NCBI GenBank assembly: GCA_963709345.1
Contig: CAVPVX010000002.1
Coordinates: forward strand, 372,978-436,977
Length of the DNA: 64,000 nucleotides
Source: an uncultured Actinomycetes bacterium
GTDB lineage: Bacteria > Actinomycetota > Thermoleophilia > UBA2241
Direction: 5' to 3'
The position numbers and the translations under genes are program-made. The notes under the pieces were generated by a model that did not search any database, was not told the DNA's origin, and was given only the letters and a program-made list of their open reading frames with translations. This document shows positions 1-64,000 of this stretch, piece by piece (position 1 is the stretch's first letter; each line of letters starts with the position of its first letter).

Positions 1-158
1 GCCAGACCTGCGACGCGGAGTTCGTCAAGCAGGCGGAGTGGCTTGACCACTTGCATGACGAGCACGACGACGCGAGCGCCGGCTGAGTGAGCGCCGGCGC
101 GGCGCGTACACCCGGCGGCCGCGAACCGGCGGCGTCCCAAGCAGGCCGGAGATGACCC

Positions 159-785
159 GTGCCTGAACTCGGCCATGCACGGCCCGCGTCTGAGCCCGGC
201 CGTGAGGCGCTCGCGTGGGCCGGCAGAGCCCCGGTCGTGCCGCAGAAGTGGTTCCTGCGAACGTCGACCCTCCACGGGATCGGCCACACCCAGCGGGTGC
301 ACATCCACGCCCAACGGCTGGCGGCAGAACACGCTTGGAGCGACGCCGACACCCGCCTGGCGCTGCAGGCGGCGCTCTGGCACGACATCGGGCGCACCGA
401 CGACGACGTCGATCCGCACCACGGCGCGGCGTCCGCACTCCGCGCCGCCCGGCTGGGACTCACCGCGCAGCTTTCCGAGACGGACGCCGAGGTAGTCCTC
501 TTCGCCGTCCGCTTCCACTCCCTCTCGGATGAGGAGGCCGTGGAAGCGGCGTGGACCAGCGCAGTGGAACGGGGTCCGGCGTGGCCGGGCTCGGACGCGA
601 GGGCGCGGATCCGTGAGGATCCGGAGCGCGCCCTCGGCATCCTCTGGCTGCTCAAGGACGCCGACGCGCTCGACCGTGTCCGGCTTGCAGAGTGGGAGGC
701 CGCCGACCCGGATCAGCTTCGCCTGCCGGGCTCCGAACGGCTGCTGCCGTTCGCCGCCGAGCTCTACAAGGCCGTCAAGGCCTGA
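159..785 (+). CDS. HD-domain metal-dependent phosphohydrolase
   Basis: HGIGHTQRV, ALWHDIGR, HHG and LKDADALDRVR motifs of the HD superfamily. Confidence 0.8.
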   Translation: MPELGHARPASEPGREALAWAGRAPVVPQKWFLRTSTLHGIGHTQRVHIHAQRLAAEHAWSDADTRLALQAALWHDIGRTDDDVDPHHGAASALRAARLGLTAQLSETDAEVVLFAVRFHSLSDEEAVEAAWTSAVERGPAWPGSDARARIREDPERALGILWLLKDADALDRVRLAEWEAADPDQLRLPGSERLLPFAAELYKAVKA

Positions 786-952
786 CGCGGGCCCAGCCCC
801 GAGTTGTGCCGGCGGCGGCACGTCGGCTCGCCCTCGCACGCGCCGCCCCACGGCGGCCAACGTCACCTCTCGTAACCCTCGTCGCGGGCGCGCGCGCCTG
901 CTACCGTCGATGACCGCCCCGGGGCACGCGGCGTGCGCCCGGCGCACCGACG

Positions 953-3910
953 ATGAGCACACGCAGCCACACCTCAGGAACAACCGGCTTCGGCGCCGCC
1001 GCAGGCGCGCAGCCGAAGCTCGTCCTCTTCAACGTGACGGGCCGCCGCGAGCTCGCGCAGCGAGCGGCGGCGGCCGCCCCCGGCGTCCACCTCGTTCCGC
1101 GCAAGTCGTGGACCGACGACCCGGGCGAGCCCCGGCGCCCCCTGCTCGGGCGCCGCGAGCCGGCCGTCGGGATGTGGTTGTGGAGCGGCGCCGAGGACGA
1201 GTTCATCGCCCAGGCGCGCGCTGTCCTGCTGCGCTTCGTGCACCCGCTGGTCGCCCGGGACCTACCGTACTGCCTGGGCTTCCCCTTCGGTCCGGGACTG
1301 CTCGCGCCCCGCGGCCTGGGCTTCGCCGACGTTGCGCTCCTCGACCTCGAGGACATCGGCCGGCTGCTCGGCGTCTCGCCGCCGGACTCCTCGCCGGCCG
1401 CACTCCCACCGCCCGGCCCCCCGCCGGCCGTCGCTCTCGCGCCGGGCTCCCCGCCGGCAGGCCCCTCGCCGGCCACCGCTTCGCCACCGGGCTGCACTCC
1501 GGCCCCGCCGAGCCCTGACGGCGTCCGCCTCGACGCCGCCCAGCGCGCCGCGGTGGACCACGCGCGCGGCCCGGCACGCGTTCTCGCCCCGGCGGGCTCA
1601 GGCAAGACCAAGACTCTGGTCAGCCGCGTCGCCGAACTGGTGGAGCGCGGCGTCGACCCTGCCGGGATCCTGCTCCTCGCCTTCAATCGCAAGGCCGCGG
1701 AGCAGCTCGAGGAGCGGCTGGCGGCCATGGGCATCGCCACCACTCGCCGGCTTGGGTCGCCGGCGCCGGGCGACGGGCAGCGCCCGGGTCCCGGCGCTCG
1801 CGGGAGCCGGGCGGCCGCGCGGCGGGCGTCCGGGCGACGGTCCTCCGGACGCCGCATGGCCGGATGTCGGCAGGCCGGCTGCGCCTCGGACGCTCCGGCC
1901 GGCGCCCGCCCGGTGCCCGACCGCCCGCCCGGAGTGCACTGCGCCACCTTCAACGCATTCGGGTACCGCTACCAGCGCGAGGTCCTCCACGCGCGCTTCA
2001 CCCTCGACCTCGACGGTTCCGCGCTGCGCGCCCTGATGAAGCGCGCCATGGCCGCCGCGGGCGTATCGCTCGCCGAGCTGAGGCCGGCGCGCGGGAGCGA
2101 CCCCGTGGGCGCGTTTCTGGGCGGCCTCACGCGCGTGCGCGCCGCCCTCGAGCCGCCCGAGTCGGTCGAGATCCTGGTCGAATCCATCGGCGATACGCCG
2201 CTGATCCAGGTGCCGTTTGCGTCGGCGCACGAGCAGTTCACCCGCCTCCAGGCGACGGCCGGCTGCCAGTCGTTCGACGACCAGATCTACCTCGCCGTCG
2301 CCGACATGCTCGCCGATCCTGCGCACCGCGCCTTCATCGAGGGGCGCTTCGACCACGTCCTGGTCGACGAGTTCCAGGATCTGAACGGCGCGCAGCTCGC
2401 CCTCGTCGACGTGCTGTCGCGGCCGAGCCGCGACCTCTTCGTCGTCGGTGACGACGACCAGCTCATCTACGGGTGGCGCCACGCCGACCCGCGCGGCATC
2501 CTCGAGTTCCACGAGCGCATGCCGCCGCGGCCGTGGTCGACCACCTACACGCTGTGCACCAACTACCGCTGCTCGCGGGCGGTGGTCGAGTCCGGCGCCC
2601 GGCTCGTAGCCAACAACGTCGTGCGCGAGGCCAAGGATATCCGGCCGCGCGCCGGCGCCCACGAGGGCTCCGTCCGCTTCGCCGGCGCACCCTCGTGGCC
2701 CGAGCGCGCAACCGCCATGTGCGACTTCCTCCGCGGGGAGAAGTCGCGCCTCGCCTGCGAGTGGCGCGATCTCGCCGTCCTCTGCCGCTATCGCTCGCAG
2801 CAGATCGTCGTGGCGCTCGCGCTGGATGCCGCCGCCGTGCCGCGGTCACCGCTGCTGGGGTACCGGCTGTTCACCCACCCCGCCGCCGCGCTGCTGCGCG
2901 CCTACATCGACCTCGTGCTGGCTCCGGACGCGATCCCGTCGGCCGCGGTGGCGCTGCTGCTCAACCGACCCAACCGGTATCTCAGCAACGTCTGCGTGGA
3001 GGCGGCCGGGACCACCTCACAGCCGTGGGCGCACCTGCAGACGAGCGCGGCCGGAGAGCCTGCGGCCGGGCCGCGGCCGCTCTCGACCCTCGTGGCTCAG
3101 GTCGAGCGGTTGGGCGCCGAGCTGCGCGGCGCGGCGCCCGACGGACTGCGCGGCGCGGCGCCCGGCGATCGCGCCGACGGCGCGCCGCTCACGGCCGAGC
3201 ATCTCGTCTGGGCGGTCGTCGACGAGTTCGGCCTGGAGGACCACTGGGAGGCCGAGAGCGATCCGGCGGCCGCGCCGTCCGGCGGGGAACGCCACGCGGC
3301 GGAGCCCCTCCAGGTTCTGGACACCATCGTGCTCCTCGCCGAGACGTACCCGGATCCGCGCGCGCATCTGGCCGCCTGGGACCGCCTTCTCGCCGACGAG
3401 GAGGCGCACGAGGGCATGACCGACGACACCCTGGCGCGCGAGGAGGCCGAGGAGGATCGCGTCGTGATCGGCACGATCCACGCGGCCAAAGGCCGCGAGT
3501 ACCACGCGGTCGTCGTCCCCGACTACGACTGCGACGTCTCGCGCTGGGAGAAGGCCGAGATCGAGGAGGAGAGGCGGGTCGTCTACGTCGGGGTCACCCG
3601 GGCCCGCGACACGGCGTTGTTCACCGTCGACACGTCACAGCCCTACGTGCACCCCTTCCTCCGCGAGCTGGTCGAGCCGCCGGAACCGGATGAGCACGCG
3701 GCGCTCAGCGCGAGGATCGAGGATGACGGCGCGGCAGCCGACGCCGATCACCGAAGGACGGCCGAGCGTCTCGCGGAGATCGAGGTACTGTTCCCCGAAC
3801 TGGTCACCGAACCGGCTCCGGATCTGGTCGCGGATCCGGCTACGGATCTGGTGGCGAATCTGGCACCGGATCTGCGACCGGGCCAAGGCCCCCCGGCGAC
3901 GGCAGGCTAA
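953..3910 (+). CDS. UvrD/PcrA-like SF1 ATP-dependent DNA helicase with extra N-terminal domain
   Basis: Walker A APAGSGKT, LLLAFNRKAA, LVDEFQD, VGDDDQLIYGWR, TNYRCS, TIHAAKGREY and EERRVVYVGVTRA. Confidence 0.9.
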   Translation: MSTRSHTSGTTGFGAAAGAQPKLVLFNVTGRRELAQRAAAAAPGVHLVPRKSWTDDPGEPRRPLLGRREPAVGMWLWSGAEDEFIAQARAVLLRFVHPLVARDLPYCLGFPFGPGLLAPRGLGFADVALLDLEDIGRLLGVSPPDSSPAALPPPGPPPAVALAPGSPPAGPSPATASPPGCTPAPPSPDGVRLDAAQRAAVDHARGPARVLAPAGSGKTKTLVSRVAELVERGVDPAGILLLAFNRKAAEQLEERLAAMGIATTRRLGSPAPGDGQRPGPGARGSRAAARRASGRRSSGRRMAGCRQAGCASDAPAGARPVPDRPPGVHCATFNAFGYRYQREVLHARFTLDLDGSALRALMKRAMAAAGVSLAELRPARGSDPVGAFLGGLTRVRAALEPPESVEILVESIGDTPLIQVPFASAHEQFTRLQATAGCQSFDDQIYLAVADMLADPAHRAFIEGRFDHVLVDEFQDLNGAQLALVDVLSRPSRDLFVVGDDDQLIYGWRHADPRGILEFHERMPPRPWSTTYTLCTNYRCSRAVVESGARLVANNVVREAKDIRPRAGAHEGSVRFAGAPSWPERATAMCDFLRGEKSRLACEWRDLAVLCRYRSQQIVVALALDAAAVPRSPLLGYRLFTHPAAALLRAYIDLVLAPDAIPSAAVALLLNRPNRYLSNVCVEAAGTTSQPWAHLQTSAAGEPAAGPRPLSTLVAQVERLGAELRGAAPDGLRGAAPGDRADGAPLTAEHLVWAVVDEFGLEDHWEAESDPAAAPSGGERHAAEPLQVLDTIVLLAETYPDPRAHLAAWDRLLADEEAHEGMTDDTLAREEAEEDRVVIGTIHAAKGREYHAVVVPDYDCDVSRWEKAEIEEERRVVYVGVTRARDTALFTVDTSQPYVHPFLRELVEPPEPDEHAALSARIEDDGAAADADHRRTAERLAEIEVLFPELVTEPAPDLVADPATDLVANLAPDLRPGQGPPATAG
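3812..3875 (+). repeat. Degenerate 24-bp tandem repeat in the helicase C-terminus (PAPDLVAD/PATDLVAN/LAPDL)
   Basis: ccggctccggatctggtcgcggat / ccggctacggatctggtggcgaat / ctggcaccggatctg. Confidence 0.7.
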
Positions 3911-5499
3911 CGCGGCCAGAATCGCGAGGAGGGCTCCGGCGGCTGGATGAAGTGCTTCGCCTTGGGCTCGCTGCCGAGCCCCAGGTAGGCCCACACGTCT
4001 TCCTGCAACTCCAGGTCGGTGACCGTACGACGCTGGTGCTGCCGCATGTGCTCGTCCCAGCTGGGCAGCACGAAGGTCTCGATGTAGCGGTTGTCCCGGT
4101 CCGCGTCGCGGTACACCGACCAGTCGGTGGCGCCGGTGCGGCGGCGCGCCCGGCCGACAAGGCGAAGGGCGCGAAGGAAGTCGTCCTCGCTCTCCGGCCG
4201 CACATCGTAGGAGACGACCACCAGCACCGGGCTGCTCGTCTCGTCGCCGACGACGAGTCCCGCCTCCGGTGCGGCCATCGGCGCCGGACGCAGGTCCACT
4301 TCCGCGATCCTGTCGAAGCGCCAGCGCCAGGCGAGCGCCAACGTCACAACCACTGCGAGCGCTCCCCAGGCATAGGTGCCCTGAGAGCCGACGACGTTGG
4401 CGAGCCTGCCCCAGGCGGCGCTGCCGAGAGCTATGCCCGCCGAGATCGCCGTCAGGTAGAAGGCCAGGCCGCGGGCGCGCACCCAGCCTGGCAGCATTTC
4501 CTGCGAGGCGACGTTGAGCGTCGACAGGCAGAACAGCCAGCCGACCCCGGCGACCACGCTGACGATGATCGCCGCCGCGAGGCCGTCCACCAGCGCCAGC
4601 GCCCCCAGCGCGAGAGCGACGAGCACGCTGCCGGCTGCGAACACGCCGTCGGCGCTCAGACGCTCCCGCACGCGCGGGATCACGGCGGCGGTCGCTACCG
4701 CCCCGCCGCCGATCGCCGCGTAGAGCAGGCCGAGACCGCCGGAGCCCACCCCGAGCACCTGCTTGGCGTACACGGGCAGCAGCGAGAGCAGGCCGGCGCT
4801 TGCCGCTCCGAACGCGAACGAGCGCACCAGCACGCCGTGCAGGACGTGCGAGAACATGGCGTAACGGACGCCGGCGCGGACCGCCCCGGCGAAGCGTTCG
4901 GGCGGTCCAACGTCCTCCTCGACGGGGCGCCGCCAGCGCCACAGCACGGCGAGGACGAAGGCGAAGGATGCGGCGTTGAGCGCGAAGACCAGCCAAGCGC
5001 CGGCGGCGGCGATCAGCAGGCCGCCGACCGCCGGGCCTATCGCCCGGCCGAGATTGATGTTGGCGCCGCCGAGCGTGACCGCCTGCTTGAGCTCGTCGCG
5101 GGGCACCAGTTCCGGCTGGATCGCCTGCCAGGCCGGGTAGTTGAACGCCATCCCGAGCCCGATGGCGAAGGTGAAGCCGAGAAGTGAGAGCGGCGTGACG
5201 ACGCCGAGCGCCGTGAGCGCCGCCAGGCCGGCGGCCGCCACGAACATGACCGCTTGCGTGACCAGCAGCAGGCGGCGGCGCTCGACCAGGTCGGCAACGG
5301 CCCCCGCGGCCACGCCGACCAGCACCACCGGCAGGTAGGTCGCCGTCTGCACCAGAGCGACGACGGCCGGCGAGGCGTCCAGCTCGACCATGAGCCACGC
5401 CGCGCCGACCGCCTGCATCCAGCTGCCGATGTTGGACGCCAGAAGGGCGATCCACAGGTACCGGTAGACCTTGTACTGAAACGGCGACCAAGCCGACAT
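3907..5499 (-). CDS. MFS transporter (MFS_3 type) with C-terminal soluble domain
   Basis: About 12 hydrophobic segments, GAVADLVERRRLL motif A and a C-terminal RRRTGATDWSVYRD domain; ends in TAG. Confidence 0.88.
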   Translation of the reverse strand: MSAWSPFQYKVYRYLWIALLASNIGSWMQAVGAAWLMVELDASPAVVALVQTATYLPVVLVGVAAGAVADLVERRRLLLVTQAVMFVAAAGLAALTALGVVTPLSLLGFTFAIGLGMAFNYPAWQAIQPELVPRDELKQAVTLGGANINLGRAIGPAVGGLLIAAAGAWLVFALNAASFAFVLAVLWRWRRPVEEDVGPPERFAGAVRAGVRYAMFSHVLHGVLVRSFAFGAASAGLLSLLPVYAKQVLGVGSGGLGLLYAAIGGGAVATAAVIPRVRERLSADGVFAAGSVLVALALGALALVDGLAAAIIVSVVAGVGWLFCLSTLNVASQEMLPGWVRARGLAFYLTAISAGIALGSAAWGRLANVVGSQGTYAWGALAVVVTLALAWRWRFDRIAEVDLRPAPMAAPEAGLVVGDETSSPVLVVVSYDVRPESEDDFLRALRLVGRARRRTGATDWSVYRDADRDNRYIETFVLPSWDEHMRQHQRRTVTDLELQEDVWAYLGLGSEPKAKHFIQPPEPSSRFWPR

Positions 5500-5749
5500 A
5501 CGTCCACCCTATCGCACCGGCTACTTCCTCTGCCTTTCGCTTCTTCTCGATGATCACGTTCGCCATGAACACCGCCGACGGCTTGGCCGACTCCACATCC
5601 GCCAGGTCGAGATCCGCGCAGTCCGCACGCATGTCGGCCGCCACGGAACGCCCTTTTCGGCGAAGTACGACGCGGCCGTGCTGCGGCGCTGCATCTGGAA
5701 GCCGATGCCCTCCTGGAGCGGCTCGAGCGCATCGGGCTCGAATAGAACG

Positions 5750-5789
5750 AGCCCGGCCCGGCGGCGCATCCGCGCCGCCGGGCCGGGCT
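5750..5789 (-). terminator. GC-rich hairpin after the dodecin gene
   Basis: Perfect 18-bp inverted repeat agcccggcccggcggcgc-atcc-gcgccgccgggccgggct. Confidence 0.65.
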
Positions 5790-5799
5790 GTCTGGCTCG

Positions 5800-6015
5800 T
5801 CAGACCATCTCGTGGTACTTGTACGAGATCTTGACCTTGGCCCGGTATGCGACGATCTGCTTGTCGTCGATCTTCATGTCGAACTCGACGACCTGCGCGA
5901 TCCTCAGATCCTCGCGGTGGATACCGGCCTTGGTGACGGCGTTCCTGGCCGCCTCTTCCCATGAAGTCGGGCTCGAGCCGATGACTTCCATGACCCTGTA
6001 GACGCTGTCCGACAT
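5800..6015 (-). CDS. Dodecin family protein
   Basis: 71 aa; SVYRVMEVIGSSPTSWEEAARNAV and YRAKVKISYKY match the dodecin pattern. Confidence 0.88.
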   Translation of the reverse strand: MSDSVYRVMEVIGSSPTSWEEAARNAVTKAGIHREDLRIAQVVEFDMKIDDKQIVAYRAKVKISYKYHEMV

Positions 6016-6044
6016 CGCGACTCATTCGTTGGTGAGACTCGGGT

Positions 6045-7053
6045 GATGACGCACTATTGCCACGATCGGCGGATTCGGAACGTGCGCGGCACGCGAGCGT
6101 CACGGTGACTCCCGCGCAAGCTCGACGAGCGCGGCCTCCTCTGCCCGGCGTTCGTGGACCCCGAGACGAGATACCGCTACTACGACCACACGTAGATCCG
6201 CCGCGCCGGCCCCATCCACCTGTACCGGCAACTCGGCCTCCCCATGAGCGAGATCCGGGACCTGCTGCTCACCACCGATCCCGGCTCGCTTCGACAACAC
6301 CTCGAGCAGCACCGGACCCGGATCACGCCCCGGCTCGCTGAGGTCGACGGCACGACTCCAGACCCCGAAGGCGGCAAGATCGAGTGCGCGCCCGGCACTG
6401 CAGGCACCCGGGGTAACCCCTACAGAACGCCGTCGGGCACCCCGCGCGAGAGCGCGGCCGGCCTGGTCACAGACGTGTTCCCCGACTACACCGTCGCCCA
6501 GTACAAGCAGGGCATCCCCTTCCTCCAGAAGAACGCAGCGGGTCCGCTGGGGATCACCGGCGTGTTCGATCCGTGGCTCGCTGTGGACAGCCCTGCCGTC
6601 AAGGCCTACCAGCGACTCGCCGACGCCGGCAGACTCAAGATGCGCGTTCGTGGCGCTCTCGGCATCGAGCCGGACGACCACATCGCCGCCTGGTTGACGA
6701 AGGCCAAGGCCGAGTACGCGAATCACAGAGGCGGCCTGTTCAAGACGAAGGACGTCAGGTTCTTTGCCGACGGCGTCATCGAGGGCCACGCGGGCTACCT
6801 CAAGGAGCCCTACGCCGACGCGCTCGAGGCCGCCCGCGCCATCAACGGCGCCCGCGACTGGCGCCCGGGCATCACGCACCTGCAGCTCGTCGACCCGATC
6901 GACTGCCGGCGCTTCGCCGAGCTGGGAGTCACTGCGGTGCCACAGCCGCACCGGTTCCTGAGAGACGACTGCTACTGGTACCTGCAGTTGCCGTATCTTG
7001 GGAAAGACCGGGCCGACGGCGAGCACCGGATGAAGCGACGATCGGGCGTGTGA
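6045..7053 (+). pseudogene. Degenerate MerR-type HTH remnant fused to an internally deleted amidohydrolase-3 remnant
   Basis: The frame from 6121 reads LDERGLLCPAFVDPETRYRYYDHT*IRRAGPIHLYRQLGLPMSEIRDLL (MerR-like, TAG at 6193-6195). It continues into TPDPEGGKIE, GITGVFDP, FFADGVIEG, YLKEPYAD and ITHLQLV (amidohydrolase 3), lacking the N-terminal HxH motif and the C-terminus. Confidence 0.65.
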
Positions 7054-7278
7054 CGAGGGCAGGTGGCCTCTTGGGCCACCTGCCCTTCGTGCGTCCACGC
7101 CTCCGTCAAGTACACGAACATCTGTCCGCCTCGCCTGTTACGGTACCGTCGAACGCCGCCGCGGGCCGCGGCTGCCGCCCACACGGCGCCGTCGCGATCC
7201 GGTCGCTGCAGACCCTTCTGGTCGCCTGGCTGCGCGGCGGCGTTCGTAGCCCTGCATCGACGACCAGAGGGAGGCGCC

Positions 7279-7665
7279 ATGACCACCATCCCCCCGGACA
7301 CCGAGAACACGGCCCGCCGGCACAGCCCACCCGGCAGCGTCCGGCTGTGCTCCTGCAGCCCCACCCGCGGCCCGGCCCGCCGGGCCGTCAGCGCCCTGGC
7401 CGTCGACGAAGAGCTCGTCTGGGTGACGCTCGTGCCCTCCATACCGCTCGGAGCCACCCGCCCGGCGTCCGCCGGGGACCTCGTCGACTTGAGCCTCCAG
7501 CTCTCGGAGGACTTCGCCGCCGCCCTCGGCGCCGCGCTCGAGTCCGGCTTCAGCGACGACGACCTCGTCGACGCCGCCGCGAGGGCGGTCGCCGGCCACC
7601 TCTCCGATCTGCCCGAGCTCCCGTTCATCGGCGAGCCCTTCGGCGGCGAGGAGGGGACCGACTAG
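7279..7665 (+). CDS. Hypothetical protein (128 aa, acidic C-terminus)
   Basis: GGAGG RBS before ATG 7279 and coding-like codon usage; no family recognised. Confidence 0.6.
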   Translation: MTTIPPDTENTARRHSPPGSVRLCSCSPTRGPARRAVSALAVDEELVWVTLVPSIPLGATRPASAGDLVDLSLQLSEDFAAALGAALESGFSDDDLVDAAARAVAGHLSDLPELPFIGEPFGGEEGTD

Positions 7666-7962
7666 CGCCGCGTCCGGCGGGCCTCCGGGCAGGTCGATTC
7701 GGCCTGCATCAGCCACAGGTCGCTCAAGCAGCCGAGGGTCTGCGCCGAGGCTGTAGAAGGAGTGACCGGCAACCATGGAGACGCGCTAACGGAGACGCGC
7801 CGGCCGCCGATCCGTCACCCAGCCGATGTTGGGTTTCCTCGGCCACCGGCGTAGAGTCAGGTAGAGGCCCAGCTCAGGCCAGGCGATCCGGAGCCCAGCA
7901 CACATGACCCACAGCCCCCACAACGACCCTCGGCCCAACTTACCCGTGCGCCCGGCCGGCCG

Positions 7963-10455
7963 ATGAGCACCCGCCGCGCAGCGTCGCGGGGCGCCCGTAC
8001 ATCGCGCACAGCGACGGTGACACTCCTCGTCGTCGTCGTCGCCGCCTGCCTCGTCTCCGTCTGGACGGCGCCGCGAGCCAGCGGCGCCGTGCGCGAGTGG
8101 ATGAGCACGCCGGCCGTCGAGACGCGCACGATGGCCGTGCCCGGGGGCGACCTGGACGTGGCGCCCGAGACTCCGGCGGAGTCGCCGAAGGCGGCCGGAG
8201 GCTCGAAGAAGAACGAAGCGGACGCTCCGGCGCCGTCACCCATCACGCTGGATGCCGGCATGCGGTTCACCATGGCCGGCGTCGTGTGCGACGTCCCCGG
8301 CACGGACGGCGCCGTCTCGCTGCGCCTCCGCGCCAGCCTGGACGGCACGGAGTGGACTGACTGGGTGGAGACGCCTCTGGAGGTTGCGAACGAGGAGGGC
8401 GTCGAGCCCGTCGCGTTCACCGATCCCCTCTGGACCGGCTCCGCCCGATACGTTCAGATCAGCGCGTCCTCCGGCGCCGAGGCCGCGCCGGCGGAGCTCA
8501 CGGGTGCTCGCCTGGTCGTCATCGATCCTACGGAAGACGCCGATGTAGTGACGCGCGTCCTCAGCGGTGTGCGCCGGTTCGCGGCCACCGTCGCCGGCGT
8601 GAGCCTGGTACCGCCGGCCTCGGCCGCGACCGCCGTCCCCGCGATCGTCACCCGATCGCAGTGGGGCGCCGACGAGTCCCTGCGTTCGGGATCGCCGTCC
8701 TACGCCACCGTCAAAACGGCCTTCGTCCACCACACCGCCAGCGGGAACACCTACGCCCCCGCCGACTCCGCCGCTCTCATGCGCGGCATCTACGCCTACC
8801 ACACGAAGAGCCTCGGCTGGAGCGACATCGGCTACAACTTCCTGATCGACCGCTACGGGACGATCTTCGAGGGCCGCTACGGCGGCATGACCCGGGGCGT
8901 GATCGGCGCCCAGGTGTACGGCTTCAACACCGGCAGCACCGGGATCTCCGTCATGGGCACGTTCACCAGCGTCGCCCCGCCGGCGGAAGCGCGCGCCGCT
9001 CTGGAGAGGCTCCTCGCCTGGAAACTCGCCACGCACGGCCTCGATCCATCCGGTACGGCCAAGCTCACCTGCGGCGCGACCGACAAGTTCAAGAAGGGCG
9101 CCACCGTCAGCCTACCCGTCATCTCCGGGCACTGCGACGCCAATTACACCGCCTGCCCGGGCGCGAAGTTCTACTCCCTGCTGCCCGCGATCCGCCGTAG
9201 CGTGGCCGGGCGCATCCAGGCGCCGCTCGTCGCGAAGCTCAGCGCCACTGAGGCGCTCATCAGCCCCAACGGCGACGGCTCCCTCGACGCGACCGTCCTC
9301 GGAGCCAAGCTCAGTACGACCGCCGACTGGGAACTCACCGTGCACGACGCCGCGGGCGCCACCGTCGCCTCGTGGTCGGGGCAGGGCACGTCGGCACAGG
9401 TCACGTGGGACGGCTCGGGGGCCTCCGGCGCCACCGTCCCCGACGGCGCCTACACCGTCCAACTCGACGCGTCCTCCGCGCTCGGCGACGCCTTCCCGGC
9501 GACGATGACCATCGCCGTCGACACGGTCGGGCCGCATCTCTCGACCGCCGCCGCCTCCCCCGCCTCGTTCAGCCCCAACGGCGACGGCCGCGACGAGACG
9601 ACTCGCCTCACCTATGTGCCGGCCGAGGCGTGCTCCGTCCGCGTCGGCATCAAGGACGCGGACGGCGTCGTCAGGCGCTGGCTCCACGGCTGGCGGGCAA
9701 AGGGCACCGGCAGCTCGGCGGTCACGTGGGACGGCGCCTTCATCAGCAGCGGCGAGGCGACGCCGGCCGCCGAAGGCCAGTACCGTTTCACGATCGAGCA
9801 CCGCGACGCGGCCTGGAACATCCGCCGTCGCGCCGTCCCGATCACCGTCGACCGCACGCTCGGCTTCCCCACCGCGACTCCCGTGACTCTTTCGCCGAAC
9901 GGCGACGGGCGGTTTGACACCACCTCCATCCGCTTCCGGCTGACGCGCCGCGCAACGGTGACCGTGACCATCCGCCTCGGCGACGAGACGATCCGCACGC
10001 TCGAACTCGGCGCCCTTGCCAAAGGCACGCGCGGCGCCGTCTGGGACGGCAAGACGACAGGCGGCGAAGCCCTGGGCAGCGGCCGCCCGACCTTCATCGT
10101 CACTGCGGTCTCGTCCATGGGAACGACCTCCGTGAACAAAGGCCTCATCGTGGATCTCTACCGGCCGCGGCTCTACGCGACCAAGGGCAGGGCTGTGAGA
10201 CTCGGTGGGACGATCCGGCTCAACTACAGGGCGCACGACCCGTACAGCGCCAAGGTCAACGTGCGGTACGCCATCCGCAACGCCAAGGGTCGCGTCGTCG
10301 CCTCAGCCCGCCCGGGATGGGTGAAGACGGGCACGTCGCTCACGATCAAATGGAAGCCAAAGGTGCGCGGCGTCTACACGGTGGTCTACCGCGCGACCGA
10401 TCGTGGCGCCAATCGGGAACTCAAGCCCGCCACGACACGGGTCACGGTCCGCTGA
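7963..10455 (+). CDS. Secreted N-acetylmuramoyl-L-alanine amidase (amidase_2/PGRP-like) with repeated FlgD-type Ig-like domains
   Basis: N-terminal hydrophobic signal; TRSQWGADE, VHHTAS, GWSDIGYNFLID and GHCD..TACPG motifs; three SPNGDG..D / VTWDG-type repeats. Confidence 0.88.
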   Translation: MSTRRAASRGARTSRTATVTLLVVVVAACLVSVWTAPRASGAVREWMSTPAVETRTMAVPGGDLDVAPETPAESPKAAGGSKKNEADAPAPSPITLDAGMRFTMAGVVCDVPGTDGAVSLRLRASLDGTEWTDWVETPLEVANEEGVEPVAFTDPLWTGSARYVQISASSGAEAAPAELTGARLVVIDPTEDADVVTRVLSGVRRFAATVAGVSLVPPASAATAVPAIVTRSQWGADESLRSGSPSYATVKTAFVHHTASGNTYAPADSAALMRGIYAYHTKSLGWSDIGYNFLIDRYGTIFEGRYGGMTRGVIGAQVYGFNTGSTGISVMGTFTSVAPPAEARAALERLLAWKLATHGLDPSGTAKLTCGATDKFKKGATVSLPVISGHCDANYTACPGAKFYSLLPAIRRSVAGRIQAPLVAKLSATEALISPNGDGSLDATVLGAKLSTTADWELTVHDAAGATVASWSGQGTSAQVTWDGSGASGATVPDGAYTVQLDASSALGDAFPATMTIAVDTVGPHLSTAAASPASFSPNGDGRDETTRLTYVPAEACSVRVGIKDADGVVRRWLHGWRAKGTGSSAVTWDGAFISSGEATPAAEGQYRFTIEHRDAAWNIRRRAVPITVDRTLGFPTATPVTLSPNGDGRFDTTSIRFRLTRRATVTVTIRLGDETIRTLELGALAKGTRGAVWDGKTTGGEALGSGRPTFIVTAVSSMGTTSVNKGLIVDLYRPRLYATKGRAVRLGGTIRLNYRAHDPYSAKVNVRYAIRNAKGRVVASARPGWVKTGTSLTIKWKPKVRGVYTVVYRATDRGANRELKPATTRVTVR

Positions 10456-10474
10456 CCGGCCGGAGCCGTCCGCG

Positions 10475-11359
10475 TCAGTAGATCTCGGGCACGAACGTCT
10501 GGCTGTCGATGGGCGGCCGCACGTACCCCTTATCGGGCGGCCGGTCCGCCAGCTTCAACTGCTTGTGGGTCACGTCCTCGTATGGGATGTGGCCGAGCAG
10601 GTGATGGATCATGTTGAGCCGCGCCCGCCGCTTGTCGTCGGCGTTGACCACCCACCAGGGCGAGTCCTTGGTGTCGGTGTAGGCGAACATCTCGTCCTTG
10701 GCCTGCGAGTACTCCACCCAGCGCATGCGGCTCTCGAGATCCATGGGACTGAGCTTCCAGACCTTGAGAGGGTCCTTGAGGCGCGCTTGGAACCGCTTCT
10801 CCTGCTCCTCGTCGCTGACGCTGAACCAGTACTTCAGCAGGATGATGCCGCTGCGCATGAGCATGCGCTCGAACTCCGGACAGGTGCGGAAGAACTCCCA
10901 CACCTCGTCCTCGGTGCAGAAGCCCATCACCCGCTCCACGCCGGGGCGGTTGTACCAGGAGCGGTCGAAGAGGACCATCTCGCCCGCCGCAGGGAGGTGC
11001 TCCACGTAGCGCTGGAAGTACCACTCGGTGCGCTCACGCTCCGTCGGGGTGGCGAGGGCGGCGATGTTCACCACGCGCGGGTTGAGATGCTCGGTGACAC
11101 GCTTGATGGTGCCGCCCTTGCCGGCGGCGTCCCGGCCCTCGAAGATCGCGGCGACACGCAGACCCGCATGTTTGATCCACTCCTGGAGCTTGACGAGCTC
11201 GATCTGGAGATTCTCGAGCTCGGCTTCGTACTTCGCACGGTCGAGCTTCTTGTGTGAGCCGGAGTGCTTCTCCTCCGGCGGCACACTCATGTCCGGGAGC
11301 GGGCCGACTGCGTCGGCGTCGCCGGACTTCTTCTTGTCCTTGTTCTTGTCTGAGGCCAT
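10475..11359 (-). CDS. ppk2: Polyphosphate kinase 2
   Basis: FEGRDAAGKGG, WYFQRY, FDRSWYNRPGVERVMGF, WKLSPMD and ADDKRRARLN; start placed at MASDK behind a GGGGAG RBS. Confidence 0.95.
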   Translation of the reverse strand: MASDKNKDKKKSGDADAVGPLPDMSVPPEEKHSGSHKKLDRAKYEAELENLQIELVKLQEWIKHAGLRVAAIFEGRDAAGKGGTIKRVTEHLNPRVVNIAALATPTERERTEWYFQRYVEHLPAAGEMVLFDRSWYNRPGVERVMGFCTEDEVWEFFRTCPEFERMLMRSGIILLKYWFSVSDEEQEKRFQARLKDPLKVWKLSPMDLESRMRWVEYSQAKDEMFAYTDTKDSPWWVVNADDKRRARLNMIHHLLGHIPYEDVTHKQLKLADRPPDKGYVRPPIDSQTFVPEIY

Positions 11360-11499
11360 CGGACTCCCCCCCCGGGCGCCGGCATGCTGATTCCGCCTAT
11401 CATAGTCCATAGACGACGAGGGCGGGAGTGCGGCCGCCGGGCCATGCCCCGCGTCTGTAGTATCCTTCAGCAACGTGAGCAGCGCCGAGCGGAGACCCT

Positions 11500-12702
11500 G
11501 TGGAGCTGTCCGATCGTACTCTCGAGGCCGAGCTGGCCGCCATCGCCGATCATGCCGAGCCGGGCCGCACGGCGCGCGTCGCCGTGCGCCACTGGGGCTG
11601 GGACGGGCTCGGGGGCGCTACGCTGCAGGTCACCGGCGACGAATTCGACGGCATCACCCGCGAGCGCGTGCGGCAGCTGTGCGAGCGGCTGTCCCGTCGT
11701 CTCTCCGACTCGGGAGCGGCCTTCGGCGACGCGGGCATCGCCGCACCGGCCCTCGACCGCGCCCTGGTACTGGCCGCGCACATCGCCCCGACGACAGCGC
11801 ATGAGCTCGCCCGCCGCCTCGTCGACGAGCGCGTGTCGGCGCGCGGCTTCGACCCGGCAGGACTCCTGACAGCAGCCGCCGTGCTCTGCCGCCGGCCGAC
11901 CTTCTCGCTCGTGAGCGTGAGGGGCGTCAGGGTCGTGCTACCCGACCCGCCCGACCCGAACGGCGACACGGAGGAGCTGATCGCGGGCATCATCGACACG
12001 GCCCGGGCTCTCGTCCGCCGCTCCGGCGCCACCAGGGTGCGAGACGTCACCGGCGCCGTCGCCGCGGGCCTTGCGTCGTGGGTCGACGACGGCCTCGTCA
12101 CCGCAGTCGTCTCGGAGGCGGACGATTTCGTCTGGCTCGAGCGCCGCACCGGCTGGTTCCATCTGCCGTCCGTCGCCAAGAACGCCGTCATCTCCCGCCT
12201 GTTCAAGATCCTCGTCATCACCGGAGCCGTGCGCTTGCCCGACCTGCACGCCGGCATCCGCCGGGACGAACGCATGCGGGACTTCGTGATGCCCGAGTAC
12301 ATCCTCGCCGAGCTGTGCGAACGCATCCCCGGCGTGCGCGTCGACGGTGAAGTCGTCAGCTCCACCCAGCCCTTGGCGCCCGAGGACGTCCTCGAGCTCA
12401 CCGAGCTGACGCTCTTCCGCATCCTCGCCGCGAGAGACGGCCCGGCGGACCGACGCGACCTCCAGCGTGCCTGTCTCAAGGCAGGGATGAAGGCCTCGAG
12501 CTTCAACAACCGCATCGCCTACTCGCCGATCGTGCGCGAGTGCGGCCACAACGTCTACGGGTTGCGCGGGCTCAGCCTCGACACCCACACCGATGCCGAG
12601 AGAGGCGAAGGGCGCCCGGCGCGACCGCCGGCCGCCGATCTCCACTCCGAGGTCCCGCGTCCGGGAGAGCTCGAGCATTTTCGCCCTCCGCAGCGGCGGT
12701 GA
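11500..12702 (+). CDS. Hypothetical protein with N-terminal sigma-70 region-4-like HTH
   Basis: RHWGWDG..ATLQVTGDEFDGITRERVRQL resembles the sigma region 4 signature TLEEIG..FGVTRERVRQI; the remainder is unassigned. Confidence 0.6.
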   Translation: MELSDRTLEAELAAIADHAEPGRTARVAVRHWGWDGLGGATLQVTGDEFDGITRERVRQLCERLSRRLSDSGAAFGDAGIAAPALDRALVLAAHIAPTTAHELARRLVDERVSARGFDPAGLLTAAAVLCRRPTFSLVSVRGVRVVLPDPPDPNGDTEELIAGIIDTARALVRRSGATRVRDVTGAVAAGLASWVDDGLVTAVVSEADDFVWLERRTGWFHLPSVAKNAVISRLFKILVITGAVRLPDLHAGIRRDERMRDFVMPEYILAELCERIPGVRVDGEVVSSTQPLAPEDVLELTELTLFRILAARDGPADRRDLQRACLKAGMKASSFNNRIAYSPIVRECGHNVYGLRGLSLDTHTDAERGEGRPARPPAADLHSEVPRPGELEHFRPPQRR

Positions 12703-13010
12703 GCGGCATGCCGGCGGGCGATGGAGCGGGAACCGGACCGAGGCGGCGGCCCGCCGCGACAACGCGGTCCGTCCTGGCGTGGCGCATCGCCGCCGTCGTC
12801 TGCACGCTCCTCTTCGCCGCTCTCCTCGTATGGCTGTACGGCGTACGGACGACGCTGATCTGGACGGCAGCCATGGCGGGCTTCCTGGCGGTCCTCTACG
12901 CTGCGACGACGCCTCTCCGCGCACGGCAGCGTCGCGCCTGGCGAGAGATGGGCCTGGGGCCGGATGGCCGCCCTCCCGCCGAGGAGACCGACGACCCGGA
13001 GCCCGGCTAG
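12699..13010 (+). CDS. Small two-TM membrane protein
   Basis: GTG overlaps the upstream TGA; two hydrophobic stretches. Confidence 0.6.
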   Translation: MSGMPAGDGAGTGPRRRPAATTRSVLAWRIAAVVCTLLFAALLVWLYGVRTTLIWTAAMAGFLAVLYAATTPLRARQRRAWREMGLGPDGRPPAEETDDPEPG

Positions 13011-13036
13011 GGCGACCGAGACGAGGATAATCGACG

Positions 13037-13531
13037 ATGAAGACGTCCCAGCCGGAGGAAGCCGACTCGGCCGTGACCGGCCGATGCTTCCCCTCGCTCA
13101 CCGGGACCGCACTCTCGGGCGAGGCGGTGCGCTTCCCCGAGGACGTGCTGGGCGCTCCGGCGCTCCTGCTCTGCGCCTACCGGCGCGGCTCGCAGGTCAA
13201 CGTGGACCGCTGGACCGGCCTTGCCGCGCAACGGCTGCCGGGACTGCCTTTCTACGAGTTGCCGATCATCCGCGGGCGCGTCTGGCGACCCTTTCAGGAC
13301 TGGATCGACGGCGGCATGCGCGGCGGCGTACCCCGACGTCAGTGGTCAAGGGTCGCCACCATCTACGACGACGCCGATCAGGCGAAGGACTTCATCGGTG
13401 ACGGCGGGGGACCACGTGCCCAGGTCCTGCTGCTCGACGCCGCCGAAGTGTTCGTGTTTCACGACTGTGGCGGATTTCGTGAGGCCGCCGCCGGCCGCCT
13501 TACGGCCGCCGCCGACGCCCTGGCGAGCTGA
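13037..13531 (+). CDS. Thioredoxin-fold / ATP10-like hypothetical protein
   Basis: GAGGA RBS; FPSLTGTALSGEAVRFPED, YELPII and WIDGGMRGGVP resemble ATP10-like proteins. Confidence 0.55.
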   Translation: MKTSQPEEADSAVTGRCFPSLTGTALSGEAVRFPEDVLGAPALLLCAYRRGSQVNVDRWTGLAAQRLPGLPFYELPIIRGRVWRPFQDWIDGGMRGGVPRRQWSRVATIYDDADQAKDFIGDGGGPRAQVLLLDAAEVFVFHDCGGFREAAAGRLTAAADALAS

Positions 13532-13599
13532 GGCAGGAGCCACGACTCGCTCCCGATGTGGGGTCGCGCAGGCCGGCCGCACGAGGCGGCCCGCCGGCC

Positions 13600-14265
13600 T
13601 CACCCGAGGCCGAAGAAGTCCCTCGTCTGCTCCGGCGCGACGATGGCGAGCAGCTCCGACGGGGTCGCCGCGATGCATGCGGCGCCGGCGGCGATGAGAG
13701 TCTCCGGCTCGTGCCAGCCCCACCCGACCCCGACAGGGGTCGCGCCGGCGGCCCGCGCCTCGCGCATGTCGCCGCCGGTGTCGCCGACGAACCAGTAAGT
13801 GTCCTGGCCGGGGAATCGCGCGACCAGGTCGCCGATCTTGGTCACTTTGCTCTGGGCGCTCTCGGCGCCCGCGACCTCCGCCACCCCGGTCACGCCGTGA
13901 CGACGCAGCCACCCGTCCACGACGGCGGTGGGACTCGACGTCACGATGACGACGGTGCGCTCGTCCCCGAGCTCCGCGATGACCTGCGGCAGCAGAGGGA
14001 ACGGCTTGAGCCAGCGGCGGGCCATCACGAGCGCGCCGCCCACGCGGCCCATGACGGCGGCGACGCGCGCCTCGGGCACCCCACGGGCGCGCATGGCCGC
14101 GTAGAAGTTGCCGTCCATCACCGCCAGGAGGTCGTCCAGAGTCGTGAAGCCGGGAACGCCCTCCGCGGCGCACGCCTGCACAAAGGCGTTGCCGAAGACG
14201 TCGAGCGAGTCGACGATCACACCATCGAAGTCGAACATCACGAGCTCTCGGCGATCGTGGTCCAC
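13600..14265 (-). CDS. HAD-superfamily hydrolase (phosphoglycolate phosphatase-like)
   Basis: MFDFDGVIVDS motif I, IVTSS motif II, VGDTGGDMREARAAG motif IV and GVGWG. Confidence 0.9.
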   Translation of the reverse strand: MDHDRRELVMFDFDGVIVDSLDVFGNAFVQACAAEGVPGFTTLDDLLAVMDGNFYAAMRARGVPEARVAAVMGRVGGALVMARRWLKPFPLLPQVIAELGDERTVVIVTSSPTAVVDGWLRRHGVTGVAEVAGAESAQSKVTKIGDLVARFPGQDTYWFVGDTGGDMREARAAGATPVGVGWGWHEPETLIAAGAACIAATPSELLAIVAPEQTRDFFGLG

Positions 14266-14295
14266 GGCCGTCCTTGCGTGCGGGGACGAAGTCGC

Positions 14296-14329
14296 AGGCC
14301 GGCCGGCCGCTCACGCGGCCGGCCGGCCT
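14296..14329 (-). terminator. Hairpin immediately after mtbB
   Basis: Perfect 15-bp stem aggccggccggccgc/gcggccggccggcct; the loop reads GUGA (GNRA) on the minus strand. Confidence 0.65.
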
Positions 14330-14339
14330 CCTCACAGAC

Positions 14340-15746
14340 TCAGTAGTGCAGTCCGGTCTTGTTCTTGAACTGCTCGACGCAGTTGATCTCGATGTCGAGC
14401 AGCTTGGCGATACGAGCCTTCGCCGCGATGCCCTTGGCAACGCCCGGCACACCCGTGATCGTCCCGATGTCGAGTTCTTCCCTGAGAAGCCGCATCGTGT
14501 GGGGGTCACTGAGGTCCAGTGGGGTCACGTGGAGCTTGTCGGCGACGTACTTCTTGGCTTCGTCGATCCTCATCTTCTTGCTGAGCTGCATACGAGCAAC
14601 GAGATCTCCCGCTGCCCGGATGCCGCCCATGGACGAGGCCAACAGATGGGCCATGTGCATGCCGGCGGGGTCACCAGTGCCCACCTACAACCCGTCGGCC
14701 TTGCCGATCTCGATCATGGCCGCACTGCAGCGGGTCACGACGTCGACCGCGGGGGTCTCGAACATCGGCACACCGCCGACGCCCATACCGACGTTCGGGT
14801 GGATCGGCACCTTGGCGATGTCGGTGCAAGCCTTGACGAAGACGAGCGCCTTGCCGAGGTTCCACGGCGTGGACTTCTTGGTGTTGGTGGTGCTGACCGG
14901 ACCGAAGATCGAGACGCCGGCCTCCTCGCACACCTGCAACTGCTGGTGCGGCCACATGCCGGCCAGCCGCTTCCCGTTGTACTCGATGGTGCCGTGGATA
15001 CCGGTCACCATCTCGGTCGACATGCCGATCTCGACCGGCAGCCCCGTCTCCTTGGCGACGTGCTCGGTGCTCTTGAGCACTGCGGCGAACTCACCGTCGC
15101 CGGTGGAGGCCACGGTGTCGTAGTCGATACCGTCGGCGCCCATCTCGACCATGCAGTCGCTCATCTCGATGCAGTCCTCGAGGCACTTGGCGCCGGCTGC
15201 CTCCTGCGTCTCCCGCGACTCCTTGATCTTGCCCTGCTGCATGAGGTCGTACGGGTTGTCGAACGGGCCGTCGCTCTTGAAGTATAGGCCCAGGTTCGGC
15301 ATGAACCCGTAGAGCAGCGGGAAGATCGTGGTCTCCATGAGGATCTCGACGTGGAGCATCTCAAGCTTCTTGAGGAAGCGCTGCGGCTTGACCGAGTAGT
15401 CGTTGTGCGAGACTTCCATCGAGTCGAAGCCGAGCATGGACTCGTAGAGCCGCACGCCGACCTCGCGGTTGACCGGAGCGACGACGCCGCTCGAAATCTG
15501 CGACGAGTTCAGCGCGTTGACGCAGCCGTCCTTGGTCATGACGACCTCGTTGCCGCGCTGCACGCCCCAGATGCGCGTCGGGGCGGCGAACACGTCCACG
15601 AGCCAGTCGATCTCGTTCTCGGTCAGAGGCGGAACCTTCGCCTTCTTGGCCGCGAACTCCGACCCGTCGATGAACTCCTGGCGGAGCTCGTCCATGGTGA
15701 ACTCGACGTTCGAGTTGTCACCCATTCTCGTCAGGATCTTTGCCAT
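14340..15746 (-). CDS. mtbB: Dimethylamine:corrinoid methyltransferase MtbB, pyrrolysine-containing (in-frame TAG at 14685-14687, residue 354 of 468)
   Basis: ORFs 14685..15746 and 14340..14684 are contiguous and in frame: [45 protein letters not shown]. This matches Methanosarcina MtbB VEIAGVDGI-Pyl-IGVGDPLGM..[10 protein letters not shown] (recalled). Other shared motifs: [47 protein letters not shown] and AKGIAAK. Confidence 0.93.
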
Positions 15747-15838
15747 CTATACGGCCTCCACTGTGTCGCTGTCAGAAGTCCCAGGCCGTCCCGGGGGGTC
15801 TGCCTATTCTGTCTGCTCTGCGTGTGCGTTTCGTGAGG

Positions 15839-15872
15839 GCGCCGGCGGCGGCTCTGCGGCCGCCGCCGGCGC
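15839..15872 (-). terminator. Hairpin between the permease and mtbB
   Basis: 14-bp stem gcgccggcggcggc-tctgcg-gccgccgccggcgc with no U-tract; it may be a stability element instead. Confidence 0.45.
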
Positions 15873-15906
15873 TGGTCTTGACGCCGCGAAGGCGGATCCC
15901 GTCGGC

Positions 15907-17658
15907 TTACTCGACCGGGATCTCCTTGGCGACAGCCTCAAGCGCCATACCCTGCTTCTTGCGGACCATCCACGCGATCAGCCAGATCACGACGCCGGCC
16001 AGGTAGAGGACGCCCATGAAGACGGCGGACTCCCACAGGTTGATGTAGTACACCCCGTCGGGATCCCAGATGAACATGAAGATGTTGAAGACCAGGAAGG
16101 CGCAGTAGAAGGCCGCGATGATGGCCATCCACGGGATGCCGGCGATACCCGACTTGGGCAGGGCGCTGTTCTCCCAGATGCCCCGAGCGCGCCACTTCAT
16201 GACCATGAAGGCGAGCCCGCTGAAGAGGAACATGATGATGATGCCGAATGTCGCATCGTAGGTGAAGAGCTTGACGATCGTGACCCCCCGCTCCTCCACG
16301 ACGGGAGTGTACGCGTAGAGCGCCGCCACGATGATCGACGGGATCGTCATGAGCAGCAGAGCGACCGTCGGCACGCCGCCGGAGGTCACCTTGGCCGCCC
16401 GCTCAGGCAGGATGCGGTCGAACGCGGAGGCGAAGATCATGCGCGTCGACGAGAGGAAGAGCGTGCCGAACCAGCCGAAGAGCAGGAGCGAGATGGCGGC
16501 GATGAGGATGACCTGGAACGCCGCGTTGGGCACGATCCAGGAGATCATCGCCGTCGGCGAGATGTAGTCGCCGCCGATGGGCGAGATGCCCCACCAGAAC
16601 GCCGCCATGGTACCCATGAAGGCTTGGTAACCGACCTTCCAGGTCATCAGCCCGAGGAAGGACAGGGCGATGATCGTCGGCACGAAGAGCCCGCCGAGCA
16701 TCTGGTAGATGTTCTTGCGGAAGTCCTTGGCCCCGCGGACCTCGCCGTACAGAGTCGCGCCCCAGTTCGGCCACGCCATCCAGAACAACATGAACGGGAT
16801 GATCGCCCAGGTGGCCCAGCTCAGGCCACCGCTGAACGTGGAGGTCGGCATGCCGGTACCCGCACCGATCGACTCGACGGCCTCGAACGCGCCGGCGTGG
16901 GTCTCGCCCTCGACGACGACCATGGCGCCCTCATCGTCGTAGACGAACAGGCCGGCCTCGTCCTGCTCGTACTTGGTCAGGTCGAGCAGCCCGACGTCGC
17001 CGCCGTAGTACTTCTCGGCGGCCTGGTTGAACTTCTCTTTGAAGGAGTCGCCGGAGGTCACCAGCAGCAGGATGCCGCAGATGACGACGCCGGCGAGCCC
17101 GATCCACATGGCCCACTTCTGGAAGTTGGCGTAGGCCTTCATGCCGACGGCCACCAGGATCGAGGCGATGGCGATGACGACCAGCGAGGCCACGAAGATG
17201 CCCGTCGCCGTGCCGAGCCAGTCGGCCGCCCCATTGAGGCCGAGGATGCGGAAGATCGGCTTGACTGTGGTCTGCACGCCCATGTCGGCGTAGATCGGCG
17301 TCCAGAGCCACAGGATGAACCACCAGCCCACCCCGGCGATCACGAAGCCGATCGAGCTGTGGAAGATGCGTGTGATCCACACGTAGTCGCCACCCGCGCG
17401 CGGCATCGCCGAGATCAGGCCCGCGTACACGATGATCTCGAGCACGATGAAGCAGGCGGTGATGACGATCGCCCAGAACAGGCTGCCGCCCGGGATGAAG
17501 GTGGCGTACGCGAACGACCAGATCGCGAGGAACAGGTTCACGGAGAAGAACGAATACCTGAACCCGTCCGTCGACGACCAGCCCTTGACAAGCCCGCTCG
17601 CCTTGCGGACGAACAGTGTCTGCTCGGCTGGTTTGTTCGCACCAGAGTCTGTCGCCAT
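15907..17658 (-). CDS. APC-family amino acid/amine permease
   Basis: LFVRKASGLVK N-terminus, AMPRAGGDYVWITR and RMIFASAFDRILP; about 12 TM segments. Confidence 0.9.
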   Translation of the reverse strand: MATDSGANKPAEQTLFVRKASGLVKGWSSTDGFRYSFFSVNLFLAIWSFAYATFIPGGSLFWAIVITACFIVLEIIVYAGLISAMPRAGGDYVWITRIFHSSIGFVIAGVGWWFILWLWTPIYADMGVQTTVKPIFRILGLNGAADWLGTATGIFVASLVVIAIASILVAVGMKAYANFQKWAMWIGLAGVVICGILLLVTSGDSFKEKFNQAAEKYYGGDVGLLDLTKYEQDEAGLFVYDDEGAMVVVEGETHAGAFEAVESIGAGTGMPTSTFSGGLSWATWAIIPFMLFWMAWPNWGATLYGEVRGAKDFRKNIYQMLGGLFVPTIIALSFLGLMTWKVGYQAFMGTMAAFWWGISPIGGDYISPTAMISWIVPNAAFQVILIAAISLLLFGWFGTLFLSSTRMIFASAFDRILPERAAKVTSGGVPTVALLLMTIPSIIVAALYAYTPVVEERGVTIVKLFTYDATFGIIIMFLFSGLAFMVMKWRARGIWENSALPKSGIAGIPWMAIIAAFYCAFLVFNIFMFIWDPDGVYYINLWESAVFMGVLYLAGVVIWLIAWMVRKKQGMALEAVAKEIPVE

Positions 17659-17738
17659 CGGCTATGTCCCCCTTGAGTCGCATCTGCGCGGCGTCGAACG
17701 CGCCGCCTTCCCATGGACTTCCACCTGCCCGGGCGCCC

Positions 17739-18686
17739 TCACCCGGAGGTCAAGCGGTACCGCTTGAGCTTCTTCTTGCCGTCGAGATCGACCACGACTC
17801 CCGCGACCATGCCCTCGACGTAGGAACTGCCGGGGTTGATGGCGAGCGTGCGACCGATGCGCACCGCGGCCCTGCTCTCGTGGATGTGGCCGTGCAGCGA
17901 GAGGATCGGCTGGACCTCCTCGATCACCTCCTTGACCGCCGTGGAACCGACGTGAGCCGAATCCTGACCCTGGACCGTCAGCGTCTCCCAGTCGATCTTG
18001 GGAGCTACGTCCAGTTGCGTGTCGTACGGCGGCGCATGCAGCCCGAGCACGAGGCGCTCGGGGTCCACCGTCGCCTGCTTGACGATGCCCATCAGACGCT
18101 CCTTGAGCTTGGGCTCATCCTCCTCGCGCGGGGTGTCCCACGGTGTGAGGTTGGTCCAGCCGCTGGAGGCCAGCTGGTACCCTCCCGGCAGGTCGAGGAC
18201 GTTACCCTCGCCGACCTGCATGGTCTTGGACCTCGCGAGGATCGCGTCGATGTCGTGGCGGTCGTCGTTGCCCGGGCACACGATGCACTGGAGGCCGGAG
18301 CCCTCGAGCCTCTCGTCGGCCCATCCCACCCAGCTCTCGATCGTCTTGCGCATCTGCTCGTGGAAGAGCTCCTCGAGCTTGTCCTCGTCGGTCGTGTACT
18401 CGTCGCGCTCCTCGGGCGTGAGGGCGACAGGGTAGTAGCCGTGGTCGCGGATCAGCCGCTCCGCCTGTGCGAGAGCGTCCGCCCCGGCGACCTCGTGGCT
18501 CAGGTCCTGCATGTGGTAGCGCCACTGCTCAGGGCCTGTCTGCACGATGGGGATGATGGCCTTGCCGGTCATGTCCCCGCCCAGGATCAGGACGTCGGCC
18601 TCGTAGTGCTTGGCCGAGTTGATGAACTTGCGCCAGCAGACCTCCGATCCATGGACGTCCGTGGCGAAGAAGATCCTTACCGTCAC
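17739..18686 (-). CDS. Calcineurin-like metallophosphoesterase (Icc-related)
   Basis: ATDVHGS, LGGDMTGK, PGNDD, HAPPYDT, SLHGHIHES and INPGS. Confidence 0.9.
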   Translation of the reverse strand: MTVRIFFATDVHGSEVCWRKFINSAKHYEADVLILGGDMTGKAIIPIVQTGPEQWRYHMQDLSHEVAGADALAQAERLIRDHGYYPVALTPEERDEYTTDEDKLEELFHEQMRKTIESWVGWADERLEGSGLQCIVCPGNDDRHDIDAILARSKTMQVGEGNVLDLPGGYQLASSGWTNLTPWDTPREEDEPKLKERLMGIVKQATVDPERLVLGLHAPPYDTQLDVAPKIDWETLTVQGQDSAHVGSTAVKEVIEEVQPILSLHGHIHESRAAVRIGRTLAINPGSSYVEGMVAGVVVDLDGKKKLKRYRLTSG

Positions 18687-18904
18687 GCCCTACCCCCTTT
18701 CGCCGCATACGCGGGTGTCGTGATGTACCGTACCCGACGGCCGGTCACGTGTGCGCGCGGCGCGCGTGTCACGCTTCGGCCTGCCGGTTCGCGTGGCCGC
18801 AGCCGCCGCGTCCGCCGCGCGTGGCGCGGCGGACGGTCGGCGGCGGGACGCTCCCGTGGCTCATGCAGCTCTGCCTTGTGACGCCTGCATGTGCGCGACT
18901 CGGA

Positions 18905-20287
18905 TCACGAGACGGGGACCTCCAGACCCATGGCGGCGAGCTCGGAGCGCACCTCGTCCATGGCCTTCTGGTAGTCGGCGTTCGCGATCTTCTTGGTCTT
19001 CATGTCGTAGACCTGCTGGAACGTCATGCCCTTGTCCGGGTCCTTGAGCTTGTCGCCGAACAGCGGGAACAGCTTCTGGGCGATGGGCTCGGCCTGGGCG
19101 CGCGTGAGCTTGGAGGCGGCCAGACCGATCTCCGCATGGAACTTGTGGTCGTCGGGGACGAGCGAGTCCGACTGGACGGCCATCGCCGGGTGCCCCGAAA
19201 AGACGTTTCCACCAGAAGTCACGACAGCGAGCATATAGCACGCCATTTCGTAATGGTACTGCTTCGTGCCCGAGCCCCCGCCGAGGTACGGCAGGTTGAC
19301 CATCGGGTAGCCCATGTTGCGACCGACCGCGGCGTTCGACATGGCGATCGCCCAGATGAGCGGCTTCGTCGACGAGAGGTGCAGCTTGCTGTGCAGCGGA
19401 GCGTTGTAGTGGTAGCTGCCACGGAAGATCAGGTTTCCCATGATCATGTACGCGGTCGCCGTCACGGCCACGCCCTCGGCGCCGCCCGCGTAGCCCGCGA
19501 AGAGGGGCGTCGAGGTGGAGCCGATGTTGGCGCTGATGCTGTTGTAGAAGGCGACCTTCTGCAGCGCCTCGTAGCCCACGACCATCTCGGAGAGGAAGTC
19601 GATGAGGAAGCCGTCGCTCCGGCGCAGGCCGAACTCGGGATAGCTGGCCGCGAACATCGAGGCCGGCTGGGAGGCCGCGGAGATGCCGTTGATGATCGGC
19701 AGGCCGGCGCGGCCGGAGCGGCGGATGCCCTCACGCGCGAGACGCACCGTCTTGCAGGCGGAGAGGATCTCCTGCGGCGAGCGCACACGCGAGTCCTTGC
19801 CGCGAAGGTGCAGGATCGAGGGCACGCTGACGGAGTCCACGATGTTGTAGGACGCCATCTTCTCGACGGTGTCGACATAGACCTGCTCGTCGGTCGTGTA
19901 GATGCCGCCGCCGACGTGCACCCACGGCCGGTCGTCGATCGTGTCGGGGCGGCGGCCGCGCATGATGTTGCGCTCGCGGCCCTCGCCGAACGTGGTCGCC
20001 TTGGGGCACTGCTCGCAGGCGAGCACGATCTCGTCACGCGTGAACTCCATCACGCGGTTCGTCTCAGGGCAGTAGGCGCCGGCCTCGGCGATGAGGTCGA
20101 CAGCTGCCTCGAAGACCGCATCGGTGAGCGTGTCGTCCGGGTTGATGATGGTCTCTTTGTCCCACTTCACCTTGTGCCGCGAGATGACCTCGCTGAGCTT
20201 GGGGACGTAGCGCTTCATGTAGTAGTCGGTCTCGGAGGTGAGCGGGCCGGTCTCGGCGCGGTCGAACACCTCGATAAGGTCGATCAT
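18905..20287 (-). CDS. MtmB-family (monomethylamine methyltransferase-like) corrinoid methyltransferase lacking pyrrolysine
   Basis: End-to-end resemblance to recalled MtmB: FDRAETG, GAYCPETNRVMEFTRDEI, LRGK..RSPQEIL, SGRAGLPII (MtmB AGRPGMGV-Pyl), PLFAGYAGG and GMTFQQVYDMKT; no internal stop. Confidence 0.88.
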   Translation of the reverse strand: MIDLIEVFDRAETGPLTSETDYYMKRYVPKLSEVISRHKVKWDKETIINPDDTLTDAVFEAAVDLIAEAGAYCPETNRVMEFTRDEIVLACEQCPKATTFGEGRERNIMRGRRPDTIDDRPWVHVGGGIYTTDEQVYVDTVEKMASYNIVDSVSVPSILHLRGKDSRVRSPQEILSACKTVRLAREGIRRSGRAGLPIINGISAASQPASMFAASYPEFGLRRSDGFLIDFLSEMVVGYEALQKVAFYNSISANIGSTSTPLFAGYAGGAEGVAVTATAYMIMGNLIFRGSYHYNAPLHSKLHLSSTKPLIWAIAMSNAAVGRNMGYPMVNLPYLGGGSGTKQYHYEMACYMLAVVTSGGNVFSGHPAMAVQSDSLVPDDHKFHAEIGLAASKLTRAQAEPIAQKLFPLFGDKLKDPDKGMTFQQVYDMKTKKIANADYQKAMDEVRSELAAMGLEVPVS

Positions 20288-20324
20288 GTCGTGCTCCTCG
20301 CTCTCGTCGGGGTCTGGCGCAGTC

Positions 20325-20972
20325 TCAGGAGACCAGCTTGGTGGACAGGGTCACGGCCTCGTACGCCGTCGCGGCCCAACCGTCGGCGCCGATGGTGTCG
20401 GCCCACTCCTTGGTGGTCGCGCCGCCGCCGATGATCACCTTGAAGTCATCACGCTTGCCCTGGTCCTTGAGCGCGTCGATCACGTCGCGCTGACCCACCA
20501 GGGTCGTCGTGAGCAGGGCCGACATGGCGATGATGTCGGCGTCGACCTCCTTGGCCTTGTCGACGAACTGGAACAGGTCGACGTCGATGCCGAGATCCCA
20601 CACCTCGAAACCCGAGGTCTCGTACAGGAGCTTGAGGATGTTCTTGCCGATGGAGTGGAGGTCACCCTTGACGGTGCCGAGAACGATCTTGCCCTTCTTC
20701 TCACCCTCGGCGCCGGCTTCCTTGATCTTGGGCTCGAGGATGACCATCGCCGACTGGAAGGCGAGGGCCGCCTGCATGAGTTCGGGGAGGAAGATGTCCT
20801 CGCACTCGAACTGCTCGCCGATCACGTTGAGGCCCGGCAGCAGCCCCTTGTCGATGACGGCCTTGGCCTCGACGCCGTCGGCGAGGGCCGCGTTGACGGC
20901 CGCGAGGACCTGATCCTCGTCCTGGTCGATGATCGACTGCTTCAGCTTGTCGAAGTGGTCTGCGTCCGCCAT
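20325..20972 (-). CDS. Methyltransferase cognate corrinoid (B12-binding) protein, MtbC/MttC-like
   Basis: Cap domain IFLPELMQAA, GTVKGDLHSIGKNI (DxHxxG), DLGIDV, MSALLTTT and IIGGG; AAGGGG RBS before ATG 20972. Confidence 0.95.
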   Translation of the reverse strand: MADADHFDKLKQSIIDQDEDQVLAAVNAALADGVEAKAVIDKGLLPGLNVIGEQFECEDIFLPELMQAALAFQSAMVILEPKIKEAGAEGEKKGKIVLGTVKGDLHSIGKNILKLLYETSGFEVWDLGIDVDLFQFVDKAKEVDADIIAMSALLTTTLVGQRDVIDALKDQGKRDDFKVIIGGGATTKEWADTIGADGWAATAYEAVTLSTKLVS

Positions 20973-21119
20973 GGAATGCACCCCTTGGTCCGATTGAACA
21001 TTGCCCGGCCGCGTTCCGGCGGCCGCGTGACTGGTCGGGACTTCGTCTCAGCTCTTCGTGTCAGTCCGTCCTTGGTAGAGCCTTCGGCCGCTCAGGCCGC
21101 TCACTAGCGTCTGCGCCGA

Positions 21120-22571
21120 TCAGTCCTCCAGCGGAGTCGCGTCGCCGGCCACGAGGCCGGCGAAGCGCTCTCTGATCTCCGCGTCGAGTACGGCGTCCCA
21201 GGCGGCGCCGTTGGGCTCCGCCAGGATGCGACGCGCCTCGGCGAGGGCGCGGTCGTTGATGACCGGCCGGCCCGCGTCCTCCCACTGCTGGCGCATATCG
21301 CGGTTGGCCAGCTTGGGCAGTACGGCGGTCGTCTTCATGCGCGCCTTGGTGTGCTTGCGGCCCATGTAGCTGCCACCGGGGCCGACGGCGGCGATCTCGT
21401 CGAGGGCGAGATTCTCCTCGCTGAACTCCAGGCCGCGATAGGCGCGCTTGTCCATGATCGCGATCTCGTTGTCGACGACCGCCTTGGCGAAGTCGAAGGC
21501 CATGAGCGAACTGAAGAGGCCGCCCATGTTGAGCAGGGTGGCGCCGGCCGCGACGCCGAGCACCGTGTTCATGCCGGTCTCGTAGCCCGCCTGGGCGTCG
21601 TTCGAGTGTGAGTTGGTGAGGCCGATGTACCCGCCCGAGGGCACCCCGTAGAACCGCGCCAGCTGAGCCTGCGCCGCGAGAAGCATGCCCGTCTCGATGG
21701 CACCCGGCGCATAGGCGCCGGTGCGCATGTCGGCGACCGTCGGCAGGCTCGCATAGATGATCGGCGTGCCCTCCTTGACCATCTGCTGGAACACGGTGAT
21801 GGCGAGGAACTCGGCGTTGCCGACCACGAGGGTGCCCATCAGCGTCATGGGCGAGGTGAGGCCGGCGTTCGGCACCACCGTCGTGTACACGGGCAGCCCC
21901 CGCTCCGTGAGCCACATGACCGCCTCGGTGGAATCGACGTCCATGGTGAGCGGGCTGACCATCGGGCAGTAGTGGTGGTTGATGATCGGCCGCTCGGCGT
22001 AGGCGTCCTTGCCGCCGGCGATGAGCTCACCAAGCTCGATGATCTGGCGCAGGTCGTCCATGTTCGGCGTGTTGCTGCGCACGGGCTTGAGGCAGTTCTT
22101 GAGGGCCGGGTAGAACCGGCTCAAGCTGAACTGCCCCTCGGGCGCGTCGTCGGCCAGGGTCGAGATGCTGAACACGTCGAACCCGGGCAACTCGTTGATG
22201 AGGTGGGCGATGTTGGCGATGTCCGTGGACGTCGCGCGACGCTCGACTCCCGTGACAGGGTCGACCACGTTGGGCGCCGACGAGCCGGTGACGACGATGG
22301 GGCCGTCATCGGGGATCGTGCGGTCGAACTGCGGGTCGCGGCCGCGGAACGTGAAGCTCGGCGGCGCCAGCTTGCGGTACTTCTCGACGACGTCGGCCGG
22401 CATGCGCACCAGGCCGGTATCGTCGTCCACCGTGCAGCCGTGCGTCTTGAACACCTGTCGTGCGGGAGCGAAGTGGGCAAGAATGCCCACCGTCTCGAGC
22501 ACCTCGAGTGAGGCCTCGTGCGTGCGCCGTACCTCGGCCTCAGTGAGCATCTCGACGTACTTCATGGTCAT
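21120..22571 (-). CDS. MttB-superfamily (trimethylamine methyltransferase-like) methyltransferase lacking pyrrolysine
   Basis: HEASLEVLETVG, VSPLTMD, AGLTSPMTLMG, ADMRTG, DAQAGYE and AVGPGGSY; the Pyl-equivalent position in YGVPSGGYIG-L-TNSH is Leu. ATG 22571 overlaps the kinase stop (ATGA). Confidence 0.92.
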   Translation of the reverse strand: MTMKYVEMLTEAEVRRTHEASLEVLETVGILAHFAPARQVFKTHGCTVDDDTGLVRMPADVVEKYRKLAPPSFTFRGRDPQFDRTIPDDGPIVVTGSSAPNVVDPVTGVERRATSTDIANIAHLINELPGFDVFSISTLADDAPEGQFSLSRFYPALKNCLKPVRSNTPNMDDLRQIIELGELIAGGKDAYAERPIINHHYCPMVSPLTMDVDSTEAVMWLTERGLPVYTTVVPNAGLTSPMTLMGTLVVGNAEFLAITVFQQMVKEGTPIIYASLPTVADMRTGAYAPGAIETGMLLAAQAQLARFYGVPSGGYIGLTNSHSNDAQAGYETGMNTVLGVAAGATLLNMGGLFSSLMAFDFAKAVVDNEIAIMDKRAYRGLEFSEENLALDEIAAVGPGGSYMGRKHTKARMKTTAVLPKLANRDMRQQWEDAGRPVINDRALAEARRILAEPNGAAWDAVLDAEIRERFAGLVAGDATPLED

Positions 22572-23785
22572 CCCCCCTCCCCCTCTGCGACCTCGAGTAC
22601 GGATGCGGGCGCCTTGACACGCCCGGCCATAGCGGCGAGATCGTCGAGGCGGGCCTCGATGAAGTCGACGAACGCCACGTTGTGCTCGAGGAAGTAGAGG
22701 TACTCGTCGTCGTCCGGATCGCGGTCGATGTAGTAGGCGACGATGTCCCAACTGACCACGTAGAGCGCGGCGATCGCCAGCATGCGGGGCAGCGCGGCGA
22801 ATTCGCCGTCGGTGAGCGGGCCGGGGGCCTCGGTGCGGGACGCCTCGTCCTGATAGGCCCTCAGGAAGATCTCCGCCTTGTCGAGTCGGAGCTCGCCGTC
22901 GTCCGCTTCCTTCCACGATGCGCAGAAGTAGACGATGCCGATGGCGATGTCGAAGACGCGGTAGTCGAGCTTGGCCCAGTCGAAGTCGAACAGACCGACG
23001 CCGTGCTCGTCACGCCACTTGAGGTTGCCGGGATGGTAGTCACAGAAGACGGGACAACGCGGCAGACCGTCGAGCTCGGGACCCAGCATAAGGCCGCGGT
23101 CGATCGCCGCGAGGATCCCCGGCAACTGTGAGAGGAAGTACTGGTCGTATTTGGTACCCTTCGTCCCCTCGGCATAGCCGTTGAACGTGGCGGACATGGC
23201 CGCGAGGTAGTCCATGATCGGCGGCTGTTCGCGGAACAACTCGCCGGGCTCGAAGTCATGGGCGGCCTGATGGAAGCGCGCCAGCAAGCGAGCAGCATCC
23301 TCGTACTCGGTGTCGGTGCAGCGGTTCTCGGTCCAGGTGTACTTGTCCTCGCCGGTCAGCATCTCGTACACGGCGAAGAAGCGCGGGACACGCTCGGCGC
23401 CGAGAAGCTCCTCGCGCGTGACCAGCGTGTCGCCCCCTCTGGTCTCGTAGACGCATGCGGGGAGCTCGAAGCCCTTGCCCCTGATGTGACGGACGAGCGC
23501 GTGCTCGTAGCGGATCTCGCGCTCGACCGTGCCGTACTTGTACTTGCGCACGAAGTTCCGGCGCTCCCCGTCGCCGTCCCTCGTGACGACGGCGAAGCTC
23601 AGGTTCTCGAAGCCGCCGAAGATCTGTTCGACCCGGAGGACCTCTCCAAGGTCGTAGTCTGTCGCGACCACCTCGGCCAGCTGGCCGCTGAGGAACTCGA
23701 CCTGGAGCGCGTCGCGAAGCTCGCCGGCGTCACTCGCAAGCCGAACGGCGACCTCGAAGAGCTCGTTCACTCGATCTACGTCCAC
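22568..23785 (-). CDS. Phosphotransferase, APH / type II homoserine kinase / choline kinase-like fold
   Basis: FGGFENLSF glycine loop, FVRKYK, IRYEH, LARFHQA, CDYHPGNL catalytic loop and FDFDW. Confidence 0.88.
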   Translation of the reverse strand: MDVDRVNELFEVAVRLASDAGELRDALQVEFLSGQLAEVVATDYDLGEVLRVEQIFGGFENLSFAVVTRDGDGERRNFVRKYKYGTVEREIRYEHALVRHIRGKGFELPACVYETRGGDTLVTREELLGAERVPRFFAVYEMLTGEDKYTWTENRCTDTEYEDAARLLARFHQAAHDFEPGELFREQPPIMDYLAAMSATFNGYAEGTKGTKYDQYFLSQLPGILAAIDRGLMLGPELDGLPRCPVFCDYHPGNLKWRDEHGVGLFDFDWAKLDYRVFDIAIGIVYFCASWKEADDGELRLDKAEIFLRAYQDEASRTEAPGPLTDGEFAALPRMLAIAALYVVSWDIVAYYIDRDPDDDEYLYFLEHNVAFVDFIEARLDDLAAMAGRVKAPASVLEVAEGEGG

Positions 23786-23897
23786 ACGGCCTCGGTTCCG
23801 TCGCAGCGGCGCGCATCGCGCGCCGGTCTCGCAGGCTCACACGCCTGCCCGTCGCGGTGGCGGAAAACCGCGGTTCGCAGCCCCCCGCAGCCGGTCA

Positions 23898-24692
23898 TCA
23901 CACGACGATGCACTGCAATCCTCGCCGCGTGATCTCGTCTCGCACACCCCTGTCGACGCTGTCGTCGACCATCACTATGTCAACCCTGTCGAAGCCGCAG
24001 ATGGCGACATCGGCGACGACGCCGATCTTGGAGGCGTCGGCCAGGGCCACGACGTCGCCCCGCGTCTGCGTGATCATGGCACGCTCCACGCCGGCCATGC
24101 TGACGGTCGGCGTCGTGAGACCTTCGGTAAGGTCGAATCCGTCGACGCCGAGGAGCATCCTGCTCGCGCGGAAGCGGCTGATGTGCTCCAGAGCGAGCGG
24201 TCCGCTGACCGCGTTCGAGCGCGGCCGGTACAGGCCACCGACGAGGATGACCTCGAGGCGCAGCCCTTTGGCTTCCTGGATGGCTCCGACATTGTGGGTG
24301 ACGACGCGAGCTTCGAGCGCCGGGTCGACGTGGCTGAGGACCTTGGCGGCGGTGGTGCCCGAACTGAGGAAGACCGTCTCTCCGGGCCGGATGAGGGCGG
24401 CGGCGCTCTCGGCGATCCGCCGCTTCTCCTCGGTGTGCGTCGTCGCTCGCTCCACGTAGAGCGACTCCTCCACGAGGCGGCGCTTGAGAATAGCGCCGCC
24501 GTGCGTGCGCACGAGGACTCCCTCCGCCTCAAGCCGCTCGAGGTCTCTGCGGATGGTCATCCCAGACACACCAAGATCCTCGCTCAGCGAAGACACGCGG
24601 ACCGCCTGCCGCTCCTCGACCATGTCGATGATGCGCGCGCGACGCTCGGCGGGGATCATCTCATGGACTTCCGGGACATCTGGCGACGCCAC
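23898..24692 (-). CDS. DeoR/GlpR-family transcriptional regulator (copy 1, 264 aa)
   Basis: VSGMTIRRDLERL HTH, RTHGGA, EKRRIA, VFLSSGTT and LADASKIG; start chosen by collinearity with the paralog at 52208. Confidence 0.93.
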   Translation of the reverse strand: MASPDVPEVHEMIPAERRARIIDMVEERQAVRVSSLSEDLGVSGMTIRRDLERLEAEGVLVRTHGGAILKRRLVEESLYVERATTHTEEKRRIAESAAALIRPGETVFLSSGTTAAKVLSHVDPALEARVVTHNVGAIQEAKGLRLEVILVGGLYRPRSNAVSGPLALEHISRFRASRMLLGVDGFDLTEGLTTPTVSMAGVERAMITQTRGDVVALADASKIGVVADVAICGFDRVDIVMVDDSVDRGVRDEITRRGLQCIVV

Positions 24693-24723
24693 AGCCTCCC
24701 CCACTACTCGCGTCCTGCGGGCC

Positions 24724-24779
24724 GACAAGACCGAACAAAGTCGAACACATCATAGGCTCGCAGCCGCGAGTGTCAAGCA
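24724..24779 (-). promoter_or_regulatory. Sigma-70-type promoter with 10-bp-phased repeats (candidate DeoR operator)
   Basis: TTGACA (24776-24771), 16 nt, TATGAT (24754-24749), then g-tgttcgactt-tgttcggtct-tgtcg; closely matches 52122-52177 outside the spacer. Confidence 0.75.
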
Positions 24780-25091
24780 TTGCGTCCGGCAAAGGACATC
24801 TCCCTGGCTGATGCGTCACCCGGCACAGTCGCGCCTGTGGTCACACCCGAGGCCCAACGCCGGACACCCCCAGGCGACGGCGCGGCCCGCCTCGCGCACG
24901 CGAGATGAGACTCGAACGGCCGGGCGCTTCACTACCCACTGCTGCCATCCCGCGCCGGAGACGCCCACTGTTCACATCCTGCGGCGCCCGACCGTTCCCC
25001 GTGCGTGCACGGGAATCTCGCGTCAGCTCGACCGGACGATCGCCCGAGATCCTTGCTCGGCCGTTCGCCGGGCTCCATGCGGACCAGAGGC

Positions 25092-25150
25092 AATCTGAGC
25101 ACTTTCGAGCATAACTGAACGAAGTCTACCGCCTTGTGGCCGCAGGTCAA
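25092..25150 (-). promoter_or_regulatory. Second upstream promoter with the same architecture
   Basis: TTGACC, 16 nt, TAGACT, then t-cgttcagtta-tgctcgaaag-tgctcagatt. Confidence 0.55.
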
Positions 25151-25183
25151 CCCCCCGCGTGGGCAAGCGACGCCCGGCGGCGC

Positions 25184-26197
25184 CTACTGACCCTGGAACG
25201 CCCAAGTGTAGGAAGGATCCCACCAGGCGTGGCCGTAGCCCTTGCGGAGAGCCAGCGCGGTCGCCTTGATCTGCGCGGCGCCGTCGGTGATGCGCGCCGA
25301 GCGCCATGGGTTCCAGGAGCCGCGCCACGTGGTCGGAGCGTACTGGAAGAGGCCGTAGTAGCCGCCCGGGCCCACGATGGTGGCCGAGCCGCCCGACTCG
25401 ATCATCATGAGGCGGTACATGCCGCGAGCGCTCACGCCGTTTCTCGCGGCGGCCGACTGGATGAGCGGCCACCACTGCCCGGAGCCGCCGCCGTCCTGAT
25501 CGGGCGGCTCCACCGCCGGCTGCGGGGTGGCGGACTCGTCGGAGTCGTCGGAGTCGTCGGCCGCCAGCGCGACGAGCCGCCGGATGTCGGAGCGCACCCC
25601 GGCCAGCAGGCTGCGCCGTTCCTCGAGACGGCCGCGAATGGTCGTGAGCTCCGACTCGCACGTCCCGACCAGCTTCCGCGCCGTGCCCTCGTCTGCCTCG
25701 AGCTTGACGCTGCGGTCGACCAGCTCGCGCTTGGTACGCTCGATGGTGCGCAGGACGTCGCGGTCGCTGCGCGCGATGGCGCGCACCATGTTGAGCTGCC
25801 GGACCAGCTCGCCGAAGTCGGCGGCGGAGAAGAGGGCGTCGAGGGCGCCGATGTCCTCCTGCTTGTACAGCGCCACCGCGCGCACGGAGAGGGTCGCGCG
25901 GGCGATGCTCAGCTCGCGATAGGCGAGGCGTTGCCGGCGCCGATTGTCGACGAGCTGGGCCTTGACGGCCTCGAGCGACCGGGTCGCCTGCGAGTAGCGA
26001 GTGACGGCGGCGTCGATGCTGCCGTCCAGCGCCGCGACGTCGGCGGCCAGGGCGCGCGCCTTGTCGCGGTTCTTCTCGAGCTCACCGGTCCGCGCGACCA
26101 CCGTCGTGGCCGCCGTAGCCCCCAGCAGCGCGAACGCGACGCACAGGACCGCCGGGATGAGGATTGCCAGACCGTGTCTCGGGTGGCTGCCTTGCAG
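25184..26197 (-). CDS. Secreted coiled-coil (CwlO/PcsB-like) protein with C-terminal lytic transglycosylase/Rpf-like domain
   Basis: Signal peptide, long coiled coil with RAVALYK..DALFSAADFGEL, then MMIESGG, YYGLFQYAPTTW and AQIKATA; the start is uncertain (CTG after AAGGAG). Confidence 0.8.
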   Translation of the reverse strand: MQGSHPRHGLAILIPAVLCVAFALLGATAATTVVARTGELEKNRDKARALAADVAALDGSIDAAVTRYSQATRSLEAVKAQLVDNRRRQRLAYRELSIARATLSVRAVALYKQEDIGALDALFSAADFGELVRQLNMVRAIARSDRDVLRTIERTKRELVDRSVKLEADEGTARKLVGTCESELTTIRGRLEERRSLLAGVRSDIRRLVALAADDSDDSDESATPQPAVEPPDQDGGGSGQWWPLIQSAAARNGVSARGMYRLMMIESGGSATIVGPGGYYGLFQYAPTTWRGSWNPWRSARITDGAAQIKATALALRKGYGHAWWDPSYTWAFQGQ

Positions 26198-26391
26198 ACC
26201 GTCTCCTTGACAAGGCAGGCGCTCAGCAGCCGCCTGCCGCTCTATCCGTGGCGCACAGAGAACGCGCCGAGGGCGAAGTCGCAAACTATCACGGCAGTGC
26301 AAGGCGCTCAAGCGTGAGTGCGCGCCCTCGCCGTGACGCAACGTGCCCGCTGCGAGGCACGTGACGGCGTCGCTCGATTCACCGCCGGCTC

Positions 26392-26434
26392 TTGACAGGC
26401 TGACTCAACACATGGTGAAATCAACACGCGTTGA
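26392..26434 (+). promoter_or_regulatory. -35 box plus tandem palindromic operator (candidate TetR sites)
   Basis: TTGACA at 26392; TCAAC-acat-GGTGA (26405-26418) and TCAAC-acgc-GTTGA (26421-26434). Confidence 0.6.
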
Positions 26435-26489
26435 GTTTATGCCACGGGGCTCGCCGCGGTCCGCCACGCAAACGTTGGAAGGGAGAGCC

Positions 26490-27635
26490 ATGCGCGCCAT
26501 CGCACTCAAGGAGTTCCGCGAGCTGCGCCGCGACCGGCGTACTCTGGTCATGCTCTTTCTGCTGCCGCTCTTCTTCCTCGTGGTCTTCGGCTACGCCGCC
26601 AGTTTCGACATCAAGGCGATACCCACCCTGGTGGCCGGCAACGGAGCCCAGCTCGTGGCGGCGGCGCTGCCCGAAGAGTTCGAAGTCACGTCGACCGACA
26701 CGAGCGGCGATGCCGCCAGCGCCCGCGCCGCGCTGCAGCGCGGCGATGTCGTGGTGGCGATCGTGACTCCCGCTGAGGCCGGCCAGGCGCCACAGATACT
26801 CGTGGACGGCACCGAGCTATTCGCGGCGCAGGCGGCGCTGCGCAGCATCGCCCAACTGCGCGCCGGCATGACCGCGACGGGCGGCGCGGGGTCCGGCGTC
26901 CCGAGCCCGCTGGCCGGCGCCGCCGCGAGTGACCCTGTCGCCGCCTCACAGCCGGAGATCATGTTCAACCCGGACCTGCGCACGGCGGTGATCATGATCC
27001 CCGGGCTCTGCGGCGTCATCCTCGTGTTCGTCGGCACAGTCGCGACGGCGCTCGGGGTCGTGCGCGAACGTCAGAACGGCACCATGGAGCAGCTGGCGGT
27101 CATGCCGTTCCGGCCACGCGACGTGTTTCTCGGCAAGATCGCTCCCTACCTCGTGATCGCCGCTGCCGACATGGTCGTCGTCGTGGTCGTCGGCATGCTG
27201 CTCTTCGACGTCCCGTTGCGTGGGTCCGTCGCCACATTCACACTCGGAGCCGTCCTCTTCCTCTTCGTGACCCTGGGCATCGGTGTTCTCATCTCGAGCA
27301 TCTCCCAGACGCAGGGCCAGGCGATCCAGCTGGCCATGATGACGATGCTGCCGCAGTTTCTGCTCAGCGGCCTCTTCTTCCCCCTGTACTCGATGCCGTG
27401 GGGTGTGCGGTGGATCGGCTATCTGCTGCCGCTCACCTACTTCATCAAGGTGGCGCGTGGCGTCATGGTGCGCGGAACTCCCATCGACGCGCTCTGGGTT
27501 CCTCTTGTCGTGCTGGCGGTGATGGCGGTGGTCGTCTTCACCGCATCCACTCTGCGCTTTCGCAGAGACCTCGCTCCGGCCGGAGCCGCCGACGCCGATC
27601 CCGCCGGCGAAACGGCCGCGGAGGCGTCCTCGTGA
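26490..27635 (+). CDS. ABC-2 type exporter permease (YbhS/YbhR-like)
   Basis: KEFRELRRDRRTL, VVRERQNGTMEQL, LSGLFFP and LPLTYF. Confidence 0.92.
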   Translation: MRAIALKEFRELRRDRRTLVMLFLLPLFFLVVFGYAASFDIKAIPTLVAGNGAQLVAAALPEEFEVTSTDTSGDAASARAALQRGDVVVAIVTPAEAGQAPQILVDGTELFAAQAALRSIAQLRAGMTATGGAGSGVPSPLAGAAASDPVAASQPEIMFNPDLRTAVIMIPGLCGVILVFVGTVATALGVVRERQNGTMEQLAVMPFRPRDVFLGKIAPYLVIAAADMVVVVVVGMLLFDVPLRGSVATFTLGAVLFLFVTLGIGVLISSISQTQGQAIQLAMMTMLPQFLLSGLFFPLYSMPWGVRWIGYLLPLTYFIKVARGVMVRGTPIDALWVPLVVLAVMAVVVFTASTLRFRRDLAPAGAADADPAGETAAEASS

Positions 27636-29299
27636 ACAGCGCCGCACCCAGCGCCCGCGCCACCGTCTGGGGCGCGCAGGGCGTCACCGTCCGCTACGGA
27701 GACCACGTCGCCCTTGAAGACGTGAGCATCACGCTTCCCGCCGGCACCGTCACCGCCGTCATCGGCGGAGACGGTGCCGGCAAGACCACTCTGCTCCGCG
27801 TCCTCGCGGGCGTGGTGCGGCCGGCAGCCGGCAGCGTAAGCCGCCCGCAGAGACGCCGGATCGGCTACGTCGCCGGCGCCTCCGGCGTCTACGACGATCT
27901 CAGCGTCGACGAGAACGTCGAGTTCATCGCGGCCGCCTACGGCGTCCGCCGGCCCGATCTCGAGCGGCGTGCGTCGGAGCTCTTCGCGACGACCGGGCTC
28001 AGCGGCACGGGCGACCGGCTCGCGGGCCGACTCTCCGGCGGCATGCGTCAGAAGCTCGCCTTCGCGCTCGCGATGCTGCACGAGCCCGACCTGCTGATCC
28101 TCGATGAGCCGACGACAGGCGTCGACCCCGTCAGTCGTGCCGACCTCTGGCGACTCATCGCGAGAGCCGCCGCCGACGGGGCCGGGGTCGTCGTGGCGAC
28201 GACGTACCTCGACGAGGCACAACGCGCCTCGAGCCTCGTCGTGCTGGAAGACGGCCGGGAGCGGAACGCCGCCGCGCTGCTCGCCATGGAGCCCGCCGTC
28301 ACGCGGCAGAACACCCGCGAGCACAACTCCACGGCGGACTCGTCGAGCGAGGCGACGGCCGAGTCGGGCAGCCAGAGCGTCCGGCCGGCCGCCGGGGCAG
28401 CCGGCGCAGCACTGCCGCTCGCCGTCACCTCCGCGCTGGTGCGCCGCTACGGCGCCCTCACCGCCGTCGACGACGTGGACCTCGAACTGCGTCCGGGCGA
28501 GGTCGTAGGGCTGCTCGGTGCCAACGGCGCCGGGAAGACGACGCTGATCCGGCTCCTGCTCGGCCTTGAGCATCCCACGTCGGGCAGAGCCTTGCTGTTC
28601 GGCCGCACGCCGTCGCGCGAGACCCGCGGCCGGCTCGGCTACGTCCCGCAGGGCCTCGGGCTGTGGGGGGACCTCACGGTCGCCGAGAATCTGGCGTTCT
28701 CGGCGGAGGCGTTCGGGAGCGAGCCTCCGGCGCTCGAGCCGGCGCTCGCCGTCGCCGCAGGCACACTCGTTCGCGACCTGCCGCTCGGCCTGCGGCGGCG
28801 CCTGGCCTTCGCGGCTGCCCTCGCTCATGACCCCGATCTGCTCGTCCTCGACGAACCCACCTCGGGGGTCGGTCTCGAGGCGAGAGCCGCTCTCTGGGAG
28901 ACCATCCATGTCTCAGCGGCGGCAGGCGCGGGCGTGCTCGTGACGACGCACCACCTGGACGAAGCGGGAGAGTGCGACCGGCTGATCCTCATGGCCTCCG
29001 GTCGCATCATCGCGCAAGGTACGCTCGCCGACATCATCGGCGACGCCACGGCGGTCGCCGTCACCACCGACCGCTGGGACGAGGCCTTCGCAGCCCTGGA
29101 CGACGCCGGCCTGCCGGCGGCCCTGGTAGGGCGTGGTCTGCGCGTGACCGGCGACGACACGGCGTGCGTGCGTAAGGCGCTCGACGCGCGTCACGTCTCC
29201 GCCGACTTCAGCATCGTCCCCGCAACATTCGAAGAGACATTCGTCCGGCTGGCTCGCGCCGGCGCCGACACCGCCGTGATCGAAAGGACCGACCAGTGA
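27632..29299 (+). CDS. ABC transporter ATP-binding protein with two NBDs (YbhF-like)
   Basis: GGDGAGKTT / LSGGMRQKL / LDEPTTGVD and GANGAGKTT / LPLG / LDEPTSGV. Confidence 0.92.
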   Translation: MNSAAPSARATVWGAQGVTVRYGDHVALEDVSITLPAGTVTAVIGGDGAGKTTLLRVLAGVVRPAAGSVSRPQRRRIGYVAGASGVYDDLSVDENVEFIAAAYGVRRPDLERRASELFATTGLSGTGDRLAGRLSGGMRQKLAFALAMLHEPDLLILDEPTTGVDPVSRADLWRLIARAAADGAGVVVATTYLDEAQRASSLVVLEDGRERNAAALLAMEPAVTRQNTREHNSTADSSSEATAESGSQSVRPAAGAAGAALPLAVTSALVRRYGALTAVDDVDLELRPGEVVGLLGANGAGKTTLIRLLLGLEHPTSGRALLFGRTPSRETRGRLGYVPQGLGLWGDLTVAENLAFSAEAFGSEPPALEPALAVAAGTLVRDLPLGLRRRLAFAAALAHDPDLLVLDEPTSGVGLEARAALWETIHVSAAAGAGVLVTTHHLDEAGECDRLILMASGRIIAQGTLADIIGDATAVAVTTDRWDEAFAALDDAGLPAALVGRGLRVTGDDTACVRKALDARHVSADFSIVPATFEETFVRLARAGADTAVIERTDQ

Positions 29300-31065
29300 C
29301 CCACGCCACCATCGCCGCCCCCGGCTCCCCGCCGAAGGCGCCCCCCGCAGCCGCCGGACTCGACGAGGGCCACCCGCGCAAGTGGTGGATCCTCGTCGCC
29401 GTCTCCATCGGCATGTTCATGGGGCTGCTCGACGTGACCATCGTCAACATCGCGATGCCGGCGATCATCGTCGATCTCGACACCACCGTCGCCGAGGCGT
29501 CCTGGGTGCTCAACGCCTACAGTCTCGTGCTCGCCGCCTTCTTCCTCTCGATGGGCCGCGTCGCCGACCGCTACGGTCAGAAGCGCGTCTTCCTGTTCGG
29601 TCTCGTGGCGTTCACGCTGTTCTCTCTGCTCTGCGGTCTCGCCCCAGACATCTACTGGCTGGTCGCGTTCCGCGCCGGCCAGGGTCTCGGCGGTGCCGCC
29701 CTGCTGACGATCTCGCTGGCGATCGTGCTCGGCGCCTTCCCCCGGCGCCAACAGGGCATGGCGGTGGGCATCTGGGGAGCGCTGGGCACAGCGGCGGCAG
29801 CCGTCGGCCCGTCGCTCGGTGGCGTGCTCATCGCCTATGGGCACTGGTCCTGGATCTTCTTCGTCAACGTCCCGGTGGGCATCGCGGCCTTCGCCGTCTG
29901 CTGGGTCGTCATCCCGCCGCGCATCAGGCAGGCGAGAGCCGCGGGCGGCATCGACCTCCCCGGCATCGTCATCTCGGGGGTCGGGCTGTTCCTGCTCACC
30001 CTGGGGCTGGTGCAGGGCAACGACTGGGGCTGGACCTCGCCGGCGATCATCGGTCTGCTCGTCGCGGCAGCCGTCTCATTCCCGCTGTTCATGTGGTGGG
30101 AGATCCACACGCCCTCTCCGATGTTCCCGGTCAAACTCCTCCGCATCCGCTCGTTCACAGCCGCCAACACCTCGATCATGTTCTTCGGCATGGCCATGGG
30201 CGGCACGTTTCTCATGGTGGTCATCTTCATGGTCTCGGTGCTGGGGTACTCGGAGCTGCGCGCCGCCGTGGCGCTGACGGTGATGCCGGTCATCGCCCTC
30301 GTCATCGCTCCCAACGCGGGGCGCCTCAACGACCGCATCGGGCCGCGGCTCCCGGCGGCGGCGGGAGCCGCGTTCTTCGCCGCCGGCCTGATCCTTCTCG
30401 CCCAGCTCGGAGGCGACACCACGCCCTGGGACGTCATGTGGCGAGTCGCGTTCATGGGCGTCGGAATGGGCCTCGCGATGCCGACGCTCTCCGCGGCCTC
30501 CATGGCGTCGCTACCGCCCGAGGTCCGCGGCGTCGGCTCGGGCTCTCTGAACACGATGCGCCAGGTCGGCTTCACCATCGGCGTCGCCTTGCTCGTCGCC
30601 ATCTTCACGAACACGGTGGCCGACAACGCCCAGCTCGCCACCAGGCAAGCGGTCGGCTTCATCGCGGCGCAACCGCAGCTCACTGACGCCGAGAAGGGGC
30701 GGTACACGGCGACGCTCGTCAAGAACGCCAAGGCCGCCGCGGAGAGCGGCGGCGGGGCTGCCCAGCTCACCACCGCCCCGCTGCAGGGCGCGCCGCAGCC
30801 CCCGGCGGACGACGAGGAGGCGCAGGCCCGGCAGGACCTCGGTGAGAGCATCGCGGCGATCTACCGGCACGAGATCGCCGAGTCGTTCGCGTGGCCCTTC
30901 TACGCGGCGGCGATCGCGGCACTCCTGGCGATCGCGCCGGCGCTCCTGACCGGCCGCCGCCTGGGCGAGCACGAAGGACACCACGAGATGAGCAGGGTGG
31001 AGCGTCTCCAAGCCGCCGGCCGGGACGAGGCGGCGGAGGCCGGCGCGCCGCTGATCGAGGCATGA
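29296..31065 (+). CDS. DHA2 (EmrB/QacA) MFS efflux transporter
   Basis: LDVTIVNIAMP, GRVADRYGQKR and WIFFVNVPVG; about 14 TM segments. Confidence 0.93.
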   Translation: MTHATIAAPGSPPKAPPAAAGLDEGHPRKWWILVAVSIGMFMGLLDVTIVNIAMPAIIVDLDTTVAEASWVLNAYSLVLAAFFLSMGRVADRYGQKRVFLFGLVAFTLFSLLCGLAPDIYWLVAFRAGQGLGGAALLTISLAIVLGAFPRRQQGMAVGIWGALGTAAAAVGPSLGGVLIAYGHWSWIFFVNVPVGIAAFAVCWVVIPPRIRQARAAGGIDLPGIVISGVGLFLLTLGLVQGNDWGWTSPAIIGLLVAAAVSFPLFMWWEIHTPSPMFPVKLLRIRSFTAANTSIMFFGMAMGGTFLMVVIFMVSVLGYSELRAAVALTVMPVIALVIAPNAGRLNDRIGPRLPAAAGAAFFAAGLILLAQLGGDTTPWDVMWRVAFMGVGMGLAMPTLSAASMASLPPEVRGVGSGSLNTMRQVGFTIGVALLVAIFTNTVADNAQLATRQAVGFIAAQPQLTDAEKGRYTATLVKNAKAAAESGGGAAQLTTAPLQGAPQPPADDEEAQARQDLGESIAAIYRHEIAESFAWPFYAAAIAALLAIAPALLTGRRLGEHEGHHEMSRVERLQAAGRDEAAEAGAPLIEA

Positions 31066-31730
31066 GCGGCGGCCGACGGAATGCGGCGGCCGACGGCCGC
31101 CGCGGCGGCCGACGGCCGGGCGACAGCGGCACGCGAGATGCCATCCTCGTGGCCGCGCGTGCCGACTTCGCCGAACGTGGCTACGACCACGCCACGATCC
31201 GCGCGATCGCCGCGCAAGCCGGGGTCGACCCGGCCCTCGTCATCCACTATTTCGGCTCCAAGGACGCGCTCTTCGAGGCGGCCTTGGAGCTCCCGGTCGC
31301 CCCCGGACTCATCCTCGAGCGTGCCCGCGCCGGTTGCGCCGACGAGATCGGCGCGGCTCTGACCCGCACCTTCCTGGAGGCCTGGGAACCACCGGAGACG
31401 AGGAACCAGCTTCTCGCGATGCTGCGCTCGGCGGCGACCAACGAAAGAGCCATGGGCATGATCCGCGACCTCCTCGTCCGCGAGGTCTTCGGACCGGTCA
31501 CGCGGGCGCTCGGAGTACCCGATGCCCGCCTCCGCGCCACCCTCGTCGGGTCGCAGTTCATCGGGCTCGCGATCATGCGGTACATCGGCGGCCTCGAACC
31601 CCTGGCCTCGGCGAGTATCGACGAGCTGGTCGCGGCGATCGGACCGACCGTGCAGCGTTACCTGACGGGCGACATCGGCGCCGTGAGCCCACACCGGTCG
31701 CCGTCGGACGAGGGAGCGACGAGCGCCTGA
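31062..31730 (+). CDS. TetR-family transcriptional regulator
   Basis: TRDAILVAARADFAERGY..TIRAIAAQAGVDPALVIHYFGSKDALF; ATGA overlap with the MFS gene. Confidence 0.93.
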   Translation: MSGGRRNAAADGRRGGRRPGDSGTRDAILVAARADFAERGYDHATIRAIAAQAGVDPALVIHYFGSKDALFEAALELPVAPGLILERARAGCADEIGAALTRTFLEAWEPPETRNQLLAMLRSAATNERAMGMIRDLLVREVFGPVTRALGVPDARLRATLVGSQFIGLAIMRYIGGLEPLASASIDELVAAIGPTVQRYLTGDIGAVSPHRSPSDEGATSA

Positions 31731-31740
31731 AACGTCGCCG

Positions 31741-32909
31741 TCAGATGAAGCGGGAGCGCAGCGCCGTCGCCGCCCGCAGCAGCTCGTCCGGCGACGGCTC
31801 GCGATAGCCGCCGAGCTGCCGCTCGAGCGCCGCGGCGCGGTCCGGATCAAGGCGGTCCGCCAGGTGGCGGAAGAGCCCGAGGCGGGCGCCGACGGCGAAG
31901 CGGCCCTGCTCAGCCGGCGGCAGAGCGAGGAACTCGTCCAGCATCGCAAGCAAACGCTCGCGGTCGGCGGGTAACGACCCTTCCAGGTCCGCCAACAGGT
32001 TGAGGGAGTGATCCGAGCGCAGCTCGAGGCGGGCGTCCCCGAGCGCTTCGAGCAGGTCGCGAAGCTCCTGCGCGACCTCGACGTCGTCGGGCAGCGTGAA
32101 CTCCCCGGCCGCCTCGCGCTCCGCGAGCGGCGTGCCGGGCACGACCGCCGCCGTGCGCAAGCGCACGACCAGCGGGCGCTCGGCTGGAGCCGCGGCGGCC
32201 ACCGCGCGGATGACGCGGGCGGAGCCCGCCACATGCGCAGCGGTCGCCGCCCGCCCGCCGAGCCCCGGCATCAGGTAGAAGCAGAGCTCGAGGCCGGCGC
32301 CGACCACCTTCTCGCCGGCCGCGATCAGATCGCCCCCGGTGCAGCCCTTGTCGATCGCCATCAGGACCTCGTCGGCGCCCGATTCGAGCCCCAGGTGCAC
32401 GCGCGTCAGACCAGCCTCGACCAGCAGCGCGAGCTGCGCCTCGGTGCGACGGGCAAGGGTGCTCGCGCGGCCGTACGTCGTGACTCTGTCGACCGCCGGG
32501 AACCGCTCGCGGACGCGGCGGATCACCGCGGCCAGCTTCTCAGGCTTGACCGCGCAGGGGTCGGCGTCCTGCAGAAACACGTGCCGGGCCCCGTCATTGA
32601 GGAACAAGGCGACCTGATAGGCCTCGCCTGGGAGCTCTCCCTCACGCACCGCTGCGATCCCCCGCTCCCGCAGCACGGCGGCGGCCGCGGCCATAGCATC
32701 GACGTCGGCGAGCACGTCCTCGACCGGCCGCAGGGACGACTTCGTCCCCTTGTAGACCGGGCAGAACGTGCAGCGGTTCCAGGTGCAGTTGCGGATCACG
32801 CGCACGATGAGGCTCCGCGCCTCGCTCGGCGGCCTGATGGGCCCTTGTTCGAAGCCACGGGCGGCGCCCGCGGACGTCAGCGGCGGCAAGCCGCCGGCGC
32901 CCGGAAGGC

Positions 32910-32913
<4 letters not shown>
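31741..32913 (-). CDS. Radical SAM protein
   Basis: GPIRPPSEA, CTWNRCTFC (Cx4Cx2C), VFLQDAD, HLGLESG, MPGLGG and SDHSLN; GTG overlaps the ATPase stop. Confidence 0.88.
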
Positions 32914-35654
<2,741 letters not shown>

Positions 35655-35840
35655 GCCATCCCTCCGTTCGGCTATCGGTTGCTGCGCGACGCAGGCTTCG
35701 CCGCGGATCTCGCGGCTCGCCGCATCCCGTACGACGACCGGACGGGGGTGCAAACCCTCGTCCGGCGCGCTCCAGCTTCGTTGTCTAGTCCTACCCGCGG
35801 GCGCGGAAACATCACCTGCCGAGTGGCGTCCGCTCCCGGT

Positions 35841-38387
35841 TCACTCGTAGTGGATAGCCTCCAGGATGTCGATCTTCGCCGCCCGGCGCGCCGGCAGGAT
35901 GGCGGCGATCACGCCGACGATCACGGCCAGGACCAGGAACACCAGGAGTTGCGTCCAGGGGATCGAGAACGTGATCCCCATCCCGGCGAAGCGCGTGTTC
36001 ACGACCCAGGCGAAGGCGATGCCGACGACGATCCCGAGGGCGCCGCCGATCACCGAGGTGATGACGCTCTCGTAGCGCACGGTGGCGCGGACCTGGGAGC
36101 GGGACGCGCCGATCGCGCGCACCAGCCCGATCTCACGGGTGCGCTCGTACACGGCCAGCACCAGCGTGTTGACGATCCCGAACAGCGAGATGATGACGCT
36201 CATCGCGAGCAGGCCGTACATCAGGTTCAGCAGCTGGTTCACCTGCCCGACGATGCTGTCCTTGTACTCGGCGTCGTCGCGGACCTCGACCGTGGGGATG
36301 CCCGCGAGCGCCGCCTTCAGCGCCTCCGAGTTGGCCGGCGTCGCGCCCCCGGCCATCTTGACGAACGCCATGAAGTACTGCGGCCGCGGGAACAGGGCGT
36401 CGTAGCCCTGGCGACTCACGGTGAGACCGTTGAGCATCATCGGGTCGCGGTAGATGCCCAGCACCTCAAGACGTCCCTTCTTGCCGTCGGCGGTGGTCAC
36501 GGCGACGGAGTCGCCCGTGGTGACGCCGAGGGTGTCCGCCGTCTGCTCTTCGACGACGACGCCGTCCCCGCCGAGCTGCTCGAGCAACTCGTCGCCGCCG
36601 TCGATCCAGTCGAACTGCCAGAGACGCTGGAAGGTGCCGTAGTCGATGCCGTACACCGCCGTCGCCGCCCTGTTCGGGCCGGCCTCGACCTGCTGGACGT
36701 TGAGCGCCGAGACCACCTCCGCCGTGGGCACGGCTTCGGCGCTTCGGATCGCCTCCGCCGGCAGCGGCAGGAAGTTGGCGCCGGAGAGCACGTAGTCGGC
36801 GCGCACCGTCCTGTCGTAGCTGTCCACGAACGAGCTCTTGAGGCCTTGGGCGAAGACGGCGACGAACACGACGACACCCAAGCCGATCATGAGGGCCGCG
36901 GCAGTAGCGGCCGTGCGCTCCGGGTTGCGCCGCGCGTTGTCGCGCGCCAGCCGGCCGCTGACCGCGGAGACCTTCTGCAGCGGCCACCCTATCGCGCCGG
37001 CCACCGGACGGATGAAGTACTTGCTGACCACGGCGACGGCGACGAAGATGAAGACCGCGCCGAAGGCGATCTGCCCGAGGCGTGCGGTCGTCCCGCCGTT
37101 GCCGTACATGCCGCCGAGGATGCCGAGCGCACCGAGCACCGCCGCCACCCCGGCCAGATACGGCATGAAGCGGGCGAAGCGGGACGGCGGCAGCGCCGCC
37201 CCCTCCTGGAGCGCTGCGACCGGCGGCACCCGAGTCGCGCGAAGCGCCGGGGCCACCGCAGAGAGCAACGTCACGCCGATGCCGACCACGAGCGCGACGA
37301 TGACCGTGCGCGACTCCATCACCAGCCCGCTGCGCGGGATGTCGACGCCGCCGGCCTTGAAGAGCGCATTGACGCCGCTGGCCACGCCGAGACCGGCGAG
37401 CAGCCCGACCACGGACGCGAGGACGCCCATGACGAAGGCCTCGCCGGTGATGCTCCACAGCACCTGCCGGCGCGAAGCGCCGAGCGCGCGGAGCATCGCG
37501 AACTCGCGGCGCCGCTGCGCCACCGTCATCGAGAACGCGTTGAAGATGATGAACGCGCCGACCAGCACGGCGACGCCGCCGAAGCTGAGCAGCACGGGCG
37601 TGAGGAACTGGCCGATCGCCTCGCTCACCTGCTTCGTCTGGTCGGCGGCGGCCTGCTCGCCGGTCTTCACCTCCGCATACTCCGGCACGGCGGCGCGGAT
37701 GCGCCCGGCCAGCGTCGCCGGTGAGACTCCCGGCTCGGCCTGCGCGTCGATCTCGCTGACCTTGCCGTCAAGATCGAACCAGCGCTGCGCATCGGCGAGC
37801 GTGGGATTGAGGATGAGTGAGCCTCCGAGGGACGAGGCGCTGGCGAAGGTGAAGACCCCGGACACCGTCGCGTCGTAGGCGCCGGTATCGGTGATCACCT
37901 GGAGCGGCGCGCCGACGGCGAGCTTCGCGTCGGTGGCGAGCTTCTGGATGACGCCGATCTCGCCGTCCGCCTTCGGCGGCCCGCCCTGGACGTAGGTGGT
38001 CTGGCTGATCTCGCTGGGCACGTAGCTGAAGAAGAGCGTCGGCGAGCCGCCGGTCTGCACGACCTCGCCATCCACGGCCACGGCGCCAATCCCCGAGACG
38101 TAGCCGGAAGCCGCCTTCACGCCGTCGACGGCGCGGACTTCATCGACGAGACTCTCGGGCAAAGCCTCACTCGCCGAGCTGAACTGGCTCGTGAACTCCG
38201 CCTTGCGAGTGATCGTCACATCCGTGCCCTTGAAGGCCTCGCTGAAGATCTCGTCGAAGCCGCGATTGATCTGGTCGGTCAGCACGAAGGTGCCACTGAT
38301 CATCGCGACCCCGAGGAGGATCGCGAGTGTCGTGAGGAGCGTGCGCAGCTTGTGCGCCGTCAGGCTGCGCCAGGCGATGCGGATCAT
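35841..38387 (-). CDS. FtsX/MacB-type ABC transporter permease (duplicated)
   Basis: Two FtsX domains: QRRREFAMLRALGAS and ERTREIGLVRAIGAS. Confidence 0.93.
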   Translation of the reverse strand: MIRIAWRSLTAHKLRTLLTTLAILLGVAMISGTFVLTDQINRGFDEIFSEAFKGTDVTITRKAEFTSQFSSASEALPESLVDEVRAVDGVKAASGYVSGIGAVAVDGEVVQTGGSPTLFFSYVPSEISQTTYVQGGPPKADGEIGVIQKLATDAKLAVGAPLQVITDTGAYDATVSGVFTFASASSLGGSLILNPTLADAQRWFDLDGKVSEIDAQAEPGVSPATLAGRIRAAVPEYAEVKTGEQAAADQTKQVSEAIGQFLTPVLLSFGGVAVLVGAFIIFNAFSMTVAQRRREFAMLRALGASRRQVLWSITGEAFVMGVLASVVGLLAGLGVASGVNALFKAGGVDIPRSGLVMESRTVIVALVVGIGVTLLSAVAPALRATRVPPVAALQEGAALPPSRFARFMPYLAGVAAVLGALGILGGMYGNGGTTARLGQIAFGAVFIFVAVAVVSKYFIRPVAGAIGWPLQKVSAVSGRLARDNARRNPERTAATAAALMIGLGVVVFVAVFAQGLKSSFVDSYDRTVRADYVLSGANFLPLPAEAIRSAEAVPTAEVVSALNVQQVEAGPNRAATAVYGIDYGTFQRLWQFDWIDGGDELLEQLGGDGVVVEEQTADTLGVTTGDSVAVTTADGKKGRLEVLGIYRDPMMLNGLTVSRQGYDALFPRPQYFMAFVKMAGGATPANSEALKAALAGIPTVEVRDDAEYKDSIVGQVNQLLNLMYGLLAMSVIISLFGIVNTLVLAVYERTREIGLVRAIGASRSQVRATVRYESVITSVIGGALGIVVGIAFAWVVNTRFAGMGITFSIPWTQLLVFLVLAVIVGVIAAILPARRAAKIDILEAIHYE

Positions 38388-39211
38388 CCCGTGTCCTCCA
38401 GGGACTTGATCACCTCGTAGATGTCGTCCCGTCCGAGGCGGCCGCAGTCGTGGGCGATGTGGCCGTCCTTGAGGAAGACGATGCGGTCGGCGAAGGTGGC
38501 CGCGTGGGCGTCGTGGGTGACCATGACGATGGTCTGGCCGAGCTCGTCACGCGAGCCGCGCAGAAGCTGAAGGACCTCTTCCCCGGTACGCGAGTCGAGG
38601 TTGCCGGTGGGCTCGTCGGCGAAGAGCACCGCGGGCCTGCTGGCGAGCGCCCGCGCCACCGCCACGCGCTGCTGCTGCCCGCCGCTCAGTTCGGACGGCT
38701 TGTGGGTGAGACGGTCGCCGAGCCCGACCGTGTCGATCAACTCTCTCACCCACGCCTCGTCGCCCTTGCGGCCGGCGATCGTCAGCGGCAGCATGATGTT
38801 CTCCTGCGCGTTCAGCGTCGGCAGCAGGTTGAACGTCTGGAAGATGAAGCCGATCCTGTCGCGCCGCAATTGCGTGAGCGCGCGCTCCTTGAGCGTCGTG
38901 ATCTCCTGCCCGTCGATCCACACGTTGCCGCTCGTCGGCTTGTCCAGGCCCGCGAGGATGTGCATCAGCGTCGACTTGCCCGAGCCCGACGGGCCCATGA
39001 TCGCCGTGTACGCTCCGCGCTGCAGGTCGATGCTCACGTCGTGGAGGGCGCGGACGAGAGCGTCGCCCTGGCCGTAGTCCCGGCTGATATCGCGGCCCTG
39101 GACGACGGCGTCCTCGAGCCCGACGCTCGTCCCGTCCTCGCAGGTCGCGGTGGCCGACGCGCTGTCCACGGCGGTCGCGGTCGGCGTCTCTATCTCGGTG
39201 TGATCGCTCAA
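38384..39211 (-). CDS. LolD/MacB-type ABC ATP-binding protein
   Basis: [28 protein letters not shown] and VTHD; TTG start after GAGGGGG. Confidence 0.93.
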
Positions 39212-39362
39212 GATTCCCCCTCGGGTCTGATCGCCGCTGGCGGCGGACGGTGGCAGGCCGCGCCTCCCGGCGCGGCCTGCCACACCGCTCCTTCTCTGTA
39301 TGCCACGCACACGGACACCCGCAACCTCGCGGCAGACGCCGTGCGGCGTGAGTCCGCCTCTC

Positions 39363-40640
39363 TCAGGCCTTCTCGTCGGCCGGCGGTCCCGGATCCGCGA
39401 TCGCCTGCGGCTCCGCGCTCGGCCCCATCGCCTCCAGCGGGGTCTCGTCGACCGATCCGGGCGACTCGGCCGGCTCGGCAGGGGCATCGTCGACGACTGC
39501 GACGGTGGTGACAGACGTGGTCTCGTCCGGCTCGGCAGGCGCCTCCGTGCCCGGCGACTCCTCCGGCGGCGCCGTCAGAGCCGTCGCGACCACGTCGGTG
39601 ACCGAGGCGCCGGCGGCGACGGCCTGCCCGGCGGCCTGCTGCCGGCGGACCCGCCGCCACTCGGCAATGCCCAGCGCCGCCGCGCCGGCGCCGAACACCA
39701 TCATCGCCGTGACCAGGAGCGGCCCGGCGACAGGAATCCGCGACAGGACTGTGGTCCCGACGACGCCGAGGGTGACGGCGAGCATGAGGTTCTCTTTGCC
39801 GCCGAACCCGAGCATCACGCGCTGGGCCAGGTACGCGGCGACGCCCATCGTCGCGAAGAAGTACGCCAGCAGGACGAACAGCCCGTAGGGCAGCACGAGC
39901 AGCAGCCCGATGATGCTGATGACGAGCACGACCATCACGGCCGGGCCGATGATGAAGAAGATCAGGGATCCCCACCCGAGAGAGGCCCACGGCTTCCGCC
40001 CCAGATGCTGCTGAAGCGAGCGAAGCTGCCGCGGCATCAGCGCCGCCGCGACCAGGGCGAGCACCAGGAAGAACGCCGTCTGCACGATCCAGCCCACGAG
40101 GCTCAGGCCCCAGAAGGGATTGACGAACAGCAGACCGGCGGCCCAGCTGAGCGCCTTGCTCCAGCCGATGCCGCTGAACGCATTGGCCTGTCCGACGACC
40201 TGCGCACCCGGGTCTTGCGTGAGGGTGCCGCCGAAGAGCACGAGAGAAGCTTCGTCGGGGCTCAGGTCGCTTCCCGCGATCGCCCTCGGACCGAGCGTCA
40301 CGTCGCCGCCGAACGCCACGATCTCCCTCCCGACGGTGCCGTTGATGACGATGTCGCCGCCGAAGGCGATGACGACGTCGTTCACGGCGCCGTCGACCAG
40401 GATGTCGCCGCCGAACACGACGACCTGAGGCGCCGTCGTCCCCGCGGGGACGACGACGTCCTCGCCGAACCGGACCTCGGCGCCCTCCTGCAGCACCACC
40501 GGAGCGTCGCCCGGGGTCGGCGGCGCCGAAGCGGCGTGCGCCGGCCCGGCGAGCGCCACGCCGAGGAGGATCAGCACGATCGCCAGCGCTGCGAGCGCGA
40601 GCGCTGGCGTCAGGGTTCTCTTGACTCTCTCGTACCTCAT
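39363..40640 (-). CDS. Membrane protein with N-terminal beta-helix-like (bactofilin-like) repeats
   Basis: Signal peptide, repeated V(V/I)AFGGD(I/V)x(V/I)xG units, then several TM helices and an acidic tail. Confidence 0.7.
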   Translation of the reverse strand: MRYERVKRTLTPALALAALAIVLILLGVALAGPAHAASAPPTPGDAPVVLQEGAEVRFGEDVVVPAGTTAPQVVVFGGDILVDGAVNDVVIAFGGDIVINGTVGREIVAFGGDVTLGPRAIAGSDLSPDEASLVLFGGTLTQDPGAQVVGQANAFSGIGWSKALSWAAGLLFVNPFWGLSLVGWIVQTAFFLVLALVAAALMPRQLRSLQQHLGRKPWASLGWGSLIFFIIGPAVMVVLVISIIGLLLVLPYGLFVLLAYFFATMGVAAYLAQRVMLGFGGKENLMLAVTLGVVGTTVLSRIPVAGPLLVTAMMVFGAGAAALGIAEWRRVRRQQAAGQAVAAGASVTDVVATALTAPPEESPGTEAPAEPDETTSVTTVAVVDDAPAEPAESPGSVDETPLEAMGPSAEPQAIADPGPPADEKA

Positions 40641-40644
40641 GGTC

Positions 40645-41427
40645 TCACCTCCGCGAGCCGTCAGCTCGGCTCGATGGTCCGTTCATGCCTCGCGCGACAT
40701 CGGCGACGTCCGCTGATCCCCCGTCGGCGGGTGCAGGCTGGGGCGCGGCGGGCTGCGGCGGCGCAGAAGGAGGCGGCGGCGATGCGCCGCCGACGCTCGG
40801 GGCCGGCGCGGCCACACGGGGACCGGCGAGCATCACTTCGGCCCACCGCGCGCACACCCAGCTCCACGCGTTGATCACGTGCAGCGACACGAAGAACACC
40901 AGGACGCCCAGCAGGAAGACGACTGTCGCGAACCAGAGCGGCGGCACCCAGCTGCCGTTGACCACGGGGACGCGAACGAGCGCGAAGACCGGCATCGCCA
41001 GGAACCAGCCGACCATGAAGACCGCAGTGAAGAGCAACGTGGTCGACACGGTGCCGAACGCCAGCTTGGCGAAGAGGTAGACGAGGTCTTTCCAGGTCGA
41101 CGCGCTCCCGAAATGGGCCTTGAGCTTCCCCCATACCCCTTCGACCTTCTCCCACTCTCGTGCCGCGCCGGGCACGTCCGCGCCCAGCAGGTACTTTGCC
41201 TGGACGCGCTCGAAAGCGCCGAAGAGCCACCACGCGCCGGCGACGATGAGCAGGATGGGGATGCCAACCCAGATCACGATGAGCCCGATGCCCAGGGACA
41301 GCCCCGTGGCCAGAAAGACGAAGTAGAAGAGCCCGAGCGGGAAGGCGAGCCAATTGAACAGGATGTTGAGCCACGTCCGCGGGCGCGCCACGACGCCGAA
41401 GAAGCGGCCGAGCATCGAGTCGCGCAT
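40645..41427 (-). CDS. Stand-alone membrane 'putative sensor' domain protein
   Basis: LAFPLGLFYFV..GLSLGIGLIVIWVGIPIL..FERVQA..TWKDLVYL; next to a two-component system. Confidence 0.75.
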   Translation of the reverse strand: MRDSMLGRFFGVVARPRTWLNILFNWLAFPLGLFYFVFLATGLSLGIGLIVIWVGIPILLIVAGAWWLFGAFERVQAKYLLGADVPGAAREWEKVEGVWGKLKAHFGSASTWKDLVYLFAKLAFGTVSTTLLFTAVFMVGWFLAMPVFALVRVPVVNGSWVPPLWFATVVFLLGVLVFFVSLHVINAWSWVCARWAEVMLAGPRVAAPAPSVGGASPPPPSAPPQPAAPQPAPADGGSADVADVARGMNGPSSRADGSRR

Positions 41428-41730
41428 GGCGTCATCTCCCGTCGTCTATCGCAGTGTGCAGCCGAAGCCTAGTCGACGGGACGCGCGGCGTCGTCACCCC
41501 ATGGCGGGAATGGCAGTGGCTCGCGGTGGCATCATCACGGCAGGCGACGTACCCCCTCAGGGGTACACATGACGCACCGTGACTGTCGCGCGGGCGTGCG
41601 CCGGTGTGCGCGGAAGCGCTTGAGCCGGCGGCCGGGGTGCGCGACGGCCGGCGAAGCGAGTCGGCTCGCGCCTGCCGCCGGCCCTCGGCCGACGCTCGGC
41701 CTGCCCCGGAGGCGGTCGCCCAGGCGCCGG

Positions 41731-42411
41731 TCAGTCGGCCGGCGTCTCCCCCGGGCGCACCAGCCCCACCTCGTAGGCGAGGATCACCGCTTGGGTGCGG
41801 TCGTGCAGGCCGAGCTTGGCGAAGATCCGTTTGACGTGGGTCTTCACCGTGCCCTCACTCAGGTAGAGGTGGGCGGCGATGTCGCCGTTCGTCATGCCGC
41901 GTGCAACCAGCACGAGCACCTCGTGCTCGCGCTCCGTCAGGTCGTCGAGCTCACCCGCGTCACGCTGTGGCGCGCTCTCCGGCCGATCGCGAAAGCTCTC
42001 GATGAGTCGCTGCGTCACCGAAGGCGCCAGCAGCGCGTCACCTTCAGCGACGACGCGGATCCCGGCGACCAGGTCCTCGGCCGGAGTGCGCTTGAGGAGA
42101 AAGCCGCTGGCTCCGGCCTTGAGCGCCTCGTACACGTACTCGTCAAGATCGAACGTCGTGAGGATCACGACGCGCGAGCTGTCCTCGCGCCCCAGCGCGA
42201 CGATCTCGCGCGTCGCCTCGATGCCGTTCATCTGGGGCATCTGCACGTCCATCAGGACGACGTCGGGGTCGAGACGGCGCGTGAGCGTCACCGCCTCCCC
42301 GCCTTCGCCGGCCTCGCCGACCACCTCGATGTCCGGCTCCGCCGCCAGTATCAGCTTGAGCCCGGCGCGCACCAGCTGTTCGTCGTCGACCACCACGACC
42401 GTGATGCTCAT
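41731..42411 (-). CDS. NarL/LuxR-family response regulator
   Basis: VVDD, DVVLMDVQMP, LTTFD, GFLLK, LTEREHEVL and TVKTHV. Confidence 0.95.
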   Translation of the reverse strand: MSITVVVVDDEQLVRAGLKLILAAEPDIEVVGEAGEGGEAVTLTRRLDPDVVLMDVQMPQMNGIEATREIVALGREDSSRVVILTTFDLDEYVYEALKAGASGFLLKRTPAEDLVAGIRVVAEGDALLAPSVTQRLIESFRDRPESAPQRDAGELDDLTEREHEVLVLVARGMTNGDIAAHLYLSEGTVKTHVKRIFAKLGLHDRTQAVILAYEVGLVRPGETPAD

Positions 42412-43622
42412 GCTCCCTCCGTTCGCAGGGGCAGCCGGGCGCGGACGGCGAATCCGCCGTCCGGCCGTGGCCCCGCATCCAGGTCGCCGCGGAACGTGGC
42501 GACGCGTTCGCGCATGCCGACGAGCCCGCGCCCGCCGCCTTCGGCGGTGAATGCGGCCGCGCCGCGCCCGTCGTCAAGCACGACGATACCCAGTTCGTCG
42601 TCCCCGTACGTCAGAGCCACCGACGCGTGCGCCTTGCCGGCATGCTTCAGCGTGTTCGTCAGAGCCTCCTGCACGAGGCGGTACGCGGTCAGATCGAGGC
42701 TGGACGGCAGCGCACGGGGCTCCCCCTCGACCTGCAGGGCGACCGGCAGGCCCGCCTCCCGCACCTGCTCGCACAGGGTCTCGATCTGGGCGACGCCGGG
42801 AGCCGCGTGGAGGCCGGCGTCCTCATCGGGCGCGCGCAGAATGCCGAGCATCCGCTCGATGTCGCCGAGCGCCTGGCGGCCGGCCGTCTCGATGTTGCCG
42901 AGCGCCTCGCGCACCAGGTCGGGCTGCGCGTCGAGGACGCGCTGGGCGGCGCCCGCGTGCAGCACGACGATGTTCAGCGCGTGCCCCACGCTGTCGTGGA
43001 GCTCGCGGGCGAGCCGCATACGCTCCTCGGCGACCGCCTCTCGGGCGCGCGCCTCGCGGTCCGCTGCGAACAGCGCGGCCCGCCGCTCGGCCCGCTCTAT
43101 GCTGCCGCGGTAGACACGGATCACGACCGCGACGACCCAGACGATGGAGAGCGTGGCCCACGTGCTGATCGCGCTCTGCCACGACGGGTTGGGGATGGTC
43201 GCAAGCACGACCGCGAGTCCGGCCGCGACGAGGAAGCCGGCGGCGATGGCCCTTCTCCAAGCGTCGAAGGCGACGGTCGCGAACGACCCGATGACCACCG
43301 CCCAGACGGCCGCCTGCGTGAACTCGTACCCGGCGACGGTCTGCCCGCAGAGCAGCACCAGGGCCGTCGTGAGGCTCGCGAAGGGCGACCACCACAGGAT
43401 CGAGAGAGTGAGGGCGCTGGCGACGGTCAGGACGATGAGCAGCGTCCCGTCGCTGCGATACCCGGCCAGGACGGCGCTGCGCGAGAGCAACTCGACCAGA
43501 CCGGCCGCAGTGAACACAAGAGCCAGCAGGATGCTGATGAGAAGCGGGTCGAGCAGGCGCGGCCAGCGTGACGACGGAGCCGCGCCCGGCGCCGAACTGC
43601 TGATGTCGGTGGCCCCCTGCAC
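42408..43622 (-). CDS. Sensor histidine kinase (HisKA_3 type)
   Basis: EERMRLARELHDSVGH, QEALTNTLKHA, DDGRG and GRGLVGMRERV. The ORF-track extension overlaps tmRNA, so the start was placed at GTG 43622. Confidence 0.92.
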   Translation of the reverse strand: MQGATDISSSAPGAAPSSRWPRLLDPLLISILLALVFTAAGLVELLSRSAVLAGYRSDGTLLIVLTVASALTLSILWWSPFASLTTALVLLCGQTVAGYEFTQAAVWAVVIGSFATVAFDAWRRAIAAGFLVAAGLAVVLATIPNPSWQSAISTWATLSIVWVVAVVIRVYRGSIERAERRAALFAADREARAREAVAEERMRLARELHDSVGHALNIVVLHAGAAQRVLDAQPDLVREALGNIETAGRQALGDIERMLGILRAPDEDAGLHAAPGVAQIETLCEQVREAGLPVALQVEGEPRALPSSLDLTAYRLVQEALTNTLKHAGKAHASVALTYGDDELGIVVLDDGRGAAAFTAEGGGRGLVGMRERVATFRGDLDAGPRPDGGFAVRARLPLRTEGA

Positions 43623-43696
43623 GCCCGCAGTATAGTCCACCGGGGCGGGAATGCCGCTCGCAAGAAGGCTCCGGCCGGCAAGGCCGACCGGTTCGA

Positions 43697-44051
43697 TGGT
43701 GGAGGCGGCGGGAATCGAACCCGCGTCCACGGACGCCTCAGCGGAGTCTCTACAGGCTTAGCCGTCGCTTTTAGTCTCGCTCGCGACCCCCGCGTCGGCC
43801 GGGTGCCGGTCGCCAGCTCCGATCAGTCTCGGGTGCGCTCGCTCGGAGCAGCGCGACCGCACCCCAGCCCACTTTCTGACACCGCTTATCCCGGCCGTGG
43901 GCGAGTCGGGCGCGATGCGTCACCTAATTCTTAGGCGGCGAGTGCGAGATTGCTCTCGTCAACTATGGTGTTCCGGCAGTTTAACGAGGCCACCGGACCT
44001 CGGCCTGCTGCTCCCACCTCGGACAGCCCATGTCGAGACCTGTTCGCCCCC
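43697..44051 (-). ncRNA. ssrA: tmRNA (355 nt); tag (A)DESNLALAA
   Basis: 5' GGGGGCG pairs with 3' CGCCUCC-A-CCA including G3-U70; T-arm gcgggTTCGATTcccgc; tag frame 43960-43931 gac gag agc aat ctc gca ctc gcc gcc taa after atagtt. Confidence 0.96.
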
Positions 44052-44081
44052 AACTGGACAGCCGTGATGACTGCACTCTTG

Positions 44082-44090
44082 AGTATACCA
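44082..44090 (-). promoter_or_regulatory. Extended -10 promoter of ssrA
   Basis: TGG-TATACT about 30 nt upstream of the mature tmRNA 5' end. Confidence 0.6.
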
Positions 44091-44235
44091 GTCCCCGGAA
44101 ACGGCAAAACCGCGGCCGTGCCGCGGTCTTGCCTGCAACTACCGATACTGCTGTGCGAACCGCACGCGCGTGCGCCCGGGTCGGCCGACGTGAGGTGTCA
44201 TCGCGCTGCACCTCACGCTGAGCCGGCAACGCCGT

Positions 44236-44586
44236 TCAGTCTTCGACGGTCTGCACCTCGCGCCGATCGCGGCGCCGGAAGTACATGTTCCGGCAGAGCG
44301 GGCCCTCGCCGGTGGCGTAGCAACTCTGCACCGCGATGGAGCACTGCGGCAGCGGCTGCCGAGCGACCTTGACGACGCCGAAGCCACCCTTGCCACGCTC
44401 GATCTCCTGGAACATCTTCAGGTCGATCTCGTGAGGGAACACCTTCTCGATGCAGCCGAAGAAGGTCTCACCGTCTTCCTTGAACGCATACAGGAACCGG
44501 CAGTTCATGGCGAGGCATGCGGCCGGGTACACGACCTTCTCGCACTGCGCCGAGCATTCTTGACACTCAAGCTGTTCTTCAGCCAA
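44236..44586 (-). CDS. Small cysteine-rich hypothetical protein (116 aa, 9 Cys)
   Basis: AGGAGG RBS 9 nt before TTG; CxxCxxxC(x8)Cx4C pattern; coding-like codon usage. Confidence 0.7.
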   Translation of the reverse strand: MAEEQLECQECSAQCEKVVYPAACLAMNCRFLYAFKEDGETFFGCIEKVFPHEIDLKMFQEIERGKGGFGVVKVARQPLPQCSIAVQSCYATGEGPLCRNMYFRRRDRREVQTVED

Positions 44587-44872
44587 CTTGACCAGCCTCC
44601 TAGACAGCACAACGGCCGGCGTTCGGTGCCGGCCCACGCGCATGGTAGCACAGGGCCCTCCGGCCCGACAGGGCGCTTAACCTCCGCTTAACACTTCGTC
44701 CCGGCGGCATCGCGGCGCCTCCGCGAGCCTGCCGGAGCGCGCTTGTGACCGCCGGCACGAATTCTCGTTGACATATCACCATCTCCGTAGTGAAAATAGT
44801 GACGACAGTCGGGCGGCTCCCAGCGCTGCGCCGCACCGATCCAGACACATGCCAAGGAGGTGGCGGACACGC

Positions 44873-46237
44873 ATGGACGCCTTGATGTTGTCCCGCATTC
44901 AGTTCGCGTTCACGGTCGGATATCACTTCCTCTTCGTCCCGATCAGCATCGGGCTCGCCGTGATGATCGTCTACACGGAGCGGCGCTACTACAAGAGCCG
45001 GGTCCCGGCCGACAGGGCCGCCTCGATGTTCTGGATCAAGCTCTTCACCACCACTTTCGCCATCGGGGTCGCCACCGGCCTCACGATGGAGTTCGCCTTC
45101 GGCACCAACTGGGCGAACTACTCTCGCTTCGTCGGCGACATCTTCGGCGCCCCGCTGGCGGCCGAAGGCCTCTTCGCCTTCTTCCTCGAATCGACCTTCC
45201 TCGGGGTGCTCCTCTTCGGGCGCAGGAAGGTTTCCCGGCGCTTCTACTACATCGCCACCTGGCTGGTCCTCATCGGCACCTTCCTGTCGGCGCTCTGGAT
45301 CCTCATCGCCAACTCGTGGCAGCACACGCCGGCCGGCTACGAGGTCGTGGCCGGACGCGCCGTGCTCACGGACTTCTGGGCCGCGGCCCTGAACCCGTCG
45401 ACGGCGCCGCGCTACGTGCACACGGTGACCGGCGCCATCATCACCGGCTGCTTCGTGGTCGCCAGCATCTCAGCCTGGTACCTGCTGAAGAAGCGCCACC
45501 TCCACATGGCGCGCCAGTCGCTCGTCGCGGCGCTCGTCATCGGCCTGCTCGCCTCCGCGGCGATGCCGTTCATCGGCCATTGGCACGCGCTCCAGGTCGC
45601 CGAGTACCAGCCCGTCAAGATGGCGGCGTTCGAGAATCTGACAGAGACGCGCGCGAACGCGCCGCTCTACCTGTTCGGGTGGGTCAACGGCGACGGCGGC
45701 ACGACCGGCGTGAGCATCCCGAGCGGCCTCAGCCTGATGCTGGGCATGAGCCCGGGGCACGAGGTCAAAGGCCTGGACATCGTGCCGCCATCAGACAGGC
45801 CGCCGCCGCAGATCACCTTCCAGAGCTATCACCTGATGATCGCTCTCTCGTTCCTCTTCATCGGGGTGATGCTGCTGGCCCTGGTCATGCACTTCTTGAA
45901 GCGGCTCGAAGGCTCACGCTGGATGCTGTGGCTCCTCGTCGTCTGCTTCCCTCTGCCGATCCTGGCCATGAACATGGGATGGACCGCGACGGAGGTCGGC
46001 CGGCAGCCCTGGGTGGTGCAGGGGCTGCTGCGCACGTCCGACGGCGTCTCGCCGGTCGTCTCGGCGGGTGAGATATGGACGACGCTCGGGCTCTTCGGTC
46101 TGATCTACCTGATCCTGTTCATCGCCTGGCTGCGCATCTTCCTCGGCATCATCCGCACGGGACCCGAGGACGTCGTCGACATGCTGCAGGCCGACGCCGC
46201 CGCCGGGCAGGCTGCGTCCGCCGGCGCGGGGAGGTGA
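44873..46237 (+). CDS. cydA: Cytochrome bd ubiquinol oxidase subunit I
   Basis: LSRIQFAFTVGYHFLFVP, EFAFGTNW, PLAAEG, FFLESTF, QPVKMAAFE and EVGRQPW. Confidence 0.97.
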   Translation: MDALMLSRIQFAFTVGYHFLFVPISIGLAVMIVYTERRYYKSRVPADRAASMFWIKLFTTTFAIGVATGLTMEFAFGTNWANYSRFVGDIFGAPLAAEGLFAFFLESTFLGVLLFGRRKVSRRFYYIATWLVLIGTFLSALWILIANSWQHTPAGYEVVAGRAVLTDFWAAALNPSTAPRYVHTVTGAIITGCFVVASISAWYLLKKRHLHMARQSLVAALVIGLLASAAMPFIGHWHALQVAEYQPVKMAAFENLTETRANAPLYLFGWVNGDGGTTGVSIPSGLSLMLGMSPGHEVKGLDIVPPSDRPPPQITFQSYHLMIALSFLFIGVMLLALVMHFLKRLEGSRWMLWLLVVCFPLPILAMNMGWTATEVGRQPWVVQGLLRTSDGVSPVVSAGEIWTTLGLFGLIYLILFIAWLRIFLGIIRTGPEDVVDMLQADAAAGQAASAGAGR

Positions 46238-46241
46238 CGTG

Positions 46242-47264
46242 ATGAGCCTCGAGAGCATCTGGTTCGTCCTGGTCGCGTTTCTGCTCACCGGCTACGTCGT
46301 GCTCGACGGATTCGACCTCGGCGCCGGCGTGCTGTATCCCTTCGTGGCCCGGACCGAGGACGAGAAGCGCGTCGTGCGCGCGTCGATAGGACCCGTCTGG
46401 GACGGCAACGAGGTCTGGCTGGTGACCGGCGCAGGCGCCGTCTTCGCGGCCTTCCCGCTTGTCTACGCAATGACGTTCAGCGGCTTCTACCTGGCGATCA
46501 TGCTGGTGCTGTTCGGCCTCATCCTGCGCGCCGTGTCGCTCGAATTCCGGCACCGCGACTCGAGCTGGAGTGCGGTGTGGGACGGCGCCTTCCAGATCGG
46601 CAGCTTCGTGCCGTCGCTGCTCGTCGGCGTGGCCCTCGGTAACGTCATCCGCGGCGTCCCCATGAACGCCAACGGCGACTACACCGGGACCTTCCTGGAG
46701 TTGCTCAACCCGTACGCGCTGCTGGTCGGCATCACCGGCCTCTTTCTGATCATGACGCACGGTGCGGCGTGGCTGCTCGTGAAGTCGGAGGCCGGCGCCC
46801 TGCACGACCGCGTCGCACGCTGGCGCCGCGTCACCTTCTGGGTCTGCGTCGTGCTTGCCGTGGTCACCTCGGCCGCGACCATCGCCGGCGTCTCCCGCGC
46901 CTCGGACAACGTCCTCGGCCGCCCCATCGGCTGGCTGTTCCTGATAGTGCTGGCGGCGGCGCTCCTCTACACCATCTGGCAGATGACGAAAGAGGGCGGC
47001 GAGTTGCACGCCTTCCTCGGCTCGGCGGTCACGATCGTCGCCCTCGCCGGCATCGCCGCCGTGGGCAACTACCCGGTCATCGTGCCGGCCCGCGGCACGC
47101 CGGCCGAGACCAGCCTCACGGTCACCAGCGCGGCGTCGGGTCCCCTGACTCTCAAGGTCATGCTCATCATCGCGCTGATCGGCGTACCCATCGTCCTCCT
47201 CTACACCGCGCTCGTGTACCGCACGTTCCGCGGCAAGGTGAGACCGGCGGACGCCGAGTACTGA
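46242..47264 (+). CDS. cydB: Cytochrome bd ubiquinol oxidase subunit II
   Basis: YVVLDGFDLGAG, IGPVWDGNEVWL and FAAFP; directly after cydA. Confidence 0.97.
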   Translation: MSLESIWFVLVAFLLTGYVVLDGFDLGAGVLYPFVARTEDEKRVVRASIGPVWDGNEVWLVTGAGAVFAAFPLVYAMTFSGFYLAIMLVLFGLILRAVSLEFRHRDSSWSAVWDGAFQIGSFVPSLLVGVALGNVIRGVPMNANGDYTGTFLELLNPYALLVGITGLFLIMTHGAAWLLVKSEAGALHDRVARWRRVTFWVCVVLAVVTSAATIAGVSRASDNVLGRPIGWLFLIVLAAALLYTIWQMTKEGGELHAFLGSAVTIVALAGIAAVGNYPVIVPARGTPAETSLTVTSAASGPLTLKVMLIIALIGVPIVLLYTALVYRTFRGKVRPADAEY

Positions 47265-47305
47265 GGCGCACAGGCGTTCTCGCGCGCCTTGGCGCCGAGC
47301 CTGTG

Positions 47306-47345
47306 GAACGGGCGCGGCGGGCCTTCCGGCCCGCCGCGCCCGTTC
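47306..47345 (+). terminator. Hairpin after cydB
   Basis: Perfect 18-bp stem gaacgggcgcggcgggcc-ttcc-ggcccgccgcgcccgttc. Confidence 0.7.
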
Positions 47346-47563
47346 GCTGTGTGGCCCGTCGGAACAAGACACCACAAGTGCGGTAGACAGCCCGGCGGGA
47401 GTGAACTACCATGCGCATGATATGAAAGGAGCGAATCTGTGCATTTGAGTGATTGCTTGTTCACTTCTCATATGGTGCGCGTCTCAGAAGGCCGCTCGCC
47501 TCGCTCGTCAAGGGCCTTGGGCCCCACAGTCACATCCGTAGAATCAATCAGCTAGGGGGAGAC

Positions 47564-48775
47564 ATGCAGGAACGCAATCTCTTGGAAGAACTGGTCGACG
47601 TCAGCCCGGGCATGGAGATCTGGTGGGACTCGTCGCCGGTCATCTTCGGCAACTGGTGCCAGAAGCTGCTCGCCAAGGCGACCGACGGCGACAAGGAGAT
47701 CCTCAAGCGCCAGTTCGCGCGCATGTACAACGCCGAGGACCCGATGGGCCAGCTCTTCCGCGGCGTCACCACCAACCCCCCGCTGTCGCTGGCGGCGTTC
47801 AAGGACGACCCCGCCCGCTGGGAAAAGGTCGCCGAGAAGATCCTCGCCGAGAACAAGGACCTCGACACCGAGGGTCTCTTCTGGGTCCTCTACAAAGAGG
47901 TCGTGAAGCAGGGCTCCGACATGTTCCTCCCCCTCTTCGAGGCGTCGGGCTACAAGGAAGGCTTCCTCTCCGGTCAGGTCGACCCGCGCAGCGCCTTCGA
48001 CAAGGACGCGATGATGACCCAGGCGCTGGAGATCCACGCCGTCAATCCCAACGTGATGGTCAAAGTGCCCGGCACCGCGGTCGGCTACGAGGTCATCGAG
48101 GAGCTCACGTCGCGCGGTATCGCCACCAACAACACGCTCACCTTCATCCTCCCGCAGCTCATGGACTGCGCGAAGTCCGTCAATCGCGGTCTTGAGAAGG
48201 CGAAGGCCAACGGCGTCGACCTCTCCAAGTGGCGCTCGGTGATCACGCACATGGAAGCTCGCTACGGCGACCTCGGCGGCCTGCGCGAAGCCGGCGCCGA
48301 GAAGGGCATCGAGGTCACCGAGGGTGACGTCCGCATCGCCGAGCTGGCGATCTTCAAGAAGGCCTACCATCTGCTCCAGGACGGGGACTACCACAGCAAG
48401 ATGCTCTCCTGCTCGCTGCGCCTCGGCCCGACCGTCGACGGCAAGCAGCAGATCTGGCACCTCGAGGAGAAGGCCGGCGCCGGCGTCGTCGTCACCTGCC
48501 CGCCGTCGCTCATCGACGAGCTCATCAACTTCCCGAACCCCGGTGACATCACGTTCAAGGCCGGCCAGATCGACGTCGATCCGCCCAAGGACGTCATGGA
48601 CAAGCTCATGCGCATCCCGTACTTCGAGCGCGCCTACGCGGAAGACGGCTACACCAGGGCCGAGTACGACACGCACCCCGCACTGGTGAAGACCCACGCG
48701 GCTTTCTCCAAGGCCACCAACGAGATGGTCGCCTTCGCGGACGGCTGCCTCAAGCAGGGTCAATGCAAGGCCTGA
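47564..48775 (+). CDS. Divergent transaldolase-family protein
   Basis: IWWDS, RGVTTNPPL, GFLSGQVDP, NVMVKVPGT (Schiff-base Lys) and GIATNNTL; AGGGGGAG RBS before ATG 47564. Confidence 0.85.
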   Translation: MQERNLLEELVDVSPGMEIWWDSSPVIFGNWCQKLLAKATDGDKEILKRQFARMYNAEDPMGQLFRGVTTNPPLSLAAFKDDPARWEKVAEKILAENKDLDTEGLFWVLYKEVVKQGSDMFLPLFEASGYKEGFLSGQVDPRSAFDKDAMMTQALEIHAVNPNVMVKVPGTAVGYEVIEELTSRGIATNNTLTFILPQLMDCAKSVNRGLEKAKANGVDLSKWRSVITHMEARYGDLGGLREAGAEKGIEVTEGDVRIAELAIFKKAYHLLQDGDYHSKMLSCSLRLGPTVDGKQQIWHLEEKAGAGVVVTCPPSLIDELINFPNPGDITFKAGQIDVDPPKDVMDKLMRIPYFERAYAEDGYTRAEYDTHPALVKTHAAFSKATNEMVAFADGCLKQGQCKA

Positions 48776-48820
48776 AACCCATCGCCTGACGATCTCGAGC
48801 ACCATGAAAGGATCCACCGA

Positions 48821-49903
48821 ATGACCGACATCAAGGACAAGATCAACCCCTACGTGTGGGCGGCTCCGGAGTACAACACCGGCATCCTCGACAAGGCGTG
48901 GGCGCAGCCCGAGATGGGCCGCATGATGCTGAACGAGAACCCGATGCCGCCGTCGGATGCCGTCGTCAAGGCGATCACCGACATGGCCGAGAAGGGCAAC
49001 CGCTATCCGGACCGCGCCTATCGCCTGCGCGAGAAGCTCGGCGCACTCCACGGCGTGGCGGCGGAGAACATCGCTCTCGCCAACGGTTCGTCCGAGACCA
49101 TCGACGCGATGATGCGCGTCTTCCTGCAGCCGGGCGACGAGTTCCTCTGCTCCAACCCGACCTTCGAGATGTTCCCGTCGCGCGCCGGCCTGTGCAACGC
49201 CAAGACCGTGCAGATCCCCCTGCGTGACGAGGACCTGCAGTACGACGTCGACGCCATGCTCGCGGCCGTCAACGAGAAGACCAAGCTCATCCTCATCATC
49301 AACCCGAACAACCCGACGGGCATCTTCATCGACGACGCGGACCTCACCAGGTTCTGCGAGCTCGGCATCCCGCTCTGCATCGACGAGGCGTACCTCGACT
49401 ACCACCCGCAGGTCGAGGCCAAGGTCGACTTCGTCAACAAGTACCCCCACGTCTTCCTGTCGCACACGTTTTCGAAGGCGTTCGGGCTCGCCGGCATCCG
49501 CTTCGGTTACGTCGTCGGTCACCCGACCCTCATCGAAGCCTTCAACCTGATGTTCCTGCCGTGGAACCTCAGTCTGATGGCGATCGCCGCGGCCGAGGCC
49601 ATCCTGGACACGGGCGAGGTCAAGGACAAGGTCGTCTACAACAACGAGTGGATGGACAAGTTCTCCGCGGCGCTCGAGGCCAAGGGCCTCAAGGCGTACG
49701 AGGCACACGGCAACTACATGCTGGTCGATGCCTCCGTGAGCGGCAAGACCAGCGCCGAGATCGTCCAGGCCGCCGCCGAGATGCAGAAGATCTTCCTCAA
49801 GACGATCAAGCCGATCAACGGCAAGGAAGGCTACTTCCGCGTCACCCCGGGCACGCCCGAGGAGTGCGCGCGCTTCATGGCGTTCATCGCGCAGTACTTC
49901 TGA
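48821..49903 (+). CDS. PLP-dependent aminotransferase class I/II (HisC/CobD-like)
   Basis: LNENP, NRYPD, NGSSE, NPNNPTG, IDEAY and HTFSKAFGLAGIRFGY. Confidence 0.92.
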   Translation: MTDIKDKINPYVWAAPEYNTGILDKAWAQPEMGRMMLNENPMPPSDAVVKAITDMAEKGNRYPDRAYRLREKLGALHGVAAENIALANGSSETIDAMMRVFLQPGDEFLCSNPTFEMFPSRAGLCNAKTVQIPLRDEDLQYDVDAMLAAVNEKTKLILIINPNNPTGIFIDDADLTRFCELGIPLCIDEAYLDYHPQVEAKVDFVNKYPHVFLSHTFSKAFGLAGIRFGYVVGHPTLIEAFNLMFLPWNLSLMAIAAAEAILDTGEVKDKVVYNNEWMDKFSAALEAKGLKAYEAHGNYMLVDASVSGKTSAEIVQAAAEMQKIFLKTIKPINGKEGYFRVTPGTPEECARFMAFIAQYF

Positions 49904-50008
49904 GCCGACCGACGCACGCATGACGCCCGCCCGCGGCCTCCGTCCTCCCCCGCTCCAGCCGGGAGGGCGGAGGCTGACGGGCTTTCACGACCGAACGAAA
50001 GGATCCAG

Positions 50009-52018
50009 GTGAGCCCAGTGGCGAGCGCACAGACCATCGAAGACCGCTGCATCGACACCATCCGCTTTCTCGCCGTCGACGGCGTCCAGAAGGCCAAGTC
50101 CGGACACCCCGGCATGCCGATGGGCGCGGCGGCCATCGCCCACACGCTGTTCACGCGGCACCTCCGCTACGACGCCGCCGACCCGGCGTGGCCGGACCGC
50201 GACCGCTTCGTCCTCTCGGCGGGGCACGCCAGCATGCTGCTCTACTCCATGCTCCACCTGACGGGCTACGACCTCAGCCTCGACGACCTCAAGGCGTTCC
50301 GCCAGTGGGGCAGCAAGACGCCGGGGCACCCCGAGTACAAGCACACCGCCGGCGTCGAGACCACCACCGGCCCTCTCGGCCAGGGCGTCGCCAACGGCGT
50401 GGGCATGGCTCTCGCCGAGCGGTTCCTCGCCGCCACCTTCGGCTCCGACGTCGTCGACCACTACACCTACGTGCTCGCCGGTGACGGCTGCATGATGGAA
50501 GGCATCAGCAGCGAGGCCGCCTCGTTCGCCGGCCACCAGCAGCTCGGCAAGCTGGTCCTCCTCTACGACGACAACCACATCACCATCGACGGCGCCACCG
50601 ACCTCGCGTTCACCGAAGACGTGCCCAAGCGCTTCGAGGCGTACGGCTGGCACGTGCAGAAGGTCGCCGACGGCAACGACGTCGACGCCATCGACGCGGC
50701 CATCACGGCGGCGAAGGCCGAGACCGGCAAGCCGTCGCTGATCGCCGTGCGCACGCACATCGGCTGCGGCTCGCCCAACAAGCAGGACAAGTCCGCCGCC
50801 CACGGCGCCCCGCTCGGCGTCGACGAGGTCAAGCTCACCAAGGAAGCCTGTTCGTGGCCGCTCGACCCCGAGTTCTTCGTCGCCGACGACGTCAGGGCGT
50901 TCTACTCGGAGGCCGCCGGCAAGGCCGCCGCCGCGCACGCCGAGTGGACGAAGAAGTACGAGGCGTGGCGCGCGGCCGACGCCGCTCGCGCCGGCGCCTG
51001 GGACGACGCCTGGTCGGGCACGCTCCCCGAGGGCTGGGACGCAGACCTGCCCGTGTTCACGACCGACGACACCGTGGCGACCCGCGCCGCGTCGGGCAAG
51101 GTGATCAACGCCCTGGCGCCGCACCTCCCCACCCTCATGGGCGGCTCGGCCGACCTCGCTCCCTCGAACAACACCCTGATCAAGGACGCGCCCGACCAGC
51201 AGGCGGCGACGCCCGAGGGTCGCAACGTGCGCTGGGGCGTGCGCGAGCTCGCCATGGCCGGCATGGGCAACGGCCTCGCGCTGCATGGCGGCGTGCGACC
51301 CTACGTGGCGACGTTCTTCGTGTTCGTCGACTACATGCGGCCGTCCATGCGCCTCGCCTCCCTCATGGGACTCCCGGTCACGTACGTGCTCACGCACGAC
51401 AGCATCGGCGTGGGCGAAGACGGACCGACGCATCAGCCCATCGAGCACCTCGCGATCCTGCGCGCGACGCCCAACTGGATCGACCTGCGTCCCGCCGACG
51501 CCAACGAGACGGTCGAGGCCTGGAAGATCGCCCTCCAGACGACCGACGCCCCGGTCGGCCTCATGCTCACGCGCCAGAACCTGCCGACGATCGACCGCAA
51601 GAAGTACGCGGCGGCGAGTGGCATCGCCCGCGGCGCCTACGTGCTCGCCGATGCGGCGGGCGGCGGAGCGCCGGACGTGATCCTCATCGCCAGCGGCAGC
51701 GAGGTCGCCCCGGCGCTTGAGGCGCACGAGCGGCTCGTCGCCGACGGCGTGCGCTCGCGCCTCGTCAACATGGCGTCCATGCAGCTGTTCGCGAAGCAGG
51801 ACGCCGACTACCGTGAGAGCGTCCTGCCGCCCGCATGCAGCAGCCGGCTCGCGATCGAGGCGGGAGTCACCTTCGGCTGGGACCGCTGGGTGGGAGACGG
51901 CGGCCAGATCATCGGACTCGACCACTACGGCGCCTCCGCTCCCGCCGGCACGTTGTTCAAAGAGTGGGGCTTCACCGCCGACAACGTGTACGCGCGAGCC
52001 AAGGCTTTGGCCCGCTGA
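50009..52018 (+). CDS. tkt: Transketolase
   Basis: [39 protein letters not shown] and [16 protein letters not shown]. Confidence 0.97.
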
Positions 52019-52031
52019 TCGACCCTGCATC

Positions 52032-52062
52032 CGTGAGGGCGGCCCGTCGGGCCGCCCTCACG
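52032..52062 (+). terminator. Hairpin after tkt
   Basis: cgtgagggcggcccg-t-cgggccgccctcacg, a 15-bp inverted repeat. Confidence 0.65.
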
Positions 52063-52121
52063 ATTCCCGCCTCGCCCCGCGTGGTTTCGGCATCCGGGGC
52101 CCACCTAGCCGCCCGTCCCGC

Positions 52122-52177
52122 TGCTTGACAGCGTTGCCCCTCCTCCTATGATGTGTTCGACTGTGTGTGGACTTGTC
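52122..52177 (+). promoter_or_regulatory. Sigma-70-type promoter with candidate DeoR operator
   Basis: TTGACA (52125), 16 nt, TATGAT (52147), then g-tgttcgactg-tgtgtggact-tgtcg; matches 24724-24779. Confidence 0.75.
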
Positions 52178-52207
52178 GCACGCTGAGCGATGATGCCGGA
52201 GGGGCCG

Positions 52208-53002
52208 ATGTCTGCCGAGGAAACGCCAGATTCCCGAGAGATGATCCCGGCCGAGCGGCGCACGCGCATCGTCGAACTGCTCGAGGAACGGCGCGCAGTG
52301 CGCGTCTCCCTGCTCAGCGAAGCGCTCGGCGTCTCCGAGATGACGATCCGGCGCGACCTGGAACAACTCGAGCGTGCCGGCCTCCTCTCGCGCATGCACG
52401 GCGGCGCGATCCTCAAGCGGCGGATCCTCGAGGAACCCCGTTACCTGAACAACGTGCGCGCGCACTCCGAGGAGAAGCACCGCATCGCCAAGGCGGCCGC
52501 GGCGACGATCGCTGCCGGGGAGACCGTCTTCCTCAGCTCGGGGACCACGGCCGCCATGGTGCTGAACCACGCGGACCCGCAGATCCACGCGCGCATCGTG
52601 ACCCACAACGTCGGCGCCATCTCGACCGCGCAGCAGTCGTCGCTGGACATCGTCCTTCTCGGCGGGTCTTACCGGTCGCGCTCCAACGCGCTCGAGGGAG
52701 CTCTCGCGATCGAGGCCGTGACCATGTTCCACGCCTCACGGTTCATCCTCGGGGCCGACGGGGTCACGCTCGAAGAGGGCGTGACGACGCCGAGCATCGG
52801 CCTCGCCGGCATCGAACGCGCCATGATCCGCCAGACCCGCGGCGAGGTCGTCGTACTCGCCGACAGCAGCAAGTTCGGCGTCGTCGGTGACGTCGCCATC
52901 TGCACCCTCGACAAGGTCGACGCCATCATCGTCGACAACGCTGTGGGTGAGGACGTCAGAGCGGAGATCGAGCGTCTCGGGCTGCGCCAGGTCGTGGTCT
53001 GA
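52208..53002 (+). CDS. DeoR/GlpR-family transcriptional regulator (copy 2, 264 aa)
   Basis: VSEMTIRRDL, HGGAILKRR, VFLSSGTTAA and LADSSKFG; GGAGG RBS; collinear with 23898..24692. Confidence 0.93.
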   Translation: MSAEETPDSREMIPAERRTRIVELLEERRAVRVSLLSEALGVSEMTIRRDLEQLERAGLLSRMHGGAILKRRILEEPRYLNNVRAHSEEKHRIAKAAAATIAAGETVFLSSGTTAAMVLNHADPQIHARIVTHNVGAISTAQQSSLDIVLLGGSYRSRSNALEGALAIEAVTMFHASRFILGADGVTLEEGVTTPSIGLAGIERAMIRQTRGEVVVLADSSKFGVVGDVAICTLDKVDAIIVDNAVGEDVRAEIERLGLRQVVV

Positions 53003-53068
53003 GCGCCCCGGCGGCGCTCCGCGCAGCCGCCGCGCAGGCCCCCGGGAGCCGGCGCGACCACGAGCCAC

Positions 53069-54085
53069 TCACAGATACCAGAACGCCGCCTGTGTCTCCC
53101 TCGCGCGCGCCACGGCCGCGACGGCGCGCTTGCTCTTCCCTCCCGGCTCGGGGGCCCGCTCCTCGGTGACGGCGCGCAGCACCGCCTCCACCGCGCGCCC
53201 GGAGGCTCCGCGATCGTAGCCGCCCTCGAGCACGAACGCGAGCTTCCCCGCGCACAGTTCCCGCGCCAGCACGGCGCAGCGCAACGCCATGTGGGCGAAC
53301 CCCGCTTCGGTGACGAGCATGCCGCCCAAGGGGTCCTCAGCGTGGATGTCCTGCCCGGCGGAGACGAGGATCGCCTGCGGCGCGTACTGCCGGACGATGG
53401 GCTCGAAGACGTCCGAGAAGACGGCGGCGTAGTCACCGTCGCCCGATCCGGCAGGCAAGGGTACGTTGACGGTGAAGCCCTCGCCGACTCCCTCGCCGCA
53501 CTCGTTGAAGAACCCGCTGCCGGGGTAGTGCGGCCACTGATGCGCCGAGGCGAACAGGACGCGGGGCTCGGCGTAGAAGGCGGCCTGCGTGCCGTTACCG
53601 TGATGCACGTCCCAGTCCAGGATCGCCACGCGCTCGTAGTCCCGCGTGAGCAGCCGTGCGGCTGTGATCGCGATGTTGTTGAAGAGACAGAAGCCCATCG
53701 CGCGGTCGGGTGTCGCGTGGTGGCCGGGCGGGCGGATGAGCGCGAACGGCACCAGACCGTCCTGCCACGACTCGGTGGCTCGCAGCGCGCCGCCCGCAGA
53801 GAGAAGCGCCGCGTCGTAACTGCGCGGCGACACGTGCGTGTCCGCGTCGAGCCAGGCGCCTTTGCCCTGCGCCGCCCGCTTGATCATCGCCAGATGAGCG
53901 CTCGTGTGGACGAGCAGGATGTCGTCCTCGGTCGCCGCCGCGGGACCCTCGACCACCGTCAGCCGCGGCCACAGATCGGTCGCCCGCAGATGCTCGACGA
54001 GCGCAGTGACGCGGTCCGCGCCCTCGGGGTGCTCCCCGGTGTCGTGCTCGGCGTACGCCTTGTCCCAGATGATGGCCGCATCCAC
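53069..54085 (-). CDS. Histone deacetylase-family amidohydrolase
   Basis: HPE, RPPGHHA, MGFCLFNN, DWDVHHGNGTQ, SAGQDIH..DPLG and LEGGY. Confidence 0.95.
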   Translation of the reverse strand: MDAAIIWDKAYAEHDTGEHPEGADRVTALVEHLRATDLWPRLTVVEGPAAATEDDILLVHTSAHLAMIKRAAQGKGAWLDADTHVSPRSYDAALLSAGGALRATESWQDGLVPFALIRPPGHHATPDRAMGFCLFNNIAITAARLLTRDYERVAILDWDVHHGNGTQAAFYAEPRVLFASAHQWPHYPGSGFFNECGEGVGEGFTVNVPLPAGSGDGDYAAVFSDVFEPIVRQYAPQAILVSAGQDIHAEDPLGGMLVTEAGFAHMALRCAVLARELCAGKLAFVLEGGYDRGASGRAVEAVLRAVTEERAPEPGGKSKRAVAAVARARETQAAFWYL

Positions 54086-54157
54086 GGCGCCTAGGATATC
54101 CGCACCGGAGCCAGACGGCCAGAGAGCCGCTCGGGAACGGCAGGAGAGCGGCGGCGG

Positions 54158-54500
54158 TCAGACCTCGCAAGACTCGCGCAGTTCGGCCAGGTACGGCTGC
54201 GCCAGCATCTCCCGGAGATCCGTCGCCGCACGCACGTCCGCGCCTTCGGGGTCGAGCCCGCGCTGGGGCGAGCCCATTGACGATCGCGATCATCGGCATG
54301 GCGAACGGGCGCAGTTCCGCCCGTTCGGCTAGGTCGTCCGCGTCGAGGCACCCCAGCACCGTCTCAAGGTAGCCGTCGTGCAACGCCGCCACGCGGCCGC
54401 GGAGGTCGGCGTCGCGCAGCGCGTGCGGCAGCGTGTCGAAGAACGACTGCAAGACGGCGGCGTCGGCGGTGATGCGGGTCTCGCCGGCGAGGAGGGCACG
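54158..54500 (-). pseudogene. Probable TetR C-terminal domain remnant (no HTH, frameshifted)
   Basis: FFDTLPHALRDADLRGRVAALHDGYLE..MIAIVNGLA, then a frame change to QRGLDPEGAD..; no start codon or HTH found. Confidence 0.4.
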
Positions 54501-54511
54501 CGCGCGCCGCG

Positions 54512-55282
54512 TCAGCGCACGAAGTAGACCGCGGCGACGACCAGCCCCACGGCGACGACGACCCCGCGGAGAACGTCGGCGCGGACGCGCCCCGCGAACC
54601 GGCCGCCCAGCCAGCCGCCGGCGAGCGCGCCGGCTGCCATGACCGCAGCAGCCGCCCAGACCACGTCGCCGGTGGCCACGAACAGCACCGCGGCGGCGCC
54701 GTTGGCGAGCAGCGACACCACCTGCTTGAGCGCGTTGACGCGCTTGAGCACGTCCGCCAGCACCAGCGAGAGCAGCGCCAACATGATGATCCCGAGCCCG
54801 GCGCCGAAGTAGCCGCCGTAGACGGCGCCGGCGAAGGCGGCCACGGCCACGCCGGCGACGTGGCGGCGCCCGCCGACGCCCGGTTCTTCGAGACGCCGCA
54901 CCGCGGCCCGGCGCAGCCACGGCTCCGCTGCCAAGAGCGCCGTGGCCGCGAGGATCAGCCACGGGACGATGGCCTCGAACAGGGCCGGGCCCGTAGCGAG
55001 CAGCAGCAGGCCGCCGCAGAGACCCCCGGCGGCGGCCGGCAGGACCGCCGCCGCGACGCGGCGCCCCTGGCCGTCGAGGTCGCGCCGTTGCGCGACGGTG
55101 CCGCCGAGGTAACCGGGGAACAGGGCGACCGTGTTGGTCACGTTGGCAGCGAGCGGGGACACCCCGACGGCCGTGAGCGCAGGGAAGGTGATGAGCGTGC
55201 CGCCTCCGGCGAGCGCGTTGACGGCGCCGCCCGCCACAGCGGCCAGGGACAGGAGCGCGAGCTCCGGCGCCGAGGGAATCAC
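54512..55282 (-). CDS. TSUP (TauE/SafE) family membrane transporter
   Basis: AGGAVNALAGGGTLITFPAL, ANVTN, YGGYFGAGLGI and NALKQ. Confidence 0.9.
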   Translation of the reverse strand: MIPSAPELALLSLAAVAGGAVNALAGGGTLITFPALTAVGVSPLAANVTNTVALFPGYLGGTVAQRRDLDGQGRRVAAAVLPAAAGGLCGGLLLLATGPALFEAIVPWLILAATALLAAEPWLRRAAVRRLEEPGVGGRRHVAGVAVAAFAGAVYGGYFGAGLGIIMLALLSLVLADVLKRVNALKQVVSLLANGAAAVLFVATGDVVWAAAAVMAAGALAGGWLGGRFAGRVRADVLRGVVVAVGLVVAAVYFVR

Positions 55283-55313
55283 CGCGCGCCCCGCACGGGG
55301 GCGCAGCAGGTCA

Positions 55314-55775
55314 TCACCGGCAAGGCGGCGCCCCGCCCTCGACGAGTTCCTTGCCCCACGGCTCGCAGTCGATCTCGACGAGGTATCCGCGGCGGCGGAA
55401 GAACCCGCGCGAGACCTCGTTGCCGGCGAGGATCTGCAGCTTGGCCTTGACGGCGCCCTTCGCGCGGAGGCGCGCCTCCAGTTCGTCCATGAGCCGGCAC
55501 GCAATGCCCCGGCGCCGGCGCTCGGGCGCCACCACGAGATGGTAGATGTAGGCGCGACGCCCGTCCCAGCCTCCCATGACGGTGCCGACGATGCGTCCTC
55601 CGGCGTCGCGGGCAACGAGGAAGAGGTCGGGGTCGCGCGAGAGCTTGAGCAGCGTGGCCCCCGGGCCGTCAGACGGCCTGATCCAGAGGTCGCCGCGCTG
55701 CCACAGCACGTGGACGACCGGGTAGTCGTCCATGGTGAACTCGCCGATGGTGACGCCGTGGTCCGCAGACTCCAT
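55314..55775 (-). CDS. GNAT N-acetyltransferase (YpeA-like)
   Basis: IVGTVMGGWDGRRAYIYHLVVAPERRRRGIA, GN..FFRRRGY; GAGGAGG RBS. Confidence 0.9.
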   Translation of the reverse strand: MESADHGVTIGEFTMDDYPVVHVLWQRGDLWIRPSDGPGATLLKLSRDPDLFLVARDAGGRIVGTVMGGWDGRRAYIYHLVVAPERRRRGIACRLMDELEARLRAKGAVKAKLQILAGNEVSRGFFRRRGYLVEIDCEPWGKELVEGGAPPCR

Positions 55776-55893
55776 GTGCCTCCTCGTCCGCCGGCGATTC
55801 TAGCGCGGCGACCGCCGCCTCGCTTGCCGACGGTCGTCGCGGACCCCGCGGCGGCAGAGTCGAGCAGACCGGCTGGCGGACTCGAGGAGGCAC

Positions 55894-56409
55894 ATGGACC
55901 CGAAGACCCCGGGCCGTTCCGCAACCAGCCGTACGCCGACTTCTCGCGAAGCGAGGAGCGCGCCGCCCACGACGCGGCGCTGGCGGAAGTGCGCGGCCGC
56001 ATCGGTGGGCGGGACATCGAGACGGCGAGACCGCTCGCCTCGGCCTTCCACTACCAGGGCCAGAAGCGCTCGGCCGCCTCCGGTGATAGTGATCAAGGCG
56101 GCCGACCTTGACGAGGCGCTGGCCATCGCCAACGGCGTCCGGTGCGGCCCGACCGGCGGTCTGATCAGCCGCAGCCCGGAGGCCATCGCGCGTGTGCGGC
56201 GCGAGTTCCGCCGCGGCGACTTCCACATCAAACTGGGCATCACCGGCGCCCTGGTCGAGCAGTAGGCCTTCGGCCGCTTCAAGATGAGCGGCGTCGGGTC
56301 CAATGCCGGCGGGCCCGACTACCTGCTGCAGTTCTTGGAACCACGCGTGGTCACCGAGAACACGATGCGAAACGGCTTCGCCCCCTCCGAGGAACTGCTC
56401 GAAGACTGA
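55894..56409 (+). pseudogene. Collapsed 1-pyrroline-5-carboxylate dehydrogenase (RocA/PutA-type) remnant
   Basis: Pieces in changing frames: PFRNQPYADFS..AALAEVR, SAFHYQGQKRSAAS (catalytic Cys replaced by Arg), VIKAADLDEALAIAN and ITGALVEQ*AFGRFKMSGVGSNAGGPDYLLQF. About 170 codons remain of a roughly 515-aa enzyme. Confidence 0.8.
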
Positions 56410-56498
56410 CGACCCACGAACCTCACGCCCGCCCCCGGCGTCTCACCGCGTGTGACGCACCGGCCGCGCCCGTCGCGGCCCAAGGAGGAGGGGACGCG

Positions 56499-57569
56499 AT
56501 GAAACGCAGGTTCAGGCTTTGGATGGTCATCCCGCCGGCCGTACTCGCGGTGGTGGCGCTGTTCGCGGTGGTCGGCTTGATGAGCCGAGGCGACGACGGG
56601 GGCACGAACGCGGCCACGAGCACCGCGGAACGCGCGCTCGACGCGCTCGGCTCCCTGGGCGGCGCCGCGGAGTCGGTGCAGGGCGAGGACGCCGGCACCG
56701 CCGGCAAGAGCATGTCGGGCGCCTCGGGCGGCGACCAGGGCATCGCCGCCGCCGTGCCGCCCGCCTCCTCGCCGTCCGCCCACCACCTGCTGCGCACCGG
56801 CGACCTCTCGTTGCTGGTCGGACGCGGCACGTTGCTCTCCACCGTCGACCGCATCAAGTCCATGACCGCGGCCATGAACGGCTACGTCGTGTCGAGCGCC
56901 GTGGGCAGCGACCAGGGCGGCGGGATCGGGCCGATCGAGCCGCAGCCGCTCGACGCCCCGGTGGACTCCGTCGCGTCCGCGGACTCGGGGGCGTCCGTGC
57001 CGGGCGCGGACCCGTATGCCGTCATCACCCTGCGCGTGCCGGAGCAGGCGTTCGACGCCGCGGTGAAGCGCTTCGCCAAGCTCGGCGACGTCCAGAGCGT
57101 CACCACCTCGAGCGAGGACGTGACGGCGCAGGTCGTGGACCTCAAGGCGCGCCTGCGGCACTTCCGCGCCGTCGAGCAGCGCCTCGTCGGCTTTCTCGGC
57201 GAGACCGCGAACGTGAACCAGATGCTCGCCGTCCAGGACCGCCTCGACGACGTGCAGCTCACGATCGAGCAGCTCAGCGCGCAGATCGCCTCGCTGCGCG
57301 AGACCACGACGTACGGCACCCTCTCGATCTTCCTGCGCGAGAAGGGCGTGCCGCAGGCCGGCGCCATCGACTCGTCCGACACCTTCGCCGGCGCGTTCTG
57401 GAACTCGGTGAAGCTGCTGGGCCACGGCGCCCGCGTCACCGGCCTCGTCCTGACGGCGTTGCTGCCGTTCATCCTCTTCTTCGGCGGCATCGGCCTCGTC
57501 GTCTGGTACACCACGCGCAGGGTGCGGCGCGGCCGGCGGCGGACGGCGCCGCCGTCTCTGCCGGCCTGA
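56499..57569 (+). CDS. DUF4349-like membrane-anchored protein
   Basis: N-terminal TM, TLRVP..FD, SEDVTAQVVDLKARL, coiled coil and C-terminal TM; AGGAGG RBS. Confidence 0.85.
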   Translation: MKRRFRLWMVIPPAVLAVVALFAVVGLMSRGDDGGTNAATSTAERALDALGSLGGAAESVQGEDAGTAGKSMSGASGGDQGIAAAVPPASSPSAHHLLRTGDLSLLVGRGTLLSTVDRIKSMTAAMNGYVVSSAVGSDQGGGIGPIEPQPLDAPVDSVASADSGASVPGADPYAVITLRVPEQAFDAAVKRFAKLGDVQSVTTSSEDVTAQVVDLKARLRHFRAVEQRLVGFLGETANVNQMLAVQDRLDDVQLTIEQLSAQIASLRETTTYGTLSIFLREKGVPQAGAIDSSDTFAGAFWNSVKLLGHGARVTGLVLTALLPFILFFGGIGLVVWYTTRRVRRGRRRTAPPSLPA

Positions 57570-57762
57570 GCACCACGCGCCGCCGGCCGCGATGACGGCC
57601 GCCGCGGCGCTTCCCCCGCTGCGGCTCTCCCGCACCGGCAGGACCGCGGAGCCTCCGAGAGGCAGCCGGGGCTCGAGGACGACGACGTCTGTGAGCCCCG
57701 GCCGCCCTGAGGGTAGAGTCCCTCACACGACTCGACTTCTTCTCTCCCGTCAGGAGGCAACG

Positions 57763-58737
57763 GTGAAAGCGGTGCGCATCCACGAGTACGGCGGCCCCGA
57801 GGTTCTGGTCTACGAAGACGTCCCGACTCCCAAGCCGGGACCGTCCCAGATCCTGGTGAAGGTCGCGGCCGCCACGGTCAACCCGATTGACGTGGCGGTA
57901 CGCGAGAACCGGTTCCCCACGCCCAAGGACCCGCCCAAGACGCTCGGGTCGGACGGCGCGGGGGTCGTGGAGAGCGTCGGCTCCGAGATCACGTCGGTAC
58001 GCCCCGGCGACCGCGTGTCGTTCAGCGGCCTCGGCATAGGCAGCGAGGGCAGCTACGCCGAGTACGCCCTCATCGCGGAGACGCAGGTGGTGGCGATACC
58101 GGACGGCCTCTCGTTCGCCGACGCCGCCGCCCTCGGTATGGTCTTCCCCGCCGCCTACTACGGCCTCGTCACGCGCGGAGCCCTGAAGCAGGGTGAGACG
58201 GTGCTCGTGCAGGGCGCCTCCGGTGGCGTCGGCTCGGCGTCGGTGCAGCTGGCGAAGGCCCTCGGAGCCCGCGTCCTCGCCACCGCGAGCGGTCCGGGCG
58301 CAGCCGAGTTGGTCAAGGGCCTCGGCGCGGAGGCGGTCATCGACTTCAGGACCGAAGACGTCGCCGCCCGCGTGCTCGAGCTCACCGGCGACAGGGGCGT
58401 GGACCTGGTCCACGAGCTCGTGATCAGCGCCAACCTCGCGACCGACATCGAGCTGGTGGCAAAGGGCGGACGGATCGTAGGCACCGGGCAGGGGCCCGGA
58501 GCCGAAGCCGCCATTCCCATCGGCGCGGCGATCGGCAAAGACGTCTCGATACTGTTCATGAACCTGGGCAACGCCGGGCGCGCGGGCGTCGCTGCAATCG
58601 CCCGCGAGATCGCCGGCATGGCGGCCGCAGGTAAGGTCAAGCCGGTGATCGGAACGGAACTGCCGCTCGCGGCGGCGCGCCACGCGCACGAACTGCTCGA
58701 GGGCGACCACCTCGGCAAGATCGTGCTGACGCCGTGA
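57763..58737 (+). CDS. NADPH:quinone reductase (zeta-crystallin/MDR family)
   Basis: KAVRIHEYGGPEVL, VNPID, GSDGAGVV, GSYAEY, VQGASGGVG and GKIVL. Confidence 0.93.
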   Translation: MKAVRIHEYGGPEVLVYEDVPTPKPGPSQILVKVAAATVNPIDVAVRENRFPTPKDPPKTLGSDGAGVVESVGSEITSVRPGDRVSFSGLGIGSEGSYAEYALIAETQVVAIPDGLSFADAAALGMVFPAAYYGLVTRGALKQGETVLVQGASGGVGSASVQLAKALGARVLATASGPGAAELVKGLGAEAVIDFRTEDVAARVLELTGDRGVDLVHELVISANLATDIELVAKGGRIVGTGQGPGAEAAIPIGAAIGKDVSILFMNLGNAGRAGVAAIAREIAGMAAAGKVKPVIGTELPLAAARHAHELLEGDHLGKIVLTP

Positions 58738-58738
58738 G

Positions 58739-59368
58739 CTAGTAGCCCTTACCGTTACCGCGGATGGCCTCTTCGCGCTCCTTGCGCAACTCGAGCCGCG
58801 GCAACAGCGTGCCGATCACGGTCAGGAGCGTCTCGAGTCGCTGTTCCTCGCTGAGCGACTCGAGCAGCTCCTGCTTGAGCGGTGCACCGAAATCGACGGC
58901 GGCCGCCACCCGGAAGGAGAGCGGCCCCTCGACGGCCCTCTCGTTCGGCTTCTCGACCTCCATGAGGACCAGCATGCGGCGATACACCTCGAGCAGCGCC
59001 GACCTGGTCTCCTCAGTCGCGTCCGACTCCGCGTCGTCGAAGTAGTCGACGAGGCCACTCAGGTACTCCTCCGTGGGATCATCGGGCTCGCGCAGTTCGA
59101 GCAGCCGGAAGCGGCGGACGCCCTCGACGATCACGTTCATGCGCCCGTCGTCGAGCGACTCGACCACTTCGACCACCCGCGCCGAACAGCCGCACTCGCG
59201 CACACCGTCCTCTTCCGCGAGGATCACCCCGAACTCGCCCTCCTCGAGGCGCTCGCCGATGAGCTTCTTGTAGCGCTCCTCGAAGATGTGCAGCGGGATG
59301 ACCTCGCCGGGTACGAGCACGAGACTGAGTGGGAACAGACCCAGCAGTTCTTCGCTAGCGCCGTTCAT
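58739..59368 (-). CDS. Lon protease N-terminal substrate-binding domain protein
   Basis: LFPL..VLVPGEVIPLHIFEERYK, DDGRMNVIVEGVRRFR and KQELLE; ends in TAG. Confidence 0.9.
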   Translation of the reverse strand: MNGASEELLGLFPLSLVLVPGEVIPLHIFEERYKKLIGERLEEGEFGVILAEEDGVRECGCSARVVEVVESLDDGRMNVIVEGVRRFRLLELREPDDPTEEYLSGLVDYFDDAESDATEETRSALLEVYRRMLVLMEVEKPNERAVEGPLSFRVAAAVDFGAPLKQELLESLSEEQRLETLLTVIGTLLPRLELRKEREEAIRGNGKGY

Positions 59369-59457
59369 GCCGCTTCGTCACCTCTGTTCGCGTGTGCGCC
59401 TGCCGAACGCTTGCCGTGGCGCCTCCTCCCGGTCGGGAGTCTACCCCATCGCCGCCG

Positions 59458-60138
59458 TCACGGGCCTCCGGGTCCCGGCCGCTGCGCGACGAACATCGCA
59501 TAGTCGTGCGCCCGTCCCTCGATGACGTCGGTCGCAGGCACGACATCGACGCGCGCGAACTCCCGGGCGAGCCGTTTCTCGAACTCGGGGTACCGCTCCG
59601 GCGACCAGAACACGGCCACCCCGCCGGGGCGCAGGGCCGCGGCGACCCGGGTGAGACCCTCGCTCGAGTACAGGCCGGCGTTCTCGTCGCGCACCAGCCA
59701 CTCGGGGCCATTGTCGGTGTCCAGAGCGACGACGTCCCAGCTCGACGGCGACTCCCTCAAGATGTCCGCCGCGTCCGCCGTGACCAGGCGCAGCCGGCCG
59801 GCGTGCTCCGCCTCGGCGGCGCGCCGCCCCGTCTCGCCGCCGTGTTCCCGGAACCAGCGGACGATGACCGGCTCCAGTTCGGCCACGGTCACCTCGGCGA
59901 CGCGCCGACAGTCAAGGACCTCGTCCAGCGCGTCGCCGATCCCCAGGCCGCCGATGAAGACCCGCAGCGCGTCGCCCCGGACCCGCGGCCACGCCGCCGA
60001 GACGAGCGCCCGGCTGCTGGCCGCGTTGGCGGCCGACACCAGGAAGACGCCGTTGGCGACGATCTCGAGCCCGGCGGGCCCGCGGCGCAGCACAAGCTCG
60101 CCGCTCACCCCCCGGGCGCGATCTAGCTCCGTGACCAC
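59458..60138 (-). CDS. Spermidine synthase-like SAM-binding protein
   Basis: GELVLRR, VFIGGLGIG, VAELEP, ALDTDNGPEWLV and LRPGGVAVFWS. Confidence 0.8.
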   Translation of the reverse strand: MVTELDRARGVSGELVLRRGPAGLEIVANGVFLVSAANAASSRALVSAAWPRVRGDALRVFIGGLGIGDALDEVLDCRRVAEVTVAELEPVIVRWFREHGGETGRRAAEAEHAGRLRLVTADAADILRESPSSWDVVALDTDNGPEWLVRDENAGLYSSEGLTRVAAALRPGGVAVFWSPERYPEFEKRLAREFARVDVVPATDVIEGRAHDYAMFVAQRPGPGGP

Positions 60139-60151
60139 GACCGGCAGGCGC

Positions 60152-61573
60152 TCAGCCTCGTGCCGCCAGGTAGTCGGCGATGAGGCGGCTCACGTGCCGG
60201 CTCACATCGTCGGGCAGCGGCGGCACGTCGTTCGCGGCGATCATCTCGTGGGCGCGGTCCCAGGCATCCTTGACGAGCGGCGTGCCGACGTACTGCTCAA
60301 AGGCGCCGCGGTGCCAGAGGTGCGGCTGCCAGAGTTCGCCGCCGCGGTACATCGTCCGCGTGCTCTTCCTGGCCAGGAAGTGACCGCCGATGCCGACGGC
60401 GACGATGTCGTCCACCAGCGCCTGCGCCTCGCTCACCGGGTCGTCGCGGAGGAACCGCTCGATGGCGTTCACCGTGTCGGCGTCGAGCACGGTCTTTGCG
60501 AGACTCGCTGTCTGCGCGCTGTCCAGGAGCCCGAAAGCGAGGATCACATCCGCACCGGCGAGTGCGCTGGCGAGACCTGTGAGCATGCCCTCCGCCCCGG
60601 CCTGCAGGTCGCACGCCTTGGCGTCACAGCTGACGGCGCTGCCCTGGACGCGCATGCCGTAGAAGTGGCTCATCTCGATGCACGCCATGTTGATGAGCCC
60701 GTCCTCGGGGGTCCCCGACAGGTACAGCCCGCTGCGCATCTCGGCCACGGCCGATCCGACCGCCGAGACCATTGGACAACCCGGCACCGCGAGCTGGAAG
60801 AGGACCACCGCGCTGAGGAGCTCGGCCATGTTGAGGATGCTGGTGCCGAGCACACTCATCGGGCCGGTGGTGCCCATCTGCGGCATCGGCAGCACGAAGA
60901 TGGGGCAGCCGGCCTTCGCCATCAGGATGTGCGCCTCGGTCATCTCGCCGTCGTGCTGCAGCGGCGCGATGGTGCAGTTCGTCGCCGACCAGATGGGACG
61001 CTCCTTGAGCGGCGCGCCGGCGATCGCCTCCAGCAGCTCGATCATCACCGGCGCCTGGTCAGGAGTGCGCACCTCGTCCTGCAGGTGCTTGCGCGAGTGC
61101 TCGAAGGAGATCCTCGCCATCTCCAGGTTGCCGGCGCGCGAGTCGACGTCGCCGGGCGTGATGGTCGCCCATTGGAAGTCGATCTCGGGCACGGCGTCGT
61201 ACAGGGTCATCATCTCGGCGAGGTCGGCCTCGGTGCCCTCGTGCCGCTCCCCGGTGAGGTCGTCGAGCATGTACGTCGCCGCACCGTCGCTCGTGTACAG
61301 GATGCCGTCGTCGCTCACGCGACAGTCGTAGGCAAGATCGCGCCCCGCGAGAAAGACGTCGCGCGGGAGCAGCTTGAGGCAGCGCTCAACGAGCTCCCAC
61401 GGCAGCTTCACCGTCAGTCTCGCCTCGTCGACGGTGGCGCCGGCCTCCCTCAACAGTCCGGTCAGGGTCGGTGTGTTGTAGGCGACGCCGACCTCTTGCA
61501 GCAGCCGCACCGTCTGTTCGTGCACGAACTGCTTGTCTGCGTCGCTCAGGTACTGTGTCCTCGGTCGCGCCAC
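60152..61573 (-). CDS. MttB-superfamily methyltransferase lacking pyrrolysine
   Basis: HEQTVRLLQEVG, IAPLQHD, GTTGPMSVLG, EMRSG, CDAKACDLQAGAE and VGIGGHFL; the Pyl-equivalent position is Ser. Confidence 0.92.
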   Translation of the reverse strand: MARPRTQYLSDADKQFVHEQTVRLLQEVGVAYNTPTLTGLLREAGATVDEARLTVKLPWELVERCLKLLPRDVFLAGRDLAYDCRVSDDGILYTSDGAATYMLDDLTGERHEGTEADLAEMMTLYDAVPEIDFQWATITPGDVDSRAGNLEMARISFEHSRKHLQDEVRTPDQAPVMIELLEAIAGAPLKERPIWSATNCTIAPLQHDGEMTEAHILMAKAGCPIFVLPMPQMGTTGPMSVLGTSILNMAELLSAVVLFQLAVPGCPMVSAVGSAVAEMRSGLYLSGTPEDGLINMACIEMSHFYGMRVQGSAVSCDAKACDLQAGAEGMLTGLASALAGADVILAFGLLDSAQTASLAKTVLDADTVNAIERFLRDDPVSEAQALVDDIVAVGIGGHFLARKSTRTMYRGGELWQPHLWHRGAFEQYVGTPLVKDAWDRAHEMIAANDVPPLPDDVSRHVSRLIADYLAARG

Positions 61574-61587
61574 GGGATCCTCCAGAG

Positions 61588-62058
61588 TCAGGCTCCACCT
61601 GTGGAGCCGGGATCGTCGATGGTCTTGGACAGCGCCTGTGGCGTACAGGTGCGCCCGTACTGCTCGCAGGAAGGACAGTCGCCCAGAAGGATCTCCGCCT
61701 CTCTGCCCGGCGGGACCGCGGCATAGCCCTGTGCTACGAAGAACGCCGCATTGCGCGCGGTCACCCACAGCCGCCGCTTGTCGCGCCGGCGGGCCTCTGC
61801 CTCGAGAGCGGCGTACAGCCGTGAAGCGACCCCGCGGCGGCGCCAGCCGTCGTCGACCGCCATCCAGTTCACCATATCCATCCCCTCGCGTTGCTCGAGG
61901 ACGATGGCGCCGATCAGCGCTTCCCCGTCAAAGGCGCCCCAGGCGACGAGGATGACCTCGGTATCTCGCTCCGACTCGTCGAGGCCGCAGCGCACGCCGA
62001 GTTCCCTCACGGCGGCCAGATCGTCGGTCTCGCGGATCATGACGTCCATGGGGCTCAC
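61588..62058 (-). CDS. GNAT N-acetyltransferase with C-terminal CxxC(x5)C
   Basis: MAVDDGWRRRGVASRL, FFVAQGY and DCPSCEQYGRTC. Confidence 0.85.
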   Translation of the reverse strand: MSPMDVMIRETDDLAAVRELGVRCGLDESERDTEVILVAWGAFDGEALIGAIVLEQREGMDMVNWMAVDDGWRRRGVASRLYAALEAEARRRDKRRLWVTARNAAFFVAQGYAAVPPGREAEILLGDCPSCEQYGRTCTPQALSKTIDDPGSTGGA

Positions 62059-63513
62059 CTTTCATCTCTCCAGTGGATGCGGTCGTCGGGTGCTCCGACA
62101 CTGCGGGCGAAGCGCTCGATGACCGCGTCGATCTCGGCGGTCACGTCGTCGCCGAGCGGGAGCACTTCGTGTCGCGCCAGGATCTCGTCGGCGCAGGCGG
62201 CGGCCTCAGCCACCAGCGGCCGCTCCTCGTACTGCTCGAAGGGGCCTCGCTGCCAGAGACGCGGCTCCCAGAGCTCGCCCCCGCGGAAGAAGTCTCGGGT
62301 GCTGCGGCGCCCCAGATAGTGACCGCCTGCGCCCACGGCGGCGATGTCGTCGAAGAGCGCTCGCGTCGCATCGATCGGGTCGTCGCGGACGAGCCGGCGC
62401 AGGGCTCCGACCGAGTCGCAGTCGAGCATGACTTTGGCGAAGCTCAGCGACTGGGCGCCGTCAGAGCAGCCGAAGGCGAGGATGGTGTCGGCTCCGGCCA
62501 GCGCGCATGCGGTCCCCGTCAGCATGCCCTCGGCGCCGGCCTGCTGATTGCTCGCCTTGGCGTCGCAGGTGATCGCGCTGCCGGTGACCGGCAGACCGTA
62601 GAAACGGCTCATCTCGATGCCGATCAGGTTCATCAGGGCGCACTCCGGGGCGCCGCAGAGATACAGCCCGCTGCGCATGTCCGCCGCGCCGGCGCCCATG
62701 CCCGAGATGATCCGGCAGCCCGGCTGCGCGAGCTGGAAGAGGACGACGGCGCTCAGCAACTCGGCCATGTTGACGATCATGGTGCCGAGCACCGTCATCG
62801 GCGCCGTCGTGCCGCTCAGCGGCATCGGCAGCACGAGCACCGGCACGCCGGCACGCGACCATGGCGATCGTCGCCTCGGTCATCTCGCGCTCGTGCTGGA
62901 GAGGTGCGACCGTGCAGTCGATGGTCGAGAAGATGGGCCGGTCCCACAGCGAAGCGCCGGCCACCGCCTCGAAGATCTCGAGCAGAGGTGCGGCGTGCGC
63001 GGGGTCGCGGACCTCGTCCTGGACGTGCTTGGTGAGGTTCGCCAGCGAGATCGCCTCTATCTCCAGGCCCGCCGTCAGGGGGTGGAGATCGCGGGCCGAG
63101 ATCGTCGGCCACGCGTAGTCGACCTCCGGCAGGGCGTCGTACAGCCGCATCGTGCGCCGCAACCACTCCGCGGAGCCCTCCTCCCTGCGCCCGGTGACAT
63201 CGTCGAGCATGTGCGTGGCGGTACCGTCGGCGCAGAAGGTCAGCGACCCGTCACCGACGACGACGTCGTAACGCGGGTCGCGAGCCGCGAGCGGCACCTC
63301 AGCCGGGCAGGATGCCAGGCACCGCTCGACGAGGTCCCACGGCAACTTGGCGCTCAGGCGAGCCCGGTCCACCCGAGCCCCGGCCGCTTCCACCAGGTCG
63401 ATGGCCTCCGGCGTGTTGTAACCCACGCCGATCTCCTCGAGGACACGGAGCGTCTGCTCGTGGACGAAGTCGCGATCGTGGTCGGATAGATACGTGAGCC
63501 TCGGTCGCGTCAC
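62055..63513 (-). pseudogene. MttB-superfamily methyltransferase split by a 1-nt insertion near 62858 (pseudogene or sequence error)
   Basis: The N-half (to EMTEATIAM) and C-half (GVPVLVLPMP..CDAKASNQQAGAE..) are collinear with 60152..61573. Removing one base from ATG GTCG CGT GCC GGC GTG restores M-A-R-A-G-V-P. Confidence 0.85.
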
Positions 63514-63585
63514 GGTCGTCCTCCTTCGCAGTGCCCCCGCGGACGAGCCGGACGATCGGCGCCCGGGCGCGGCCCGGACTGCCGC

Positions 63586-64000
63586 TCAGCCCTTCGCCGG
63601 CCGCCAGCGGGCGATGATCTCGTCGATGCGCCGGTCGGCATCGTCCGGCAACGGCCGGACCTCGTGCGTCTCGAGCAACTCCCGGGCCTTCCCGGCCGCC
63701 TCCTGCGCGAGCGGACGACCCTGGAACTCCTCGAAGGTGCCGCGCTGGAAGGCCGCCGGCCGCCACACCTCGGTCCGCGCGAACGCGCGCGTGCTCTTCC
63801 GTCCCAGGAAGTGACCGCCGATGCCCACCTCGAGGATATCGTCCATCAACGCCGTCGTCTCGTCTATCGGGTCCTCGCGCAGGTACCGCCGGAGAGCGCC
63901 GATCTGATCGTTGTCGAGGACGTACTTGGCGTAGCTCGAGATCTGAACACCGTCAAGACCGCCGGCGGCGATCAGCGAGTCGGCGCCGCCGAGCGCGGCC
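63586..64000 (-). CDS. MttB-superfamily methyltransferase, C-terminal part (gene starts beyond the window)
   Basis: Open frame from the edge: AALGGADSLIAAGGLDGVQISSYAKYVLDND..VGIGGHFLGRKSTR, paralogous to its two neighbours. Confidence 0.88.
   Translation of the reverse strand, partial: AALGGADSLIAAGGLDGVQISSYAKYVLDNDQIGALRRYLREDPIDETTALMDDILEVGIGGHFLGRKSTRAFARTEVWRPAAFQRGTFEEFQGRPLAQEAAGKARELLETHEVRPLPDDADRRIDEIIARWRPAKG

Follow-up and report, generated by a model that had tools for sequence, protein, structure and literature searches.

The nine-gene cluster described here, located in a 64,000-nucleotide stretch of DNA (the window) from an uncultured actinobacterium of soil and peat, probably encodes the demethylating half of a pathway that breaks down choline or a close N-methylated ethanolamine; a rough probability of 0.55 is given to this reading. 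It is built on what was observed of gene content, of whether pyrrolysine (Pyl) occurs in each of the three methyltransferases, of conservation and linkage, and of the co-occurrence of the cluster with a second locus. An ORF check together with Pfam matches showed that all nine genes are present and co-oriented, as the initial annotation had described, but lie on the minus strand, running from 24728 to 13600, and the overlap that it had noted between the stop codon of the kinase gene and the next start codon was confirmed as ATGA, with GGAGG just upstream.

The same arrangement was found again in 57 related public Thermoleophilia loci, a recurrence that places it beyond chance; since the genomes are kin, the synteny and co-occurrence counts given here are not independent. 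Forty of these loci carry enough upstream flank, 35 could be used for the downstream genes and 29 have both flanks. The core, comprising a DeoR-type regulator, a kinase (K1), an MttB homologue, a corrinoid protein and an MtmB homologue, is retained in 36-40 of the 40; the regulator, MttB and the corrinoid protein are each present in all 40 and K1, adjacent to MttB, in 36. The trio of MttB, corrinoid protein and MtmB is complete in 40/40, with median identities of 90, 86 and 92%, respectively, far above those of the flanking genes. Among the 35 loci with downstream sequence, a second, choline-type kinase (CK) occurs in 30, a metallophosphoesterase (MPE) in 28, an APC permease in 30, a Pyl-containing MtbB in 26 and a HAD hydrolase in 18, and the full nine-gene set was seen in 16 of the 29 loci with both flanks. 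K1 or CK stands beside the methyltransferase genes in every one of these 29, which agrees with the kinase linkage looked for in the earlier synteny proposal; the phosphatase genes, with the MPE and HAD counts given above, are less strictly conserved than the kinases. In four RNA libraries, contigs that are 85-99% alike span 14251-23000, and some of them cross the corrinoid protein/MtmB and MPE/APC junctions.

The first gene encodes a DeoR/GlpR-family regulator (23898..24728, minus strand; HTH_DeoR 62 bits, DeoRC 130 bits), whose best NCBIfam matches are GlpR, AgaR and SrlR, each under its cut-off. Just upstream of it lies a sigma-70-like promoter match (24749..24776, minus strand; TTGACA, 16 nt, TATGAT) that agrees with the consensus at 11 of 12 positions and amounts to no more than that; the region has two such sites against 1.0 expected. 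The next gene encodes K1 (22568..23785, minus strand; PF01636, 85 bits), an APH-fold small-molecule kinase, which is proposed to be an MthK-like choline (amino-alcohol) kinase. Its family is compact, with 695 representatives at E ≤ 0.001, and the catalytic residues D..N and DFD are invariant in it.

In Eubacterium limosum, the kinase MthK converts choline to its phosphate ester, and MthB accepts phosphocholine alone for demethylation (Jiang et al. 2025, PMC12155760); in the part of that report available, glycerophosphocholine is not used by MthB, only one methyl group is removed and dimethylaminoethanol is excreted. The present cluster resembles this MthK/MthB/MthC/MthA system, a choline:tetrahydrofolate methyltransferase, in that an APH-type kinase gene adjoins the genes of a non-Pyl MttB-superfamily protein and a corrinoid protein. 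Named members of the K1 family come from Sporomusa, Thermacetogenium, Ca. Adiutrix, Clostridia, Deltaproteobacteria and Syntrophobacteraceae, the range that the available text gives for MthK homologues (PMC12155760). Eighty metagenome loci of the family were kept, of which 70 were non-Thermoleophilia-like and 34 of these had at least 3 kb downstream. In 21 of the 34, an MttB 54-67% identical to that of the window lies within 5 kb of the kinase, and an MtmB-like gene is near it in two; in 12 of the 17 sufficiently flanked contigs from other taxa, the kinase-linked MttB cluster is followed by a HAD homologue (33-37% identity). Two annotated loci, L092 and L110, bring together the kinase, MttB, corrinoid protein, a pterin-type methyl-THF:corrinoid methyltransferase (MT2) and HAD; the cluster of L092 adjoins eutBCA (ethanolamine ammonia-lyase genes), and that of L110 shares an EamA transporter with E. 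limosum. The K1-family clusters of other taxa hold the five components of the MthK system (kinase, EamA transporter, MttB, corrinoid protein and pterin-type MT2). K1 has 405 amino acids, and a similar size, about 48 kDa, was computed for MthK (WP_052237066.1) from the kcat and Vmax in the accessible part of PMC12155760. The motifs of K1 are compatible with MthK as well; look-ups of the K1-family clusters gave no accession matching that of MthK. Orthology to MthK, MthB and the MtqB discussed below is suggested by gene neighbourhood and by the taxonomic range of named relatives.

The MttB homologue (21120..22571, minus strand; PF06253, 284 bits) is proposed to be a phospho-quaternary-amine:corrinoid methyltransferase, MthB-like and of a kinase-linked clade. 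It has Leu aligned to Pyl334 of the solved trimethylamine methyltransferase 7XCL, and the MtmB homologue has Ile aligned to Pyl202 of MtmB (1L2Q); hence, both are truly non-Pyl. The pocket signature VPSGGYIGLTN, together with S98, G314, N349 and L357, is common to 30/30 kinase-linked MttB orthologues, and the clade carries the invariant, clade-specific basic residues R113, R153, K159, R166, H200, H201 and K364. All four glycine-betaine-binding positions of the pocket are changed, to smaller residues: Gly314 takes the position of MtgB R312 in the window MttB and all 29 kinase-linked relatives, which also deviate from MtgB at Y97, H348 and F356. The Arg equivalent to MtgB R312 is said to be kept in MthB in the accessible part of PMC13080624, so the Gly would mark a difference from MthB. 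Judged from these residues, the kinase-linked clade may not be that of MthB, or it may bind the anionic group elsewhere.

The sole corrinoid (B12-binding) carrier of the cluster (20325..20981, minus strand; B12-binding and B12-binding_2) matches the MtgC, MtbC and pyl_corrinoid models, all under cut-off. It is 51-62% identical to the corrinoid proteins found beside MtmB-like genes elsewhere and 34-43% identical to those beside kinase-linked MttB. After a gap of 37 bp, it is followed downstream by the gene of the MtmB-superfamily methyltransferase (18905..20287, minus strand; PF05369, 215 bits), whose orthologues are 86-98% identical across the 57 loci and for which an Atlas search returned generic MtmB clusters only. 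It is likened by family and gene order to MtqB of Methanococcoides methylutens Q3c, a non-Pyl MtmB with a conserved pocket of Met, Cys and aromatic residues, encoded directly after a corrinoid protein gene (MtqB/MtqC), which is described in the available text as demethylating choline and tetramethylammonium (Kashyap et al. 2026, PMC13044021). In contrast to MtqB, the host here is bacterial, the methyl acceptor would be THF rather than coenzyme M, and both a kinase-coupled MttB and a Pyl-MtbB are encoded in the same operon.

The Pyl-containing MtbB-family methyltransferase (14340..15746, minus strand; PF09505, 400 bits for the first 353 residues) has an in-frame TAG as codon 354 (14685-14687), after which the frame is open for 114 codons to TGA, and the TAG is kept in 30/30 orthologues spanning that codon. 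Pyl machinery is encoded in the genome by tRNA-Pyl(CUA) (pylT), PylS (318 bits), PylC, PylD and a PylB-like radical-SAM gene. Against TIGR02368, the first 353 residues alone score 308 bits, the cut-off of 369 bits applying to the whole protein; such a score is like that of an ordinary dimethylamine methyltransferase and is a point against the choline-type reading. No corrinoid gene adjoins mtbB, the only one of the cluster lying about 4.6 kb upstream. In Methanosarcina, the Pyl-dependent MttB, MtbB and MtmB each have their own corrinoid protein. The present system shares with these the in-frame UAG of MtbB and the full Pyl machinery, but Pyl occurs in only one of its three enzymes and one corrinoid protein stands for all three. 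In thawing permafrost peat, Actinobacteriota genomes have been reported to express Pyl-encoding mttB and mtbB, and the peat was found to contain choline and glycine betaine (Ellenbogen et al. 2023, PMC10805028); neither this operon nor its kinases nor the second locus is described in the available part of that paper on bacterial methylotrophy. The label of one related public record (L072) resembles a genus named in it.

The remaining genes encode a permease and two phosphohydrolases. The divergent APC-superfamily permease (15907..17658, minus strand; AA_permease_2, 48 bits) is proposed to take up the amine. The MPE (17739..18686, minus strand) is predicted from its motifs and fold model to be a binuclear metallophosphoesterase: DxH, GD, GNDD, H and GHxH are invariant across 21 orthologues and paralogues, and the structure model (pLDDT 89) gave the uncharacterised aq_1956 (2YVT) and TT1561 (1UF3) as top folds. 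Permease and MPE are paired in three modules of this genome. The last gene encodes a HAD-family phosphatase-like hydrolase (13600..14265, minus strand; HAD_2).

Neither an MT2 nor a RamA/RACE activator is encoded in the window, as had been claimed. Elsewhere in the genome, and in answer to where such genes might lie, one RACo/RamA-type activase was found on contig C9 and one MT2 candidate on contig C3 (NF005719, 214 bits, under the 259-bit cut-off), along with MTHFR, FolD and FTHFS; no acetyl-CoA synthase was found in the genome.

We infer the following substrates and order of steps. The amine would be imported by the APC permease and a phosphate ester made by K1, CK being a second choline/ethanolamine-type kinase in most relatives. 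The first methyl group of the phospho-quaternary amine would pass to Co(I) of the single corrinoid protein by the action of the kinase-coupled MttB, as with MthB and phosphocholine. The MtmB and MtbB homologues would demethylate the same or following intermediates on the same carrier; MtmB may act on choline itself, and MtbB on secondary or tertiary N-methylethanolamines or on dimethylamine. The carrier would be unloaded by the methyl-THF-forming methyltransferase and re-reduced by the RamA-type activase, both encoded elsewhere, and the methyl-THF would be oxidised, since acetyl-CoA synthase was not found. Phospho-intermediates would be hydrolysed by the HAD hydrolase and MPE, though pairing a kinase with two phosphoesterases in the same operon would seem a futile cycle if these enzymes did not serve different intermediates. 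To our knowledge, no tertiary amine has been described as the substrate of a non-Pyl enzyme, and the three enzymes therefore map poorly onto three successive steps. Import, phosphorylation and stepwise demethylation on one carrier had been proposed in the initial annotation, and this proposal held in outline only, by synteny and by the published systems as far as the available texts describe them (PMC12155760, PMC13044021); nothing points to the amino-sugar that it had offered as one option.

The second locus (47453-53002) lies 27 kb from the cluster in this genome, a distance that counts against joining the two in one pathway. It begins with a divergent enzyme of the transaldolase/FSA family (TAL-like; 47453..48775, plus strand), which keeps the Schiff-base Lys (VKVPGT) and has Gln in place of the IEVD-motif Glu; the two residues recur in nine orthologous loci. 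Gln at this place is presumably typical of fructose-6-phosphate aldolases, and a canonical transaldolase is present elsewhere in the genome. It is followed by a HisC-like enzyme of the histidinol-phosphate aminotransferase family (48821..49903, plus strand; TIGR01141 254 bits, cut-off 276.55), proposed to be an amino-alcohol-phosphate aminotransferase, a separate paralogue of which (29% identical) is found on contig C2. A transketolase (50009..52018, plus strand; TIGR00232 864 bits) and a DeoR paralogue (52190..53002, plus strand) 60.6% identical to that of the cluster complete the locus. The HisC-like gene is followed by transketolase in L054, L169 and L170. In L054 and L169, the TAL-like, HisC-like and transketolase genes are found downstream of the methyltransferase genes in the same orientation; they are neighbours of these genes in L170, L069, L041, L056 and L057. 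The TAL-like gene was present in 51/56 family genomes with an MtmB orthologue against 3/23 without one, counts that were collated by hand from kin genomes. Contigs from outside the Thermoleophilia carry a K1-family kinase and then a divergent MttB-like gene, a TAL-like gene (67-70%), alanine dehydrogenase and a HisC-like gene (61-62%).

More speculatively, a phosphoethanolamine end product would be transaminated to glycolaldehyde phosphate by the HisC-like enzyme, and this would be joined to sugar phosphates by the TAL-like enzyme and transketolase; a flow into sugar phosphates would account for the DeoR-type, sugar-phosphate-sensing regulators at both loci. A literature search for the conversion of phosphoethanolamine to glycolaldehyde phosphate returned no described reaction and only an origin-of-life paper. 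A complete, phosphate-conserving anaerobic choline route can be drawn from these parts, which taken jointly is doubtful. Choline would be phosphorylated once, and enzymes of three superfamilies would strip all three N-methyl groups off phospho-intermediates with one corrinoid protein, the pyrrolysine enzyme having been recruited to N-methyl-phosphoethanolamine instead of dimethylamine. The HisC-like enzyme would then give glycolaldehyde phosphate from phosphoethanolamine, and the aldolase-type transaldolase homologue and transketolase would yield pentose phosphate, which the DeoR regulators would sense.

It is unlikely that the cluster is a mosaic of three independent entry enzymes sharing only the carrier and the regulator, with no intermediate handed on, in which one enzyme would take a phospho-quaternary amine, another a different quaternary amine such as choline or tetramethylammonium, and the third plain dimethylamine. 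The genome has 64 MttB-family matches and 10 TAG-containing MtbB paralogues, the one in the cluster included, and modules are hence often shuffled; MtbB is missing, inverted or displaced in some related loci, and its score is near the dimethylamine methyltransferase model. Its linkage nevertheless persists despite inversion in L055, L066, L083 and L169, and the invariant trio is far better conserved than its flanks. Unphosphorylated choline is a direct MtqB substrate in the available text of PMC13044021, which suits separate entry, whereas the kinases and the fused HisC-like/TAL-like genes of L054 and L169 suggest that one carbon skeleton is followed throughout.

Returning to the pathway with handed-on intermediates, the same logic could serve another N-methylated hydroxy-amine or a phosphodiester instead of choline, such as homoserine betaine (a betaine-lipid head group), N-methylated serinol, aminopropanol, or glycerophosphocholine cleaved by MPE after uptake; we consider this improbable. 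The best solved relative of the K1 family profile is the homoserine kinase 2PPQ (58 bits), the choline kinase 3C5I reaching 28 bits, and the best NCBIfam relatives are type II homoserine kinases, which at sequence level would count against choline; CK of most relatives and of a paralogous module of this genome, on the other hand, matches the choline/ethanolamine kinase family PF01633. Glycerophosphocholine would suit the diesterase-type motif set of MPE and its constant pairing with a permease, but is not used by MthB in the available account (PMC12155760). The smaller residues of the MttB pocket and the top match of DeoR to GlpR, a glycerol-3-phosphate sensor family, also favour another substrate, while the ethanolamine ammonia-lyase genes beside the L092 cluster and the fit of the component list to the published choline cluster, including the EamA transporter of L110, argue for choline. 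The synthetic direction of the initial annotation, in which methyl groups of dimethylamine would pass by MtbB and the corrinoid protein to a phosphorylated acceptor (e.g. phosphoethanolamine to phosphocholine), accords with a window free of MT2 and activase and with the general knowledge that corrinoid methyl transfers are reversible in principle, but is not supported and highly improbable, because the activase on C9 and the MT2 candidate on C3 can serve all clusters, the kinase-linked MttB clusters of other taxa have their own methyl-THF-forming MT2, the published homologous system is catabolic, and the TAL-like, HisC-like and transketolase genes fused in relatives suit breakdown rather than synthesis.

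Compared with the Mth system, the present cluster additionally has the MtmB-family enzyme, the Pyl-MtbB, MPE and the HAD hydrolase, with an APC permease in place of EamA and MT2 encoded outside the cluster. The kinase and MttB genes are co-directional and overlapping here, whereas they are divergent in E. limosum, and in the present actinobacterial host no acetyl-CoA synthase was found. It had been stated earlier that no described system has this make-up; as far as the available texts go, the kinase, non-Pyl MttB and corrinoid protein correspond to Mth (PMC12155760) and the non-Pyl MtmB to MtqB (PMC13044021), while the statement stands for three methyltransferase families, one with pyrrolysine, around a single corrinoid protein. 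This combination is new, as is the occurrence of such a system in Actinomycetota. New as well is the second locus, which is fused to the operon in some relatives, is linked to the K1 family elsewhere, and may channel the two-carbon phosphate left after demethylation into the metabolism of sugars.

The nine genes at 24728-13600 form a real, conserved operon. Since the G+C content of the window is about 70%, its lists of open reading frames (ORFs) are crowded, and the nine were singled out by third-position G+C and Pfam matches. Their order is DeoR regulator, APH-family kinase (K1), MttB homologue, corrinoid protein, MtmB homologue, metallophosphoesterase (MPE), APC permease, MtbB and HAD hydrolase. 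The co-oriented cluster of the initial annotation was borne out by the ORF and Pfam analysis, with the correction that it lies on the minus strand. The overlap that it described between the kinase stop and the next start is an ATGA at the K1/MttB junction, preceded by GGAGG; all other intergenic distances are 37-218 bp. A good match to a sigma-70-like site is present upstream of deoR, and a scan for minus-strand terminators between the cluster genes gave none that were convincing, the sites being no more numerous than in shuffled sequences. The division into two non-pyrrolysine (non-Pyl) methyltransferases and one Pyl enzyme also stands. In alignments, the Pyl of the solved trimethylamine methyltransferase 7XCL corresponds to Leu in the MttB homologue, and Pyl202 of 1L2Q to Ile in the MtmB homologue. 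Codon 354 of MtbB is TAG, followed by 114 open codons, and is conserved in 30 of the 30 orthologues that span the site; tRNA-Pyl(CUA), PylB-like, PylC, PylD and PylS are encoded in the genome. The genome also has tRNA-Sec (G000:C1:120215-120312, on contig C1) and therefore reads UGA as Sec and UAG as Pyl. Other RNA genes in the window are a tmRNA gene with the tag DESNLALAA (43697-44051, minus strand) and tRNA-Gly(CCC) (34510-34590, plus strand).

In a pattern scan based on the MtmB homologue, 57 loci with orthologues of 86-98% identity were found, and all cluster proteins were compared to these loci. The corrinoid protein, MttB and DeoR occur in all 40 loci with at least 5.6 kb upstream, and K1 in 36 of them. 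Among the 35 loci with at least 7.8 kb downstream, the APC permease is found in 30, MPE in 28 (30 if a paralogue is counted), MtbB in 26 and HAD in 18, the last count being depressed where insertions displace the gene beyond the flank. A second kinase (CK) of the PF01633 choline/ethanolamine type is present in 30 of these 35 and absent from the window's own cluster; BLASTP gave no significant similarity between K1 and CK. All 29 loci with both flanks have one or the other kinase, and 16 of the 29 have all nine window genes together. The methyltransferases and the carrier show far stronger conservation than the kinase, regulator and HAD: median identities are 90% for MttB, 86% for the corrinoid protein and 92% for MtmB, compared with 61% for the kinase, 74% for the regulator and 71% for HAD. 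In a class-wide sample, MtmB orthologues (at least 81% identity) were confined to five genera of a single family; the MtmB query had no match at E ≤ 1e-10 in ten of the eleven other families, and only distant homologues (about 24-30% identity) in the eleventh. As all these genomes are kin, the counts reflect persistence through rearrangement and not independent events. A polyphosphate kinase 2 gene (10475-11473, minus strand) is located about 2 kb past the HAD gene, and likewise in a relative (L017:16215-16979); proximity to this kinase-rich operon may be conserved.

Four RNA libraries (ice, sediment and wetland) have contigs, 85-99% alike, that cover 14251-23000 and hardly the flanks, and single contigs span the corrinoid protein/MtmB and MPE/APC junctions. 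These come from relatives, have small word shares, carry no strand, start or level, may include DNA and cannot prove one transcript; parts without coverage are uninformative. At most, they hint at transcription of these genes in nature. Peat Actinobacteriota were reported to express Pyl-type mttB and mtbB, and choline to be present in peat (Ellenbogen et al. 2023, PMC10805028).

The initial annotation knew of no described system with this make-up. For the whole operon this holds in the literature searched (Thermoleophilia, pyrrolysine, mttB/mtbB, choline/corrinoid), where no prior description was found, but parts of it are covered. In Eubacterium limosum, MthK was reported to phosphorylate choline, and MthB, a non-Pyl MttB member, to methylate the corrinoid protein MthC only with phosphocholine; MthA then hands the methyl group from MthC to THF, and co-localised mthK and mthB homologues occur in Clostridia, Negativicutes and deltaproteobacteria (Jiang et al. 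2025, PMC12155760). The non-Pyl MtmB homologue MtqB, encoded downstream of a corrinoid protein gene, was reported to demethylate tetramethylammonium and choline (Kashyap et al. 2026, PMC13044021). The two precedents, kinase with non-Pyl MttB and non-Pyl MtmB, therefore both point to choline. By analogy, we would say that the kinase and MttB of the cluster work like MthK and MthB, and the most plausible reading of the cluster is a system for choline-type demethylation in which the MthK/MthB principle, an MtqB-like enzyme and a Pyl-MtbB enzyme would be combined on one carrier.

The K1 family is compact, with 695 representatives at E ≤ 0.001 and 115 at 1e-30 in an exhaustive representative search. 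Its named members are from Sporomusa, Thermacetogenium, Ca. Adiutrix, Clostridia or Firmicutes, Deltaproteobacteria, Syntrophobacteraceae, Oligoflexia and Planctomycetota; no Eubacterium names or matching MthK/MthB accessions were among the relatives from protein searches, the representative search and 30-protein cluster look-ups. With phmmer, K1 matched no solved structure, and homoserine kinase was reached only by the family profile. Metagenomes scanned with an alignment built from distant K1-family members yielded 80 retained loci, ten of them Thermoleophilia-like. Among the remaining 70, the kinase is followed by 3 kb or more of sequence in 34; of these, 21 have an MttB 54-67% identical to that of the window within 5 kb, 2 have an MtmB-like gene and 11 have neither. 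One annotated contig (L092) has the order eutBCA, regulator, corrinoid protein, kinase, MttB, corrinoid protein, pterin-type methyl-THF-forming methyltransferase (MT2) and HAD; another (L110) has kinase, EamA transporter, MttB, corrinoid protein, MT2 and HAD. The components of the E. limosum cluster, including an EamA transporter, are the same list (PMC12155760). A HAD homologue follows kinase-MttB in 12 of 17 contigs with at least 6 kb flank, whereas the main text on E. limosum mentions none (PMC12155760).

The motif VPSGGYIGLTN is common to all 30 kinase-linked MttB proteins, which also have identical residues at the four glycine-betaine-binding positions of MtgB. Relative to MtgB, the changes are Y97 to Ser, R312 to Gly, H348 to Asn and F356 to Leu. 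R312 of MtgB is stated to be conserved in MthB (PMC13080624), in contrast to the Gly of the kinase-linked clade, and this counts against placing it in the MthB clade. Membership of the MthB clade is, on balance, likely but unproven. Invariant basic residues peculiar to the kinase-linked clade could, as a conjecture, hold the phosphate at another site. A divergent MttB-like protein of about 430 amino acids directly adjoins K1-family kinases in proteobacteria-like contigs (L134:3741-7978, L146:124-2489, L131, L132, L157 and L142). Only profile positions of about 220-433 match (83-87 bits), and GcvT or a dimethylglycine-dehydrogenase-like oxidase is sometimes present; this may be a variant of the same pathway without a corrinoid protein.

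The carrier of the window is 51-62% identical to corrinoid proteins beside MtmB-like genes of other taxa and 34-43% identical to those beside kinase-linked MttB genes. Its closeness to the MtmB-adjoining proteins suggests the fusion of two modules, one of kinase and MttB and one of corrinoid protein and MtmB, the first of which lost its own carrier and MT2. K1-family kinases are also found near MtmB-like genes outside this lineage, with DeoR, MT2 and a dimethylglycine-dehydrogenase-like oxidase among the neighbours in one contig (L134) and ABC transporters in two (L126 and L156). A Protein Atlas search with the MtmB homologue returned generic MtmB clusters only. A second pair of corrinoid protein and non-Pyl MtmB, preceded by TetR and AsnC-type regulators, lies at a contig end of the same genome (L003, G000:C7:762000-777446, at 13600-15446), its MtmB being 34% identical to that of the window.

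Every catalytic motif of MPE is invariant. For its confident predicted model (pLDDT 89), the only matches were generic diesterases or nucleases and uncharacterised proteins from structural genomics, and structure prediction and fold search gave no clue to its substrate. It could be a monoesterase for phospho-amines or a diesterase acting on, for example, glycerophosphocholine. The pair of MPE and APC permease occurs three times in the genome, once adjoining a putrescine aminotransferase. For MtbB, whose closest paralogue shares 56% identity with it and which scores near the dimethylamine model, candidate substrates are dimethylamine and substituted secondary or tertiary amines. Two paralogous modules lack methyltransferases. 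The first (L001, G000:C11:108000-126000, at 6217-11714) comprises DeoR, CK, a 269-aa protein and MPE and APC paralogues, and the second (L002, G000:C3:4000-22000, at 4317-12050) a 268-aa protein, MPE, APC, AsnC and APC, adjoining the putrescine aminotransferase (611 bits, cut-off 612). The 269-aa protein (L059:12374-13183 and homologues; L156:677-1456) has no Pfam or NCBIfam match. Its G...DID pattern is, by eye, reminiscent of polymerase-beta-type nucleotidyltransferases; it resembles a Fic-domain protein (L001:12334-14409) over the C-terminal part of the latter (30% identity) and is also found beside K1 in a low-GC metagenome contig.

The 3.1-Mb genome, which is 98% complete, shows a massive expansion of the MttB superfamily, with 64 matches, about ten of which have an in-frame TAG. 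TAG is present in each of its ten MtbB paralogues and, over the stretch examined, in neither of its two MtmB homologues. At the end of the window (60152-61768, 62055-62846 and up to 63993), one MttB is intact and a second consists of two adjoining segments read in different frames (profile positions 14-245 and 244-498); a frameshift or a pseudogene may account for the split. The initial annotation had also proposed methyl transfer from dimethylamine onto a phosphorylated acceptor, arguing from the absence of MT2 and an activator in the window. This proposal loses its basis because the absence has an ordinary explanation: one RACo/RamA-type activase is encoded on contig C9, beside three MttB genes, and one candidate methyl-THF:corrinoid methyltransferase on contig C3 (NF005719, 214 bits, under the 259-bit cut-off). 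A strong Pterin_bind match on C3, considered as MT2, is FolP, inside a row of folate-synthesis genes. MTHFR, FolD and FTHFS are encoded, and neither acetyl-CoA synthase (PF03598) nor an MtrH-type MT2 (PF02007) was found in the 98%-complete genome; therefore, the organism is not an acetogen. Methyl-THF is probably oxidised.

A second locus of the window (47453-53002) comprises a divergent gene of the transaldolase/FSA family (TAL-like; best NCBIfam transaldolase model NF002881, 99 bits against a 367-bit cut-off), a HisC-like aminotransferase (TIGR01141, 254 bits against 276.55), a transketolase after it, and a DeoR paralogue with 60.6% identity to the cluster's DeoR. A canonical transaldolase and a separate HisC paralogue are present elsewhere in the genome. 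In related loci, the second-locus genes share a strand with CK and the methyltransferase genes and lie downstream of them (L054 and L169), or they adjoin the cluster (L170, L069, L041, L056 and L057). Over 79 family genomes searched with both queries and collated by hand, the TAL-like gene is present in 51 of 56 genomes with an MtmB orthologue, as against 3 of 23 without; the two are on one contig in 31 genomes, with a gap of 1-33 kb in 27 of these. As independent evidence, a TAL-like gene (67-70% identity) also occurs in 5 of the 11 non-Thermoleophilia K1 contigs without a close MttB (L125, L130, L131, L132 and L157). The four annotated contigs of the five have kinase, TAL-like gene and alanine dehydrogenase; a GntR regulator leads in L125, L131 and L132, a divergent MttB-like gene follows the kinase in L131, L132 and L157, and the order ends with a HisC-like gene in L125 and L157.

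In the TAL-like enzyme the Schiff-base Lys is retained, and Gln stands in place of the Glu of the IEVD motif (9 of 9 loci checked), a pattern typical of fructose-6-phosphate aldolases. HisC-family enzymes act on amines adjacent to a phosphate ester, of which phosphoethanolamine is the simplest. In the proposed route, the HisC-like enzyme would transaminate phosphoethanolamine to glycolaldehyde phosphate, which would then be built into a sugar phosphate; no description of this route was found in the literature searched, and the chemistry would be new, if true. The second locus is best read as part of the operon's system, where it would handle the carbon skeleton. A histone-deacetylase-family amidohydrolase gene (53069-54085, minus strand) adjoins the DeoR paralogue, and the same family adjoins K1 and DeoR, with a BetI-type TetR, in two relatives (L025:11944-12960 and L028:11725-12777); its substrate may be an N-acetylated amine belonging to this pathway.

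Soils and peat are rich in choline and other methylated amines, which govern the supply of trimethylamine-type substrate to methanogens. To our knowledge, the only B12-dependent choline route described removes a single methyl group, in a gut acetogen. VPSGGYIGLTN, as the signature of the kinase-linked MttB, can serve as an annotation marker in metagenomes, and the linkage of the HisC-like and TAL-like genes offers a testable, undescribed fate of phosphoethanolamine. If the proposed choline-type system is true, a non-Pyl MtmB and one of the many bacterial Pyl-MtbB paralogues would gain functions, three enzyme superfamilies would be served by one carrier protein, and the B12-dependent choline route would be extended to complete demethylation in a widespread actinobacterial lineage of soil and peat.
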